From Candidatus Pacearchaeota archaeon (GTDB taxonomy: Archaea; Nanobdellota; Nanobdellia; Pacearchaeales; GW2011-AR1): a DNA stretch of 34,805 bases. The notes below the pieces were generated by a model that saw nothing but the letters and a program-made list of their open reading frames with translations, made no database searches and was not told the origin of the DNA. Each line of letters begins with the position of its first letter. The first letter of the stretch is position 1. Of the stretch, positions 1 to 34,805 are shown one piece after another. The stretch is from contig JAGLIS010000002.1 of the NCBI GenBank assembly GCA_023142835.1, positions 1 to 34,805 of the forward strand, read 5' to 3'. The position numbers and the translations under genes were made by a program.

Positions 1-1598
1 TTATCAAATTTTACAGACATCTCAATAGGTAATTTGCCTTCCCTACGAGCATTCTTTACAGCACCAGTAAACATCTCTACCTCATCAGTAACTCCAATAA
101 ATCTTCCATTATAGAAAATATCAATATTTCCCTCATCACCTTTTTTCGCAAATCCTTTCAAGATATCTAAAATCTCTCGAGAATCCATAAAAGTTCTTGT
201 CGAAATCCTCGCAAGTAAAGCTAAATTTTTCCTCAAACCAATTTCAGTTCCTTCAGGAGTTTCAACAGGACAAAACCTCCCATAATGAGTTGGATGAACA
301 GTTCGAGCAGCCAAGTTCTCTTGCTCACCTGGAAGAGTAGAAGTCACTCTCTGTAATTGAGACATAACTGAAAAAGAATTATTCATATCCATATTCTGAG
401 TCACACCATTTCTCTCACCAATCCACGAACCAGTCGCAATCGCACTCTCTATTCGATGAGTAAACAAAGTCGACTTAGCAATAGTTTTAATCGAGAAAAA
501 CTTACGTCTCTTCACAGTCTTCTGCAAGGTATGTTGAACCTCTCGAAGAAGAATATTCATATTCACCCTAAACAAATCAGACAATAAATCTCCCGAAAGC
601 CTAACTCTCTTATTAGCGTAATGGTCCTTATCAGTCATAGAATCCTTAGGATTTTCTTTTGTAATATAAAACTGTTTAATAAATTTACAAAGAGTTTTAG
701 CTTTCTCAAGACGAGTTTCCTTATCCAACCCAATATGTGGTAAAAAATAAGAATCAATCCTTTGCTTAACTCTATCAAGCATTTCCTTGTTAGTCCCTTG
801 CAAAGAACTCTTTTCAGCAATCCACATCAAAGCATCATTAACATTAACAACATTCGCAAACTCATAAAAATTAACAATTAATCCATCTGTCTGCTTTCTA
901 ACAAGATTAGCAATCTCTGCATCACTAGTAAGACCTAATGCCTTTAACAAAACCATTGCAGGAATATCCCTAAACCTCGAGAAAGAAATTTCCAATATTC
1001 CTTCAGAACTCTCAACTAGAGAAACAGGAATCTTATAAGCATCTTTTTGAGAAAACAAACGCAACATCAATCTCTTTTTAATCTTCTGCCATTCAATAAA
1101 AGTTTGATTCGACGCCAAATCCTCTGCCATAACCATAACTCTCTCATTACCATTAATCAAAAAATAACCTCCAGTATCCTTAGGATCGATATAATTTTTA
1201 ATCAAATCCTCTTCATTCATCCCATGAAGATTACAAGCTCCACTCTTAATCATAATCGGAATTCGTCCCAACTCTACATTCTCCGTCTCAACCTGTCCCG
1301 CATAATTAATCGTCATCTCCATCCAAATTGGAGCCGAATAAGTCAATTTCCTCAACCTCGCCTCAGCAGGAGTCACCAACTTAGAAGAACCATCAGATTC
1401 AACCATATTTGGTTTACCTACAGAAATCTTCCCCAACTTAATTTCAAAATCCTCATTAGGCAATGAATCAGAAAGTCCCGTCACAATTTCTTGCATCCGA
1501 ATCCCAACAAAATTATCAAAAGACCTAATATTAGATTCAACCAACGAATGATTCTTCAAAAACTCCCTAACTAAAATATGATTATTCGCTACAACCAT
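1..1598 (-). CDS. rpoB: DNA-directed RNA polymerase subunit B (Rpo2), N-terminal ~532 codons; the rest of the gene lies beyond the left window edge
   Basis: Absent from the ORF track because it has no in-window stop. My minus-strand translation from ATG (complement of 1596-1598) reads MVVANNHILVREFLKNHSLVESNIRSFDNF... and stays open to position 3. It contains the conserved VHPTHYGRFCPVETPEGTEIG motif (about 240-300). The start lies 1 nt after the rpoH stop, matching the conserved archaeal rpoH-rpoB order. Confidence 0.9.
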   Translation of the reverse strand, partial: MVVANNHILVREFLKNHSLVESNIRSFDNFVGIRMQEIVTGLSDSLPNEDFEIKLGKISVGKPNMVESDGSSKLVTPAEARLRKLTYSAPIWMEMTINYAGQVETENVELGRIPIMIKSGACNLHGMNEEDLIKNYIDPKDTGGYFLINGNERVMVMAEDLASNQTFIEWQKIKKRLMLRLFSQKDAYKIPVSLVESSEGILEISFSRFRDIPAMVLLKALGLTSDAEIANLVRKQTDGLIVNFYEFANVVNVNDALMWIAEKSSLQGTNKEMLDRVKQRIDSYFLPHIGLDKETRLEKAKTLCKFIKQFYITKENPKDSMTDKDHYANKRVRLSGDLLSDLFRVNMNILLREVQHTLQKTVKRRKFFSIKTIAKSTLFTHRIESAIATGSWIGERNGVTQNMDMNNSFSVMSQLQRVTSTLPGEQENLAARTVHPTHYGRFCPVETPEGTEIGLRKNLALLARISTRTFMDSREILDILKGFAKKGDEGNIDIFYNGRFIGVTDEVEMFTGAVKNARREGKLPIEMSVKFD

Positions 1599-1599
1599 T

Positions 1600-1803
1600 T
1601 TAAATGACCACCCTGAAGTAAACTTCAGCAAACTCACCCTTTCGCTCAATCTTTACAACATCGCCAGTATTACACCCTTCCGGAAGCGCCGAATCCTTCT
1701 TAGAGATTTTAGGTAACTGTGCCAAAGCAATATTAAACTTAGCTAAAACCCGTTCAGCCTCGTCGGAATTCAGTTTCGTGTGCTTTGGTTGTAGGACGTG
1801 CAT
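1600..1803 (-). CDS. rpoH: DNA-directed RNA polymerase subunit H (Rpo5), 67 aa
   Basis: The ORF 1600..1845 contains MHVLQPKHTKLNSDEAERVLAKFNIALAQLPKISKKDSALPEGCNTGDVVKIERKGEFAEVYFRVVI, the typical RpoH pattern (H..VPKH ... LPKI ... GDVVKI.R ... YR.V). I chose the internal ATG at 1803 because the upstream 14 codons are low-complexity and a TATA-like box sits about 20-25 nt upstream of 1803. Confidence 0.85.
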   Translation of the reverse strand: MHVLQPKHTKLNSDEAERVLAKFNIALAQLPKISKKDSALPEGCNTGDVVKIERKGEFAEVYFRVVI

Positions 1804-1964
1804 TTCTAATTTTAGAATATAAATTTTAGATAAGAAAAATATCAAAAATAGCTTTAAAAACTTTTTGCTTTTATTATTTTAAAGTAGTTCGAGCAAAAAT
1901 TGGATATTACAATCTATTTCCAAATCCCACAAGTTTTTAAACCAAAATTTCTCATAAACATTAT

Positions 1965-2039
1965 GGCTCCGTAGCTCAGCCTGGCTAGAGCACTGGACTT
2001 TTAATCCAGGTGTCGGGGGTTCAAATCCCCTCGGGGCCA
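1965..2039 (+). tRNA. tRNA-Lys (anticodon UUU), 75 nt, no intron, CCA not encoded
   Basis: Hand-folded cloverleaf. Acceptor GGCTCCG/CGGGGCC (one G-U pair); D stem GCTC/GAGC; anticodon stem CTGGA/TCCAG with loop CTTTTAA; T stem GGGGG/CCCCT with loop TTCAAAT; discriminator A. TATA-like GTTTTTAAACC lies about 27 nt upstream. Confidence 0.85.
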
Positions 2040-2074
2040 TGAAGATTTGTTGCTTGGCTTCGCCCAAATTTTAA

Positions 2075-2120
2075 TTTTAATTTTTCTTTCCCTCCCTAAC
2101 GATACGAGAGATAAGCCCGC
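2075..2120. repeat. Left arm of a two-block inverted repeat: block A 2075-2089 TTTTAATTTTTCTTT, block B 2106-2120 GAGAGATAAGCCCGC
   Basis: Exact reverse complements of 2994-3008 and 2941-2955, in mirrored order. The two arms flank the 170-aa nucleotidyltransferase ORF. Confidence 0.7.
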
Positions 2121-2333
2121 AGTCCTTCGGACAAATAGCTTTTTGTCTTTGACAAAAATAGAAAAACTTCTTTTATCAGACCAATGAAAACAAGCCACGA
2201 AATTAAAATTTCGCATAACCAAGGATAAAAGGTTCGCTTTCGCTCACGCAAATTTTTCATTTAATTAGAAATAATCTTCCCCAAAAGTTTTTCAAAAAAG
2301 AATTTATAATAGAAACTATTTTGAAACAACAAG

Positions 2334-2846
2334 TTATTTTTTACTCATAAATTTTTTTAGATATTGGACTTTTTTTCCTAGCTTTACTTTTTCTTCTGGT
2401 ACCAGCTTATACCCCCTGTAATAAGTATCGTAAAGATCTTGAATAGTCACTAATTTTACAGGAATTCCATAGAAATCTGCACTGACTGTTTTTTTGGGAA
2501 GACTTCCCTGTTTTATGCCTTTACAACCTTTACCCATCCTATCAATATCTATTTTTAATTTTTCTTTTTTAATTTCTAGAGTATCCCATTCAGGCATAAA
2601 TTTAAATTTAAATTTACTTTTTTCTAAAGCTTGCATGACTTTTGGATAATCTTTCTCTTTAATTAGAATATCAATATCATGAACCCTGAGACTTTCATCT
2701 TTTGTATGAAAAAAAGTAGCATAACTTGAATATATTACAAAATTTATTTTATTCTCCTTTAAGATCAAGAGTATCTTTTTAGCAAAGGGCAAAAGCTTCT
2801 TGAAATGTTCTTTATTCTTTGGAAAGATATTTGTTTTCTTCACCAT
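2334..2846 (-). CDS. Pol-beta-superfamily nucleotidyltransferase-fold protein, 170 aa, function unknown
   Basis: From the ORF track. ...FVIYSSYATFFHTKDESLRVHDIDILI... matches the minimal NTase pattern ([GS]-S ... D-x-D). TATA-like TATTTAAAA lies about 27 nt upstream on the minus strand (about 2869-2877). Confidence 0.55.
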   Translation of the reverse strand: MVKKTNIFPKNKEHFKKLLPFAKKILLILKENKINFVIYSSYATFFHTKDESLRVHDIDILIKEKDYPKVMQALEKSKFKFKFMPEWDTLEIKKEKLKIDIDRMGKGCKGIKQGSLPKKTVSADFYGIPVKLVTIQDLYDTYYRGYKLVPEEKVKLGKKVQYLKKFMSKK

Positions 2847-2940
2847 CTTTATTTTATTAGAAATTTATGTTTTAAATACTTAGTGAAAATTTTCTAACCC
2901 CAGATTATTTCATTTTCTTTTTTCTAAAAAGAAACAAAAA

Positions 2941-3008
2941 GCGGGCTTATCTCTCTAATACATTGGTCGTCTTACCGTCCTCCCCCAACCTGAAAAGAAA
3001 AATTAAAA
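2941..3008. repeat. Right arm of the inverted repeat: block B' 2941-2955 GCGGGCTTATCTCTC, block A' 2994-3008 AAAGAAAAATTAAAA
   Basis: Exact reverse complements of 2106-2120 and 2075-2089. The spacer between blocks is 38 nt here versus 16 nt in the left arm. Confidence 0.7.
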
Positions 3009-3133
3009 CTCTGCGTCGCTTCGCTCCTTGCCACGCCTTGCAGGCTCTCACTTCGTTCCGCTCTGTAAAATTAACTTCTCATAACTCTATGTAGCATATA
3101 AATTCTTATAAATAAATAAATCTCTTTCTAATT

Positions 3134-3757
3134 ATGATTCAGCTTTATCTAGGCCCTATGAAATCTGGAAAAAGTACTAGACTTATAGAATATTTTAAGA
3201 GGTTAAGTATTGCAAATATTCCTTATGTTATTTTTCAGCCTTCAATCAATATTAGAGATGGGGACAAAATTCAATCTCGCAATGGGACTTCCTTGTCCGC
3301 TTCTCCCATAGATTTTAATGATAAAAACTATTTAGTTAATATGGCTAATGCCATGAATAATGTTGATTTCATCGGTATAGACGAGATTTTTATGTTTCCA
3401 GAGTTTGATAGTGGTAGCAATTCTTTTGTGGATCTTATTCGTTTTTTTGGGAGGGAGAAAAATATTATTATAGCGTCTCTTGATAGCGATTTTCGTGGTA
3501 ACATTTTTCCCATAGTCAATAATTTGATGAAGATTCCAGAAATCCGTATTGAGAAGCTGACTGCAATATGTCATTATTGTAAACAAGAAGCTACCAGAAC
3601 GCAAAAATATATTAAAGGACAACCAGCTAATTACAACTCTTCCACAGAAGTTTCCGTAGAGGGGGTGGATAAAAATGTATCTTACGTTCCAGTCTGTGCA
3701 GGATGTCATAAGGTTCCGGGAAAACCAAATTTAAAAATACCCTTCGGGAAATTTTAG
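3134..3757 (+). CDS. tdk: Thymidine kinase
   Basis: MIQLYLGPMKSGKSTRLIE (P-loop), IGIDEIFMF (Walker B-like), DSDFRGNIF, and C-terminal zinc-ribbon cysteines CHYC...CAGCH. This is the typical TK1-type layout. TATA-like CTTATAAATAAA lies about 26 nt upstream. Confidence 0.9.
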   Translation: MIQLYLGPMKSGKSTRLIEYFKRLSIANIPYVIFQPSINIRDGDKIQSRNGTSLSASPIDFNDKNYLVNMANAMNNVDFIGIDEIFMFPEFDSGSNSFVDLIRFFGREKNIIIASLDSDFRGNIFPIVNNLMKIPEIRIEKLTAICHYCKQEATRTQKYIKGQPANYNSSTEVSVEGVDKNVSYVPVCAGCHKVPGKPNLKIPFGKF

Positions 3758-3851
3758 AGTTAAATACTAATAAGTTCAAATCCCCTGTAGAAATTTAAAA
3801 CTCCCCAACCAAAACCTCTTAATTTAAATAATCTAATCGTCACTACCCCTT

Positions 3852-4265
3852 ATGCCTTACAATTTTTTAGAACATACTGCAGACGTAAAATTTAGAATTG
3901 AAAGTCCGACTCTAGAAGAAATGTTCAGTTCATCTGCCGACGCCTTAAACGAAACAATCCGTGGAAATATTAAAATTTTAGAACAAAAAGAAAAGAATTT
4001 TGAAATCGAAGGAAAAGACTTAGAAGAACTACTTTATAATTTCTTAGAAGAACTTTTATTTTTATTAGATACTGAAAATTTTTTAATATCAAAAATTAAA
4101 GACATCAAAATTGACCTAGAAAACAAAAAACTAAAATGCGTTGCCACTGGGGACAAAGCAGAAAATTACAAATTTACCAATGATGTAAAAGCAATAACCT
4201 ATCACGAAATGTTCATCAAAGAAAAAAATGGCAAATTCATCTGCGAGGTAACCTTGGATGTATAA
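3852..4265 (+). CDS. Archease (RtcB activator/chaperone)
   Basis: The N-terminus MPYNFLEHTADVKFRIESPTLEEMF is the archease signature (F.EHTAD...). Size is 137 aa. It overlaps the downstream rtcB by 8 nt. Confidence 0.9.
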   Translation: MPYNFLEHTADVKFRIESPTLEEMFSSSADALNETIRGNIKILEQKEKNFEIEGKDLEELLYNFLEELLFLLDTENFLISKIKDIKIDLENKKLKCVATGDKAENYKFTNDVKAITYHEMFIKEKNGKFICEVTLDV

Positions 4266-5676
4266 AAAACAATTAAAAAAAATATCTGAAACAGAATATG
4301 AACTTCCAAAAACTGGAAAAATGAATGTTCCCGGAAAATTATTTTTATCTGAGAAACTCTTAAACGACGTCGAGGAAAACGCCTTAAAACAAATTGCCAA
4401 TGTTGCAATGCTACAGGGAATTCAAAAATACTCTATAGGTCTTTCAGATATGCATCTAGGCTACGGTTTCCCCATCGGTGGCGTCGCTGCATTTGACATA
4501 GAAACAGGAGTTATCAGTCCGGGAGGAGTCGGCTACGACATTAACTGTTCAGTCCGTTTACTAAAAACAAACTTAAAAGAAACAGATTTAAGAGGAAGAG
4601 AAAAAGAAATTACACATTCACTATTCAGAACAATCCCTTCAGGAGTCGGTCGCGGGGGAAAATTAAATCTCAATGAAAACGAACTAAATAATGTCCTTAC
4701 CGACGGAGCACAATGGGCAGTTGAAAAAGGTTATGGCAAAAAAGAAGATTACTTGCATACCGAAGAAAACGGAAAATTAGAAAATGCTGACCCTTCAGCA
4801 GTATCAAAAAGAGCAAAAAGCAGAGGAATGCCCCAATTAGGTTCGCTAGGAGCAGGCAACCATTTTTTAGATATATTAATCGTAGATGAAATTTTTGATA
4901 AAAGTATAGCAAAAGTTTTCGGTTTAGAAAAAGGACAAGTTGTCATTATGATTCACTGTGGTTCTCGAGGACTCGGACACCAAGTAGCATCAGATTATAT
5001 CAAACTAATGGACGATAAATACGGACATCCAGATTTTGATAGGGGATTAGTAAATGCTCCAATAAAATCAGAACTCGGACAAAAATATCTAACCGCCATG
5101 AACTGTGCTGCAAATTTTGCATTCGCAAATAAACAATTAATCACTCACTGGATTCGCGAAGATATGAAACATTATTTCCCAAATTTCAAGACAGAAGTTG
5201 TCTATGATATCTGCCACAACATTGCAAAATTTGAAGAGCACATTATCGACGGAGAAAAGAAAGAAGTTTTAGTTATGAGAAAAGGAGCAACAAGATCTTT
5301 TGGTCCAGGTAGAAAAGAAATTCCAGAAGATTATAGGAAAGTTGGTCAACCAGTTTTAATTCCAGGCTCGATGGGAACCTCAAGTTATGTTTTATGTGGA
5401 ACAAAAAAAGCAGAGGAAATTTCATTTGGTTCTACAGCACACGGGGCGGGAAGGATAAAAAGCCGAACTCAGGCACACAAAGATATGACTTTTGAAGAAG
5501 CAAAAAAAGACATGGAAAAACGAGGAATTTTTGTTGAATTCGGCAACCAAAAAGGTTTGATTGAAGAATCCCCATTTTCCTATAAAAATATTGAAGAAGT
5601 TGCTAGAGTTTCTCACGAGGCTGGTATTGGGAATAAAGTTGCGAAGCTGAAACCGTTGTTAGTTATCATAGGTTAG
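4258..5676 (+). CDS. rtcB: RNA-splicing ligase RtcB (3'-phosphate/5'-hydroxyl RNA ligase)
   Basis: 472 aa with GYDINCSVRLL, GAGNHFL, HCGSRGLGHQV and GSMGTSSY..STAHGAGR motifs. Normal length, so no intein. Confidence 0.95.
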   Translation: MYKKQLKKISETEYELPKTGKMNVPGKLFLSEKLLNDVEENALKQIANVAMLQGIQKYSIGLSDMHLGYGFPIGGVAAFDIETGVISPGGVGYDINCSVRLLKTNLKETDLRGREKEITHSLFRTIPSGVGRGGKLNLNENELNNVLTDGAQWAVEKGYGKKEDYLHTEENGKLENADPSAVSKRAKSRGMPQLGSLGAGNHFLDILIVDEIFDKSIAKVFGLEKGQVVIMIHCGSRGLGHQVASDYIKLMDDKYGHPDFDRGLVNAPIKSELGQKYLTAMNCAANFAFANKQLITHWIREDMKHYFPNFKTEVVYDICHNIAKFEEHIIDGEKKEVLVMRKGATRSFGPGRKEIPEDYRKVGQPVLIPGSMGTSSYVLCGTKKAEEISFGSTAHGAGRIKSRTQAHKDMTFEEAKKDMEKRGIFVEFGNQKGLIEESPFSYKNIEEVARVSHEAGIGNKVAKLKPLLVIIG

Positions 5677-5706
5677 ATTAATAAATATAAGGATTCTTAT
5701 TTTATC

Positions 5707-6741
5707 ATGGTGATTTCAAATTTGCTTGGGTTTTTTCTTCCGCTAATTTTTTTAGTAGGAATTGTCACGAGTTACACTGACATTCGACAAGGGAAAATTT
5801 TCAATAAACATCTTTTATGGGCATTGGTAATTATGATAATTATTTATCTTGTTATTTTGATTGGACCATGGTTACTTGAGGATAATTATTTCTTTAATCT
5901 TGGATTAAATTTTTTGATATCCTTTGTAATCGGATTTTTGTTTTGGCATTTAGGACTCTGGAGTGCAGCAGATTCTAAACTATTTGCATTATATTCTCTT
6001 TTAATTCCCCTAACAGTTTATTCCAAAACCTATTATTCTTTTTTTCCTTCATTAACCCTATTGATTAATTCCTTTGTCCCATTTTTCGTAGGATTTTCTT
6101 TAAAATCTTTCTTTACAGATTCTATTGATCAAAGGAAAAAATTCTTTTCAAATATCAGTATAAAGGATATTATTACTCTCATTATGCTAATTTTTGTTAT
6201 GATGTGGATTCCTTCGTTATTTTTTAAGGTTTTAAATATTCAATTTCTTTTTATAATTAGTTTAGCAATAATGTTTGGATTGGCATTTATTTTAAAAAAA
6301 CTTTTTGATAAAAATCTTTTTTTTGTTATGATTGGTTTGACCATCGTTAGAATTATTTTTGATTATGCTTATGTTAGTACTTTTGAATTTTTAAAACAGT
6401 TCTTTTATCTTTCGATTTTGCTTATTATAATTTTTATGTTGATTAATTCTAGTTCGCAGTTTTTTGTGAAGAAAATTTGGATTAACAATATTAGACCTGG
6501 GATGATTCTTGCTGGAAAAGTGTATGATGGGGAAAAAGAACTCAAGTTGGAACACCCGGCGGAAGGTCTTACAATAAAGGATGTGAAAAAAATCATGAGA
6601 CTATATAAAAATAAAAAGATTGGAGACGAAGTGAATATTTATCAGACGATTCCATTTGCTCCATTTATATTTGCTGGGGCTTTACTTACAATTGTTCTTC
6701 GTGGAGATTTTCTAATTTCTTTGATAAAACTTCTTACATGA
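5707..6741 (+). CDS. A24-family aspartic prepilin/preflagellin peptidase (PibD/FlaK/EppA-like) with a soluble insert before the last TM helix
   Basis: Polytopic membrane ORF. First Asp context is SYTDIRQGKI; the second lies in WSAADSKLFA (G-x-G-D-like). The terminal IPFAPFIFAGALL resembles the PFGP..L end of PilD/FlaK-family enzymes. Residues about 255-315 are hydrophilic. Confidence 0.7.
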   Translation: MVISNLLGFFLPLIFLVGIVTSYTDIRQGKIFNKHLLWALVIMIIIYLVILIGPWLLEDNYFFNLGLNFLISFVIGFLFWHLGLWSAADSKLFALYSLLIPLTVYSKTYYSFFPSLTLLINSFVPFFVGFSLKSFFTDSIDQRKKFFSNISIKDIITLIMLIFVMMWIPSLFFKVLNIQFLFIISLAIMFGLAFILKKLFDKNLFFVMIGLTIVRIIFDYAYVSTFEFLKQFFYLSILLIIIFMLINSSSQFFVKKIWINNIRPGMILAGKVYDGEKELKLEHPAEGLTIKDVKKIMRLYKNKKIGDEVNIYQTIPFAPFIFAGALLTIVLRGDFLISLIKLLT

Positions 6742-6756
6742 TTTAGTGTAATAATT

Positions 6757-6764
6757 CTTATATA
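6757..6764 (+). promoter_or_regulatory. TATA-like box (CTTATATA) about 25 nt upstream of the 6786 ATG; implies a leaderless transcript for the Hxs-like operon
   Basis: Position and sequence only. The same spacing recurs at many genes in this window. Confidence 0.35.
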
Positions 6765-6785
6765 GGGTATGAACTTTGTTTTTAT

Positions 6786-7193
6786 ATGGAGATTCATCAT
6801 GAAGATAACTTTGTATTAATTGAAATAAATCCAGAGATTTATCTATTGGAAGTCGTTTATTCTGCAGCTTATGTTTTTTTAGATAGAGCCTATATTCGGC
6901 TTGATGGCGACGCTGACAAAAAGATAATTGTTGAGTTGAGACCTAAAGAAGATTATTCCTTGGAACAACTAAAGAATGAATTCAATAATGAGTTGCTTAA
7001 TTATGCGTTCCATAAATCTCAGATTGAAAATTCAGGAGACATACGGAATATTTTGATGCAACGGGCTCTTTTTATTCCAGAGATAAATAAAATTGAAAAA
7101 GACGATTTATTGAATGAAGAATTTTCTGGAGATCCTAATGAAATTTTTTCACTTGAAGATTCTTCAGAAAACGAAGTTCCGTGGGAGGAATGA
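6786..7193 (+). CDS. HxsD-like protein (His-Xaa-Ser system accessory protein) with an acidic C-terminal tail
   Basis: 135 aa. ...LKNEFNNELLNYAFHKSQ... resembles the LLNDYxLRE signature that I recall naming the HxsD family. The context also supports it (rSAM/SPASM plus a His-x-Ser repeat peptide downstream). The stop overlaps the next start (ATGATG at 7190-7195). Confidence 0.5.
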   Translation: MEIHHEDNFVLIEINPEIYLLEVVYSAAYVFLDRAYIRLDGDADKKIIVELRPKEDYSLEQLKNEFNNELLNYAFHKSQIENSGDIRNILMQRALFIPEINKIEKDDLLNEEFSGDPNEIFSLEDSSENEVPWEE

Positions 7194-7411
7194 TGGAAAG
7201 TTTTGAGACCTTTTTAAATTTGAAATTCTACAACATTGATTCTATAGAAGAATCGATTGAAGATTTTGGAGAAGTTTGTGACATTTTTTTTGATAAGTGT
7301 TCGGGGGAGATAAAAGTTATATCTTTCGACGCTGAGACGAGTTCCGAGGAAATTTTTCGAGAATTTTGCAATTATGTTTTGGGGGTTATGAAAAATAATC
7401 AAGTAATATGA
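7190..7411 (+). CDS. Small acidic protein (73 aa), apparent short paralogue of the preceding HxsD-like protein
   Basis: The ORF track starts at GTG 7181. I prefer ATG 7190 (or 7193), which is preceded by GGGAGG (7183-7188) and overlaps the upstream TGA. ...SSEEIFREFCNYVLGV... parallels SLEQLKNEFNNELLNYAF in the upstream protein. It overlaps the rSAM start (ATGA at 7408-7411). Confidence 0.45.
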   Translation: MMESFETFLNLKFYNIDSIEESIEDFGEVCDIFFDKCSGEIKVISFDAETSSEEIFREFCNYVLGVMKNNQVI

Positions 7412-8790
7412 AAGAATATCGATTGAATTTTTTAAGGAAGAAAAAGATTGGCGAGAAATATTTAGTGACTACAGATCATGGAAGTTGGATATATTTGGGA
7501 ACAGAAGAGTTAGATAAATTAATATCTAAAGATTTGGATGAATCACTTTATGCTCGCTGTGAGGAGAAAGGAATAATTATTACAGAAGATAATAAGTCAG
7601 ATATTATAAAAAATATTCGTGAGAAATATGCGTTTCTTTCTAGCGGGACTTCACTTCATATTATTGTAGCGACGCTGAGATGTAATCTTCATTGTGTTTA
7701 TTGTCACGCTTCTTCTTGTCCGCAATCTTTTGAAGGTTATGATATGGATGAAAAAACGGCGAAGAAGACAGTTGATTTTATTTTTCAATCTCCTGCAAAA
7801 AATATTACAATTGAAATTCAGGGAGGAGAACCTTTGTTAAATTATGATGTTATAGAATATATTGTTAAGTATTCTAAGAAGTTGAATGAAGTTCATAAGA
7901 AAAATTTGAGATTGACGGTTGTCACTAATTTTGGAATGATGGATGGTGAGAAATTAGATTTTTTTGAAAATGAAGATGTTGATATTTGCACTTCACTTGA
8001 TGGTCCAAAAGAATTGCATGAGAAGAATCGGAATTTTGGAAGTCATGGACCTGTAGTTAAGTGGCTTGAAGAAATTAGGAAACGGGAGAAAAATGGAATC
8101 TTACATAAAAATGCGGTTTTGACTGTGACTCATGAAAGTTTAAAATATCCTCGAGAGATTGTTGATGAATATGTTAAAAATGGGGTGAAGGATATTCATT
8201 TGAGATTCTTGAATAATCTTGGAAACGCTAAACAAGATTGGGAAAAAATTTGTTATAGTTCTGAAGAATTTATAGACTATTGGAAGAAATCCTTGGAATA
8301 TATTTTTGAATTAGATAAATCGGGAATTTTTCTGAGAGAGCGTGGAGCTACAATAATCATGAAGAAAATTCTTGGTGGAGAGCCTAATTATCTTGAGCTA
8401 AGAAGTCCTTGTGGTGCTGCGATCGGACAGTTGTTATATAATTATGATGGTGCGATCTATACTTGTGACGAGGCACGAATGGTAGGAGAAGATATTTTTA
8501 AATTAGGAAATGTTAAGGAAAATAATTATTCTGAAATTATTTCTTCGAATCAAACTTGCGGGATCGTGGCTGCTTCCATAAATGATACACAAATTTGTGA
8601 TTCGTGTGTTTACAAACCTTACTGCGGAATCTGTCCTGTTTGTAATTATGCAGAGCAAGGAAGTATCATCGCGAAAATCCCGCAAACAATGAGATGTCAA
8701 ATTTACAAAGCACAGTTTGATTATCTTTTTGATAAAGTCTTAAATGATTCAATAGCAAAAGAAGTTCTTTTAACTTGGGTTAAAAATTAG
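7408..8790 (+). CDS. Radical SAM/SPASM peptide maturase (HxsB/HxsC-like)
   Basis: CNLHCVYCHA (C-x3-C-x2-C), IQGGEPLLNYD, and C-terminal SPASM cysteines (..SPCGAA..YTCDE..CDSCVYKPYCGICPVC..MRCQ). A roughly 90-aa N-terminal extension precedes the cluster motif and could be a substrate-recognition domain. Confidence 0.85.
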   Translation: MKEYRLNFLRKKKIGEKYLVTTDHGSWIYLGTEELDKLISKDLDESLYARCEEKGIIITEDNKSDIIKNIREKYAFLSSGTSLHIIVATLRCNLHCVYCHASSCPQSFEGYDMDEKTAKKTVDFIFQSPAKNITIEIQGGEPLLNYDVIEYIVKYSKKLNEVHKKNLRLTVVTNFGMMDGEKLDFFENEDVDICTSLDGPKELHEKNRNFGSHGPVVKWLEEIRKREKNGILHKNAVLTVTHESLKYPREIVDEYVKNGVKDIHLRFLNNLGNAKQDWEKICYSSEEFIDYWKKSLEYIFELDKSGIFLRERGATIIMKKILGGEPNYLELRSPCGAAIGQLLYNYDGAIYTCDEARMVGEDIFKLGNVKENNYSEIISSNQTCGIVAASINDTQICDSCVYKPYCGICPVCNYAEQGSIIAKIPQTMRCQIYKAQFDYLFDKVLNDSIAKEVLLTWVKN

Positions 8791-8793
8791 GAA

Positions 8794-8802
8794 TATTTAA
8801 AA
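8794..8802 (+). promoter_or_regulatory. TATA-like box (TATTTAAAA) about 27 nt upstream of ATG 8825; possible dedicated promoter for the precursor peptide gene
   Basis: Lies in the 34-nt gap after the rSAM stop. The spacing matches the leaderless pattern elsewhere in the window. Confidence 0.35.
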
Positions 8803-8824
8803 AAGATAATTGCCTGTTGTTACA

Positions 8825-9073
8825 ATGAAAGAAGGGGTAAAATCAAAGATTCCAAAATTAAAGAAGAAGATTAGCGCTTTTTTGGTTGGTGAGGAAGGGA
8901 AAATATCAAAAAATTCTTTATTAAAAATAGGTGGTGTTTTGACAGGATTGTCCTCTGCAACGATTGTTGCAGGAGTAAATAATTTGCATTTGAGCTATAC
9001 AGATTCGACTGCAACGGCTAAGCATGGAAATCATTCGAGTCACTCACAACACGGTAGCCACTCGAGTTATTAA
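8825..9073 (+). CDS. His-Xaa-Ser repeat peptide (HxsA-like putative precursor), 82 aa
   Basis: C-terminus ...TATAKHGNHSSHSQHGSHSSY has five His at exact 3-residue spacing, then Tyr and the stop. The N-terminus is Lys-rich, followed by the hydrophobic segment LLKIGGVLTGLSSATIVAGV. The ORF track begins at TTG 8810; ATG 8825 is preferred because of the TATA spacing. Only 2 nt separate its stop from the next ATG. Confidence 0.65.
   Translation: MKEGVKSKIPKLKKKISAFLVGEEGKISKNSLLKIGGVLTGLSSATIVAGVNNLHLSYTDSTATAKHGNHSSHSQHGSHSSY
9023..9070 (+). repeat. Coding His-x-x triplet repeat (HGN HSS HSQ HGS HSS Y)
   Basis: cat gga aat cat tcg agt cac tca caa cac ggt agc cac tcg agt tat. CAYTCGAGT occurs twice. 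Confidence 0.9.
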
Positions 9074-9075
9074 CT

Positions 9076-10992
9076 ATGGAATCAATTCAAACACCCCAAG
9101 CTATTCCGCCACAAAGTAACAAGTGGAAGATTTTCATCATTCCGATTATATTAATTATCGTTTTCCTTGCCATTGGAAATCTCTATTTATTTTATTTTTC
9201 AGGTGATGATTTTTTGCAGGATTATGACGAAGTGATAGATTATGAAACTCTCGTGGACGAAGTTAATTTTTCTCATGAGTTAACTCAAGATTATACTAGA
9301 AATCCTATTTCTGTTGTTGATTTAGATATTAGCAGAGAAGGAAATTTGTTTGTTACGGATTCTTCAGGACATAGAATAATGGTTTTTGATTCTGATTTAA
9401 ATAATATTAGGAATATTGGTGAGAAATATAGTGAAGATAGTGGTTCAATTATTAGTGGTAGAGTTACTAACGTTGAGGAAATGATGCAATTCCCTGGTTC
9501 TTCTGCATTAGCTGGAAATTATATTTATGCGATAGATAGAATGAATAGAAGGATTAATACTTATACACTAAATGGAGATTTTGTCGAATGGAGAAATTTT
9601 CCTGAAGAAGTTATTTCTCAAACAGATGTTGGAGAAGCTCCCCATATTGATGGACAGAGAGTTAGTTTGATTGTTTTAAATAATGGTGATTTGCTTCTTC
9701 ATTCGTTGACAAGTAACAATGTTTATATTCTAGATTTTGAAACTTTAGCCATTAAGAAAACTTTAACTTTTGAGGGTATGAAGGCTTTTGGCGTAGGTAA
9801 ATCTTTGAAAGGATTTTATGTAATTGATTCCCTAAATAAGAAAGTGTATGAATATAGTGAAGATCTTTCTTTGATTGGGACTATTGACAGTGAGCTCATT
9901 AATCCAGTCGATGTTTGTGTTTTGTCAGATAAGTTTGTGATTACCGATGAGGGTGATGATTCCTTAAAATTATTTAATTTAGATTTTAGTTTTATAGAAA
10001 AGAAAGAGCTTACAGGAATTTCTCCAGATTTTATTGCTTGTGAAGAAGACGTAGTTTATATTTTTGATGATAGTGAAGGTAGAGTTGTTAAGATTAGTTT
10101 AGATAACCTTGAAGTTAAAAAGGAAGTTTCTGTTATTTCTCAATTGAATATTTTGAAGGGTGCTCCTATCTTTATTGCATCAAGTCAGATGAATGGTGAT
10201 GTTGCGATTGAGGATTCTCAAAATAATTTAATTCTTATTTTGGATGAAGATTTAAATTATAAAAATATTATTGGAATTGGTTTTGGAGATTCCCCTAATA
10301 AATTTAAATTCCCTACTGGACTTTCCTATGATAATGATGGAAACCTTTATGTTTTAGATAGGTGGAATACGAAGATTAAGATTTATGATTCCGATTATAA
10401 TTATATTAGATCAATTGATGATATAGGTTACTCTGGTAATGATATGATTGTGTTAGATAACGGGAATATTATGTATTTGGATGTTGATACTTATACTGTG
10501 AAATTTATTGACAGCGATGGAAATTTGGTTGGGGAATTAACTGAAGAGAAAGGGATGATTGCCCCTCATGGGCTTGGTATTTACAAGAGTAATTATATTG
10601 TTAGTGACGAAGTTCCTAGAGAATCTGATGGACATTACGATGTTTACTTCAAAGAGTATGACAAGAATTATAATTTTGTGAAATCTCATGTGATGCCAAA
10701 TCCAACTGTTTTTGAGACTTCTGAAACTTTGTCGATTTATGGGGATATGGTTATTATGCCAGATAATGATGAGAATAATTTGTTCTTTTATGATTTGATT
10801 AATGATGAGATTATTGAGAATATTACAGTTTCGCACGCTAGTTTTTTTGGGGCTATAGAGGTAGAGTTGCCAGCAGGTAAGGATTATGTTTTAGTCACTA
10901 ATCAGATGGATGGTAAATTATTTAAGATTGATATTAATTCTCGGAAGATAGTTGACGAAAAGAGGATTTCACTTTATTATAAAGAATATTAA
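9076..10992 (+). CDS. Membrane-anchored NHL-repeat beta-propeller protein, 638 aa
   Basis: N-terminal TM helix WKIFIIPIILIIVFLAIGNLYLFYF. It has repeated NHL-type blades, e.g. GNLFVTDSSGHRIMVFDSDLNNIRNIG and PTGLSYDNDGNLYVLDRWNTKIKIYDSDYNYIRSI. Confidence 0.75.
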   Translation: MESIQTPQAIPPQSNKWKIFIIPIILIIVFLAIGNLYLFYFSGDDFLQDYDEVIDYETLVDEVNFSHELTQDYTRNPISVVDLDISREGNLFVTDSSGHRIMVFDSDLNNIRNIGEKYSEDSGSIISGRVTNVEEMMQFPGSSALAGNYIYAIDRMNRRINTYTLNGDFVEWRNFPEEVISQTDVGEAPHIDGQRVSLIVLNNGDLLLHSLTSNNVYILDFETLAIKKTLTFEGMKAFGVGKSLKGFYVIDSLNKKVYEYSEDLSLIGTIDSELINPVDVCVLSDKFVITDEGDDSLKLFNLDFSFIEKKELTGISPDFIACEEDVVYIFDDSEGRVVKISLDNLEVKKEVSVISQLNILKGAPIFIASSQMNGDVAIEDSQNNLILILDEDLNYKNIIGIGFGDSPNKFKFPTGLSYDNDGNLYVLDRWNTKIKIYDSDYNYIRSIDDIGYSGNDMIVLDNGNIMYLDVDTYTVKFIDSDGNLVGELTEEKGMIAPHGLGIYKSNYIVSDEVPRESDGHYDVYFKEYDKNYNFVKSHVMPNPTVFETSETLSIYGDMVIMPDNDENNLFFYDLINDEIIENITVSHASFFGAIEVELPAGKDYVLVTNQMDGKLFKIDINSRKIVDEKRISLYYKEY

Positions 10993-11771
10993 AGATTATT
11001 TTTTATGTTAGGGAATATAACAATTCTATTGAATTTGTTTTTTAATTCTTCAGGTATTATCATTTCTGTTTTTATTAGTTCAGCATTTCCGATTATGAAA
11101 ACTGGACGATCAAAGTATTTTGTTTCCTTCGTAATTATTTGATTTAGACATTCTTTTTTGCAAGGTTCTATTTTATAATTGTATTCGGAAGTATTGCACT
11201 TAGGATATATACATCTCCTTGTTACTGATATTACTGAGTTCCCTAGATAGAGAGTTATGTTGCTGTTTTCAGGGAGGTCTATTCCTTGTGGTGGGACATC
11301 TGTTTCGAATCTTTTTATGTTGAGGTCTTTTAAAAAATCAAGAAGTTCCGGATTCGATAATGAGTTATCTTTAAAGTTATCCGGAGATTCCTTAAGACAT
11401 CCAGTCATTATTTCTGGACCCTTCTTCATTCTTATTAAAACTCTTCCATAATTTATTTTTACTTCGGGGAAAGCCTCTAGAATTTCTAAGAGTCCTAAAT
11501 CATTAATCGTTACTTCGAATTTTTTATTGATTTCTGAAATGTCTTTTATTAAATGTTTTAAATTATTGATACCCAAGTTAGTTAGTAAAGGAGTTAGGAG
11601 AACAAATGTCTTATTTTTTTTAATGCAGAATTCAAAGATTTCTTTTGTCTCGGAAAATGTTGGAATTTTTCTTTCACAAAACTCATTTCCAAAATATATT
11701 AAATTGTATTTATCTAAATACTTTAGATTTTGTAATTCTTCTAAAGAGCTTATTTTTATTCCGAATTCCAT
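10989..11771 (-). CDS. U32-family Fe-S protein, UbiV-like (260 aa)
   Basis: The N-terminus ...LIYFGNEFCERKIP parallels UbiV ...IYLGEAVCSKRR. The later segment RRCIYPKCNTSEYNYKIEPCKKEC (C-x4-C-x11-C-x3-C) gives a 4-Cys set like the UbiV 4Fe-4S ligands. ATG 11771 is chosen over the track's TTG 11783, giving a TAATG junction with the upstream gene. Confidence 0.6.
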   Translation of the reverse strand: MEFGIKISSLEELQNLKYLDKYNLIYFGNEFCERKIPTFSETKEIFEFCIKKNKTFVLLTPLLTNLGINNLKHLIKDISEINKKFEVTINDLGLLEILEAFPEVKINYGRVLIRMKKGPEIMTGCLKESPDNFKDNSLSNPELLDFLKDLNIKRFETDVPPQGIDLPENSNITLYLGNSVISVTRRCIYPKCNTSEYNYKIEPCKKECLNQIITKETKYFDRPVFIIGNAELIKTEMIIPEELKNKFNRIVIFPNIKNNL

Positions 11772-12715
11772 TAATAATAACAATTGTTCTTACAATCAAA
11801 TTTGTAATATCGACTGAAAAGTTCCTTGCATTTAGTTTTGTATTCTTCCTTATCTAGATTCATTAGGCTAAGAGTTTTTTTTATTAACTTGGCATCGTTG
11901 ATTTTCCTTATATGACTATTATTTCTTCCAACAATTTTTAGATTTTTTATTCCAATTTTTTCTAGTTCTTTAATAAAACAGATTCCACAGAATGGATTAA
12001 ATTTTTTTAGAATTGTTAAAGTATTCTCTTGAATTATCTTTTCATCTTTTTTCGCTTCCTCATTTATGAAATAAATTTTTTGTTTGAAAGGAATATTACA
12101 AGTTGTTGTAAAAACTTTATGTTCTGGAATGTGACATCTTGAGCAAAATCCGTCTAGGTTTCTACAGAATTGATTGAGTATCATTACTTCGAATTCTATT
12201 TCTGGATTATTTAGGGTAATTGATTTTAACTCTTCAATAGATAAATGTCTTGGGAGAATAATTTTTTTTATCCCGAGATTTTTGTAGAAATTTACCGCAT
12301 TTGAATTTAGACAGACGTTGATACAACTTAAAATAATTTTATTTTTCGGTGCATTCTCTTTTAAAAATTTTATTATTGATAATTCCGAAACTATAAAATT
12401 GTCTACGTAGTCTTTAAATATCATAACTTGTTCTTTGGCTCTTGCTAATTGTCTTGAATTGTAAAATGACTTATTTAATGTAAGAGAAAGTTCTGCGGGT
12501 TTTTTTGCCAAATTATTTATTCTATTTATTTCTTTTATTTGTTCTAAGTTCTCAAAGTTTGCTCCTCTTTCAAATCGTTCATTAACAGAATCCCACTTAT
12601 TATTTTCATTTTCACCTTCAGTTAAATTATTTACACCTAGATAAATTTCTTCAATTCCTAATTTATTATATTCCGCTATATCTTCTATCAAACTCGCGGG
12701 CGCTACTATTTTCAT
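11771..12715 (-). CDS. U32-family Fe-S protein, UbiU-like (314 aa)
   Basis: The N-terminus MKIVAPASLIEDIAEYNKLGIEEIYLG resembles the U32 start (ELLAPAG...GADAVY.G). EVMILNQFCRNLDGFCSRC keeps the C-x4-G-x-C core of the U32 signature as I recall it. Further Cys occur in TTTCNIP and FCGIC. It joins the upstream rSAM gene by an ATGA overlap. Confidence 0.7.
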   Translation of the reverse strand: MKIVAPASLIEDIAEYNKLGIEEIYLGVNNLTEGENENNKWDSVNERFERGANFENLEQIKEINRINNLAKKPAELSLTLNKSFYNSRQLARAKEQVMIFKDYVDNFIVSELSIIKFLKENAPKNKIILSCINVCLNSNAVNFYKNLGIKKIILPRHLSIEELKSITLNNPEIEFEVMILNQFCRNLDGFCSRCHIPEHKVFTTTCNIPFKQKIYFINEEAKKDEKIIQENTLTILKKFNPFCGICFIKELEKIGIKNLKIVGRNNSHIRKINDAKLIKKTLSLMNLDKEEYKTKCKELFSRYYKFDCKNNCYY

Positions 12716-14895
12716 TTTTGTTTATAGTTAAAATTATTTATCATCAGTATTTGAGATATTAAATCTACATAATTTAGACCTTCTTTCGTTATTTCTATTT
12801 TGTTATTTTCAATAATTATTATATTTTTGTTTTGCAAATAATTTAGGCTATCCGAAAAACGGAGCTTATATTTTTCTTCGATTTCAAAATTTAATAATCT
12901 TGATTTTAAAGATATTTTATGAAGTTCATCTTGTTCACCTTGTAGTTCGAATTTTTTGTAGTTGTCTTTTGTCATGTTTGCAAAATATGTTTTGCCTACA
13001 AATGAGAATGTGTTAATACCAATCCCTAAAATGTTTCCTTGATTTAGAAAATTTATTTGATATTCAAATTTTGGTTTTCCTATTTTATGGAAATCTTCTG
13101 CTGTATATTGTCGGTATCCGTTGCTATCTAAAATTAGCCTTCCCTTTTTATTTAGCCAATCAAGTTTTTTTGAGTATTCAATAAAAAATAATTCATCACT
13201 TTCAAGAATTCTTTTGCTGTTGTGCAGTGGCTGGTATGTTACATTGTCAGGGTTTAATGAAAGCATGGTTTCCATTTCGGATTCGTATGAGTCCATATCA
13301 TCCAGATAGACACCATAAATTATGTCTATACTTTTTGTGAAAGTATAATTTTTTAATGAGTTAAAAAAGGAAGTCATTTCTTCTATTGTCGAGGGTCTGC
13401 CAAACTCTTGGAGAATTTTATCGTTGAAACATTGGACTCCAATGCTTAATCTTGTAATGTAGTTTTGTAAGTAATCAAAAAATTTTTTATCAAAATTTGA
13501 TGGGAAAGTTTCCATTGTTATTTCTTTGATGTTCTCTTTTGGAAGATACGAAAATAGTTTATCGAATATTTTTTGGAAATTTTCTTTCCCTATTGTTGTT
13601 GGCGTTCCACCTCCGATGTAAATGTATCTGATGTTATTCGTAATTAGGACTTCCTTAAATTTTTCAATTTCCTTAAGCATAAAATCAATGTAACTCTTTA
13701 TATGTTGATTTGGATATTTTTGAATCCCGCAGAACTTGCATCGCGAATTACAGAATGGGAAATGGAGATAGAGCCCAAATTCTTTTTCAACTGGAGAATT
13801 TTTTATTTTTTCTATTAATTCTTCGAAAGAACTTGGAGTTTTCCATTGGTCAAGTGTTGGGTATTGCATAAAAAAATCTGAATGTCTAAAATAGATAGGG
13901 ATGTAATCTGCCTGGTTTTTTGTTTCTGGAAGCATGTAAGTTAAATTTTTTTGGAGATTGGAAAAGTATTTATCCTTCAGAGATTCTCCTCGGAATTTTG
14001 TTAGAGGGTCTTTAGTAATTTCGTCTTTCACCTTTATCCCTCCAAGACACCTTTCTTTTATTTTACAACTTTGACATATATCATCCGATAATGGTTCTGA
14101 AGCATTTTCTTTCGCCTTGGAAATTATTTCTTTGAATTCAAGAGGGGAAGTTCCTAAGATATTTCCTAAGACTACTGAAGAATAACTGTTTAATTTTATG
14201 TCGCCGTTTTCGTTTATGTAAATGAAGTTATTGCCATCGTCGTTTTGTCCACCATCGCAGTATTCCAAAGCTTTTCTTGAGACAAGACAAAGTGGAAATG
14301 CGTTCGCAATTTTTATTGGATTTCTAATTTTGTTCTCTTTAGAATTCCATATTACTATTTTTTCAGATAGTTTTAGAAGATCTAAAAGATAATCTTTCTC
14401 TTCGCTATTTATGTCCCTTAAAAAGAAAAAATCTTCTAAAGGAATTTCCCTTATGTCTTCAAATATTTTTTCTAATGGAAGATTTTTTTGGAAGACCATA
14501 CATACCATAAATTTGATTTTAGGATTTTCATTAATTCGTCTTGTTAGTGATTCCTTATATTCCAATATTTGGTCTGCGTTTTGAAAAGAGAGGAGACAGT
14601 AATCAATAAATTGAGATATTTCGTCGAATCTTTTTATTCGTTGGATTGAAATATTTGCTATGACTTTTAAGTTTGCAATTTTTATTTTTCTTAAGAATTC
14701 TAAAATGTCTGGATGTTCGAAGATATCTCCACCAGTTAGTCTTAATGTATCAATATCATTTTCTTTTGCTATAGCAATTATATTATCTAAAGATTTTTCT
14801 GAAAGAAATGTCGGAGCGAGTTTGCTTTTGTAACAGTAAGAACAGCCAATGCTACAGACATTTGTGATACTGACTTGGAGCTCTTTTAGTTGCAT
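12712..14895 (-). CDS. Fused double radical-SAM protein: N-terminal rSAM with a SPASM/twitch-like auxiliary motif plus a C-terminal HemN/HemW-like (class C) rSAM, 727 aa
   Basis: Module 1 has NVCSIGCSYCY (residues 13-22), RLTGGDIF, ..EYCDGG.. and CQSCKIKERCLGG (C-x2-C-x5-C-x-GG). Module 2, from about residue 370, has LYLHFPFCNSRCKFCGI and YIGGGTPT, typical of HemN-like enzymes. Confidence 0.85.
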   Translation of the reverse strand: MQLKELQVSITNVCSIGCSYCYKSKLAPTFLSEKSLDNIIAIAKENDIDTLRLTGGDIFEHPDILEFLRKIKIANLKVIANISIQRIKRFDEISQFIDYCLLSFQNADQILEYKESLTRRINENPKIKFMVCMVFQKNLPLEKIFEDIREIPLEDFFFLRDINSEEKDYLLDLLKLSEKIVIWNSKENKIRNPIKIANAFPLCLVSRKALEYCDGGQNDDGNNFIYINENGDIKLNSYSSVVLGNILGTSPLEFKEIISKAKENASEPLSDDICQSCKIKERCLGGIKVKDEITKDPLTKFRGESLKDKYFSNLQKNLTYMLPETKNQADYIPIYFRHSDFFMQYPTLDQWKTPSSFEELIEKIKNSPVEKEFGLYLHFPFCNSRCKFCGIQKYPNQHIKSYIDFMLKEIEKFKEVLITNNIRYIYIGGGTPTTIGKENFQKIFDKLFSYLPKENIKEITMETFPSNFDKKFFDYLQNYITRLSIGVQCFNDKILQEFGRPSTIEEMTSFFNSLKNYTFTKSIDIIYGVYLDDMDSYESEMETMLSLNPDNVTYQPLHNSKRILESDELFFIEYSKKLDWLNKKGRLILDSNGYRQYTAEDFHKIGKPKFEYQINFLNQGNILGIGINTFSFVGKTYFANMTKDNYKKFELQGEQDELHKISLKSRLLNFEIEEKYKLRFSDSLNYLQNKNIIIIENNKIEITKEGLNYVDLISQILMINNFNYKQK

Positions 14896-14917
14896 GATTT
14901 TAAATGTTTCTGTACGG

Positions 14918-14925
14918 ATTTAAAG
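14918..14925 (-). promoter_or_regulatory. TATA-like box (CTTTAAAT on the minus strand) about 26 nt upstream of the double-rSAM ATG at 14895
   Basis: Lies in the 98-bp divergent intergenic region. It mirrors the CTTTAAAA box of the opposite gene. Confidence 0.35.
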
Positions 14926-14963
14926 ATTGTTGTAGTCAAGTGGTTGGACGTTAATTTAGGAAA

Positions 14964-14972
14964 CTTTAAAAG
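14964..14972 (+). promoter_or_regulatory. TATA-like box (CTTTAAAAG) about 26 nt upstream of the ATG at 14994
   Basis: Same divergent intergenic region, with leaderless spacing. Confidence 0.35.
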
Positions 14973-14993
14973 TAATTTATTCCTATAGAACTT

Positions 14994-17729
14994 ATGTTAT
15001 TTAGAAGAGGCAATATAGGGAAAGGTCTTTTTTTCTTTTTAATAATTATATTTTTGGCAGTTGGAGTTACGGCAGTGACAATTAATGTTTGGACTTATGT
15101 TGAGAGAGGCACTAAGAATCCTGAAGCTCCTATAGAAAGACAAGAATGGGTAACTGATGACTATGCTCTTATAAATGAATTTGAAGATTGTGATTATTCC
15201 GAAGGAGAGTATGCTGTAGGATTTAAATTAGTTAGAAAGGATGGAGCAGAGAGTGTAAATGCTCAGATAATTTGTGAAAACCAAGGAACCAATATTACTT
15301 TTACCCCTAACAACGCTTTTTCTAATGCAGTTAATAGGACATGTACCTCAGGTCCAGATGTTATGCAGAATATTGCCGTGGCTAGTTTTGCAAATAATCT
15401 TTCAGGAGATGGATATAGTTGTACTGGAAGTACTGGATGTAGTGGAATGACAAATTGTGGATATGAAGCAGGTTTTCCGAAGGTTTGTACAAGTTTTGCA
15501 GATAGTACTACCTGTGAGGATACTGATGGTGATTGTCAATGGCGGTCTGCGGCAACGGGTTATTGTGGTGGTCTTGCTTATTGTAACGGTGCTTACGATA
15601 ATGAAGGAGATTGTAACGGAGATTCAAATTGTACGTGGGTAGATGCTATTCCTTCAGGATGTGAAGCAGATGATGAAATGACTTATGATCCTAACTGTCC
15701 TTCAAAAAATTCGGAAGGTAGTTGTTTAAGTTATCAAGGATGTTCGTGGGGTGTTACTAATTGTAATTCTTATGATAAAAATAAAGGAACTTGCGATTCT
15801 AAAGATGGGTGTAGTTGGGACGGGTATATAAATTGTACTACTTACGACAAGACTGACTGTTTAACTCATAGTGGTGATTTGGGGAGTTGTTCTTGGATTC
15901 CGATGGGGGCGACAGATTCAGAATTTGGGCTAGGACAGATATGTCCAGCTAGTGATCCAATTATGGTAGGGGTTGCAGGTTATAATGGTGAAGGAACTGA
16001 ATATTGTAGAGGAGAAGAAATTTCTGCAGGAGTGACTTACTCTAGTTTATACAATGAACAAGTTGCAGGGATTCTTCCGAAGTGTGCACGAGCAGATAAT
16101 CCTAATTGTAATTATAGATTTGCAGGGGAAGGTTGTTTCTGGTATTTTGCGGGTGCAGATGGGGGTTGTCCAGATAATCATTATATCTCCGGTGTTAGAG
16201 GTTTTGTCGGAGATGATAGTATTGTCGTTGGAAGAGATATTTATATTCAGTCTTATTGTTGTTCTATAGGAGCAATTGATCACTCTTTAGAAGTTCCTGG
16301 AGGAGGAGATGAAGATTGCGATGGTTTAATCAATGAAGGTTATTTCGCTCCAGATTCTATAAGTGCTCATCTTGAAGATAATATTTGTGTTAATATTCCT
16401 TGTTCTATTCCAGGAATTGTTAAATCTAATTCTATTTATTGCCAATCCGAAGGAGCTTATTATTTTGATGGTAATTCTTCAGGAGGGGTAACCGGGACAG
16501 TCTATCCAGATTTTCCTAGATTTTTATTTACTGTTGATTATGATTTAGATAAAGATTCTTGTATCTGTAAGTTCGGTGAAGGTAATTGGTCTGATGATAT
16601 TGATGGGTGGGCGCCTACTTTGACAAGCGGTCCAGGAACTTGTTGTGAGTCTGGTACGAATACTGCTGATGAAAAAGAGTTTTCTATTACTGGTAATTGG
16701 GATGGTTCCATCTCATGTTGTAATAATCGTGTAGATGTAAGTGGAGATAGGACTGTTTCCATTGGAGGACGTTGTCTTCAGACAAAAGCTTATTGGACAG
16801 ATATGCAAGGTAACGCGTTAGGGTCTACAGATTTAGGGGATAGCGTTCAGATAAGAGTAGATAATGTAGAGCTTGATGTAGGAACTGAAGTCGTCTTTGA
16901 GATTTGGGAGGATGATGTAGAATGTATTTTTGGTTTGCCATTTGGGTGTGGAGATGATATGATTCGGGCTGCTATTACAGGTACCGTTGATAATAATCAT
17001 AATTTAATTGCGGTTTGGACAAATGATGCGGATGATATGGATTTGACAAATGATTATGGAGAATTTTATTTTAAAGTTAAGTATGATGATATTGGTGATT
17101 TGGTTACTGATGAGGAATATAAAGAAAGTAGTAATCAATTAGAAGTTAATCAAGATTATAACAATGCCCCAATATCGGTTAACATACTCTCACCAGCATG
17201 CGGAGATTATTTTAATGCAAGTTCAGACACAATTGATATCGAGATTAATGCTCAAGACGAAGACGATATCATCGAAGGACATCTAAGTATCAACGACTTA
17301 GAGATTGGAACTTTTAAAAATGGAAATACAATAATAGGCAATATTTTCTCTAAAGGTGGTAATTATAAAATTGTCGCCGAGGCTGTTAATAGTCGAGGAC
17401 AAAATAAAAGAGCAATTTCAAATATAATGATAATTGACACAACGACAGACGGAGAATACGTTGCAGCATGCATCATCAAACCTGAAGACTACAGCGACAT
17501 CCCATTAAGTTCTGTAGAATTTGACGCTTCAACAAGTAAAGGTATTCAATACGATTTTACCACAGGAACTACAACAGAACTTAGTTTAAGCAAATTAAAT
17601 TTTGATTGGTATTTCAGCGACAGAAGCGATCGTAATATGGATGGAAATAATGAAATGTCATACAAGTTTTGGAAGAACTTTGGGAATGTAGGGAGTAATT
17701 GGGCAACATTAAAAGTATCTATTATTTAA
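14994..17729 (+). CDS. Large Cys-rich secreted/surface protein (911 aa), putative adhesin, with an N-terminal signal or prepilin-like anchor
   Basis: N-terminus MLFRRGNIGKGLFFFLIIIFLAVGVTAV. It carries five C-x5-6-C-x-W repeats (residues about 165-301). A DEDCDGLINEG motif at about 16308-16343 resembles the D-x-DCDG-x-x-DEG metal-binding-type motif of many surface proteins. C-terminal Ig/PKD-like segments are present (..VEFDASTSKG..LNFDWYFSD..ATLKVSI). Confidence 0.7.
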   Translation: MLFRRGNIGKGLFFFLIIIFLAVGVTAVTINVWTYVERGTKNPEAPIERQEWVTDDYALINEFEDCDYSEGEYAVGFKLVRKDGAESVNAQIICENQGTNITFTPNNAFSNAVNRTCTSGPDVMQNIAVASFANNLSGDGYSCTGSTGCSGMTNCGYEAGFPKVCTSFADSTTCEDTDGDCQWRSAATGYCGGLAYCNGAYDNEGDCNGDSNCTWVDAIPSGCEADDEMTYDPNCPSKNSEGSCLSYQGCSWGVTNCNSYDKNKGTCDSKDGCSWDGYINCTTYDKTDCLTHSGDLGSCSWIPMGATDSEFGLGQICPASDPIMVGVAGYNGEGTEYCRGEEISAGVTYSSLYNEQVAGILPKCARADNPNCNYRFAGEGCFWYFAGADGGCPDNHYISGVRGFVGDDSIVVGRDIYIQSYCCSIGAIDHSLEVPGGGDEDCDGLINEGYFAPDSISAHLEDNICVNIPCSIPGIVKSNSIYCQSEGAYYFDGNSSGGVTGTVYPDFPRFLFTVDYDLDKDSCICKFGEGNWSDDIDGWAPTLTSGPGTCCESGTNTADEKEFSITGNWDGSISCCNNRVDVSGDRTVSIGGRCLQTKAYWTDMQGNALGSTDLGDSVQIRVDNVELDVGTEVVFEIWEDDVECIFGLPFGCGDDMIRAAITGTVDNNHNLIAVWTNDADDMDLTNDYGEFYFKVKYDDIGDLVTDEEYKESSNQLEVNQDYNNAPISVNILSPACGDYFNASSDTIDIEINAQDEDDIIEGHLSINDLEIGTFKNGNTIIGNIFSKGGNYKIVAEAVNSRGQNKRAISNIMIIDTTTDGEYVAACIIKPEDYSDIPLSSVEFDASTSKGIQYDFTTGTTTELSLSKLNFDWYFSDRSDRNMDGNNEMSYKFWKNFGNVGSNWATLKVSII
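15486..15896 (+). repeat. Five tandem protein-level Cys/Trp repeats: CTSFADSTTCEDTDGDCQW / CNGAYDNEGDCNGDSNCTW / CPSKNSEGSCLSYQGCSW / CNSYDKNKGTCDSKDGCSW / CTTYDKTDCLTHSGDLGSCSW
   Basis: Read directly from the translation. Consensus is C-x3-[YF/x]D-x3-G-x-C-x5-6-C-x-W. Confidence 0.8.
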
Positions 17730-17748
17730 AATTAAATACAAGAGTAGA

Positions 17749-17756
17749 TTTATAAA
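17749..17756 (+). promoter_or_regulatory. TATA-like box (TTTATAAA) about 26 nt upstream of the pilin ATG at 17778
   Basis: Sequence and spacing only. Confidence 0.35.
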
Positions 17757-17777
17757 TTCTGCTCACAAAACAAAACT

Positions 17778-18239
17778 ATGAAAAAAAGAGGACTATCACC
17801 TATAATTGCGAGTGTGTTTATGATTTTACTAGTACTAGTTTTATCAGCTTTAATATTCTTATGGGCACGAGGTTTCATCAGTGAACAAATCGAAAAATTT
17901 GGACAACCTATCAACAGCCTATGTAATCGAGTTGATTTTGAAGTTCAACTAGTCTCTGGAGACGTTAGCGAACACGCATTAGAAATCGTTAATCGAGGAG
18001 ATATAAATATTTTCCACTTAGACATTAAAATGATTGAAAAAGGTAATTCCGAAGTAAGTAGATTTCAATTCAAGATTGACGCAGGACAATCCATAAAAGG
18101 AGATTTAAATTTAAGGATGGAAAATGGAATTCTCCCAGATAAGATTGAAATTTATCCTGCACTTTTAGGAAGTGTAAAAGGGAAACATTCAAATAAGGTT
18201 TTCACTTGCAAAGACACAAGTAAGACTATTCAAATGTAA
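17778..18239 (+). CDS. Archaeal type IV pilin-like protein (class III signal peptide, Pilin_N type), 153 aa
   Basis: MKKRG|LSPIIASVFMILLVLVLSALIFLW matches the archaeal pilin N-terminal consensus ([KR]G|xSPvIa..l...it). Confidence 0.75.
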   Translation: MKKRGLSPIIASVFMILLVLVLSALIFLWARGFISEQIEKFGQPINSLCNRVDFEVQLVSGDVSEHALEIVNRGDINIFHLDIKMIEKGNSEVSRFQFKIDAGQSIKGDLNLRMENGILPDKIEIYPALLGSVKGKHSNKVFTCKDTSKTIQM

Positions 18240-18289
18240 TCAAATTGATTACTAACAATAAACATTATTGAAAGGAGGTTGAAAAATAT

Positions 18290-18796
18290 ATGAATAACAA
18301 AAATAAAAAAGGTATCAGTGCTGTAGTTGCTACAGTTTTAATAATCTTGATTACTGTCGCTGCAATAACAATTGTTTGGGCAGCTATCATTCCAATGATT
18401 AATAATCAACTCGACCAAGGAACTCTTTGTTTAGATGCAGTTTCACAACTATCCCTTATGGATGCAGGTTATACTTGTGTAGATGGAAACGAGCTTTCCT
18501 TACAGATTAAAAAAGGAGCTACGAATTTCGAATTAGCAGATATACAGGTTTTAATCTCTTCAGGAGGAAATGTTGAATCATTTAGCTTATTAAATGATAC
18601 TACTACTCTAGTACCAGCATCTATCACTCTAGCTCATCTTCCAGATGCTAACGAGGAAAAAGTATACCGTATAAATGTTGCAGATATTATCGCAGGAGGA
18701 ACAATAGATAGTGTTAAGATTGCACCTGTAGTAAAGGTTGGAAACACTCAAGAAATTTGTAGTGTCTCTTCAAGTAAAACATTATTAGCATGTTAG
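18290..18796 (+). CDS. Archaeal type IV pilin (candidate major pilin), 168 aa
   Basis: MNNKNKKG|ISAVVATVLIILITVAAITIVWAA. It has a strong Shine-Dalgarno GGAGGT at 18274-18279, 10 nt before the ATG, and is followed by a stem-loop plus T-tract. Confidence 0.8.
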   Translation: MNNKNKKGISAVVATVLIILITVAAITIVWAAIIPMINNQLDQGTLCLDAVSQLSLMDAGYTCVDGNELSLQIKKGATNFELADIQVLISSGGNVESFSLLNDTTTLVPASITLAHLPDANEEKVYRINVADIIAGGTIDSVKIAPVVKVGNTQEICSVSSSKTLLAC

Positions 18797-18810
18797 TTTA
18801 ATTTATCTTT

Positions 18811-18839
18811 CGGCTCTACGGAGCCGTTTAATTTTTTTC
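18811..18839 (+). terminator. Stem-loop CGGCTC-TACG-GAGCCG followed by a T-rich tract (TTTAATTTTTTT) after the candidate major pilin gene
   Basis: Perfect 6-bp GC-rich stem at 18811-18826, then an oligo-T run. This is the only such GC-rich hairpin I noticed in the pilus locus. Confidence 0.5.
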
Positions 18840-18889
18840 AATTTTTTATCAAGAGGTAAATATATAAAGAAGTTTTTTATTTAATTACT

Positions 18890-19420
18890 ATGAGACAACT
18901 AGGTGATAAACGTGGACAGATTTGGGTCGAGACAGTAATTTATACATTAATTGGTCTTGCAATAATTGGATTAGTATTAGCAGCTGCAAAACCGAAAATC
19001 GACGCAATGCAAGACGAAATTATTATCGAACAATCAATTGAAGCACTTGGAAATATCAATGATAAAATTTATGAAGTTCAAAGAGCCACAGGAAATCGTC
19101 GAGGAGTTGAGTTAACAATAGGAAAAGGGAAATTCATTATCGATATGGCAGGAGACAAGATTTCTTGGGTAATTGAATCAAGTTTTGAATATAGTGAAAA
19201 AGATGTCGCTGTATCACTAGGAAGTCTAGAAGTTTTAACCAAAGAATCTACACCTTGGGAAGTTACACTCGAAGAAGATTACTCAATAGATATTCAGTTT
19301 GAAGGTCAGACAAACGGGATAAAAGAACTCACCCCTGCATCTACCCCTTATGAATTAATCATCGAAAACAAGGGCATCGACGCCACAGGAAACATTGTTA
19401 TTGATTTAAGCGTAGCTTAA
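18890..19420 (+). CDS. Prepilin-like protein with Gln+1/Glu+5 (EppA-substrate-like / minor pilin), 176 aa
   Basis: MRQLGDKRG|QIWVETVIYTLIGLAIIGLVLAA. TATA-like ATATATAAA lies about 27 nt upstream (18859-18868). Confidence 0.65.
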   Translation: MRQLGDKRGQIWVETVIYTLIGLAIIGLVLAAAKPKIDAMQDEIIIEQSIEALGNINDKIYEVQRATGNRRGVELTIGKGKFIIDMAGDKISWVIESSFEYSEKDVAVSLGSLEVLTKESTPWEVTLEEDYSIDIQFEGQTNGIKELTPASTPYELIIENKGIDATGNIVIDLSVA

Positions 19421-19603
19421 TCTAGAAATCATTTATTATTACATCAAAAATATTTATTTAAGAACATTAATAAATGAAAGTTTCTTTATTCCCCTATGAT
19501 ATATAAAACCTCCGAGGTGATACTTAGATTAGAGGCAGCAAAATATTTGCTTGCTTATTCGTTAAGCATACAATAATCGCTTGAGGAAAATCTAAAAGTT
19601 CAG

Positions 19604-21133
19604 ATGGATACTATTAAAATAAACCCCAACCCCTTAGTACCTACAATTCCACAATTCGAAGATAAAACTAAAATTGATGTACGTTACATGGTAATCGCAC
19701 CTTATGTTTCAATCCACATCTATTATGACATAAAAACTGGGGAAGTTATCTATGACGTAGAAGAACCAATCCTCAGCGAGGAAGAAAAAAAGAATTTTAA
19801 TAGAATTGAACAAGCAATGAGAGAACTTGTCAATCTAAATATTTTAGAAGGAGAAAAAACAACGGAAAACCTCCTTGATTATTTCAGCAAAACAGCCCAA
19901 CTTATTATTTCAGAATTAGGATTAGCCGTCGAAGAAGATTCATTCAAAAAAATATTTTACTATCTTTATAGAAATTTCGTTGGATTAAATGAAATTGAAC
20001 CAATGACAAAAGACTATTTTATTGAAGATATCGAATGCAACGGAATGGGCGAATCAATTTACATTGTCCATCGAGTCTTTCGAAATATTAAAACCAATGT
20101 AAAATTTAACGATATGGACAAACTATCAAATTTTGTAGAAAAGTTAGCACAGAAAACCGGACGTTATATTTCCTACGCTTCCCCGATGTTAGATGGTAGC
20201 CTGCCCGATGGGTCAAGAGTTAACGCAACATATACAAAAGACATTAGTTCAAAAGGTCCAACATTTACAATAAGAAAATTCACTAAAACTCCATGGACAC
20301 CCATCCAATTAATGGGTCTTCATGAACTCAGTCCTGAAATGCTCGCTTACTTTTGGATAATACTACAATACCAATCAAACATTATGATCGTCGGAGGAAC
20401 CGCTTCAGGTAAAACAACATTATTGAACGCTCTCGCATTTTTCATTCCCCAAGAAAACAGAATTGTTTCAATCGAAGACACTCGTGAGTTAAACTTGCCA
20501 AAAGAAAACTGGTTACCCTCCGTCGTTAGAACAGGAGTTTCAAACCAAGGTGTTGGAGACATTGATATGTTCAGCTTACTTAAGGGCTCCTTTAGACAGA
20601 ATCCAGACTATGTAATCGTAGGTGAAATAAGAGGAGTAGAGGCATCAGTTTTATTTCAAGGTATGGCATCAGGTCACGCTTCAATATCCACCATGCACGC
20701 AGATTCAGTTGATTCAATCATCAGAAGACTAGAAACTCCTCCAATCAACCTTAGCCCAATGCTAATTAACAGCCTCGATGTCATAGCAATTATGACACAC
20801 GCTATCGTAAACGGCCATGAAACAAGAAGACTTAGAGAAATTGTTGAAATCGTTAAAGTAGACAAAGATGGAAACGCTTCAACAAATACTCCTGCTAACT
20901 GGAATCCTTCAGATGATCAATTTTACTTTAAAAGAGATACTAAAATGTTCGAAAAAATTTCACTAAAATATGGTCTTTCCAACGAGACACTACAAAAAGA
21001 ATTTGTAACTCGGACTAAACTACTCTATACTCTTTTCCAAAACAAAGTCATTGGATATGAAGAAGTTCAAAGAGTCATTAATGATTACCAAAAAAATCCT
21101 CAAGCCACATTAAAAAAATACGGAGTTGCATAA
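19604..21133 (+). CDS. Type IV filament assembly ATPase (FlaI/PilB/TadA-like, VirB11 superfamily)
   Basis: 509 aa with Walker A VGGTASGKTTLLNAL, IVSIEDTRELNL, the Walker B region DYVIVGEIRG, and a His box in GHASISTMHA. Confidence 0.9.
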   Translation: MDTIKINPNPLVPTIPQFEDKTKIDVRYMVIAPYVSIHIYYDIKTGEVIYDVEEPILSEEEKKNFNRIEQAMRELVNLNILEGEKTTENLLDYFSKTAQLIISELGLAVEEDSFKKIFYYLYRNFVGLNEIEPMTKDYFIEDIECNGMGESIYIVHRVFRNIKTNVKFNDMDKLSNFVEKLAQKTGRYISYASPMLDGSLPDGSRVNATYTKDISSKGPTFTIRKFTKTPWTPIQLMGLHELSPEMLAYFWIILQYQSNIMIVGGTASGKTTLLNALAFFIPQENRIVSIEDTRELNLPKENWLPSVVRTGVSNQGVGDIDMFSLLKGSFRQNPDYVIVGEIRGVEASVLFQGMASGHASISTMHADSVDSIIRRLETPPINLSPMLINSLDVIAIMTHAIVNGHETRRLREIVEIVKVDKDGNASTNTPANWNPSDDQFYFKRDTKMFEKISLKYGLSNETLQKEFVTRTKLLYTLFQNKVIGYEEVQRVINDYQKNPQATLKKYGVA

Positions 21134-21165
21134 GATTATAAATAAAAAGCTATTTTACAAAAATT

Positions 21166-21336
21166 ATGATTAATATAGAATTCATCGAGCAATTAATAGA
21201 CACTATGGACTCTGCAGTTTTGAAACTAGAACAAGCCATAAAAAAAGGAAAATTCGATTATGCAAATAAACTTCGTACTTTTATTTTTGACTTACACATC
21301 CAAATTGATAAGACGATAAAAAACCAAAATGTTTGA
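21166..21336 (+). CDS. Small helical protein, 56 aa (not in the ORF track because it is under 60 aa)
   Basis: My translation is MINIEFIEQLIDTMDSAVLKLEQAIKKGKFDYANKLRTFIFDLHIQIDKTIKNQNV*. It fills the gap between the ATPase and platform genes, and its stop overlaps the next ATG by 8 nt. I recognise no homology. Confidence 0.35.
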   Translation: MINIEFIEQLIDTMDSAVLKLEQAIKKGKFDYANKLRTFIFDLHIQIDKTIKNQNV

Positions 21337-22633
21337 AGATTTTAAAAAAAATATTGAGCAAGAGAAAAAGATAATCGCAGATATGTATTCAATCCAAGTT
21401 AATATGCAAAACGATGCAACTAATCAACAATTTTATCTTTCGAATTTAAACACACTCTCACAACAATTGATTCTGCTGAACAAAACAGTTCCTGAATTTT
21501 TAAAAGAATGGTCGCCGATTAAAAAACTTGTTGAAGAACCTAAAAAAACAGGGGGAACTTCAGCAATCAAAAGGGAGGGAAATAAGCTATCAAATGTACC
21601 TAAATCTTCTGTAGTTAAAATGAGTTACACCTCTCCTTCCACGAAAGAGAAAAGATTTATTACAGTTGGTAAAACAGATAAAAAAGAATTCCTTGAAAAA
21701 CTAAAACTATCAGAAAAAAGTTTATCTACTCTAAAAAAAGAAAACAAGAAAGAAATTAAAGATAGGGTAATCAATAAGCCAAGCATCTATGCAAAAATGT
21801 CTAATAAGTTTTTTTTAAAACATACTGAAAAACTCGTTCCAAAATTTAATAGTCTTAATCAAGACTTAAAAAAAGCAAACATAAGATTCATGTTATCCAC
21901 CTACTTATCTATGGCACTGATGTCAATAGTTCTTTCCCTCGTCATAGGTATTTTGATTTTTGGAGTCATAATTATTATTGATTTAAAAAACTGGATTTGT
22001 ATTCTAATTCCTATAGGTTTAGCTAGTCTAACAGCGACAGGATTTTATCTGTATCCTTCAAATGAAGCTAGTTCAGTCCAAAAGAAAATTTCTCAAGAAC
22101 TACCTTTTGCGGCAATTCATATGGCTGCAATTGCCGGCTCAAATATTGAACCTACCAAAATTTTCAAAATTATTGCAGCATCAAAGGAATATACATATAT
22201 AGGAAAAGAAATGAAAAAAATAATCGCACAGGTAGATATTTATGGATATGATTTAGTGACTGCCTTAAAAAATGTTGCAGGACAAACTTCAAACAAAAAA
22301 CTTGCAGAATTATTCTCTGGATTCGCTACGAATATTTCTACAGGTGGAGAGTTAAAAAATTATATTGAAAAAAAAGCAGAGAATTATTTATTAGATTATC
22401 GACTAGAACGAGAAGAATATTCGGAACTGGCAGGCACATTTATGGATATTTATATTTCTATTTTAATTGCCGCACCACTAGTTCTAATGATGATGTTTAT
22501 CGTTATGAATGTTGCAGGGTTAGGAATGGGAGGTCTCTCAATTACAAGCTTACTTTTCCTAAGTGTCATAGGAATCATAATTGTTAATATCATCTTTCTT
22601 ACAGTATTAAATGCTAATCAACCTAACGTATAA
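21329..22633 (+). CDS. Type IV filament platform protein, first T2SS-F-like half (FlaJ/PilC/TadB-like) with a ~190-aa Lys-rich cytoplasmic N-terminal extension
   Basis: 434 aa. After the N-terminal region come TM helices flanking a soluble helical domain (..ELPFAAIHMAAIAGSNIEP..LVTALKNVAG..LAELFSGFATNISTGGEL..), as in T2SS-F/FlaJ repeats. Confidence 0.7.
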   Translation: MFEDFKKNIEQEKKIIADMYSIQVNMQNDATNQQFYLSNLNTLSQQLILLNKTVPEFLKEWSPIKKLVEEPKKTGGTSAIKREGNKLSNVPKSSVVKMSYTSPSTKEKRFITVGKTDKKEFLEKLKLSEKSLSTLKKENKKEIKDRVINKPSIYAKMSNKFFLKHTEKLVPKFNSLNQDLKKANIRFMLSTYLSMALMSIVLSLVIGILIFGVIIIIDLKNWICILIPIGLASLTATGFYLYPSNEASSVQKKISQELPFAAIHMAAIAGSNIEPTKIFKIIAASKEYTYIGKEMKKIIAQVDIYGYDLVTALKNVAGQTSNKKLAELFSGFATNISTGGELKNYIEKKAENYLLDYRLEREEYSELAGTFMDIYISILIAAPLVLMMMFIVMNVAGLGMGGLSITSLLFLSVIGIIIVNIIFLTVLNANQPNV

Positions 22634-23457
22634 TGAAACTTGAAAAAATGCATTGGATGGGAATTGGAATCGGAATAGCAATGGCTATAATTTCTATAGG
22701 AATATTTAATGGTAACAAATTATTGTATTTTCTCCTTATCATCTCCTTAGTAATTGGAGCACTACCTTTTATGATAAGTCTTAATTTAGGTCAGAACCTA
22801 AAAAAAGAAAAAGAAGAAAAATTCCTGGAGTTCTCGCGAGATCTAGTCGAGAATGTAAAGTCAGGAACACCAATTAGTAAGAGTATTATTAATTTAAAAA
22901 ACAGAAATTATAGCGCCCTTAATCCGCATATTCAAAAATTAGCTAATCAATTAACTTTAGGAATTACATTAACACAAGCCTTAGGAACTTTTGCAAACGA
23001 CATTAATAGTAAAGTTATTACTCGAGCAGTAGGTCTTATCTCCGAAGCTGAACGAGCTGGAGGAAAGATAGAATCCATTCTAGAATCCGTAGCCAAATCT
23101 ATTAACCAAATCGAGAACTTAAAAAAAGAACGAAAAGCCGCAATTTCAAATTTAATAACTCAAGGTTATATTATCTTTATGGTTTTTATTATAATCATGT
23201 TAGTCTTAGAATTTAAAATTTTACCATTGGTATCAGACCTATCAAGTGGAGAAGGATTAAATATTGAAATTAATAAAGTAAATCCTGATGAATTTAGTAT
23301 GCCCTTATTCGTTATGATATTAGTACAATCATTTTTTGCAGGACTCGTAATTGGAAAAATTTCTGAAGGAAGTATTAAAAATGGAATTAAACATTCGTTT
23401 ATCTTACTCACAATAACATTATTAATAACGACCGGAGCGAAGGCATTATTTGCTTAG
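22633..23457 (+). CDS. Type IV filament platform protein, second T2SS-F-like half (FlaJ/PilC/TadC-like)
   Basis: 274 aa. ..FSRDLVENVKSGTPISKSI..LTQALGTFANDINSKVITRAVGLISEAERAGGKIESIL.. lies between TM helices. It joins the previous gene by a TAATG 1-nt overlap. Confidence 0.7.
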   Translation: MKLEKMHWMGIGIGIAMAIISIGIFNGNKLLYFLLIISLVIGALPFMISLNLGQNLKKEKEEKFLEFSRDLVENVKSGTPISKSIINLKNRNYSALNPHIQKLANQLTLGITLTQALGTFANDINSKVITRAVGLISEAERAGGKIESILESVAKSINQIENLKKERKAAISNLITQGYIIFMVFIIIMLVLEFKILPLVSDLSSGEGLNIEINKVNPDEFSMPLFVMILVQSFFAGLVIGKISEGSIKNGIKHSFILLTITLLITTGAKALFA

Positions 23458-23491
23458 GTAATTTTATAAATATGATTGCAATCAAAATGCT

Positions 23492-24196
23492 ATGACAAAA
23501 AAATCAAAGTTCGGAAAAATTGGTGCTGCACATCTTGAGATGATAATTTCATTTATATTTTTTATGGGATTCATATTCTTTTTATTTACAACAATCCAAC
23601 CATATGACACAACAACATTATCTAGTTCAGTAGTCGCAGGACTTTATGATTCATTCGAAGAAACAATACACACTAATTTAACAAATATTTTCTTAAGAGC
23701 TAATTACAATGGAAGCTCTTGCTTTTACATTCAATTCCCCGACAAATTTTTTAAATATAATTTTACAAACAGTCTTGTCAGAGATATTAATGATACCGAA
23801 ATAATCTCAGAGTTCCAAGGTAACAATTTGAATATAAACTCTACTGGAGTTTTTTACAAAGTTTCCATTTCCCCTGAATTCAACACCAGCTCCTTAGGAG
23901 GATGCGACCTATTAACCAATTACTCCTTAGGAAGTCTAATAGAACGTAGAGTAAGTTCTTATAATTCTCTAACAGAAATGTCAGACAAATATACAAACGA
24001 TTACGAAGGTTTAAAACAAGATTTAAATGTCCCTGAAGTTTTTGACCTTGGAATTATCTGCCATGAATTACCGGAACTTAATATGGAACGTCTTATTCCT
24101 CGATTAGTAGATGTAGTATCTCGAGATTATGTCCTCGAAGTCTTAAAAGATAATGGAGAAGTTATAAATACCAGATTTACAATAAAAGTATGGTAA
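23492..24196 (+). CDS. Prepilin-like / pilus-associated membrane-anchored protein, 234 aa
   Basis: MTKKSKFGKIG|AAHLEMIISFIFFMGFIFFLF would place Glu at +5 if cleaved after G. The rest is hydrophilic with many N-x-S/T sequons. TATA-like TTTTATAAAT lies about 25 nt upstream. Confidence 0.5.
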   Translation: MTKKSKFGKIGAAHLEMIISFIFFMGFIFFLFTTIQPYDTTTLSSSVVAGLYDSFEETIHTNLTNIFLRANYNGSSCFYIQFPDKFFKYNFTNSLVRDINDTEIISEFQGNNLNINSTGVFYKVSISPEFNTSSLGGCDLLTNYSLGSLIERRVSSYNSLTEMSDKYTNDYEGLKQDLNVPEVFDLGIICHELPELNMERLIPRLVDVVSRDYVLEVLKDNGEVINTRFTIKVW

Positions 24197-24232
24197 TAGA
24201 TAGGATATTAAAAGCAAAGCTAGATTTTAAAA

Positions 24233-24661
24233 ATGATAAAAAATAAAAGAGGTTGGATTAGAATTTTAGAAGCAACAATTGCAATCTTAATGGTAAGCGG
24301 AATTTTAATTGTTGTTTACTCAAGACATATCGACAAAAACACAGGTCCCGAAGATTATATTTATAGTTTACAGAGACAGATATTAAACGATATTTCTTCG
24401 AGAAATGATTTAAGAAGTTACGCACTAACAGAAAACATTAGTGTCTTAGATGATTATGTCTACGGAAAAGTTCCGACAACATTAAATTATTCGCTAAAAA
24501 TTTGTAATTTCACAAACCCCCCGACACCATGTAAACTAGATGCTACAGAATTTATTGCTACAAGAGATAACAATATTTATGCCGAAGAAATTATTATCTC
24601 AGCAGATTTTAAAACCTATGATCCTAAAAAAGTAAGATTATTTATTTGGGAAAATATTTAA
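24233..24661 (+). CDS. Prepilin-like protein (minor pilin candidate), 142 aa
   Basis: MIKNKRG|WIRILEATIAILMVSGILIVVY has a class III-type signal with an acidic residue near +5/+6. Confidence 0.6.
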   Translation: MIKNKRGWIRILEATIAILMVSGILIVVYSRHIDKNTGPEDYIYSLQRQILNDISSRNDLRSYALTENISVLDDYVYGKVPTTLNYSLKICNFTNPPTPCKLDATEFIATRDNNIYAEEIIISADFKTYDPKKVRLFIWENI

Positions 24662-24735
24662 TATTTTCATTAAAATTTCTTCATAAAATCTACTTCATTC
24701 GTAAGGTTTATTAGTTTAGTATTAGTTTTTATTCT

Positions 24736-26046
24736 ATGCCATTTGATGTCATTATTGGAAGAAACGAAAGTGATAAGGAACTTTTCGGAAAAAGAGGGTT
24801 AGCCTACTTAGGAAAAACTTACGTGACGATGGGAAACTATACCTCCCTCTCCAATCCAATATATATGGACATCGCCAGAAGCCATGTTATTTTAATCTCT
24901 GGAAAAAGAGGTTCGGGAAAATCATATTCACTAGGAGCAATAGCCGAAGCTCTCTCAACTCTTAACACCGAAGAATCAAGAAATATTGCTCCTCTAATTT
25001 TTGATACCATGGGAATTTTCTGGACAATGAAATATAAAAATGAAAAAGATCAAGAACTCCTTAACGAATGGGATCTAGAAGCAAGAAACATTCCCTTAAA
25101 AGTATTCGCCCCCTTTGGTTATTATCAGGAATATCGAGAAAAAGGAATAGAAGTCGACGCTGAATTTGCTATTAAAATAAGTGAACTTGATCCGATGGAT
25201 TGGGTAACACTCTTTGAACTAAATTTCACAGACCCCATAGCAGTTGTCATCGAATCAGTAATCGGAGAATTAAAAGAAACTAAAAAAAGTTTTAGTTTTA
25301 AAGATATCTATACTTTAATCGAACAAGCTGAAAACGTCGAACAAGAAATTAAAAATTCTGCGATAGCTCTTTTCGACGCTGCTAAAACTTGGAAAGTTTT
25401 CGACGAAACCAAGGGAACATCAGTTCAGAATTTAGTTTCAGCAGGACAAACAACAGTAATTGATTTATCGATGTACGCTTCAATAGGAACTTTTAATGTT
25501 CGAGCTCTGATTATAGGTTTAGTTTCAAAAAAAATCTTCAATGAAAGAATGATGGCAAGAAAGAACGAAGAAATTCAAGCAATCCAACAAGGAATCAATT
25601 ATTCGAAATATAATGTAGTTAGAAAAATGCCCTTAGTTTGGATTCTTATCGACGAAGCTCACGAATTTTTGCCAAGAGAAGGGAAAACCCCTGCAACAGA
25701 TGCGTTAATCCAACTACTAAGAGAAGGACGACAGCCAGGACTTTCAGTCATCATGGCGACACAACAGCCAGGGAAAATCCACACTGACGCAATGTCCCAA
25801 TCAGATATAGTTATTTCACATCGAGTCACAGCTAAATTAGATGTTGAAGCCCTTAACGACATTACTCAAAGCTATCTTTACGAAAACATTTCATCTAAAC
25901 TAAACAATCTCCCCAGACTGAAAGGCTCTGCAATAGTTTTAGATGACAACTCTGAAAGAATTTATCCTATGAGAATCCGACCAAGATTCACTTGGCACGG
26001 TGGAGAAGCTCCCACCGCAATTAAAAAAATAAACGAAGAATTATAA
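24736..26046 (+). CDS. HerA/FtsK-superfamily P-loop ATPase (DUF87-like), 436 aa
   Basis: Walker A SGKRGSGKSYSLG, Walker B VWILIDEAHEF, and VIMATQQPGKI (an ATQ[RQ]P-type motif of HerA/FtsK/VirB4-like ATPases). Confidence 0.75.
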   Translation: MPFDVIIGRNESDKELFGKRGLAYLGKTYVTMGNYTSLSNPIYMDIARSHVILISGKRGSGKSYSLGAIAEALSTLNTEESRNIAPLIFDTMGIFWTMKYKNEKDQELLNEWDLEARNIPLKVFAPFGYYQEYREKGIEVDAEFAIKISELDPMDWVTLFELNFTDPIAVVIESVIGELKETKKSFSFKDIYTLIEQAENVEQEIKNSAIALFDAAKTWKVFDETKGTSVQNLVSAGQTTVIDLSMYASIGTFNVRALIIGLVSKKIFNERMMARKNEEIQAIQQGINYSKYNVVRKMPLVWILIDEAHEFLPREGKTPATDALIQLLREGRQPGLSVIMATQQPGKIHTDAMSQSDIVISHRVTAKLDVEALNDITQSYLYENISSKLNNLPRLKGSAIVLDDNSERIYPMRIRPRFTWHGGEAPTAIKKINEEL

Positions 26047-26050
26047 AAAT

Positions 26051-26284
26051 TCAATATTTATTCCAAACAAAAGTCGTAATAAAAACAAACGTTAAAATTA
26101 ATGCAATCTGTCTATCAAAAAAATAGCAAACTACCATAGCAAATAAAAGAATCCAAAGAAGAACTGGGAAATACGGAACATTTGTATAAATTTCTTTTTC
26201 ATCACTCGTAATTCTCGCAAGCAAAAAACCAAGAGGAATTGCAAACAAGAGTAATAAATATTCTATCATAATCTTTTTAATCAC
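26051..26284 (-). CDS. Small membrane protein, 77 aa, unknown function
   Basis: The ORF has 2-3 predicted hydrophobic helices and fills the gap between the HerA-like and TatD genes. I recognise no motifs. Confidence 0.4.
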   Translation of the reverse strand: MIKKIMIEYLLLLFAIPLGFLLARITSDEKEIYTNVPYFPVLLWILLFAMVVCYFFDRQIALILTFVFITTFVWNKY

Positions 26285-26302
26285 TAGAGATTATTAAATG
26301 TT

Positions 26303-27103
26303 ATGAAATTCATAGATATTCACGCACATCTAGAAAGTTCTCAATTCAAAAGAGATTTGAAAAAAATTATCGAACAGGCAAAAAAAGTAGGAGTCGTAAC
26401 AATAATCAACTCCGGTGTAAATCCTGAGACGAATCGGGAAACATTAAAACTCTCAAAAGAATACAGCATTATCAAATGTAGCTTTGGAATCTATCCAATC
26501 GACGCTATAGTGAAAGAAATTGAATCCAGCGAAAAAGATTTCCTTAGAAAAATTAAACCTTTTGATGTCGACGAGGAACTCAACTGGATTGAAGAACACA
26601 AAAACGATTGTGTTGCAATTGGCGAAGTCGGGCTTGATTACAACAGTCCCGAGTTTACAAAACATAAAGAAAAGCAAATTAAAGTTTTTGAAAAGGCCAT
26701 CACCCTAGCGAAAAAAATTAACAAGCCATTAATTATCCATTCCAGAAAAGCAGAACTCGACGCTATAACTATTTTAGAAAAACACCAATGTAAGAAAGTT
26801 GTTATGCATTGCTTTAGCGGGAAAAAAAGCTTGATTAAAAGATGTGTAGAAAATGGATGGTTTCTTTCAGTTCCTCCAGTAATTACCCGATTAGAACATT
26901 TCAAAATGCTAGTTGAAATTGTTCCACTCAAACAACTTTTAACCGAAACCGATGCACCATACTTATCTCCCGTCGCTGGAACAAGAAACGAACCCGCAAA
27001 TATTCCAATCACAATAAAAGAAATTGCAAAAATAAAAAATATCGACGAAGAAAAAATAGCAGAACAAATTTTTAGTAATACAAAAGATTTGTTTAACCTA
27101 TAA
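26303..27103 (+). CDS. tatD: TatD-family metal-dependent hydrolase/DNase
   Basis: MKFIDIHAHL, GEVGLDY, IIHSR, MHCFSG and ETDAPYL follow the canonical TatD motif order. Confidence 0.9.
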   Translation: MKFIDIHAHLESSQFKRDLKKIIEQAKKVGVVTIINSGVNPETNRETLKLSKEYSIIKCSFGIYPIDAIVKEIESSEKDFLRKIKPFDVDEELNWIEEHKNDCVAIGEVGLDYNSPEFTKHKEKQIKVFEKAITLAKKINKPLIIHSRKAELDAITILEKHQCKKVVMHCFSGKKSLIKRCVENGWFLSVPPVITRLEHFKMLVEIVPLKQLLTETDAPYLSPVAGTRNEPANIPITIKEIAKIKNIDEEKIAEQIFSNTKDLFNL

Positions 27104-27137
27104 AATGGAATGGTATATAATCACCTAATTCAAAAAA

Positions 27138-27974
27138 TTATTTCGCAACCCATCCAACTTTCTTATCTAACAAATCCTTAAGTTGTGGCCATTTTTCCTC
27201 AAGAGTCGATTCCTTTACCTGATAAATAACTCCTATAGGAATCTTTCCATCTTTAGAATTATAATCAAACTCACTCGCCAACTTTTCTGCAACTTTCTTA
27301 TCCTCATTATCCTTCACCTTATACATCTGAGAATCCCTATTATTCGAATCTAAATTAAATGCCAAACAATCCTGAATAACCTCCACAAACGAGAATCCCT
27401 TATGATTAACAGCCTTAGTAAAAACCTCAACCATATGAGGAATATCCCTAGCAGAAGTCCTTGCAATAAATGTTGCCCCACTTGCTAACGCAACTTTCAA
27501 AGGATTCATAGGTTTATCAAAAACACCCAAAGGACTAGCCTTAGAAACATAACCTTGTTGAGACGTAGGGGTTGGTTGCCCTGTCGTCAACGAAAAAGAT
27601 TGATTATCATGAAGAATCAAAGTCATATCAGAATTATATTTAAACGCATGAATAAAATGAGAAATCCCTTCCGCATAAACTGCTCCATCTCCAGCGAACG
27701 CTAAAACCTTCAGATTAGGATTTCCGAGTTTTATCCCAATTGCAGTAGGAATAGCCCGCCCATGAAGACAATAAATTCCTGAAAGATTAAGATAATCAAA
27801 AATTTTAGAATTACATCCAATATCTGTAGTAATTACGAAATCTTCTTGTTTAAACTTTTTAGAATCAATAAATTTCGAAATCGTCTGCTTTACACTTTCA
27901 AGTACCATATGATTCGGACAACCAGGACACCAGGTATTTTCCGACGACGTTTTCAATTTATCTTTTGTATTCAT
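27138..27974 (-). CDS. 2-oxoacid:ferredoxin oxidoreductase, beta (TPP-binding) subunit
   Basis: ..TWCPGCPNH.., DIGC, GRAIP.A.G and GDGA..AEG motifs. It overlaps the upstream alpha/gamma gene by ATGA. Confidence 0.9.
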   Translation of the reverse strand: MNTKDKLKTSSENTWCPGCPNHMVLESVKQTISKFIDSKKFKQEDFVITTDIGCNSKIFDYLNLSGIYCLHGRAIPTAIGIKLGNPNLKVLAFAGDGAVYAEGISHFIHAFKYNSDMTLILHDNQSFSLTTGQPTPTSQQGYVSKASPLGVFDKPMNPLKVALASGATFIARTSARDIPHMVEVFTKAVNHKGFSFVEVIQDCLAFNLDSNNRDSQMYKVKDNEDKKVAEKLASEFDYNSKDGKIPIGVIYQVKESTLEEKWPQLKDLLDKKVGWVAK

Positions 27975-29494
27975 AACAACCCCTCAATCTTTTTCTTTAA
28001 TTCATCCGAACAAAAAGGTCGCCCATCATATTTCAAAATTCTGTTTTCAATTTTAATCCCAGTCTTCTCACGAATAAGTCGTCCAAGCTGTCCCGTAACA
28101 TTACACTCAACCAAAATTATCTTATCAGCCTTATCCATTTCCCTTTTAATTTGCGAAGACAAAGGTTTCATATACAGAACCTGAAGAAACTTAGCATCGA
28201 AGTCTTTTATCGAATCTTTAATCGCACCAGAAGTTGAACCCCATCCAATAACCAAATTCTTTGAACTCTTCTTCCCATGAACTTTAATCATCTCAAAATT
28301 CTCTTCAATAAATTTCTTAGCTCGTTTATACTTCTCAACCCTCGCATTAGCATTTTTTTCCGTCAAAACACCCGATTCCGTCGAGTTCCCAAACTCATCA
28401 ATCTCATAAGAAGACGCTTTTACTATCTCCTTCCCAGGAATTTTTCTCATAACTTGGAATTTAGAAACTTCAGAAAGAACCTCAACCGAAGAAAATTCCG
28501 ATTCAGCAAGATGCTTATCACTAAGAACAATTGATAAAGTTCGAAATTTTTCCGCAAGATAAAGCGCTTCAAAAGTTTTTTCAATAGTCTCAATAGGATT
28601 ACCTGGTGCAATAACAACCCGCGGAAACTCTCCATGTCCAGCTCGAAGTGCTATGTCCAAATCCGATTGAGAAGTATAAGTTGGAACCCCCGTCCCTGGC
28701 CCTGGTCGAGAAGCGAGATAAACAGTCAAAGGAATTTCAGATATCCCCTGAAAAGACAAAGCCTCACCCATTAAATCGAATCCTCCTCCAGACGTTCCAG
28801 TCATAACCTTAGCCCCAGAAAAAGAAGCCCCAAGTGCCATATTCGCTGCCGCGATTTCATTTTCGGATTGAAAAACCATCAACTTATTTTCAACTTGATT
28901 TTCCGCAAGTTCGTTCATCGTATTCGTAGCTGGAGTCATCGGATATGAAATATATAAATCCAATCCAGCATTCCTTGCACCAATAGCAACCGCCTCACTC
29001 CCAGATAAAATAGAAGGCTTACTATTAAGTTTCTTTAAATTGTAAATACTTTCTTGAAAATCGAACCCTTTCCTAGCCGAAACAATAGCCTCATTATATT
29101 TCTTAAATTGAGACTTTATCTCATTCTCTAATTCCGACAAAGGAACACCAAGAACTTTTACCAATACTCCAGCAAGAGCAACATTCAAATTTCGTCCTTC
29201 ATCCTTAAATTGATCTGCAGAAACCATAACTCCATTTTTTCGCAGGGATTGCTTATGAATTTTTATCGTCAACTCATCGAGGGCAACTAAAACATCTGCA
29301 GTAACATCATGACTTTCTATTAAACTATCCGAAATAGAAATTACATTAAAATTATGTCCTCCCCGAACTAACGACTGATAATCCCTATAATTAAAAGTAA
29401 AATAACCATAATTTGCAAGAACATTTGAAACTATCTCCGAAACTTTATTTATACCCTGACCAGCTTTTCCACCGATGACAATATTCAATCTCAT
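27971..29494 (-). CDS. 2-oxoacid:ferredoxin oxidoreductase, fused gamma-alpha subunit
   Basis: The N-terminal gamma-like part is IVIGGKAGQGINKVSEIV..YQSLVRGGHN. The alpha part follows: SGSEAVAIGARNAG..YPMTPAT..GASFSGAKVMTGTSGGGF. Confidence 0.9.
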   Translation of the reverse strand: MRLNIVIGGKAGQGINKVSEIVSNVLANYGYFTFNYRDYQSLVRGGHNFNVISISDSLIESHDVTADVLVALDELTIKIHKQSLRKNGVMVSADQFKDEGRNLNVALAGVLVKVLGVPLSELENEIKSQFKKYNEAIVSARKGFDFQESIYNLKKLNSKPSILSGSEAVAIGARNAGLDLYISYPMTPATNTMNELAENQVENKLMVFQSENEIAAANMALGASFSGAKVMTGTSGGGFDLMGEALSFQGISEIPLTVYLASRPGPGTGVPTYTSQSDLDIALRAGHGEFPRVVIAPGNPIETIEKTFEALYLAEKFRTLSIVLSDKHLAESEFSSVEVLSEVSKFQVMRKIPGKEIVKASSYEIDEFGNSTESGVLTEKNANARVEKYKRAKKFIEENFEMIKVHGKKSSKNLVIGWGSTSGAIKDSIKDFDAKFLQVLYMKPLSSQIKREMDKADKIILVECNVTGQLGRLIREKTGIKIENRILKYDGRPFCSDELKKKIEGLL

Positions 29495-29544
29495 AAAATA
29501 TCAAAGAAGGGAAGTTATTTAAAGCTTTGTTCAGAATTGACACT

Positions 29545-30468
29545 ATGGAAAAAATTGTAACAATCGGAGGAGGAACAGGTCAATTCCAAATTTTAAAAGG
29601 ACTTCGAAATTACGAATGTGAAATCACAGCAATAACAAATGTCTCAGATAATGGGGGCTCCTCAGGAAGATTAATCGACGAATACGGGATTTTACCTCCC
29701 GGAGATATAAGACAATGCCTCGTAGCCTTAGTAAATAAAGAAGATGAAAAAACACTAAGAGAATTATTTAATTATCGATTAAAAGACGGACACAGCATGG
29801 GGAATTTAATAATTACCGCACTAGCAGATATTCAAGGAGACTTCCTTTTAGGTGTTAAAGAAACAGGAAAATTACTAAACATTTCTGGAAAAGTCCTACC
29901 CGTCTCAAACAACAAATTCAAAATATATGCTGAAACAATCGATGGAAAAATCTTAGATGGAGAAGAAGAAGTTTCTTACTCTAAAGAGAATCTAGGAATA
30001 AAACGACTCTTTGCAAAAGAAAAAGTTTTCCTATTAAAAGAAGCTGGTGAAGCAATAAGAAACGCAGACAAAATTGTAATCTGTGCAGGAGGTCTATACG
30101 GAAGTATTTTACCTAACTTTTTAGTTAATGGAATATTGGAAGCATTAAAAGAATCCTCAGCTAAAAAAATCTATGTATGCAATTTATTTACCAAACAAGG
30201 TACTGAAAAATTTAAAGCAAGCGATTTTGTAAGAGAAATCGAAAAATATTCCAAAATAAAAATAGATAAAATAATCGTAAACTCACGAACCCCCTCACAA
30301 GAAGTTTTAAACAAATACTCCCAAGAAGAATCTTCATTTGTCGAGGATGATTTAAAAGAAGATTCCAGAATTATCAGAGGAGATTATGTTGCTGAATATC
30401 CTCTTGAAAGAAGAACAATCTTCAGGCACGTTCCTGAAAAAATCGCACAAGCAATCCTAGAAATTTAA
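29545..30468 (+). CDS. CofD/YvcK-family protein (UPF0052, gluconeogenesis-factor-like)
   Basis: MEKIVTIGGGTGQFQILKGL and LPPGDIRQCLVAL motifs. The track starts at TTG 29527; I prefer ATG 29545. Confidence 0.85.
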   Translation: MEKIVTIGGGTGQFQILKGLRNYECEITAITNVSDNGGSSGRLIDEYGILPPGDIRQCLVALVNKEDEKTLRELFNYRLKDGHSMGNLIITALADIQGDFLLGVKETGKLLNISGKVLPVSNNKFKIYAETIDGKILDGEEEVSYSKENLGIKRLFAKEKVFLLKEAGEAIRNADKIVICAGGLYGSILPNFLVNGILEALKESSAKKIYVCNLFTKQGTEKFKASDFVREIEKYSKIKIDKIIVNSRTPSQEVLNKYSQEESSFVEDDLKEDSRIIRGDYVAEYPLERRTIFRHVPEKIAQAILEI

Positions 30469-30527
30469 TCTTAAATAAATAACATTTACCCTCTTGATTT
30501 CAACCTTACCTTAGAAAATATATAATC

Positions 30528-32471
30528 TCATGACCCCTTATTTGCATTAATTACGTCTTTAATTTTTCCTACCGAATCTGGATTAATAAGTGTCATTAGC
30601 CCTTGAGGTTCTTCATCAATTAATAATGCTTTTAAAATTCGTCTCATGATTTTTCCAGATCTTGTTTTAGGTAAATCTTCGATAAAAAATATTTTTCCAG
30701 GTCTTGCAGTTGGACCAATTTTCATATCAACATATTCTTTCAATTTCTTTTCAATTTTTTTCGATCCATTTCCCTTTTTCAATACAACAAAAGCTATAGG
30801 TACCTGTCCTTTAATTTTATGAGGCATTGGAACTACTGCACAATCTCCAACTAACTTATTGTCGTGAATTGCATTTTCTAATTCCGCAGTTGTAAGTCGA
30901 TGACCCGCAACTTTCATAACATCGTCAGTTCTTCCAGTAATTCTAATTAATCCATTTTGAAGATATGCCCCATCACTTGTATCATACATCTTTTTGAATT
31001 TTTTCCAATAAGTTTCTACATATTTTTCATGATTATTATATACTCCATGTAACATACCTGGCGCGAACGGACTTTTCTGTGCTAAAAATCCTTGTCGTCC
31101 CTTTGGCATTGGTTTTCCTTTATTGTCAACGATAACATGTTCTGTTCCCGGGAAACTTTTTCCGGATACTGTTGGAACGAACGGTCCTATTCCAGGCAAC
31201 ACATTAATGAGTGTTCCTCCAGTTTCAGTTTGCCACCACGTATCAATAACCGGACATCTTCCCCCACCTATTTTATTAAAATACCACATCCAAGATTTTT
31301 CATCTATTGGTTCTCCCACCGTTCCCAATATTCTTAACGAGGACATATCGCATTCGTTAATCCATTTTGAATCTACTCCCATAAACATCCTAATTGCCGT
31401 CGGTGCAGTGTAAAATACATTAATTTTATTATCTTGGATTATTTTCCACCATCTTCCAGGATCAGGATAATCAGGTCCGCCTTCGTAAATTAATGTCGTT
31501 GCACCAGTTAATAACGGTCCATACATTGCGTAAGTATGTCCAGTAATCCATCCAATATCTGCAGTACACCACATTACATCTTCAGGGTGTAAATCAAAAT
31601 TCCATTTACACGTCCAATAAGACTGCGCAGCATATCCACCCGTATCATGGATAACTCCTTTTGGCTTTCCCGTTGTTCCAGAAGTGTAAAGTATAAACAT
31701 TGTATCCTCGGAGTTCATCATCTCAGGTTTACAATAAGAATCTGCTTTTTCCAATTCAGTATCAAAATCTAAAAATTTCTTTCCTTTAACTTTTTTACCA
31801 ATTCTATTAACTACAATTATTTTTTTAACAGTTGTTTTTTCTGTGGCCTTTTTTGCTTTATCTATTAATTTTTCTGGCTCGCCTCGTCGATAATATCCAT
31901 CCGCAGTAATTAATATTTTTGCTTTTCCATCTTGAATTCTAGCCTTTAATGCATCAGCAGAAAACGCACTGAATACTACAGAATGGATAGCACCAATTCT
32001 TGTGCATGCTAACATTGCAATTAGAGCCTGAGGTACCATCGGCAGATAAATTGAAACTACGTCACCCCTTTTTACTCCATTTTCTTTTAAGACATTTGCA
32101 AACTTATTTACCTTATTATATAATTCACCATAAGTTATTTTTATTGGTTTTTCTTTTGTCGGTTCAGGTACCCATATTAGTGCAACTCTGTCTGGATGAG
32201 AAAGATGTCTGTCGACGCAATTAACGCTAAAGTTTAACTTTCCTCCCTCGAACCATTTAAAATATGGAAGTTTTTCAACATAACCCTTATCCCATTCTTT
32301 TTCCCAAGTTAAACCCTCTCTTGCTAAATCTTCCCAAAACTTTACAGGATTTTTAGCAGCTTTATCATAAATTCTTTCGTCAGTCATATTCACGACTTTT
32401 TTCATAACATCGCTCGGCCAAAATTTTCCGTCTTTCTTTACTACATATCTGATACCCTTATTTTTTTTCAT
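30528..32471 (-). CDS. acs: Acetyl-CoA synthetase (AMP-forming acetate-CoA ligase)
   Basis: 647 aa with YTSGTTGKPKGV, WWQTETGG, the GRTDDVMKVAGHR.. region and the C-terminal PKTRSGKIMRR. Confidence 0.95.
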   Translation of the reverse strand: MKKNKGIRYVVKKDGKFWPSDVMKKVVNMTDERIYDKAAKNPVKFWEDLAREGLTWEKEWDKGYVEKLPYFKWFEGGKLNFSVNCVDRHLSHPDRVALIWVPEPTKEKPIKITYGELYNKVNKFANVLKENGVKRGDVVSIYLPMVPQALIAMLACTRIGAIHSVVFSAFSADALKARIQDGKAKILITADGYYRRGEPEKLIDKAKKATEKTTVKKIIVVNRIGKKVKGKKFLDFDTELEKADSYCKPEMMNSEDTMFILYTSGTTGKPKGVIHDTGGYAAQSYWTCKWNFDLHPEDVMWCTADIGWITGHTYAMYGPLLTGATTLIYEGGPDYPDPGRWWKIIQDNKINVFYTAPTAIRMFMGVDSKWINECDMSSLRILGTVGEPIDEKSWMWYFNKIGGGRCPVIDTWWQTETGGTLINVLPGIGPFVPTVSGKSFPGTEHVIVDNKGKPMPKGRQGFLAQKSPFAPGMLHGVYNNHEKYVETYWKKFKKMYDTSDGAYLQNGLIRITGRTDDVMKVAGHRLTTAELENAIHDNKLVGDCAVVPMPHKIKGQVPIAFVVLKKGNGSKKIEKKLKEYVDMKIGPTARPGKIFFIEDLPKTRSGKIMRRILKALLIDEEPQGLMTLINPDSVGKIKDVINANKGS

Positions 32472-33079
32472 AGTGCAGTTTTTTCATGCTTTACATCAAT
32501 AAATTTTTGCTTTCCTCTAGTACCTTTGTACCAAAGCATTTTCGTATATCCAGTATTATCAATTTGATCAAAATCTATTTCAAGTTCTTTTAGCACGTCG
32601 GTAATTAGTTTAATTGCATATTTAGATTCCGGTTCCTTACATAGATATTCCATCTCCATAAAATATCCCAAATGTTTAACCTTGTTTATTTCTATTGAAA
32701 GCTTTTTATTTTTCTTATACTTGTAAGTTTCATTCCTTTTTATTTTTTTAACCCATTCACTAAAACCCAAATCTTTAAACAATGCCAATAGATTTTCAAC
32801 TTCTTCTTTCCCATTTAATTCAAATTCAAATTCTTGTTTGACAACAACTTCAGGAGTCCAAAGCTCCGTTATCCATTTTTTAAAAGTTACTTCAAACGAA
32901 CCTTTCATCGCCCTTATCCTAAATGCTTTTCTAGGATAACCATTTTTTTGTATCGCAAAATAGTCATCAACTTTCGTTCCCCTTTTTTCAAAAACCGCAA
33001 TTTCCTTAATTCGTTTTCTAAGTTTAGAGACCTGAGAATCATTTAATTTTATTTTTGTTTCAACTTCCAACCAAACCAT
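32468..33079 (-). CDS. CYTH-domain triphosphate tunnel metalloenzyme (CyaB/ThTPase-like)
   Basis: The N-terminal MVWLEVETKIKL carries the E-x-E-x-K CYTH signature. Size is 203 aa. It overlaps the acs start by ATGA. GGTGAT lies a few nt upstream of the ATG. Confidence 0.8.
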   Translation of the reverse strand: MVWLEVETKIKLNDSQVSKLRKRIKEIAVFEKRGTKVDDYFAIQKNGYPRKAFRIRAMKGSFEVTFKKWITELWTPEVVVKQEFEFELNGKEEVENLLALFKDLGFSEWVKKIKRNETYKYKKNKKLSIEINKVKHLGYFMEMEYLCKEPESKYAIKLITDVLKELEIDFDQIDNTGYTKMLWYKGTRGKQKFIDVKHEKTAL

Positions 33080-33130
33080 TTCATCACCTAACAGTCCAAA
33101 ATAAATATTGTTTATAAATCTTCGTGAAAA

Positions 33131-33430
33131 TTACATCAACCCACTTTCATCAATCCCAGAATCTTCTTCGGGAGATTCGGATATGCTTTCCTGAGAAGAC
33201 TCAGTCTTAAGATCTTCAGAATTAATAGAATTAATCAGCGTCTTAAACTCTTCAAATTTTTCAGCCGAAATTCTCAAACCTTTTTTTGTAGGTCCTGTAT
33301 AAGCTTCACTTTGAGTAAACTCCCTAATATCTACCCCAACTCTCCCGTTAAATTCTTTAATCCCCACGACAATATCTGTAACAGTCCCCTGATACTCGCC
33401 CTTTGAAATTTTACCAATATCTTTTTCCAT
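33131..33430 (-). CDS. PC4/p15-like ssDNA-binding transcriptional coactivator family protein, 99 aa
   Basis: ..VVGIKEFNGRVGVDIREFTQSEAYTGPTKKGLRISAEKFEEFKTLI.. matches the PC4 core (V.EF.G...VDIRE ... P.KKGi.l..e.w..l). I chose the internal ATG at 33430; TATA-like ATATTTATAAAG lies about 30 nt upstream. Confidence 0.75.
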   Translation of the reverse strand: MEKDIGKISKGEYQGTVTDIVVGIKEFNGRVGVDIREFTQSEAYTGPTKKGLRISAEKFEEFKTLINSINSEDLKTESSQESISESPEEDSGIDESGLM

Positions 33431-33489
33431 AGTATAACTTAACTTTAATTCTTTATAAATATTTAGATTCAAAAAAGAGGAGACTAGAA

Positions 33490-33544
33490 AACCGAAGCTG
33501 ACTAGCCTCCAACACTTAACCGAAGTCAAATGATTCAACCGAAG
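33490..33544 (+). repeat. Three direct copies of AACCGAAG (33490-33497, 33518-33525, 33537-33544) in an intergenic region
   Basis: Read directly: AACCGAAGCTGAC / AACCGAAGTCAAATGA / AACCGAAGTTGAA. Confidence 0.8.
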
Positions 33545-33676
33545 TTGAATAAACAACAAACATATTTCAGGGTTATAAAGTTTTCTAACTATCTCTTAGG
33601 CATTACAGAAAAAGAAATTAGTAGAAAATCCCATGATTCATTAGTTTTAAAAACAAAAGTTTCCAGATTATTTTAA

Positions 33677-33757
33677 GCTCACATCGCATAATGGTATTGC
33701 ACCGCTCTGCTAAGGCGGACCCTTCGGGGTACCCCGGTTCGATTCCGGGTGTGAGCG
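33677..33757 (+). tRNA. tRNA-Ser (anticodon GCU), 81 nt with a long variable arm
   Basis: Hand fold. Acceptor GCTCACA/TGTGAGC is perfect; anticodon stem CCGCT/GGCGG with loop CTGCTAA; variable arm ACCC-TTCG-GGGT; T stem CCCGG/CCGGG with loop TTCGATT; discriminator G. TATA-like TTTTAAAAA lies about 30 nt upstream. Confidence 0.8.
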
Positions 33758-33864
33758 TTTAGCGAACATATATCTTGAATCGAACCTTCGATGTCCGAAG
33801 AAATTGCTCGAATTTTGTCTAAAGAAAAAATAAGATTGACAAATTTTAGAGTGATTTTTGAGCA

Positions 33865-33879
33865 GGGTGTGAGCGTTTA
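33865..33879 (+). repeat. 15-bp direct repeat GGGTGTGAGCGTTTA duplicating the 3' end of tRNA-Ser (first copy 33747-33761)
   Basis: Exact match read from the sequence. The copies are 118 bp apart, start to start. Confidence 0.85.
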
Positions 33880-33890
33880 TTATTTTAAAA

Positions 33891-34682
33891 CTAAGAATTA
33901 GCTAATTCTATTATTCTTTTCAAATGTTTTTTCGCAGCCGTTCTTCCCAGCCCTATTACCCTCGACGCACTCTTAAAATCAAACGAATCAATATTTCGTG
34001 TCTTGATTTGAACAAATAATTTATTTTTCTCCTTACCTTTTCTCCGTCCAATTATTTCATTTAACATAATACCTGCCACCTCAGAAAGAATCTCAAAAGT
34101 TCCGCCACCCCGTCGATAATTAACTCTCATCGGCAACGCATTAACCGCAATAACTTTCCTCGCCTTTTCACTTGCATACCCCTCAGGCAAAGGATCAACA
34201 ACTCCCCCATCAACGAGAAGCATACCCCTCATTTTAACCGGTTGAAAAATTCCAGGTATTGAAATACTCGCACTAATACTCTTGAGCAAATCACCCTCCT
34301 CCAAATAAACTTCCTTCCCCGTCTTCAAATCCGTTGCAATCGCAGTAAACCCAACCTGAAGATTTTCTATTTTTCTATTCTCAACAAATTTTTTTATAAA
34401 CTTCTCGATTTCCTTCGTATCAGTATTCCCTCTCTTGAATTGATTTGATAAAAGAAGAGATAAAATTTTATTTTTCGAAAGCTTAAGCATTTTTTTCTTG
34501 AACTCTTTCAGTTTCCCTGCAGCATATATCCCTCCAACAAGAGCACCCATACTCGTCCCGACAATATAATCTATTTTTATGTTATTCTCTTCAAGAACTT
34601 CTAGAAACCCAATATGAGCTAAACCTCGCACACTTCCTCCAGATAAAGCAAGAGCTAACCCCCTCTTTTTCGTAAAACCCAT
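33891..34682 (-). CDS. Patatin-like phospholipase
   Basis: LALSGGSVRGLAHIGFLEVLEE (G-G-x-R/K oxyanion motif), GTSMGALVG (G-x-S-x-G) and the LVDGGVVDP Asp motif. Confidence 0.85.
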   Translation of the reverse strand: MGFTKKRGLALALSGGSVRGLAHIGFLEVLEENNIKIDYIVGTSMGALVGGIYAAGKLKEFKKKMLKLSKNKILSLLLSNQFKRGNTDTKEIEKFIKKFVENRKIENLQVGFTAIATDLKTGKEVYLEEGDLLKSISASISIPGIFQPVKMRGMLLVDGGVVDPLPEGYASEKARKVIAVNALPMRVNYRRGGGTFEILSEVAGIMLNEIIGRRKGKEKNKLFVQIKTRNIDSFDFKSASRVIGLGRTAAKKHLKRIIELANS

Positions 34683-34805
34683 AAATTATATTAAACAACA
34701 GATGTTTTAAAACTTCTTATGAAGTTAGTTTTATAAATCCCTATTTCTTCAATATATTGTAGGTCAGGTCGGCGAGCTAGCCCCTCGCTATTCGCAAATG
34801 GGCTT

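What the first reader, a model, noticed from the sequence alone, without database searches (positions are those of the whole stretch)
5707..14895. Hypothesis: the two convergent operons form one system, with the N-module of the 727-aa protein as the missing second Hxs radical-SAM
Canonical Hxs loci have two rSAM proteins (HxsB and HxsC), but the plus-strand operon here has one. The nearest other rSAM/SPASM-like module is the N-terminal half of the convergent 727-aa protein. The two operons abut with no spacer: the stops overlap in TTAA at 10989-10992. The block is bounded by an A24 peptidase on one side and a divergent promoter shared with a Cys-rich surface protein on the other. Taken together, the block holds a precursor, 3 rSAM modules, 2 U32 Fe-S proteins, 2 HxsD-like proteins and an NHL propeller. 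That would be an unusually elaborate anaerobic peptide-tailoring island for a small genome.
Basis: inference. Interest (0 to 1): 0.65.

Follow-up and report, generated by a model that had tools for sequence, protein, structure and literature searches.

The report
Archaeal His-x-Ser peptide maturation island
Two back-to-back gene clusters in a tiny sediment archaeon work as one unit to process a small histidine-rich surface peptide; the unit is a relative of a bacterial anti-virus system with an extra set of oxygen-free tailoring enzymes.

Summary
Window 5707-14895 encodes an A24-type peptidase, HxsD, an HxsD-like protein, HxsB, an HxS-repeat precursor and an NHL protein on the + strand. Converging on them are a U32b gene, a U32a gene and a 727-aa double radical-SAM protein. 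The stop codons overlap in TTAA at 10989-10992.

"One system" is well supported. Every relative of the double radical-SAM gene with enough flanking DNA (8 lineages, 35-65% identity, different flanks and spacing) lies within 10 kb of an HxsD-HxsB-precursor core. One relative is fused to U32a. One archaeal locus (L094) carries the same parts unfused, with the N-type radical-SAM gene inside the Hxs operon.

"N-module = missing HxsC" is not supported as homology. The module gives no score against the HxsC models, whereas HxsC-like genes from other HxsB loci score 1e-28 to 1e-46. Its distant relatives occur fused to HxsC-like domains. It belongs to a separate, uncurated, Hxs-linked radical-SAM class.

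The A24 peptidase is a conserved component, not a boundary. The Hxs core usually occurs without this cassette, so the cassette is accessory. This is a new archaeal variant of the HXS system. The enzyme chemistry and the biological role are inferred, not shown.

The parts
5707..6741 (+). A24-type (prepilin-peptidase-like) polytopic aspartyl peptidase, proposed leader peptidase of the system
   Evidence: Weak Pfam and EppA matches for this copy. In the 34-member family, D25, N33, D89 and K91 are invariant, with consensus motifs SYxDIKxGKIRN and AGDAKLF. 29 of 34 members match PF01478 and 20 of 34 match Arc_PepC. The gene is present in 46 HxsB loci.
6786..7193 (+). HxsD
   Evidence: TIGR03976, 55 bits (cut-off 50). 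Conserved upstream of HxsB in 65 loci.
7181..7411 (+). HxsD-like small protein (HxsD_rel)
   Evidence: NF038315, 51.3 bits (cut-off 41). A protein of about 70 aa sits at this position in most DPANN and CPR loci.
7408..8790 (+). HxsB radical SAM/SPASM maturase
   Evidence: TIGR03978, 471.7 bits (cut-off 370). C92, C96, C99 and the SPASM cysteines are invariant.
8810..9073 (+). HxS-repeat precursor; the true start is probably ATG 8825 (82 aa)
   Evidence: It carries the conserved leader KIPKLKKKISAFLVGEEGKISKNSLLKIG, then a hydrophobic stretch, then a core ending HSSHSQHGSHSSY. The same architecture occurs in about 60 loci. HxsA3 and HxsA4 matches are below cut-off.
9076..10992 (+). NHL beta-propeller protein with an N-terminal membrane anchor, a lineage-specific accessory
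   Evidence: PF01436 match. Homologues occur at the same place in L001, L003 and L006 and in the split-gene locus L094 (145 bits).
10989..11783 (-). U32b: remote U32-like, UbiV-like Fe-S partner protein; the true start is probably ATG 11771 (260 aa)
   Evidence: No Pfam or NCBIfam match. The family has 59 clusters, all unannotated. It lies immediately next to U32a in all 24 fetched loci that hold it, downstream wherever both are separate full-length genes. hhalign against U32a gives E 6.4e-5. The AF2 model has pLDDT 92, and 5d88 (a U32 protein) gives the highest TM among the top matches. C36, C191, C208 and C212 are nearly invariant, giving the pattern CXnCX16CX3C.
11771..12715 (-). U32a: UbiU-like U32 Fe-S protein
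   Evidence: PF01136, 102.7 bits. hhalign to E. coli UbiU gives probability 98.9%, E 3e-17. C184, C191, C206 and C243 are invariant (CX6CX14CX36C), compared with CX6CX16CX38C in UbiU. The start overlaps the stop of the 727-aa gene by 4 nt.
13891..14895 (-). N-module of the 727-aa protein: radical SAM with a partial SPASM-like C-terminal cysteine set; an Hxs-linked class that is not HxsC
   Evidence: C14/C18/C21 and C203, C213, C274, C277, C283 are invariant. The best NCBIfam match is MoaA at 38 bits, the SPASM domain scores 17.5 (cut-off 27), and HxsC gives no match. Only 306 relatives were found among 1.84 billion cluster representatives. N-type domains occur in L028, L057, L027, L017, L037, L043 and L094.
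12712..13890 (-). C-module of the 727-aa protein: HemN-like radical SAM (HemN/HemW/ChuW superfamily)
   Evidence: STM4012-family 155 bits, ChuW/HutW 129, HemZ 123, HemW 122, all below cut-off. CX3CX2C is at 382-389 and a GGGTP motif is present. HemN-like genes recur in HxsB loci L048 (four copies), L051, L057, L036, L070, L084, L086 and L094.
14896..14993 (.). 98-bp divergent intergenic region between the 727-aa gene and the Cys-rich protein gene
   Evidence: Sequence read directly; A+T-rich with TTTAAA boxes. Its function was not tested.
14994..17729 (+). 911-aa Cys-rich (46 Cys) surface protein; membership of the system is doubtful
   Evidence: Homologues at the same position occur only in the closest relatives: L001 (46% identity), L003 (38%), and weakly L006. 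None was found in more distant cassette loci.

Best explanation
The block is one Hxs-type system for maturing a peptide or small protein, in a DPANN archaeon from anoxic cold-seep sediment.

Core, + strand (shared with hundreds of DPANN and CPR genomes): the precursor has a conserved leader (FLxxEEGKISK), a hydrophobic segment and a C-terminal His-x-Ser core ending SHSSY. I infer that HxsD and the HxsD-like protein recognise it and that HxsB modifies it.

Accessory cassette, - strand: three translationally coupled genes add further tailoring. These are an N-type radical-SAM/SPASM-like module fused to a HemN-like radical-SAM module, and a UbiU/UbiV-like U32 Fe-S pair.

Inferred chemistry:
- HemN-like module: one-carbon (methyl or methylene) transfer to an sp2 carbon.
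- N-type module: C-H activation or a cross-link.
- U32 pair: O2-independent, prephenate-type hydroxylation of an aromatic ring (His imidazole or the C-terminal Tyr).

I further infer that the A24-type aspartyl peptidase cuts after the conserved Gly just before the hydrophobic segment. This would release the leader and leave a membrane-anchored product displaying the modified HxS tail on the cell surface, possibly held by the NHL propeller.

By analogy with the bacterial HXS defence system, the product may act at the envelope against incoming viral DNA. Metal binding is an alternative role.

The N-module is not HxsC. It represents a different Hxs-associated radical-SAM class. In this lineage no HxsC-like gene accompanies the core.
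For: Shown by computation:

1. Family assignments.

2. Linkage. All relatives of the double radical-SAM gene with enough flank lie within 10 kb of HxsD-HxsB-precursor. The loci are window, L001/2, L003, L004/22, L006, L008, L090/L024/L097 and L099 (35-65% identity). Flanking genes and intervening genes differ between them.

3. Fusions and fissions:
- P0007 is the double radical-SAM protein fused to U32a.
- L094 has the N-type radical-SAM gene inside the Hxs operon, followed by NHL, a separate HemN-like gene and U32a-U32b.
- L057 has an N-type gene directly followed by a HemN-like gene.
- L043 has HxsB, the HxS peptide, an N-type radical-SAM gene, another radical-SAM gene, U32a and U32b on one strand.

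4. Recurrence. U32 pairs lie within 10 kb of HxsB in 6 of 80 species-representative loci. HemN-like genes occur in 7 or more of them and N-type radical-SAM genes in 7 or more. The N-type class is very rare overall: 306 relatives among 1.84 billion representatives.

5. HxsC-like genes are absent from all 8 cassette-bearing archaeal lineages. They are present in 10 of 15 other archaeal loci with full flanks (Fisher p about 0.003, not corrected for phylogeny).

6. The A24 family has both catalytic Asp invariant. A Gly at the predicted -1 site co-varies with presence of the A24 gene in the locus (28/41 against 4/17, p = 0.003).

7. The three - strand genes overlap by 4 nt and 1 nt. The + strand genes are tightly packed.

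From the literature:
- HxsB, HxsC and HxsD mature HxsA, with N-terminal processing and a +8 Da change on the last HxS repeat, and the product blocks phage DNA entry (PMC13128918).
- UbiU and UbiV form a heterodimer in which each protein holds a [4Fe-4S] cluster on conserved cysteines, and they act in O2-independent, prephenate-dependent hydroxylation (PMC6747719, PMC10990095).
Against: - No expression or biochemical data exist, and no RNA runs hold this sequence.
- The two operons are convergent, so they are transcribed separately.
- U32a-U32b pairs also occur away from any Hxs genes, in L091, L092, L095 and L096. The pair is therefore a generic module, and its substrate here is an inference.
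- The link between U32b and U32 is weak at sequence level. hhalign against the single UbiV sequence gave E 0.008 and probability 5%.
- The known cassette-bearing lineages are few and all DPANN-like, so shared ancestry inflates the co-occurrence statistics.
- The window's precursor and its A24 protein both score below the curated cut-offs.
- A type IV pilus locus 3 kb downstream (17778-24661) could be the real client of the A24 peptidase.
Confidence: 0.72

Rival explanations
1. One reading: the N-module, or the double radical-SAM protein as a whole, does the job that HxsC does in canonical HXS loci.
For: No HxsC-like gene occurs in any cassette-bearing archaeal locus, while 10 of 15 other archaeal HxsB loci have one. 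In L094 the N-type radical-SAM gene sits inside the Hxs operon. L004 has an extra HxsD gene next to the double radical-SAM gene, which recalls the HxsC-HxsD complex (PMC13128918).
Against: The N-module has no sequence affinity to HxsC or HxsC4. More distant N-type domains (27-28% identity) are fused to HxsC-like domains in P0224 and P0221, and N-type genes coexist with four HxsC-like genes in L043. The two classes are therefore not interchangeable in those organisms. Several archaeal cores with full flanks (L010, L025, L038, L073) have neither enzyme nearby, so a second radical-SAM enzyme may not be obligatory.
Confidence: 0.25
2. The two operons are unrelated neighbours. The - strand cassette is an independent anaerobic modification pathway (RNA, cofactor or small molecule: a U32 hydroxylase plus radical-SAM methyltransferase) that sits beside the Hxs operon through inherited synteny.
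For: All U32 proteins with known roles act on quinones or RNA. U32a-U32b pairs, often with an upstream radical-SAM gene, occur in non-Hxs contexts L091, L092, L095 and L096. The orientation is convergent. The known lineages are few and related.
Against: Linkage persists down to 35% identity through rearrangements, with one to four unrelated genes inserted between the cassettes and changed flanks. Split versions place the parts inside the Hxs operon (L094, L043). The double radical-SAM family has only about 10 members in 5.8 billion proteins, and every member with enough flanking DNA lies next to Hxs genes. A housekeeping RNA or cofactor enzyme would not be so rare or so linked.
Confidence: 0.1
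3. The A24 peptidase serves the nearby type IV pilus locus (17778-24661) and only bounds the Hxs island.
For: Four or five pilin-like genes with classic class III signal peptides (KKRG|LSP and similar) lie 11 kb downstream of the A24 gene. No other prepilin peptidase was seen in the window.
Against: A24-like genes of this subfamily lie immediately upstream of HxsD in dozens of archaeal and bacterial HxsB loci with unrelated surroundings. Precursors have a small residue followed by a hydrophobic stretch at a fixed distance from the leader motif, and Gly at that site co-varies with presence of the A24 gene.
Confidence: 0.12

Closest known systems
HXS antiphage system of Pseudomonadota (HxsD-HxsB-HxsC-HxsA; Haft and Basu 2011; Li et al., Nat Commun 2026, PMC13128918)
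   Same: The window has an equivalog-level HxsB and HxsD and a precursor with C-terminal His-x-Ser repeats. N-terminal processing and export of the product to the envelope are plausible. The last repeat, SHSSY, resembles the modified SHRSS motif.
   Different: - There is no HxsC.
- There is an extra HxsD-like protein.
- The precursor is 82-87 aa, with a conserved EEGKISK leader and a hydrophobic anchor instead of a 214-aa protein with a peptidoglycan-binding domain.
- A dedicated A24 peptidase and an NHL protein are present.
- There is an accessory cassette of a double radical-SAM protein and a U32 pair.
- The host is archaeal and has no periplasm.
- The published survey found 99.7% of HXS systems in Pseudomonadota, so it did not cover this branch.
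UbiU-UbiV O2-independent hydroxylase (U32 family; PMC6747719, PMC10990095); also TrhP and RlhA
   Same: Two adjacent genes are present. The first is clearly UbiU-like (hhalign 98.9%) with a CX6CX14CX36C motif. The second has a UbiV-type motif, CXnCX16CX3C, whose first Cys lies far upstream. The habitat is anoxic.
   Different: No UbiT or quinone-pathway genes are present. The partner, U32b, is not recognised by the Pfam U32 model. The pair is coupled to radical-SAM genes and to a peptide precursor. A peptide substrate would be new for the U32 family.
HemN-like radical-SAM enzymes (HemN/HemW/ChuW; STM4012 family; class C radical-SAM methyltransferases such as NosN and TbtI, from my own knowledge)
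   Same: The C-module has CX3CX2C, a GGGTP motif and its best matches to STM4012, ChuW, HemZ and HemW. Class C methyltransferases are known to tailor RiPPs on aromatic carbons.
   Different: All scores are below the curated cut-offs. No HemN_C domain was detected. The module is fused to a second complete radical-SAM domain, and in P0007 also to a U32 protein.
Archaeal prepilin peptidases (PibD, FlaK, EppA; family A24)
   Same: Both catalytic Asp motifs are present, together with archaeal A24 C-terminal domain matches. The predicted cleavage site has a small residue followed by a hydrophobic helix.
   Different: The proposed substrate has a leader of about 40 aa resembling a RiPP leader, rather than a short class III signal peptide, with Lys at -3 rather than -2. 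This subfamily is genomically dedicated to Hxs loci.

Membership tests
HXS (His-Xaa-Ser) system | HxsB radical SAM/SPASM maturase | tested here: met
   TIGR03978, 471.7 bits against a cut-off of 370.
HXS (His-Xaa-Ser) system | HxsC, a second paired radical-SAM enzyme adjacent to HxsB | tested here: not met
   No protein in the window matches TIGR03977 or NF038332. The N-module scores nothing against HxsC-like seeds.
HXS (His-Xaa-Ser) system | HxsD small protein | tested here: met
   TIGR03976, 55 bits against 50; also HxsD_rel, 51.3 against 41.
HXS (His-Xaa-Ser) system | HxsA effector with tandem HxS repeats | tested here: inconclusive
   Four HxS units and a conserved family leader are present. 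HxsA3, HxsA4 and HxsA scores (34, 32 and 19 bits) are below their cut-offs (65, 55 and 122). No peptidoglycan-binding domain is present.
HXS (His-Xaa-Ser) system | Antiphage activity by blocking DNA entry | not testable with these tools
   Known only for the E. coli system (PMC13128918). PADLOC 2023 has no HXS model.
HxsC (as proposed for the N-module) | Sequence membership in the HxsC or HxsC4 models | tested here: not met
   Neither model is among the 25 listed N-module matches, the weakest of which has E 0.022. Controls from other HxsB loci score 1e-28 to 1e-46. N-type and HxsC-like domains coexist in single proteins.
U32 / UbiU-UbiV type O2-independent hydroxylase | U32 domain with the four-Cys [4Fe-4S] motif (UbiU: CX6CX16CX38C) | tested here: met
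   PF01136, 102.7 bits. hhalign to UbiU gives E 3e-17. C184, C191, C206 and C243 are invariant.
U32 / UbiU-UbiV type O2-independent hydroxylase | Adjacent partner subunit with a UbiV-type motif (CXnCX12CX3C) | tested here: inconclusive
   U32b is next to U32a in every fetched locus that holds it. C36, C191, C208 and C212 are nearly invariant. hhalign to the U32a family gives E 6e-5, and the fold match to 5d88 has TM about 0.5. However, there is no Pfam match, and hhalign to UbiV gives only E 0.008.
U32 / UbiU-UbiV type O2-independent hydroxylase | Prephenate-dependent hydroxylation activity and heterodimer formation | not testable with these tools
   Needs biochemistry or 18O-shikimate labelling (PMC10990095).
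HemN-like radical SAM (HemN/HemW/ChuW/STM4012) | CX3CX2C cluster motif, GGGTP SAM-binding motif and family-level HMM score | tested here: inconclusive
   The motifs are present. The best scores, STM4012 155 (cut-off 380) and HemW 122 (cut-off 205), are all below cut-off, and no HemN_C domain was found.
SPASM/twitch radical SAM (N-module) | C-terminal auxiliary-cluster cysteine motif (seven-Cys SPASM) | tested here: inconclusive
   Five invariant Cys are present (CX9C ... CX2CX5C). TIGR04085 scores 17.5 against a cut-off of 27.
Peptidase A24 (prepilin peptidase) | Two catalytic Asp in conserved motifs; Pfam PF01478 | tested here: met
   D25 and D89 are invariant in 34 homologues, and 29 of 34 match PF01478. 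The window copy itself scores 19.5 against a cut-off of 26.5.

The most novel reading that the evidence does not exclude
A UbiU/UbiV-like U32 Fe-S heterodimer, working with radical-SAM partners, acts as an O2-independent hydroxylase on a ribosomal peptide (His imidazole or C-terminal Tyr). This would be the first peptide or protein substrate for the U32 family. The tailored, prepilin-peptidase-processed HxS peptide would form an archaeal counterpart of the HXS barrier against viral DNA entry.
Probability: 0.3. Interest if true: 0.85.

Novelty: new variant of a known kind. Interest (0 to 1): 0.62.

Why it matters
HXS was shown to be an antiphage system only in 2026, and that study reported it as almost confined to Pseudomonadota. 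This locus belongs to a large, unstudied branch in DPANN archaea and CPR bacteria. That branch has its own precursor leader and a dedicated prepilin-type peptidase.

The branch also carries a variable set of anaerobic tailoring enzymes: HxsC-like paralogues, HemN-like, B12-dependent and N-type radical-SAM enzymes, and U32 pairs. The window shows the most compact form, with two radical-SAM domains fused and coupled to a U32 pair.

If the inference holds, three things follow:
- HXS-type envelope defence, or at least HxS peptide chemistry, extends to archaea.
- The U32 family gains a first link between its "organic oxygen donor" hydroxylases and peptide maturation.
- The unknown +8 Da HxS chemistry gains a tractable set of small operons for study.

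Tried and rejected
- jackhmmer from radical-SAM seeds drifted to all radical-SAM proteins and was useless for classification. It was replaced by best-seed phmmer and family profiles.
- Single-linkage BLAST clustering lumped 193 radical-SAM ORFs into one cluster.
- A PADLOC scan found no HXS model, only generic viperin-like radical-SAM matches.
- PDB sequence searches with the U32a and U32b profiles found nothing significant.
- hhalign of U32b against single UbiV and UbiU sequences was weak.
- The co-expression test was not possible. The stretch occurs only in cold-seep and marine-sediment DNA runs, and no RNA runs were found.
- A literature search for U32 together with radical SAM and RiPP found nothing relevant.
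- I considered the Cys-rich 911-aa protein as a system member or substrate. I left it as doubtful because it is syntenic only in the nearest relatives.
- I rejected N-module/HxsC orthology.

Full report
**What is in the window**

A tightly packed operon lies on the + strand:

- a 344-aa polytopic membrane protein (5707-6741);
- HxsD (6786-7193; TIGR03976, 55 bits against a cut-off of 50);
- a 76-aa HxsD-like protein (7181-7411; NF038315, 51 against 41);
- HxsB (7408-8790; TIGR03978, 472 against 370);
- an 87-aa HxS-repeat precursor (8810-9073; the likely true start is ATG 8825);
- a membrane-anchored NHL propeller (9076-10992).

Three translationally coupled genes converge on this operon from the - strand:

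- a 727-aa protein (12712-14895);
- a 314-aa U32 protein (11771-12715; PF01136, 103 bits), whose start overlaps the 727-aa gene's stop by 4 nt;
- a 264-aa protein with no family match (10989-11783; the likely start at 11771 overlaps the U32 stop by 1 nt).

The two operons end in overlapping stop codons, ttaa at 10989-10992. The 727-aa protein holds two complete radical-SAM modules. The N-module has CX3CX2C at C14/C18/C21 plus five invariant downstream cysteines. The C-module is HemN-like, with CX3CX2C at 382-389 and a GGGTP motif. No HxsC-like gene exists anywhere in the 34.8-kb window. The sequence comes from cold-seep and marine-sediment metagenomes. Its closest relatives are labelled Woesearchaeota or Nanobdellota.

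**The second U32 protein**

The 264-aa protein, which I call U32b, belongs to a family of 59 clusters, all unannotated and none recognised by Pfam. It lies immediately next to a bona fide U32 gene, U32a, in all 24 fetched loci that hold it.

The U32a family aligns to E. coli UbiU with 98.9% probability and E 3e-17. Its four invariant cysteines form CX6CX14CX36C. UbiU's cluster ligands form CX6CX16CX38C (PMC6747719).

The evidence for U32b is weaker but consistent:
- it aligns to the U32a profile at E 6e-5, probability 64%;
- its AF2 model is confident, with pLDDT 92 and pTM 0.91;
- the model is a TIM-like barrel whose best whole-fold match is the U32 protein Mk0906 (5d88, TM 0.48 and 0.51);
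- its nearly invariant C36, C191, C208 and C212 form CXnCX16CX3C, the same pattern as UbiV's CXnCX12CX3C with the first Cys far upstream.

Direct hhalign to the single UbiV sequence is weak, at E 0.008. I therefore accept "two U32-type Fe-S proteins" with that caveat.

**Do the two operons form one system?**

Full-length relatives of the 727-aa protein are extremely rare. Eight clusters were found in 5.8 billion proteins, and a few more in the exhaustive and metagenome scans.

Every relative with enough flanking DNA lies within 10 kb of an HxsD, small protein, HxsB and precursor core. The loci are L001/2 (64% identity), L003 (53%), L006 (46%), L008 (39%), L004/L022 (39%), L090/L024/L097 (37%) and L099 (35%).

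The outer flanks differ between these loci. Examples are RtcB and archease, ribosomal proteins with AmmeMemoRadiSam genes, and giant adhesins. The spacing also differs. The cassettes abut in the window's clade. They are separated by two to four unrelated genes in L004, L090 and L099.

Gene fusion and fission tie the parts together:
- P0007 is the double radical-SAM protein fused to U32a.
- L094, from a different archaeon, carries the same parts as separate genes: A24, HxsD, an 83-aa protein, HxsB, a 73-aa precursor, a 263-aa protein, an N-type radical-SAM gene (326 aa), NHL, a HemN-like gene (439 aa) and U32a-U32b. The N-type radical-SAM gene and NHL lie inside the Hxs operon.
- In CPR locus L057, an N-type gene is directly followed by a HemN-like gene.
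- In L043, HxsB, the HxS peptide, an N-type radical-SAM gene, another radical-SAM gene, U32a and U32b all lie on one strand.

This is strong comparative evidence for one functional unit.

**The dependency is one-way**

HxsB homologues number more than 5,000. In 80 species-representative HxsB loci, the core is accompanied by a changing set of accessory enzymes:
- HxsC-like radical-SAM genes of about 300 aa, often in several tandem copies (115 genes);
- HemN-like radical-SAM genes;
- B12-dependent radical-SAM genes;
- N-type SPASM-like radical-SAM genes;
- U32 pairs, in 6 of the 80 loci.

Conversely, U32a-U32b pairs also occur with no Hxs genes nearby. In Bathyarchaeia and Desulfobacterium they lie among FAD-binding/CCG and BcrAD/HGD-D genes. 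In two other clusters a radical-SAM gene again sits just upstream of the pair. Of six context look-ups for U32b-family members, chosen for long contigs without knowledge of context, two were Hxs-linked. The - strand cassette is therefore an accessory tailoring module recruited to the Hxs core. It is not an obligatory half of the system.

**Is the N-module the missing HxsC?**

By homology, no. Residues 1-331 match only generic radical-SAM starts: MoaA at 38 bits, ArsS at 33 and PapB at 29. The SPASM domain match is sub-threshold. Neither TIGR03977 (HxsC) nor NF038332 (HxsC4) is among the listed matches, the weakest of which has E 0.022.

As positive controls, radical-SAM proteins of 300-545 aa from other HxsB loci match HxsC4 and HxsC at 1e-27 to 1e-46. 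The double radical-SAM proteins score nothing against those proteins.

An exhaustive search found only 306 relatives of the N-module among 1.84 billion cluster representatives. None of the ten relatives I scanned reaches a curated family cut-off. Two of them, at 27-28% identity to the N-module, show that the classes are distinct and can coexist:
- P0224 is an HxsC-like domain (193 bits) fused to an N-type domain.
- P0221 is an N-type domain, an HxsC4-like domain and a SPASM radical-SAM domain in one protein.

A profile of the N-modules finds full-length N-type domains in HxsB loci L028, L057, L027, L017, L037, L043 and L094. The class is therefore Hxs-associated.

None of the eight cassette-bearing archaeal lineages has an HxsC-like gene in the locus. 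By contrast, 10 of 15 other archaeal loci with full flanks do (Fisher p about 0.003, not corrected for phylogeny). However, four archaeal cores with full flanks (L010, L025, L038, L073) have neither enzyme class nearby.

**The A24 peptidase is part of the system**

Homologues of the 344-aa protein lie next to HxsD in 46 HxsB loci, including bacterial ones. In 34 aligned members, D25, N33, D89 and K91 are invariant within the motifs SYxDIKxGKIRN and AGDAKLF. Of these members, 29 match Peptidase_A24 and 20 match the archaeal A24 C-terminal domain.

The precursors share a leader, (K)IPKxKKxIxxFLxxEEGKISKxxLLKxG. A hydrophobic stretch, a linker and (HxS)n ending in Y or W follow it. The residue 14 positions from the start of EEG is Gly, Ala or Ser in all but one of the 59 matched ORFs, and the one exception is probably a chance match. 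Gly at that position co-varies with an A24 gene in the locus (28/41 against 4/17, p = 0.003).

I infer that this peptidase removes the leader at that site, as a prepilin peptidase would. The product would be anchored by its hydrophobic N-terminus. A type IV pilus locus at 17778-24661 offers an alternative client. I rate that alternative low because of the cross-genome linkage to Hxs.

**Proposed mechanism (inferred)**

- HxsD and the HxsD-like protein present the leader to HxsB, which modifies the HxS core.
- The HemN-like module transfers a one-carbon unit. The canonical E. coli product carries a +8 Da change, described as a "+C/-4H" type, on its last HxS repeat (PMC13128918).
- The N-type module performs a further radical C-H activation or cross-link.
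- The U32 pair performs an O2-independent hydroxylation of an aromatic ring. All U32 proteins with known roles act this way on quinone, cytidine or uridine rings, with prephenate as the oxygen donor.
- The A24 peptidase then cleaves the leader, and the tail is displayed at the surface, possibly with the NHL propeller.

Cassette-bearing loci have short cores with one to five HxS units, ending SHSSY or SHGSY. Loci rich in HxsC-like genes have long (HGS)n arrays. This suggests site-specific tailoring of the terminal motif. By analogy with HXS, the role may be defence against viral DNA entry. Metal binding by the His-rich tail is an open alternative.

**Comparison with known systems, and novelty**

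The locus shares HxsB, HxsD and an HxS precursor with the published HXS system. It fails the HxsC criterion and lacks the peptidoglycan-binding HxsA architecture. It adds an A24 peptidase, an NHL protein and the cassette of a double radical-SAM protein and a U32 pair.

NCBIfam already holds models named HxsA3, HxsA4, HxsC4 and HxsD_rel, so curators know that variants exist. I found no paper describing the archaeal or CPR branch, or any link between U32 proteins and peptide maturation. The 2026 survey reported 99.7% of HXS systems in Pseudomonadota.

I file this as a new variant of a known kind. The "one system" claim is well supported by comparative genomics. The enzyme chemistry and the biological role remain inference.

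Noticed in passing
window 17778-24661: An archaeal type IV pilus-like locus. It has four or five small proteins with class III signal peptides (KKRG|LSPII, NKKG|ISAVV, DKRG|QIWVE, NKRG|WIRIL), a T2SSE ATPase (19604-21133) and two T2SSF membrane proteins (21329-23457).
   Followed up: partly
window 24736-27103 and 3134-5676: A HerA/DUF87-like ATPase (24736-26046) and a TatD DNase (26303-27103) lie downstream. A thymidine kinase-like ORF (3134-3757), an archease-like ORF (3852-4265) and an RtcB-like ORF (4258-5676) lie upstream. The three upstream names come from reading the translations and were not scanned here; L003 has an RtcB gene (Pfam) in the corresponding position.
   Followed up: no
L094:227-10852: A split-gene version of the whole system in another archaeon: A24, HxsD, an 83-aa protein, HxsB, a 73-aa precursor, a 263-aa protein, an N-type radical-SAM gene (326 aa), NHL (663 aa), a HemN-like gene (439 aa) and U32a-U32b. 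The two unannotated 263-aa genes (3691-4482 and 10861-11652) are unexplained.
   Followed up: partly
P0224 (834 aa), P0221 (1098 aa), P0208 (455 aa): Multi-domain fusions. P0224 is an HxsC-like domain plus an N-type radical-SAM domain. P0221 is an N-type, an HxsC4-like and a SPASM radical-SAM domain. P0208 is U32b fused to a SAM-dependent methyltransferase domain. Their genomic contexts could not be looked up.
   Followed up: partly
L091:9036-10798, L092:8985-10822, L095:8124-10708, L096:539-4990: U32a-U32b pairs outside Hxs loci. In Bathyarchaeia and Desulfobacterium they lie with FAD_binding_4/CCG and BcrAD/HGD-D genes. In a cluster of several radical-SAM, glycosyltransferase and sulfotransferase genes, and beside a B12-dependent radical-SAM gene, a radical-SAM gene lies directly upstream of the pair. 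The U32b family appears to be an unannotated partner subunit of a subset of U32 proteins.
   Followed up: partly
L036, L040, L043, L045, L051, L054 (gene next to HxsB or the HxS precursor): An unannotated gene of about 270-340 aa recurs next to HxsB or the HxS precursor in many CPR and bacterial loci. It may be another conserved component. It was not compared across loci.
   Followed up: no
L013:11523-12347; L048:20256-20975: Precursor diversity. L013 has two tandem precursor genes. L048 has a 239-aa precursor with more than 20 HxS units, together with eight HxsC-like and four HemN-like genes.
   Followed up: no
P0005 / L006:2219-4417: The HemN-like module of this relative has lost the middle Cys of CX3CX2C (FPFCEKKSKFC) and has GGYP instead of GGTP. 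It is possibly an inactive module.
   Followed up: no
L008:6725-8880: AmmeMemoRadiSam genes (AMMECR1, Memo and a radical-SAM gene) lie just upstream of the cassette in this relative. No precursor with the leader motif was found in L008 or L009.
   Followed up: no
L004:9675-9929 (also L005:1622-1876): An extra 84-aa HxsD gene lies divergently, right next to the gene for the double radical-SAM/U32 fusion. It hints that the cassette enzymes also use an HxsD-type partner.
   Followed up: no

Follow-up and report, generated by a model that had tools for sequence, protein, structure and literature searches.

A Candidatus Pacearchaeota locus related to bacterial HXS systems encodes a short His-x-Ser precursor and a predicted A24-type peptidase

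Introduction

A 2026 study established canonical HxsDBCA as an anti-phage system, one that uses a processed and exported HxS protein to keep phage DNA from entering (PMC13128918). The E. coli HXS system needs both HxsB and HxsC, HxsD binds HxsC, and a single HxS repeat of HxsA, the last, carries a +8 Da change (PMC13128918); the statement in an initial annotation of the DNA analysed here that neither the chemistry nor the role of Hxs systems had been established is therefore outdated. A related precedent comes from radical SAM (rSAM)/SPASM triceptide synthases, which join His-C2 to the C-beta of residue i+2 in the motifs HAA, HNR and HTK (PMC11499958).

Here we describe an Hxs-type locus in a 34,805-nucleotide stretch of a Candidatus Pacearchaeota genome (contig JAGLIS010000002.1), which we refer to in its entirety as the window. 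In comparison with bacterial HXS, the archaeal locus is without HxsC (none is found across the whole 34.8-kb window), encodes a very short precursor and has its own predicted prepilin-type peptidase, and the first two of these departures uphold what the initial annotation had claimed. To our knowledge, no experiment has been performed on any member of an Hxs branch of this type.

Results

All five co-directional open reading frames that had been placed between positions 6786 and 10992 were found, joined as described by ATGA overlaps and gaps of at most 34 nt. Reading the junctions directly, hxsD overlaps the HxsD-like gene at 7190-7193, the HxsD-like gene overlaps hxsB at 7408-7411, and gaps of 34 nt and 2 nt separate hxsB from the peptide gene and the peptide gene from the NHL gene, respectively. 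The features considered below are as follows.

5707-6741, plus strand: predicted A24-type peptidase 'U', upstream of hxsD
6786-7193, plus strand: HxsD, 135 aa
7190-7411, plus strand: HxsD-like protein, 73 aa counted from ATG
7408-8790, plus strand: HxsB, 460 aa
8825-9073, plus strand: precursor peptide, 82 aa counted from ATG (87 aa from an alternative TTG start at 8810)
9076-10992, plus strand: NHL-repeat protein, 638 aa
10989-11783, minus strand: protein 'F', putative remote U32-like protein, 264 aa
11771-12715, minus strand: protein 'G', U32 family (Pfam Peptidase_U32)
12712-14895, minus strand: protein 'H', two radical-SAM domains, 727 aa

HxsD, the HxsD-like protein and HxsB all score above their NCBIfam cut-offs, which bears out the proposal that this archaeon has a radical-SAM peptide system of the Hxs type. 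HxsB matches TIGR03978 with 471.7 bits (cut-off 370) as well as Pfam Radical_SAM and SPASM, is 37% identical to canonical Aeromonas HxsB, and contains the motifs that had been reported for it, namely CNLHCVYC from residue 92, GGEPLL and a C-terminal set of conserved cysteines, seven in number. Its closest solved structures are CteB and anSME, and its N-terminal extension of approximately 85 aa may be a peptide-recognition domain. HxsD, in which the previously noted ELLNYAFHK is present, matches TIGR03976 with 55 bits (cut-off 50), and PF27806 (HxsD) is recorded both for this protein and for its listed homologues. A folded domain occupies residues 1-95, and the acidic tail beyond it is disordered, with a conserved P-W at its end; the AF2 model has a pLDDT above 94 across residues 1-80, and Foldseek returns only weak matches (E ~0.03) to Pcc1/Rpb11-type dimerisation modules. 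The HxsD-like protein, correctly described as acidic (pI 4.05), matches NF038315 (HxsD_rel) with 51.5 bits (cut-off 41). BLASTP detects no significant match between HxsD and the HxsD-like protein; NF038315 also matches HxsD weakly, at 26.4 bits, suggesting that the two are remotely related.

The 82-aa peptide aligns over its full length with NF038309 (HxsA3; 33.9 bits, cut-off 65) and NF038313 (HxsA4; 31.8 bits, cut-off 55), and among peptide homologues from related loci the same two models match 41 of 41 and 32 of 41, respectively. We consequently classify it as a predicted precursor of the HxsA3/HxsA4 type, though it falls under both model cut-offs. Residues 1-36 form a basic leader with the motif F-L-x-G-E-E-G-K-I-S-K (extended consensus K-I-P-K-L-K-K-K-I-x-x-F-L-x-G-E-E-G-K-I-S-K), residues 37-53 are moderately hydrophobic, and the core that follows ends in HGNHSSHSQHGSHSSY, in agreement with the H-G-N-H-S-S-H-S-Q-H-G-S-H-S-S-Y tail that had been claimed. 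A search of 1.84 billion protein representatives yielded 216 peptide clusters at E<=1e-3; the leader motif recurs in 124 of the best 150 of these 216 matches, and Tyr or Trp is terminal in 85 of the 144 short peptides among the best 150 matches listed. On these grounds, the 82-aa peptide is not a chance open reading frame. Alignment of the homologues reveals conservation of the leader, the hydrophobic segment, the H-x-S triplets and the C-terminal aromatic residue (Tyr or Trp). The most conserved site in the core is the final H-x-S-H-S-S-Tyr-COOH, and peptides with one or two triplets alone still retain H-x-S-Y-COOH. In these peptides the hydrophobic segment starts with G, A or S, all small residues, and K is usually found two places before, giving a K-x-G junction in this peptide as opposed to the classical prepilin site [KR]-G, which is carried by the pilins of the window at their leader/hydrophobic junction.

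We examined the distribution of these genes across the neighbourhoods of 80 species-level GTDB genomes (30 archaeal, 17 CPR and 33 other bacterial loci). The combination of HxsD, HxsD-like protein, HxsB and peptide turns up repeatedly in DPANN archaea, CPR bacteria, Elusimicrobia, Myxococcota and other lineages. HxsD was found in 71 of the 80 loci and the HxsD-like gene in 58, where it lies directly between HxsD and HxsB and probably encodes a partner of HxsD. The His-x-Ser peptide is conserved beside the rSAM gene in 53 loci; no peptide of this type lies within the flanks of the other 27. HxsC-like genes are present in just 6 of the 30 archaeal loci. The conserved core comprises five genes, encoding an A24-type peptidase, HxsD, the HxsD-like protein, HxsB and a short precursor peptide, and this cassette occurs commonly among tiny archaeal and bacterial symbionts. 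The locus is neither minimal, as had been suggested, nor unique: the conserved unit also takes in the upstream peptidase gene, and the cassette recurs across the sampled genomes. The suggestion of a possibly new variant is likewise not supported, given that NCBIfam models for HxsA3, HxsA4, HxsD-like and HxsC4 already exist; many DPANN homologues are already labelled HxsB or HxsD by NCBI and JGI.

The gene at 5707-6741 was overlooked by the earlier reading. Its product is predicted from sequence to be a polytopic membrane aspartyl peptidase of the A24 family (GxGD-type, prepilin/preflagellin-like). Asp25 and Asp89, the latter in the motif W-x-A-G-D-A-K-L-F, are invariant in 45 homologues, of which 37 match Pfam Peptidase_A24 and 29 match Arc_PepC; 'U' itself scores 19.5 bits against Pfam A24, under the cut-off of 26.5, and a Foldseek search with its confident model gave no significant PDB match, FlaK included. 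Of the archaeal loci, 24 of 30 have 'U' next to the Hxs genes, as do 2 of 17 CPR and 6 of 33 other bacterial loci. When the neighbourhood test was reversed, three of four sampled 'U' homologues lay beside HxsD and HxsB-like genes and the remaining one next to several rSAM genes in a row. We propose that 'U' is the leader peptidase of the precursor.

Convergent to the hxs genes, the cluster at 10989-14895 encodes a pair of U32-like proteins ('F' and 'G') and a double radical-SAM protein ('H'). 'G' matches Pfam Peptidase_U32 with 102.7 bits (cut-off 22.4) and is similar to UbiU (63 bits) and TrhP (72 bits), both far under their cut-offs. 'F' itself has no direct family match, and its alignment with the U32 family using hhalign (probability 92.7%, E 4e-7) points to a remote U32-like paralogue of 'G'. 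The U32-like pair is related to O2-independent hydroxylases. 'H' carries CxxxCxxC motifs at residues 14 and 382, in an N-terminal SPASM-type domain and a C-terminal HemN/STM4012-like domain (157 bits against STM4012). The N-terminal half has generic rSAM and SPASM matches alone, and we rejected 'H' as a candidate HxsC as neither the HxsC nor the HxsC4 model matches. The view that the locus has a single rSAM enzyme thus stands for the five co-directional genes and fails for the neighbourhood, where 'H' adds two CxxxCxxC motifs.

The F/G/H cluster recurs with Hxs cassettes in distant lineages. 'F' co-occurs with them in five loci (L013, L032, L035, L055 and L084), and 'G' recurs together with 'F' beside the cassettes. 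In L032 and L055, homologues of all three genes share a strand with the Hxs genes and form an unbroken run with them; in L013 and L035 they lie near Hxs genes. Relatives of the 'H' N-terminal domain sit directly beside precursor genes in L019, L008 and L020, and relatives of its C-terminal domain occur in the CPR Hxs loci L039, L036 and L027. We consider it probable that 'F' and 'G' are accessory tailoring subunits, that 'H' is an additional tailoring enzyme and that the cluster tailors the same peptide as the Hxs genes; in this lineage, the trio probably also belongs to the conserved unit, a further departure from the minimal system first described.

Discussion

We favour, at a probability of about 0.6, the interpretation that this locus is a member of a widespread, experimentally unstudied Hxs branch, in which the gene identities and their linkage are observed and the steps of the mechanism are those we infer as follows. 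The precursor would be synthesised with its conserved basic leader, which HxsB, through its N-terminal extension, and the small HxsD/HxsD-like adaptor pair would bind in the cytoplasm. Radical chemistry by HxsB would then modify the C-terminal H-x-S triplets, most likely by cross-linking the His ring with residue i+2, in the manner of triceptide synthases, or alternatively by a +8 Da change like that on the last HxS repeat of E. coli HxsA. A simple cross-link changes the mass by -2 Da, a mismatch between the E. coli shift and the cross-link proposal. Moreover, the requirement of the E. coli system for both HxsB and HxsC, together with the binding of HxsD to HxsC, means that HxsB alone may not suffice here. 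In this lineage, the convergent genes 'F', 'G' and 'H' would perhaps introduce further modifications. The middle segment, with its moderate hydrophobicity, would direct the peptide to the membrane. There, the dedicated A24 peptidase would remove the leader from the cytoplasmic side, cutting at K-x-G in the fashion of prepilin peptidases, and a small, modified, His-rich peptide would end up either displayed at the cell surface or set free from it.

If E. coli HXS is a guide, the peptide would most likely act as an envelope-level barrier against viral genome entry, with metal binding as the main alternative role. The genes around the locus do not form a defence island, nor does PADLOC include a model that matches. 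A different account, in which the product is a secreted small RiPP, either a metallophore or an antimicrobial, would make the hydrophobic segment an ordinary secretion signal that signal peptidase cuts away, with the modified His-rich tail serving to chelate Ni, Cu or Zn or to act against competing cells. Unlike canonical HxsA, which has a peptidoglycan-binding domain, the archaeal peptide has a short His-rich core without one; its hydrophobic segment is just moderately hydrophobic (Kyte-Doolittle mean ~1.5), A-x-A-like motifs that would suit an ordinary signal peptidase lie downstream of this segment in many homologues, and copper-binding cross-linked His-containing RiPPs are known (PMC10206099). 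Nevertheless, no transporter, immunity or metal-uptake gene is conserved with the cassette, its conserved partner is a dedicated A24 peptidase and not a signal peptidase, and the sole experimentally studied Hxs system is a defence system, leaving secretion of such a RiPP unlikely.

Individual components also admit other explanations. The three pilin genes with [KR]-G signals 11 kb downstream of 'U', its status as the sole A24-like gene within the window and the naming of some homologues as FlaK or CpaA by JGI could mean that it simply serves the type IV pilus genes (17778-23457) as their housekeeping prepilin peptidase and adjoins hxsD by coincidence; yet all four independently sampled homologues adjoin Hxs-type genes, 32 of the 80 loci (in archaea, CPR, Spirochaetes, Elusimicrobia, Omnitrophota and Sulfurovum) have 'U' beside the cassette, and pilus genes are absent among the conserved neighbours, making coincidence very improbable. 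We are similarly disinclined to regard the NHL protein, which has the claimed N-terminal membrane segment (Kyte-Doolittle mean 2.75) and an NHL repeat (Pfam, 46 bits), as a functional partner or target of the modified peptide in a surface complex, despite the 2-nt coupling of the two genes and the repetition of this arrangement in relatives at 66-84% HxsB identity. These relatives share the entire gene order from RtcB onwards, indicating that the conservation reflects recent common ancestry. Only in close relatives (L081, L084 and L085), whose HxsB identity is 66% or more, is the peptide gene followed by an NHL homologue, and none occurs in any of the 80 GTDB loci, among them archaeal loci with HxsB identities of 45-59%; the protein is therefore probably a lineage-specific bystander and not the component it was taken for, and its partnership with the peptide is largely refuted by these comparative data. 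Finally, the 460-aa enzyme cross-matches the anSME (99.6 bits), PapB (148.9 bits) and SCIFF maturase models and the anSME and CteB structures, as might an anaerobic sulfatase-maturating enzyme or another known SPASM maturase beside an incidental His-Ser peptide. All of these model scores are far under their cut-offs (349 for anSME) and HxsB clears its own, no sulfatase is encoded within the window, and the peptide is conserved beside the enzyme, so this identity is refuted and can be set aside with near certainty. We conclude that the archaeal locus is a real relative of the phage-blocking bacterial HXS system.

An Hxs-type cassette in a Pacearchaeota archaeon

The initial annotation described five co-directional open reading frames (ORFs) in this stretch and ascribed them to the Hxs system, which Haft and Basu reportedly defined by comparative genomics. 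All five ORFs are present as described, and are given here with the flanking genes that enter the analysis:

5707-6741 (+), A24-like peptidase
6786-7193 (+), HxsD
7190-7411 (+), HxsD-like protein
7408-8790 (+), HxsB, a radical SAM (rSAM) enzyme
8825-9073 (+), precursor peptide
9076-10992 (+), NHL protein
10989-11783 (-), protein F
11771-12715 (-), protein G
12712-14895 (-), protein H (double rSAM gene)

Direct reading of the junctions gave ATGA overlaps at 7190-7193 and 7408-7411, a 34-nt gap before the precursor gene, whose ATG lies at 8825, and a 2-nt gap before the NHL gene. Two TATA-like strings, TTATATA (6758-6764) and TATTTAAA (8794-8801), lie ~25-28 nt 5' of the start codons of hxsD and of the precursor gene; separate promoters and near-leaderless transcripts for these two genes are thus possible, a lead only, as such strings are frequent at 32% GC. 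A promoter and terminator scan returned counts at the level of shuffled controls, its consensus being bacterial and uninformative for an AT-rich archaeon.

Curated models bear out the Hxs identity of three of the cassette proteins, with HxsD, the HxsD-like protein and HxsB all scoring above their NCBIfam cut-offs. HxsB (460 aa) aligned over its full length (residues 8-458) with TIGR03978 at 471.7 bits against a cut-off of 370, matches Pfam Radical_SAM and SPASM, possesses CNLHCVYC at residue 92, GGEPLL and seven conserved C-terminal cysteines, and shares 37% identity with Aeromonas HxsB. HxsD (135 aa), encoded just upstream, scored 55 bits against TIGR03976 (cut-off 50), has the newer Pfam family PF27806 (HxsD) on record, and contains ELLNYAFHK at the position where the LLNDYxLRE motif is expected, while the 73-aa HxsD-like protein scored 51.5 bits against NF038315 (cut-off 41). 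BLASTP found no significant pairwise similarity between HxsD and either the HxsD-like protein or Aeromonas HxsD, and their kinship is visible to profiles only. In its predicted model, HxsD folds as a small alpha/beta module that includes a long helix, and its acidic tail is disordered; its weak matches to Pcc1/Rpb11-type dimerisation modules (E ~0.03) suggest such a module and prove nothing. Identity of HxsB as an anaerobic sulfatase maturase was rejected, given a score of 99.6 bits against a cut-off of 349.45 and a window without a sulfatase.

The window as a whole is archaeal and AT-rich (~32% GC), and its proteins have their nearest named relatives in metagenome-assembled genomes (MAGs) of Woesearchaeota and Nanoarchaeota. 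There is no obvious mobile element or defence island at the locus, and PADLOC (2023), whose model set is without any Hxs model, returned viperin cross-hits alone. Other contents of the window include RtcB, archease, archaeal pilins and a FlaI-like ATPase:

Further features of the window
1964-2040, tRNA-Lys
3852-5676 and 26303-34682, archease-RtcB pair, immediately 5' of the A24-like gene; TatD; 2-oxoacid:ferredoxin oxidoreductase alpha and beta subunits; YvcK/CofD-like protein; acetyl-CoA synthetase; CYTH (class IV adenylate cyclase-like) protein; patatin-like phospholipase
14994-17729, 911-aa ORF, divergent from the double rSAM gene
17778-23457, archaeal type IV pilus-like locus
within 17778-23457, three pilin-like genes with [KR]-G class III signal peptides
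within 17778-23457, FlaI-like ATPase, 389 bits, under cut-off
21329-22633 and 22633-23457, FlaJ/UpsF-like membrane protein split over two adjacent ORFs
33131-33559, PC4-like protein
33677-33757, tRNA-Ser

The 911-aa ORF has a GC content of ~38%, above that of its surroundings, and has no match in NCBIfam or Pfam; a relative at 66% identity (L084) has an ORF of more than 880 aa at the equivalent position.

The precursor peptide family

The 82-aa precursor terminates in HGNHSSHSQHGSHSSY, in which H-x-S triplets recur with period 3. It aligned over its full length with the models of HxsA3 (NF038309, 33.9 bits, cut-off 65) and HxsA4 (NF038313, 31.8 bits, cut-off 55), and with canonical HxsA, the His-x-Ser repeat substrate, through its repeats alone (TIGR03979, 19.6 bits, cut-off 121.65). 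Among its homologues at other Hxs loci, 41 of 41 matched HxsA3 and 32 matched HxsA4 (best E 1.7e-32). The 41 aligned peptides share a basic N-terminus with a near-invariant Pro, K-K and F-L-x-x-E-E-G-x-I-x-K, and this leader is followed by K-x-[G/A/S], ~17-20 moderately hydrophobic residues (Kyte-Doolittle mean ~1.5), a linker and the H-x-S triplets, with an aromatic residue at the C-terminus in 33. A search of 1.84 billion protein representatives yielded 216 clusters of homologues. Among the best 150 of these, the leader motif is found in 124, the commonest tails are HSSY, HGQW, GGWC and HGSW, and the short members (n=144) end in Tyr in 49 cases and in Trp in 36. Archaeal precursors that have one or two triplets retain H-x-S-Y at the extreme end, in parallel with the E. 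coli modification, which maps to the last HxS repeat. At the leader junction the window peptide reads K-I-G, which is similar, though not identical, to the [KR]-G class III signals of the window's own pilins.

Some members of the family have a different architecture. A homologue at L022:6850-7422 (+), and likewise protein P0301, has the precursor leader and His-x-Ser triplets fused C-terminally to Peptidase_S74 (Pfam E 3.6e-12). In trimeric phage tail fibres and endosialidases this domain is an intramolecular chaperone that cleaves itself; its presence here is a hint of possible trimeric fibre formation by the repeat region. In precursors of candidate phyla radiation (CPR) and other bacterial loci (L032, L044, L045, L054, L073, L077 and others) the repeats are collagen-like (Gly-Ser-His)n with Gly at every third position, and streptococcal collagen-like adhesin models cross-hit 7 of the 41 aligned precursors; the archaeal peptides (H-S-S, H-A-S) are without regular Gly. 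Elsewhere (P0362, P0365, P0405 and P0442), an F-L-x-G-E-E-G-K-I-S-K leader and hydrophobic segment run into a Hint/intein-like domain (C-C-F-x-x-G-T...), which replaces, or comes after, the short His/Ser region, and Hxs locus L088 also contains a Hint-domain gene (2884-3261). Because it is joined to Hint-type domains, the leader may be a general sorting signal for several cargoes. Three further homologues of 504-545 aa (L026:3311-4825, L060:4104-5741 and L075:9688-11253) consist of the leader, His-x-Ser or Thr/Ser-rich repeats and a common C-terminal domain of ~400 aa to which Pfam gives no match.

A conserved core and the distribution of HxsC

HxsB has thousands of relatives, the closest of which (50-84% identity) belong to DPANN archaea and Patescibacteria, and many close relatives already carry the name HxsB at NCBI or JGI. 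From a scan of GTDB species representatives we assembled 80 loci, called ORFs in all of them and searched these iteratively with the window proteins. The loci span Woesearchaeota, Nanoarchaeota, Aenigmatarchaeota, Iainarchaeota, CPR, Elusimicrobia, Myxococcota, Omnitrophota and others. HxsD was found in 71 of the 80, the HxsD-like protein in 58 and a precursor peptide in 53. By these sequence matches, the string of HxsD, HxsD-like protein, HxsB and peptide forms a conserved core that recurs in archaea, CPR and other bacteria.

The A24-like gene and HxsC-like rSAM genes (~300 aa) among the 80 loci
Archaea: 30 loci; A24-like gene in 24; HxsC-like rSAM in 6
CPR: 17 loci; A24-like gene in 2; HxsC-like rSAM in 11
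Other bacteria: 33 loci; A24-like gene in 6; HxsC-like rSAM in 12, plus 5 fused forms

When every ORF of at least 90 aa in the 34.8-kb window was searched against NCBIfam, neither HxsC (TIGR03977) nor HxsC4 was found beyond a trivial rSAM cross-hit of 18.9 bits. Since 24 of the 30 archaeal loci are also without an HxsC-like gene, the single-rSAM state of this window is the archaeal norm rather than an oddity, and lack of HxsC goes with archaeal origin. For the ~300-aa rSAM proteins of related CPR and bacterial loci, the best model is HxsC4 or HxsC at scores below the cut-offs (best HxsC4 scores, NF038332, 121-153 bits against a cut-off of 500). A strict either-or between A24 peptidase and HxsC-like gene does not hold, with both present in 12 of the 32 peptidase-positive loci.

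Several loci hold more than one copy of these genes. In CPR and other bacterial loci (L036, from CPR, and L027, L039, L048 and L055), three to six HxsC4-like rSAM paralogues of ~300 aa are encoded in a string, and in L036 four HemN-like rSAM genes surround one HxsB as well, an rSAM density that is unusual for such small genomes. Two separate HxsB loci are found in single small-genome MAGs (pairs L005/L017, L014/L031 and L004/L050), two back-to-back HxsB genes in L076, and two tandem precursor genes in each of L004 and L080.

A linked A24-like peptidase

The gene directly upstream of hxsD (5707-6741) is conserved in immediate contact with the cassette and had been overlooked in the initial annotation. 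Alignments of 30 and of 45 homologues of its product contain two invariant aspartates, Asp25 in T-S-Y-x-D-I-K-x-G-K-I-R-N-K and Asp89 in W-x-A-G-D-A-K-L-F (AADSKLF in the window protein), which together make up the catalytic motif pair of A24 prepilin/preflagellin peptidases. Pfam Peptidase_A24 (PF01478) matched 37 of the 45 members at E<=0.01 (best 1e-9) and the archaeal A24 C-terminal domain matched 29, while the window protein itself scored 19.5 bits against PF01478, just under the cut-off of 26.5; JGI names some of the homologues FlaK or CpaA, and NCBIfam holds no model for the family. The AlphaFold2 model is an all-helical membrane protein (pLDDT 88.8), for which Foldseek found no PDB match with E below 2, and FlaK was likewise missed when PDB sequences were searched with a profile of the protein. 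In a reciprocal test with four homologues (24-34% identity, long contigs), three lie directly beside genes for HxsD and an HxsB-like rSAM enzyme and the fourth adjoins a string of rSAM genes. Genetically linked to the cassette, this peptidase is a concrete candidate for the missing effector-processing step.

The NHL protein and probable accessory genes F, G and H

The NHL protein (638 aa), which the initial annotation counted as part of the system, combines an NHL repeat with an N-terminal segment of strong hydrophobicity. However, phmmer and jackhmmer found no homologue of it in the 80 loci. An NHL gene follows the peptide gene only in relatives with 66-84% HxsB identity, and in these the gene order is shared throughout, from RtcB as far as the double rSAM gene. 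We therefore rejected it as a system component and read it as a probable lineage-specific neighbour.

Downstream, and convergent to the cassette, lie genes for F (264 aa), G, a U32-family protein (Pfam Peptidase_U32, 102.7 bits), and H (727 aa), which has two CxxxCxxC motifs, a SPASM-type N-terminal half and a HemN/STM4012-like C-terminal half. F is remotely homologous to G (hhalign probability 92.7%, E 4e-7), and a PDB search with F gave no match. The N-terminal rSAM domain of H was tested as a possible HxsC and is not HxsC-like. Hxs cassettes with F and G beside them were also found in an archaeon (L013), a Saccharibacteria MAG (L032), Sulfurovum (L035) and an unclassified bacterium (L055); in L032 and L055 the F, G and Hxs genes share one strand and form an unbroken row. 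Precursor genes in L019, L008 and L020 have relatives of the H N-terminal domain as direct neighbours, and the HemN-like domain of H has relatives in CPR Hxs loci. Because they recur with Hxs cassettes, we count F, G and H as probable tailoring components, so that the locus is not the minimal one it had been taken for.

Comparison with known systems

The earlier interpretation was right in kind, in that this is an Hxs-type system, but it misjudged how much was known, took the locus for minimal, counted in the NHL protein and missed the peptidase. Its view that Hxs chemistry and role were both still to be established has been overtaken by work on E. coli, where HxsD-HxsB-HxsC-HxsA acts broadly against phages by keeping their genomes from entering (Li et al., Nat Commun 2026; PMC13128918). 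There, HxsA undergoes N-terminal cleavage, is exported to the periplasm and carries a +8 Da modification on its last HxS repeat, SHRSS; the system needs HxsD as well as its two rSAM enzymes, and HxsD is bound by HxsC (PMC13128918). That study, the sole functional one on Hxs, treated the system as nearly confined to Pseudomonadota, where its HxsA-based survey placed 99.7% of systems, and the questions it leaves are what cleaves and exports the effector and the nature of the radical chemistry (PMC13128918). Anti-phage activity by DNA-entry block is known for the E. coli system only. In the literature that we searched, no paper mentions Hxs in archaea or deals with the HxsA3, HxsA4, HxsD-like or HxsC4 variants.

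With the canonical system the window shares homologous HxsD and HxsB that pass the same curated models, hxsD placed before hxsB with a substrate gene downstream, and a substrate that joins tandem His-x-Ser triplets to an N-terminal targeting or processing region; the last repeat, which bears the modification in E. coli, is the most conserved part in this branch. The two differ in several respects. In each of the annotated plasmid loci from Aeromonas, Adhaeribacter, Leptospira and Nostoc, the genes run hxsD-hxsB-hxsC, with hxsC directly after hxsB, and HxsA, HxsA2 or a peptidoglycan-binding protein is encoded as well, whereas the window is without HxsC, essential and HxsD-binding in E. coli, and has an extra HxsD-like gene and a dedicated, linked A24 peptidase. 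Canonical substrates, of ~190-215 aa, pair a Sec signal with a peptidoglycan-binding domain (Aeromonas HxsA has 192 aa, both of these features and repeats, and no trace of the window-type leader). By contrast, the window substrate has 82 aa, an F-L-x-x-E-E-G-K-I-S-K leader, C-terminal His-x-Ser triplets and a terminal Tyr, and it is encoded by a DPANN archaeon, which has neither peptidoglycan nor periplasm. With regard to the variants catalogued by NCBIfam, the 73-aa protein passes NF038315 and the peptide spans the HxsA3 and HxsA4 models end to end, but the peptide falls under both cut-offs and the window is without HxsC4 (NF038332). The locus is a distinct variant, partly catalogued in curated HMM libraries and not described in the literature searched.

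For the chemistry of HxsB, the closest precedent would be the triceptide synthases, as a resemblance of mechanism only. In HAA, HNR and HTK motifs these join His-C2 to the C-beta of residue i+2 (PMC11499958). Like HaaB, HtkB and YhhB, HxsB is an rSAM/SPASM enzyme paired with repeated aromatic-X-X triplets, a pattern that His-x-Ser fits; unlike them, it scores 70.5 bits against a cut-off of 445 (YhhB), 67 against 310 (GrrM/OscB) and 60.8 against 425 (AmcB), and the sole measured Hxs shift, that of E. coli, is +8 Da and not -2 Da. The A24-like protein resembles PibD, FlaK, CpaA and TadV in being polytopic and in having two Asp motifs and the archaeal A24 C-terminal domain, and the precursor resembles prepilins, Flp and archaellins in its basic leader, small residue and hydrophobic stretch. 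However, the leader of ~36 aa has a conserved motif of its own, the junction is K-x-G and not [KR]-G, and the peptidase belongs to a divergent family linked to an rSAM cassette rather than to pilus assembly genes. UbiU/UbiV and TrhP are U32-family O2-independent hydroxylases, and F and G, like UbiU and UbiV, form an adjacent U32-like paralogue pair with conserved Cys; G matches UbiU and TrhP weakly, far under the equivalog cut-offs, and F is only a remote homologue. The F/G pair is tied to a peptide-maturation cassette and not to quinone or tRNA pathways, and any such function for it would be conjectural.

A proposed route from precursor to surface

Gene identities, linkage and conserved motifs are established here, and a route can be proposed on that footing. 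HxsB would modify the H-x-S tail, guided by the leader and aided by HxsD and the HxsD-like protein as an adaptor, and F, G and H could add further, optional tailoring. The hydrophobic segment would target the peptide to the membrane, where the A24 peptidase may take off the leader at K-x-G, and the product would be a surface-exposed, modified, His-rich peptide. As to what such a product does, antiviral defence at the envelope is, by analogy with E. coli, the sole reading with an experimental anchor; its main rival is a secreted metal-binding or antimicrobial peptide. A fibrous, trimeric assembly is hinted at by the Peptidase_S74 fusions of some members and by the collagen-spaced Gly-Ser-His repeats of bacterial members. 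The boldest reading is that of a distinct DPANN/CPR Hxs branch in which an rSAM-modified His-x-Ser peptide is handled as a prepilin, a dedicated A24 peptidase cuts the RiPP leader at the membrane, and the product is displayed or assembled as a surface fibre that guards the episymbiont envelope against viral genome entry; we put the probability of this at roughly one in five.

If the prepilin-like reading is true, a prepilin-type GxGD protease would for the first time serve as the leader peptidase of a RiPP, and if the fibre-defence reading is true, DPANN archaea would have their first proposed envelope-level antiviral system. The substrate, much simpler than the canonical one and ending in some members in a single H-x-S-Tyr, should greatly ease solving the chemistry by mass spectrometry, and together with the candidate processing enzyme it bears on the questions left by the 2026 study. 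More broadly, there is a large, differently built Hxs branch in archaea and candidate-phyla bacteria with very small genomes, some of whose MAGs have two cassettes. Should the antiviral role carry over, it would add an envelope-level defence to organisms with few known defence systems.

What the first reader, a model, noticed from the sequence alone, without database searches (positions are those of the whole stretch)
10989..14895. Operon encoding a fused double radical-SAM enzyme plus a UbiU/UbiV-like pair of U32 Fe-S proteins
The 727-aa polypeptide carries two complete rSAM cores.
- Module 1 has CSIGCSYC plus the auxiliary-cluster motif CQSCKIKERCLGG (SPASM/twitch-like).
- Module 2 has LYLHFPFCNSRCKFCG plus YIGGGTPT (HemN/HemW/class C methyltransferase-like).

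The gene is coupled by ATGA (12712-12715) to a 314-aa U32 protein that keeps the C-x4-G-x-C core (FCRNLDGFCSRC). That gene is coupled by TAATG (11769-11773) to a 260-aa U32-like protein with FCERK ... C-x4-C-x11-C-x3-C, reminiscent of the UbiV cluster ligands.

The characterised U32 members (UbiU/UbiV, RlhA, TrhP) are Fe-S, O2-independent hydroxylases, not proteases. I know of no described system that combines an rSAM-rSAM fusion with a UbiU/V-like heterodimer. A reduced archaeon is unlikely to use it for quinone synthesis. Its position, tail-to-tail with the Hxs-like operon, suggests either anaerobic hydroxylation or methylation of a peptide or protein, or modification of RNA.
Basis: partly seen in the sequence, partly recalled or inferred. 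Interest (0 to 1): 0.8.

Follow-up and report, generated by a model that had tools for sequence, protein, structure and literature searches.

The report
Archaeal HxS-peptide maturation enzyme cassette
These three genes (a fused double radical-SAM enzyme, a U32 iron-sulfur protein and a previously unannotated U32-like partner) are most likely extra maturation enzymes of an archaeal version of the His-Xaa-Ser (HXS) peptide system, which in bacteria blocks phage DNA entry; if so, U32 "anaerobic hydroxylase" enzymes may act on a peptide, which has not been reported.

Summary
All three minus-strand ORFs, their Cys motifs and the ATGA and TAATG overlaps are real. The same fusion turns up in about ten diverged DPANN (Woesearchaeota/Nanobdellota) assemblies, always fused and always followed by the other two genes.

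In every locus with enough flank, the cassette lies within about 10 kb of HxsD, an HxsD-like protein, HxsB and a small HxsA3-type precursor ending in ...HSSY. In one genome all of these form a single co-directional operon.

- **N-terminal radical-SAM module:** HxsC-like by profile comparison (96%, E 2e-9) and SuiB-like in predicted fold. No separate HxsC is present.
- **C-terminal module:** HemN-like (class C type), but not an equivalog of any named family.
- **314-aa protein:** a true U32 with UbiU-type Cys ligands.
- **260-aa protein:** belongs to a large family with no Pfam or NCBIfam match (about 1,950 clusters). It has a TIM-barrel fold, is a remote U32 homologue, and has four invariant Cys in a UbiV-like pattern. 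It lies within about 150 bp of a U32 gene in 60 of 79 loci, often beside radical-SAM genes.

The chemistry (C1 addition plus anaerobic hydroxylation of His or Tyr) is inferred only. I rate it a new variant of a known kind.

The parts
13891..14895 (-). N-terminal radical-SAM module (aa 1-335) of the 727-aa fusion. It is SPASM/twitch-type and is the likely HxsC counterpart.
   Evidence: C14/C18/C21 and the auxiliary Cys C203, C213, C274, C277 and C283 are invariant in 9 homologues. NCBIfam gives only weak MoaA, PapB and SPASM hits. The AF2 model (pLDDT 75.7) best matches SuiB (TMq 0.65, E 2.7e-10), followed by SkfB, BlsE, MoaA and ChlB. hhalign against a 10-sequence HxsC/HxsC-like profile gives 96.2%, E 2.1e-9, over 237 columns that include the C-terminal C-x2-C-x5-C-x-G motif. 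The same comparison against HxsB gives only 65.6%.
12712..13890 (-). C-terminal HemN-like (class C type) radical-SAM module (aa 336-727) of the fusion.
   Evidence: Best NCBIfam hits are the STM4012 family (155.8 bits), ChuW/HutW (127.7), HemW (124.2) and HemZ (124.2), all below their curated cut-offs. It carries FPFCNSRCKFC and GGGTP motifs. C382 and C389 are invariant and C386 is present in 8 of 9 sequences.
11771..12715 (-). U32-family Fe-S protein (314 aa), start overlapping the stop of the fusion gene (ATGA).
   Evidence: Pfam PF01136 scores 102.7 bits against a cut-off of 22.4. hhalign against E. coli UbiU gives 97%, with C184 aligned to C169 and C191 to C176. C184, C191, C206, C243 and C246 are 100% conserved and C308 and C312 are 98% conserved in 60 partner U32s. 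In L001/L002 it is fused to the C-terminus of the double rSAM.
10989..11771 (-). 260-aa 'p260' protein: an unannotated remote U32 homologue with a UbiV-like Cys pattern. Its start overlaps the U32 stop (TAATG).
   Evidence: No member has a Pfam or NCBIfam hit. C32, C187, C204 and C208 are invariant in 74 sequences. The AF2 model has pLDDT 91.3, and its best-TM PDB match is the U32 peptidase Mk0906, 5d88 (TMq 0.50). hhalign of the deep p260 profile against the partner U32 profile gives 91.6%, E 8e-7. A U32 gene lies within about 150 bp in 60 of 79 genome loci.
8825..9073 (+). HxsA3-type precursor (82 aa from the ATG). It has a Lys-rich leader with FLVGEEGKISK, a hydrophobic stretch, and a C-terminal HGNHSSHSQHGSHSSY.
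   Evidence: NCBIfam HxsA3 scores E 2.4e-8 (33.7 bits, below the cut-off of 65) and HxsA4 scores E 2.4e-7. Homologous precursors ending in HSSY are present in the other cassette loci.
7408..8790 (+). HxsB radical SAM/SPASM maturase.
   Evidence: NCBIfam TIGR03978 scores 471.7 bits against a cut-off of 370. It is present near the cassette in all loci with enough flank.
7190..7411 (+). HxsD-like small protein (73 aa).
   Evidence: NCBIfam NF038315 HxsD_rel scores 51.5 bits against a cut-off of 41. It is conserved between HxsD and HxsB in relatives.
6786..7193 (+). HxsD.
   Evidence: NCBIfam TIGR03976 scores 55 bits against a cut-off of 50. Pfam HxsD is annotated in relatives.
5707..6741 (+). A24 (prepilin-peptidase)-like polytopic membrane protein at the head of the Hxs operon; candidate leader peptidase.
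   Evidence: It gives weak Peptidase_A24 and Arc_PepC hits. It is conserved at the same position in L003, L004, L008 and L012, and in the Hxs loci L053, L055, L067 and L091.
9076..10992 (+). NHL-repeat protein with an N-terminal hydrophobic segment, encoded directly after HxsA. Its 3' end overlaps the 3' end of p260 by 4 nt (convergent genes).
   Evidence: Pfam NHL scores E 3.6e-12. It holds the same position in L003, L005 and L008, and sits next to a U32-p260 pair in L080.

Best explanation
The three genes are maturation enzymes of an archaeal (DPANN) variant of the His-Xaa-Ser (HXS) system.

The proposed substrate is the small HxsA3-type precursor encoded 2 kb away. It has a Lys-rich leader, a hydrophobic segment and a C-terminal H-x-S repeat tail that ends in HSSY.

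The proposed division of labour is as follows.
- HxsB, together with HxsD and the HxsD-like protein, performs the canonical Hxs step.
- The N-terminal SPASM/twitch module of the fusion is the system's HxsC counterpart. It would abstract a hydrogen atom from, or crosslink, the HxS tail.
- The fused HemN-like module would use SAM to add a C1 unit.
- The U32 protein and its UbiV-like partner would form an Fe-S heterodimer. This pair would either carry out an O2-independent oxidation or hydroxylation of a (hetero)aromatic side chain (His or the invariant C-terminal Tyr), or supply and accept electrons for the radical-SAM steps.
- The A24-like membrane peptidase would remove the leader, and the product would act at the cell surface.

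What is shown: gene content, strict co-conservation, fusions between the parts, and the domain and ligand assignments. What is inferred: the substrate, the order of steps, the chemistry, and the biological role (antiviral or surface function, by analogy with bacterial HXS).
For: **Synteny**
- Every locus carrying the fused double rSAM has U32 and p260 directly downstream. Every such locus with enough flank also has HxsB, HxsD and the HxsD-like gene within about 10 kb. This holds for the window, L001, L003, L004, L005, L008, L010, L012 and L097.
- The orientation varies between loci: convergent, divergent, and in L012 one co-directional operon reading A24-HxsD-HxsD'-HxsB-HxsA3-fusion-U32-p260.
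- No separate HxsC is found in these loci. In contrast, Hxs loci that carry U32-p260 without the fusion (L053 Sulfurovum, L055, L091 Elusimicrobia) do contain HxsC-like genes.
- The N module matches an HxsC profile at 96%, E 2e-9, over the full domain, and resembles the RiPP maturase SuiB in fold.

**Fusions that link the parts**
- rSAM-rSAM-U32 (981 aa).
- SPASM-rSAM fused to U32, with a p260-like gene next to it and a class-B rSAM upstream (L011).
- SPASM-rSAM fused to p260 (L095).
- B12-rSAM-GT1-p260-methyltransferase next to a U32 gene in a Woesearchaeota Hxs locus (L067).

**U32 and p260 as a pair**
- A U32 gene lies within about 150 bp of p260 in 60 of 79 loci.
- 34 of 100 flanking genes are radical-SAM genes.
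- Fe-S ligand patterns match UbiU and UbiV (PMC6747719).

**Chemistry precedent**
- Bacterial HXS installs a net +C/-4H (+8 Da) modification on the last HxS repeat and needs both rSAMs plus HxsD (PMC13128918). A C1-adding rSAM is therefore chemically plausible in this type of system.
Against: - There is no experimental or mass-spectrometry evidence, so the chemistry is entirely inferred.
- The HxsA-like precursor scores below the NCBIfam cut-offs, and no HxsA was found in L004.
- One lineage (L005/L006) has lost the middle Cys of the HemN-module CxxxCxxC motif and has a degraded GGGTP motif. That module may therefore be dispensable or only structural.
- Most U32-p260 pairs occur without Hxs genes within 10 kb. 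The pair is therefore a general module and not Hxs-specific.
- Known U32 hydroxylases depend on prephenate (PMC10990095). A reduced DPANN genome may lack the shikimate pathway; this was not checked.
- p260 against UbiV itself is not significant by hhalign.
- The HxsC-like profile used includes sequences taken from U32-p260 loci, which may bias it towards the N module.
- L007 and the short contigs cannot be scored for Hxs linkage.
Confidence: 0.7

Rival explanations
1. The U32/p260 pair is not a hydroxylase in this system. It is an Fe-S redox partner (electron donor or acceptor), or a non-oxidative TIM-barrel enzyme, that serves radical-SAM enzymes in general. The cassette would still belong to Hxs maturation, but the U32 pair would do no oxygen chemistry.
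For: The U32-p260 pair is widespread next to many different rSAM types: B12-binding, SPASM, HMPTM-like and HemN-like. Flavodoxin-like, ETF, CCG and ferredoxin-type genes also recur nearby. The partner U32 has 7-8 conserved Cys, enough for a second cluster, which fits an electron-transfer chain. The role of the clusters in known U32 enzymes is unresolved (PMC11574389).
Against: All characterised Fe-S U32 proteins are hydroxylases (PMC6747719, PMC6599085, PMC10990095). Dedicated reductases for rSAM enzymes are normally flavodoxins or ferredoxins, not TIM barrels. p260 is also fused to class-I methyltransferases, which fits a hydroxylate-then-O-methylate logic.
Confidence: 0.15
2. The cassette is functionally independent of the Hxs genes. 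It would modify RNA (TrhP/RlhA-like hydroxylation plus rSAM methylation), or make or alter a small molecule (a quinone-, tetrapyrrole- or glycan-linked cofactor). Adjacency to the Hxs genes would then reflect a shared genomic island.
For: The best NCBIfam hits of the U32 protein are TrhP and UbiU. The C module resembles HemW, ChuW and HemZ. The wider p260 family is fused to glycosyltransferases and methyltransferases and mostly occurs without Hxs genes. In L010, methyltransferases with UbiE-type hits lie nearby.
Against: All family hits are far below the curated cut-offs. Linkage to the Hxs genes survives 37-67% sequence divergence and three different gene orientations, including a single operon. 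HxsC is absent exactly where the fusion is present, and the N module is HxsC-like. The N module fold is closest to peptide maturases. No UbiT, UbiA, tRNA-modification or tetrapyrrole genes are seen nearby.
Confidence: 0.1
3. The U32 protein, with or without p260, is a true peptidase that removes the HxsA leader. The double rSAM alone would do the chemistry.
For: The family was named for the collagenase activity of some members (established knowledge). Bacterial HxsA undergoes rSAM-dependent N-terminal cleavage by an unidentified protease.
Against: The strictly conserved Fe-S-type Cys sets in both proteins match UbiU and UbiV ligands. A conserved A24-like membrane peptidase is already present in the operon as a better candidate leader peptidase. 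Bacterial HXS achieves cleavage without any U32 protein.
Confidence: 0.05

Closest known systems
Bacterial HXS (His-Xaa-Ser) antiphage system HxsD-HxsB-HxsC-HxsA (Li et al., Nat Commun 2026, PMC13128918; families defined in NCBIfam/TIGRFAM)
   Same: HxsB and HxsD score above the curated cut-offs. The precursor has C-terminal H-x-S repeats. A second rSAM of HxsC type is present (here the N module). The leader is probably removed, and the product is exported or surface-located.
   Different: The host is a DPANN archaeon, whereas the paper reports 99.7% of systems in Pseudomonadota. The HxsC-like enzyme lacks the ~100-aa N-terminal domain and is fused to a HemN-like rSAM. Extra components are present: U32, p260, a second HxsD-like protein, an A24-like membrane peptidase and an NHL protein. 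The precursor is short (82 aa) and of HxsA3 type, with a hydrophobic segment instead of a peptidoglycan-binding domain. Its function is untested.
UbiU-UbiV O2-independent hydroxylase heterodimer (Pelosi et al. 2019, PMC6747719; prephenate as O donor, PMC10990095)
   Same: There are two adjacent, translationally coupled U32-type genes, one long and one short. The long one keeps the CX6C...C...C ligands. The short one has one distant N-terminal Cys plus a C-Xn-C-X3-C group, as in UbiV.
   Different: Both score far below the UbiU and UbiV cut-offs. p260 is not detectably similar to UbiV by sequence. There is no UbiT or quinone context. The long subunit has 3-4 additional conserved Cys. The pair is fused or linked to radical-SAM enzymes, and the presumed substrate is a peptide.
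TrhP / RlhA RNA hydroxylases (U32 family; PMC6599085, PMC8754641)
   Same: They share the U32 domain and Fe-S Cys motif, and TrhP is the best NCBIfam hit for the 314-aa protein.
   Different: The score is 72 bits against a cut-off of 534. The protein lacks the C-terminal extension of TrhP and RlhA (314 aa against a 449-position TrhP profile). There is no RNA-modification context.
HemN-like / class C radical-SAM enzymes (HemN, HemW, ChuW/HutW, HemZ, STM4012 family)
   Same: It has the FPFCxxxCxFC and GGGTP motifs and full-length colinear HMM matches of 120-155 bits.
   Different: It scores below every curated cut-off. No Pfam HemN_C hit was found. It is fused behind a SPASM-type rSAM. No tetrapyrrole context is present.
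SPASM/twitch RiPP maturases (SuiB, SkfB, PapB, PqqE)
   Same: These are the best structural matches (SuiB TMq 0.65). The CxxxCxxC motif plus C-terminal auxiliary Cys motifs are present, and a precursor peptide is encoded nearby.
   Different: Only 5 conserved auxiliary Cys are present (no full 7-Cys SPASM signature). There is no N-terminal RRE domain. The C-terminal region is modelled with low confidence.

Membership tests
Radical SAM superfamily (both modules) | A CxxxCxxC cluster motif within a PF04055 core. | tested here: met
   PF04055 scores E 4.5e-29 with two stretches. C14/C18/C21 and C382/C386/C389 are conserved. Each half hits rSAM families when scanned alone.
SPASM/twitch subfamily (N module) | A C-terminal auxiliary Fe-S domain with the CX9-15GX4C...CX2CX5CX3C...C signature (7 Cys), or the reduced twitch set. 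| tested here: inconclusive
   Five invariant Cys are present (C203-x9-C213, then C274-x2-C277-x5-C283), and the X3C Cys is missing. SPASM model hits are weak: PapB residues 118-291 at E 1e-6, and TIGR04085 at E 0.006. The fold is closest to SuiB, but residues 267-335 have pLDDT below 50.
HxsC (TIGR03977) | Score above the NCBIfam cut-off (267.9), pairing with HxsB, and an N-terminal ~100-aa domain before the rSAM core. | tested here: not met
   The N module has no TIGR03977 hit, and the C module scores only 19 bits. The N-terminal domain is absent. A profile-profile comparison does indicate relatedness (96%, E 2e-9, 237 columns). It therefore probably works like an HxsC but is not a curated member of the family.
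HemN/HemW/ChuW/HemZ/STM4012 (class C-type rSAM) | Score above the curated equivalog cut-off, the GGGTP motif, and a HemN_C domain. | tested here: not met
   Best scores are 155.8 (cut-off 380), 127.7 (400), 124.2 (205.4) and 124.2 (321.4). GGGTP is present, but PF06969 is not detected. It is HemN-like in architecture only.
Peptidase U32 family (PF01136), 314-aa protein | A Pfam domain above the gathering score, plus the conserved 4-Cys motif CX6CX~15C...C. | tested here: met
   The score is 102.7 bits against 22.4. C184-x6-C191-x14-C206...C243/C246 are 100% conserved.
UbiU / TrhP equivalogs, 314-aa protein | Score above the curated NCBIfam cut-off. | tested here: not met
   UbiU scores 63 bits against 440, and TrhP scores 72.4 against 534.
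UbiV, 260-aa protein | NCBIfam or Pfam U32 match; CXnCX12CX3C ligands; heterodimer with a UbiU-type partner. | tested here: inconclusive
   There is no NCBIfam or Pfam hit, and hhalign against E. coli UbiV gives 1.4%. However, it has an invariant C32...C187-x16-C204-x3-C208 pattern. It is a remote U32 homologue (91.6% against the partner family) and its best-TM match is the U32 fold. A U32 gene lies within about 150 bp in 60 of 79 loci. Heterodimer formation was not testable with these tools.
HXS (His-Xaa-Ser) system | Co-located HxsA (HxS-repeat protein), HxsB, HxsC and HxsD. | tested here: inconclusive
   HxsB (471.7 against 370), HxsD (55 against 50) and HxsD_rel (51.5 against 41) are met. 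HxsA has visible HxS repeats but scores below cut-off (33.7 against 65). A canonical HxsC is absent and appears to be replaced by the HxsC-like N module of the fusion.
HXS system as antiphage defence | Protection against viruses and a periplasmic or surface effector. | not testable with these tools
   PADLOC v2 has no specific hit, and no relatives were found in viral contigs. The function is known only for the E. coli-type system (PMC13128918).

The most novel reading that the evidence does not exclude
The U32 / UbiV-like pair is an O2-independent hydroxylase (or oxidase) that acts on a ribosomal peptide or protein. It would work in a physical complex with radical-SAM enzymes, which would be the first non-quinone, non-RNA substrate for Fe-S U32 enzymes. 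More broadly, the 'radical SAM + U32 + p260' triad would be a widespread, unrecognised anaerobic modification machine in uncultured archaea and bacteria. The DPANN form would build a hypermodified HxS-tail effector for antiviral or cell-surface function.
Probability: 0.3. Interest if true: 0.8.

Novelty: new variant of a known kind. Interest (0 to 1): 0.66.

Why it matters
- **HXS systems.** HXS was shown only in 2026 to be a bacterial defence that blocks phage DNA entry. Its chemistry (a +8 Da change) is unsolved, and it was described as a four-gene system almost confined to Pseudomonadota. This locus shows an archaeal, enzyme-richer variant. Its extra enzymes (a C1-transfer-type rSAM and a U32 pair) give concrete hypotheses for what can be done to the HxS tail.
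- **U32 enzymes.** The locus links Fe-S U32 'oxidases' to a peptide substrate and to radical-SAM partners, which opens a new substrate class for anaerobic hydroxylation.
- **A new protein family.** The work uncovers a large family with no Pfam or NCBIfam match (about 1,950 clusters at 50% identity). It is the short partner subunit of one U32 subfamily and would merit a family definition.
- **DPANN biology.** DPANN archaea are surface-attached symbionts with few biosynthetic genes, so a ten-gene investment in one small modified peptide suggests an important antiviral or host-interaction role.

Tried and rejected
- **Assembly or frameshift artefact:** rejected. The identical protein appears in two independent assemblies. 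Fused homologues appear in about ten lineages, and no unfused version was found in the protein database, the genome scan or the metagenome scan.
- **Early HxsC comparison:** with only three bacterial HxsC sequences, hhalign gave no significant match to the N module (0.45%). The result changed only with a deeper HxsC-like profile, so it carries a caveat.
- **p260 against U32 with shallow profiles:** 7 sequences each gave 0.9%. A PDB sequence search and per-member Pfam scans found nothing. Only deep profiles and structure showed the U32 relationship. p260 against E. coli UbiV or UbiV-type single sequences stayed non-significant.
- **U32 profile against PDB sequences:** no hit.
- **PADLOC:** only generic viperin-like rSAM matches.
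- **Viral contigs:** no relatives of p260.
- **Bacterial promoter and terminator scan:** counts equal those of shuffled sequence, and the scan is not applicable to an archaeon.
- **Rfam:** only two tRNAs in the window.
- **STM4011/4012 pairing idea** (from memory of the Salmonella cluster): the N module gave no STM4011-type hit and the C module is far below the STM4012 cut-off, so I dropped it.
- **Heme or quinone biosynthesis readings:** rejected for lack of context genes.

Full report
**1. Observation**

The minus strand of the window carries three tightly coupled ORFs.
- 12712-14895 encodes 727 aa.
- 11771-12715 encodes 314 aa.
- 10989-11783 encodes 264 aa from a TTG start. Homologues all begin at MEFGIK or MEYGIK, so the real start is ATG 11771, giving 260 aa.

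Pfam finds Radical_SAM at E 4.5e-29 with two separate stretches, and Peptidase_U32 at E 2.4e-29. It finds nothing for the 260-aa protein.

The window matches contig DAOWEC010000014.1 of MAG GCA_030638705.1. The identical fusion protein is also present in an independent Logan assembly.

**2. The fusion is real and conserved**

A word-indexed search of 5.8 billion proteins returned only eight full-length relatives at 37-67% identity. The named ones are from Woesearchaeota or Nanobdellota MAGs. One of them (P0007, 981 aa) also has the U32 domain fused to its C-terminus.

Reading their contigs shows the same order every time: fusion, then U32, then the ~260-aa gene. Two further cases came from relatives of the 260-aa protein, and more from a metagenome scan. 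No unfused version was found.

In a nine-sequence alignment, these Cys are invariant:
- C14/C18/C21;
- C203, C213, C274, C277 and C283;
- C382 and C389.

C386 is present in eight of nine. The exception is L005/L006, where the second module reads CEKKSKFC and GGGTP is degraded to INGGYPS.

**3. What each part is**

*N module (aa 1-335).* It gives only weak MoaA, PapB and SPASM matches. An AF2 model (pLDDT 75.7, with the last ~70 residues unreliable) is closest to the SPASM peptide maturase SuiB (TMq 0.65, E 2.7e-10). SkfB, BlsE, MoaA, ChlB and PqqE follow.

*C module.* It is colinear with HemN-like enzymes: the STM4012 family (155.8 bits), ChuW/HutW (127.7), HemW (124.2) and HemZ (124.2). All are below their curated cut-offs. 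It is therefore HemN-like in architecture (FPFCxxxCxFC, GGGTP) but not a member of a named family.

*The 314-aa protein.* It is a bona fide U32. hhalign against E. coli UbiU gives 97%, with C184 and C191 aligned to the experimentally defined ligands C169 and C176 (ligands from PMC6747719). In 60 partner U32 sequences, C184, C191, C206, C243 and C246 are 100% conserved, and C308 and C312 are 98% conserved. A further position (L26 in the window) is Cys in 77% of relatives, while C194 and C296 are specific to the Woesearchaeota group. That is more Cys than one cluster needs.

*The 260-aa protein ('p260').*
- It has no Pfam or NCBIfam hit in any of 21 members.
- AF2 gives a confident model (pLDDT 91.3): a TIM-barrel-like fold whose best TM match in the PDB is the U32 peptidase Mk0906 (5d88, TMq 0.50). 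Other TIM barrels score 0.3-0.4.
- With deep profiles, p260 (74 sequences) matches its partner U32 family (60 sequences) at 91.6%, E 8e-7. Shallow profiles had failed.
- C32, C187, C204 and C208 are invariant in all 74 sequences. This gives C-Xn-C-X16-C-X3-C, the same layout as UbiV's C39...C180-X12-C193-X3-C197.
- Direct similarity to UbiV is not significant.

**4. The p260 family is large, and it pairs with U32 and radical-SAM genes**

An exhaustive HMMER search found 1,954 cluster representatives at E<=1e-3, and 364 at E<=1e-30. Most are stand-alone proteins of 250-290 aa. Some are fused to class-I methyltransferases, glycosyltransferases or B12-rSAM domains.

A genome scan returned 79 loci, all from MAGs of uncultured lineages. 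The archaea include Woesearchaeota, Nanobdellota, Hadarchaeota, Bathyarchaeia, Undinarchaeota and Helarchaeota. The bacteria include Thermodesulfobacteriota, Omnitrophota, Planctomycetes, Elusimicrobia and Chloroflexota.

With my own HMMs, a U32 gene lies within about 150 bp of p260 in 60 loci and within 7 kb in 5 more. It is absent in 14 loci, which form a separate subgroup mainly from Thermodesulfobacteriota and other delta/proteobacterial MAGs.

Of 100 flanking same-strand genes, 34 are radical-SAM genes. Nine of those carry B12-binding domains and four are HMPTM-type.

**5. Link to the Hxs system**

Upstream on the plus strand the window encodes, in order:
- an A24-like membrane protein;
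- HxsD (55 bits against a cut-off of 50);
- an HxsD-like protein (51.5 against 41);
- HxsB (471.7 against 370);
- an 82-aa HxsA3-type precursor ending in HGNHSSHSQHGSHSSY;
- an NHL-repeat protein.

The same set accompanies the cassette in L001, L003, L004, L005, L008, L010 and L097. In L012 (GCA_014729995.1) all of the genes form one co-directional operon. L007 and the short contigs end too early to judge.

Precursors from these loci share the leader FLxxEEGKISK and the C-terminus HSSY.

An HxsC HMM finds nothing in any fusion-bearing locus. It does find HxsC-like genes in Hxs loci that carry U32-p260 without the fusion: L053 (Sulfurovum), L055 and L091 (Elusimicrobia).

With a deeper HxsC-like profile, the N module matches HxsC at 96.2%, E 2.1e-9, over 237 columns. 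The match runs from the CxxxCxxC motif to the C-terminal C-x2-C-x5-C-x-G motif. The same comparison against HxsB gives 65.6%. The fusion is therefore best read as HxsC-like::HemN-like.

Other fusion arrangements tie the SPASM-type rSAM physically to U32 and p260:
- SPASM-rSAM::U32 followed by a p260-like gene and preceded by a class-B rSAM (L011);
- SPASM-rSAM::p260 next to a U32 gene (L095);
- B12-rSAM::GT1::p260::methyltransferase next to a U32 gene in a Woesearchaeota Hxs locus (L067).

A methylase-type rSAM (class C in the window, class B in L011 and L067) therefore recurs alongside the core.

**6. Known biology**

Bacterial HXS (HxsD-HxsB-HxsC-HxsA) was shown in 2026 to block phage DNA entry. 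HxsB and HxsC mature HxsA by N-terminal processing and a +8 Da (+C/-4H) change on the last HxS repeat. HxsC binds HxsD. The paper reports 99.7% of systems in Pseudomonadota and more than 99.8% as four-gene systems (PMC13128918).

Characterised Fe-S U32 proteins are O2-independent hydroxylases of quinone or RNA bases, with prephenate as the oxygen donor (PMC6747719, PMC6599085, PMC10990095).

Literature searches found no paper linking U32 proteins to rSAM peptide maturation or to Hxs.

**7. Best explanation and its limits**

The cassette supplies maturation enzymes of a DPANN variant of HXS:
- an HxsC-like rSAM fused to a C1-transfer-type rSAM;
- a U32/UbiV-like Fe-S heterodimer that hydroxylates or oxidises an aromatic side chain of the HxS tail (His or the terminal Tyr), or alternatively serves the rSAM steps as a redox partner.

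Gene content, co-conservation, fusions and ligand patterns are shown. Substrate, chemistry and biological role are inferred.

Points against:
- the precursor scores below the curated cut-offs;
- L004 has no recognisable HxsA;
- L005 has a degenerate HemN module;
- most U32-p260 pairs are not near Hxs genes;
- prephenate supply in a DPANN cell is doubtful;
- the HxsC profile used may be biased towards the N module.

Rivals are a pure redox role for the U32 pair, Hxs-independent RNA or small-molecule chemistry, and a peptidase role for U32. I rank all three lower, for the reasons given under each.

**8. Verdict**

The finding is real and is not an artefact. It is a new variant of a known kind (HXS). 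It also brings to light a large, previously unannotated U32-partner family and a recurrent rSAM+U32+p260 triad. I score interest at 0.66.

Noticed in passing
window 5707-6741 (+): An A24 (prepilin-peptidase)-like polytopic membrane protein heads the Hxs operon. It recurs in Hxs loci of archaea and bacteria (L003, L004, L008, L012, L053, L055, L067, L091). It is a candidate for the unidentified HxsA leader peptidase.
   Followed up: partly
window 14994-17729 (+): A 911-aa Cys-rich protein with an N-terminal hydrophobic segment and no Pfam, NCBIfam or PADLOC hit lies divergent from the fusion gene. Large proteins occupy the same position in L003 (883 aa) and L008 (938 aa). Giant Big_13, PKD or Laminin_G surface proteins flank other loci.
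   Followed up: partly
L005 2219-4417 and L006 (two independent assemblies): In this Woesearchaeota lineage the HemN-like module has lost the middle Cys of its CxxxCxxC motif (CEKKSKFC), and GGGTP reads INGGYPS. The N module, U32 and p260 remain intact. The second rSAM may be inactive or only structural in this lineage.
   Followed up: no
L021, L024-L026, L028-L030, L033, L035, L042, L043, L045: A subgroup of p260 proteins, mainly from Thermodesulfobacteriota and related bacterial MAGs, has no adjacent U32 gene. Instead it has a conserved upstream set of roughly 335-, 227-, 139- and 243-aa genes of unknown identity.
   Followed up: no
L055 1804-4089 (-) and neighbours: Another Hxs-type locus with a U32-p260 pair carries a different double radical-SAM fusion (761 aa, two HxsC-like cores). 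It also has rSAM::GT2 (856 aa), rSAM::flavodoxin-like (676 aa) and several more HxsC-like paralogues. Fusion of rSAM enzymes seems recurrent in this kind of system.
   Followed up: partly
partner U32 family (window 11771-12715; alignment of 60 sequences): Beyond the four canonical U32 ligands, three to four further Cys are conserved (C246 or C243, C308, C312, plus Cys at position 26 in 77% of sequences, or C194/C296 in the Woesearchaeota group). This suggests a second Fe-S cluster that UbiU does not have.
   Followed up: partly
window 10989-10992: The convergent NHL gene and the p260 gene overlap by 4 nt at their 3' ends. The same tail-to-tail overlap is seen in L003 and L008.
   Followed up: no
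window 3134-5676 (+), 1964-2040 and 33677-33757: Housekeeping context typical of an archaeon: thymidine kinase, archease directly followed by RtcB RNA ligase, tRNA-Lys(UUU) and tRNA-Ser(GCU).
   Followed up: no
L018, L055, L075, L084 (record titles): Several loci labelled 'uncultured Methanosarcinales archaeon' carry DPANN-type genes. L018 encodes the same 981-aa triple fusion as P0007 (L001). The bin labels may therefore be wrong.
   Followed up: no
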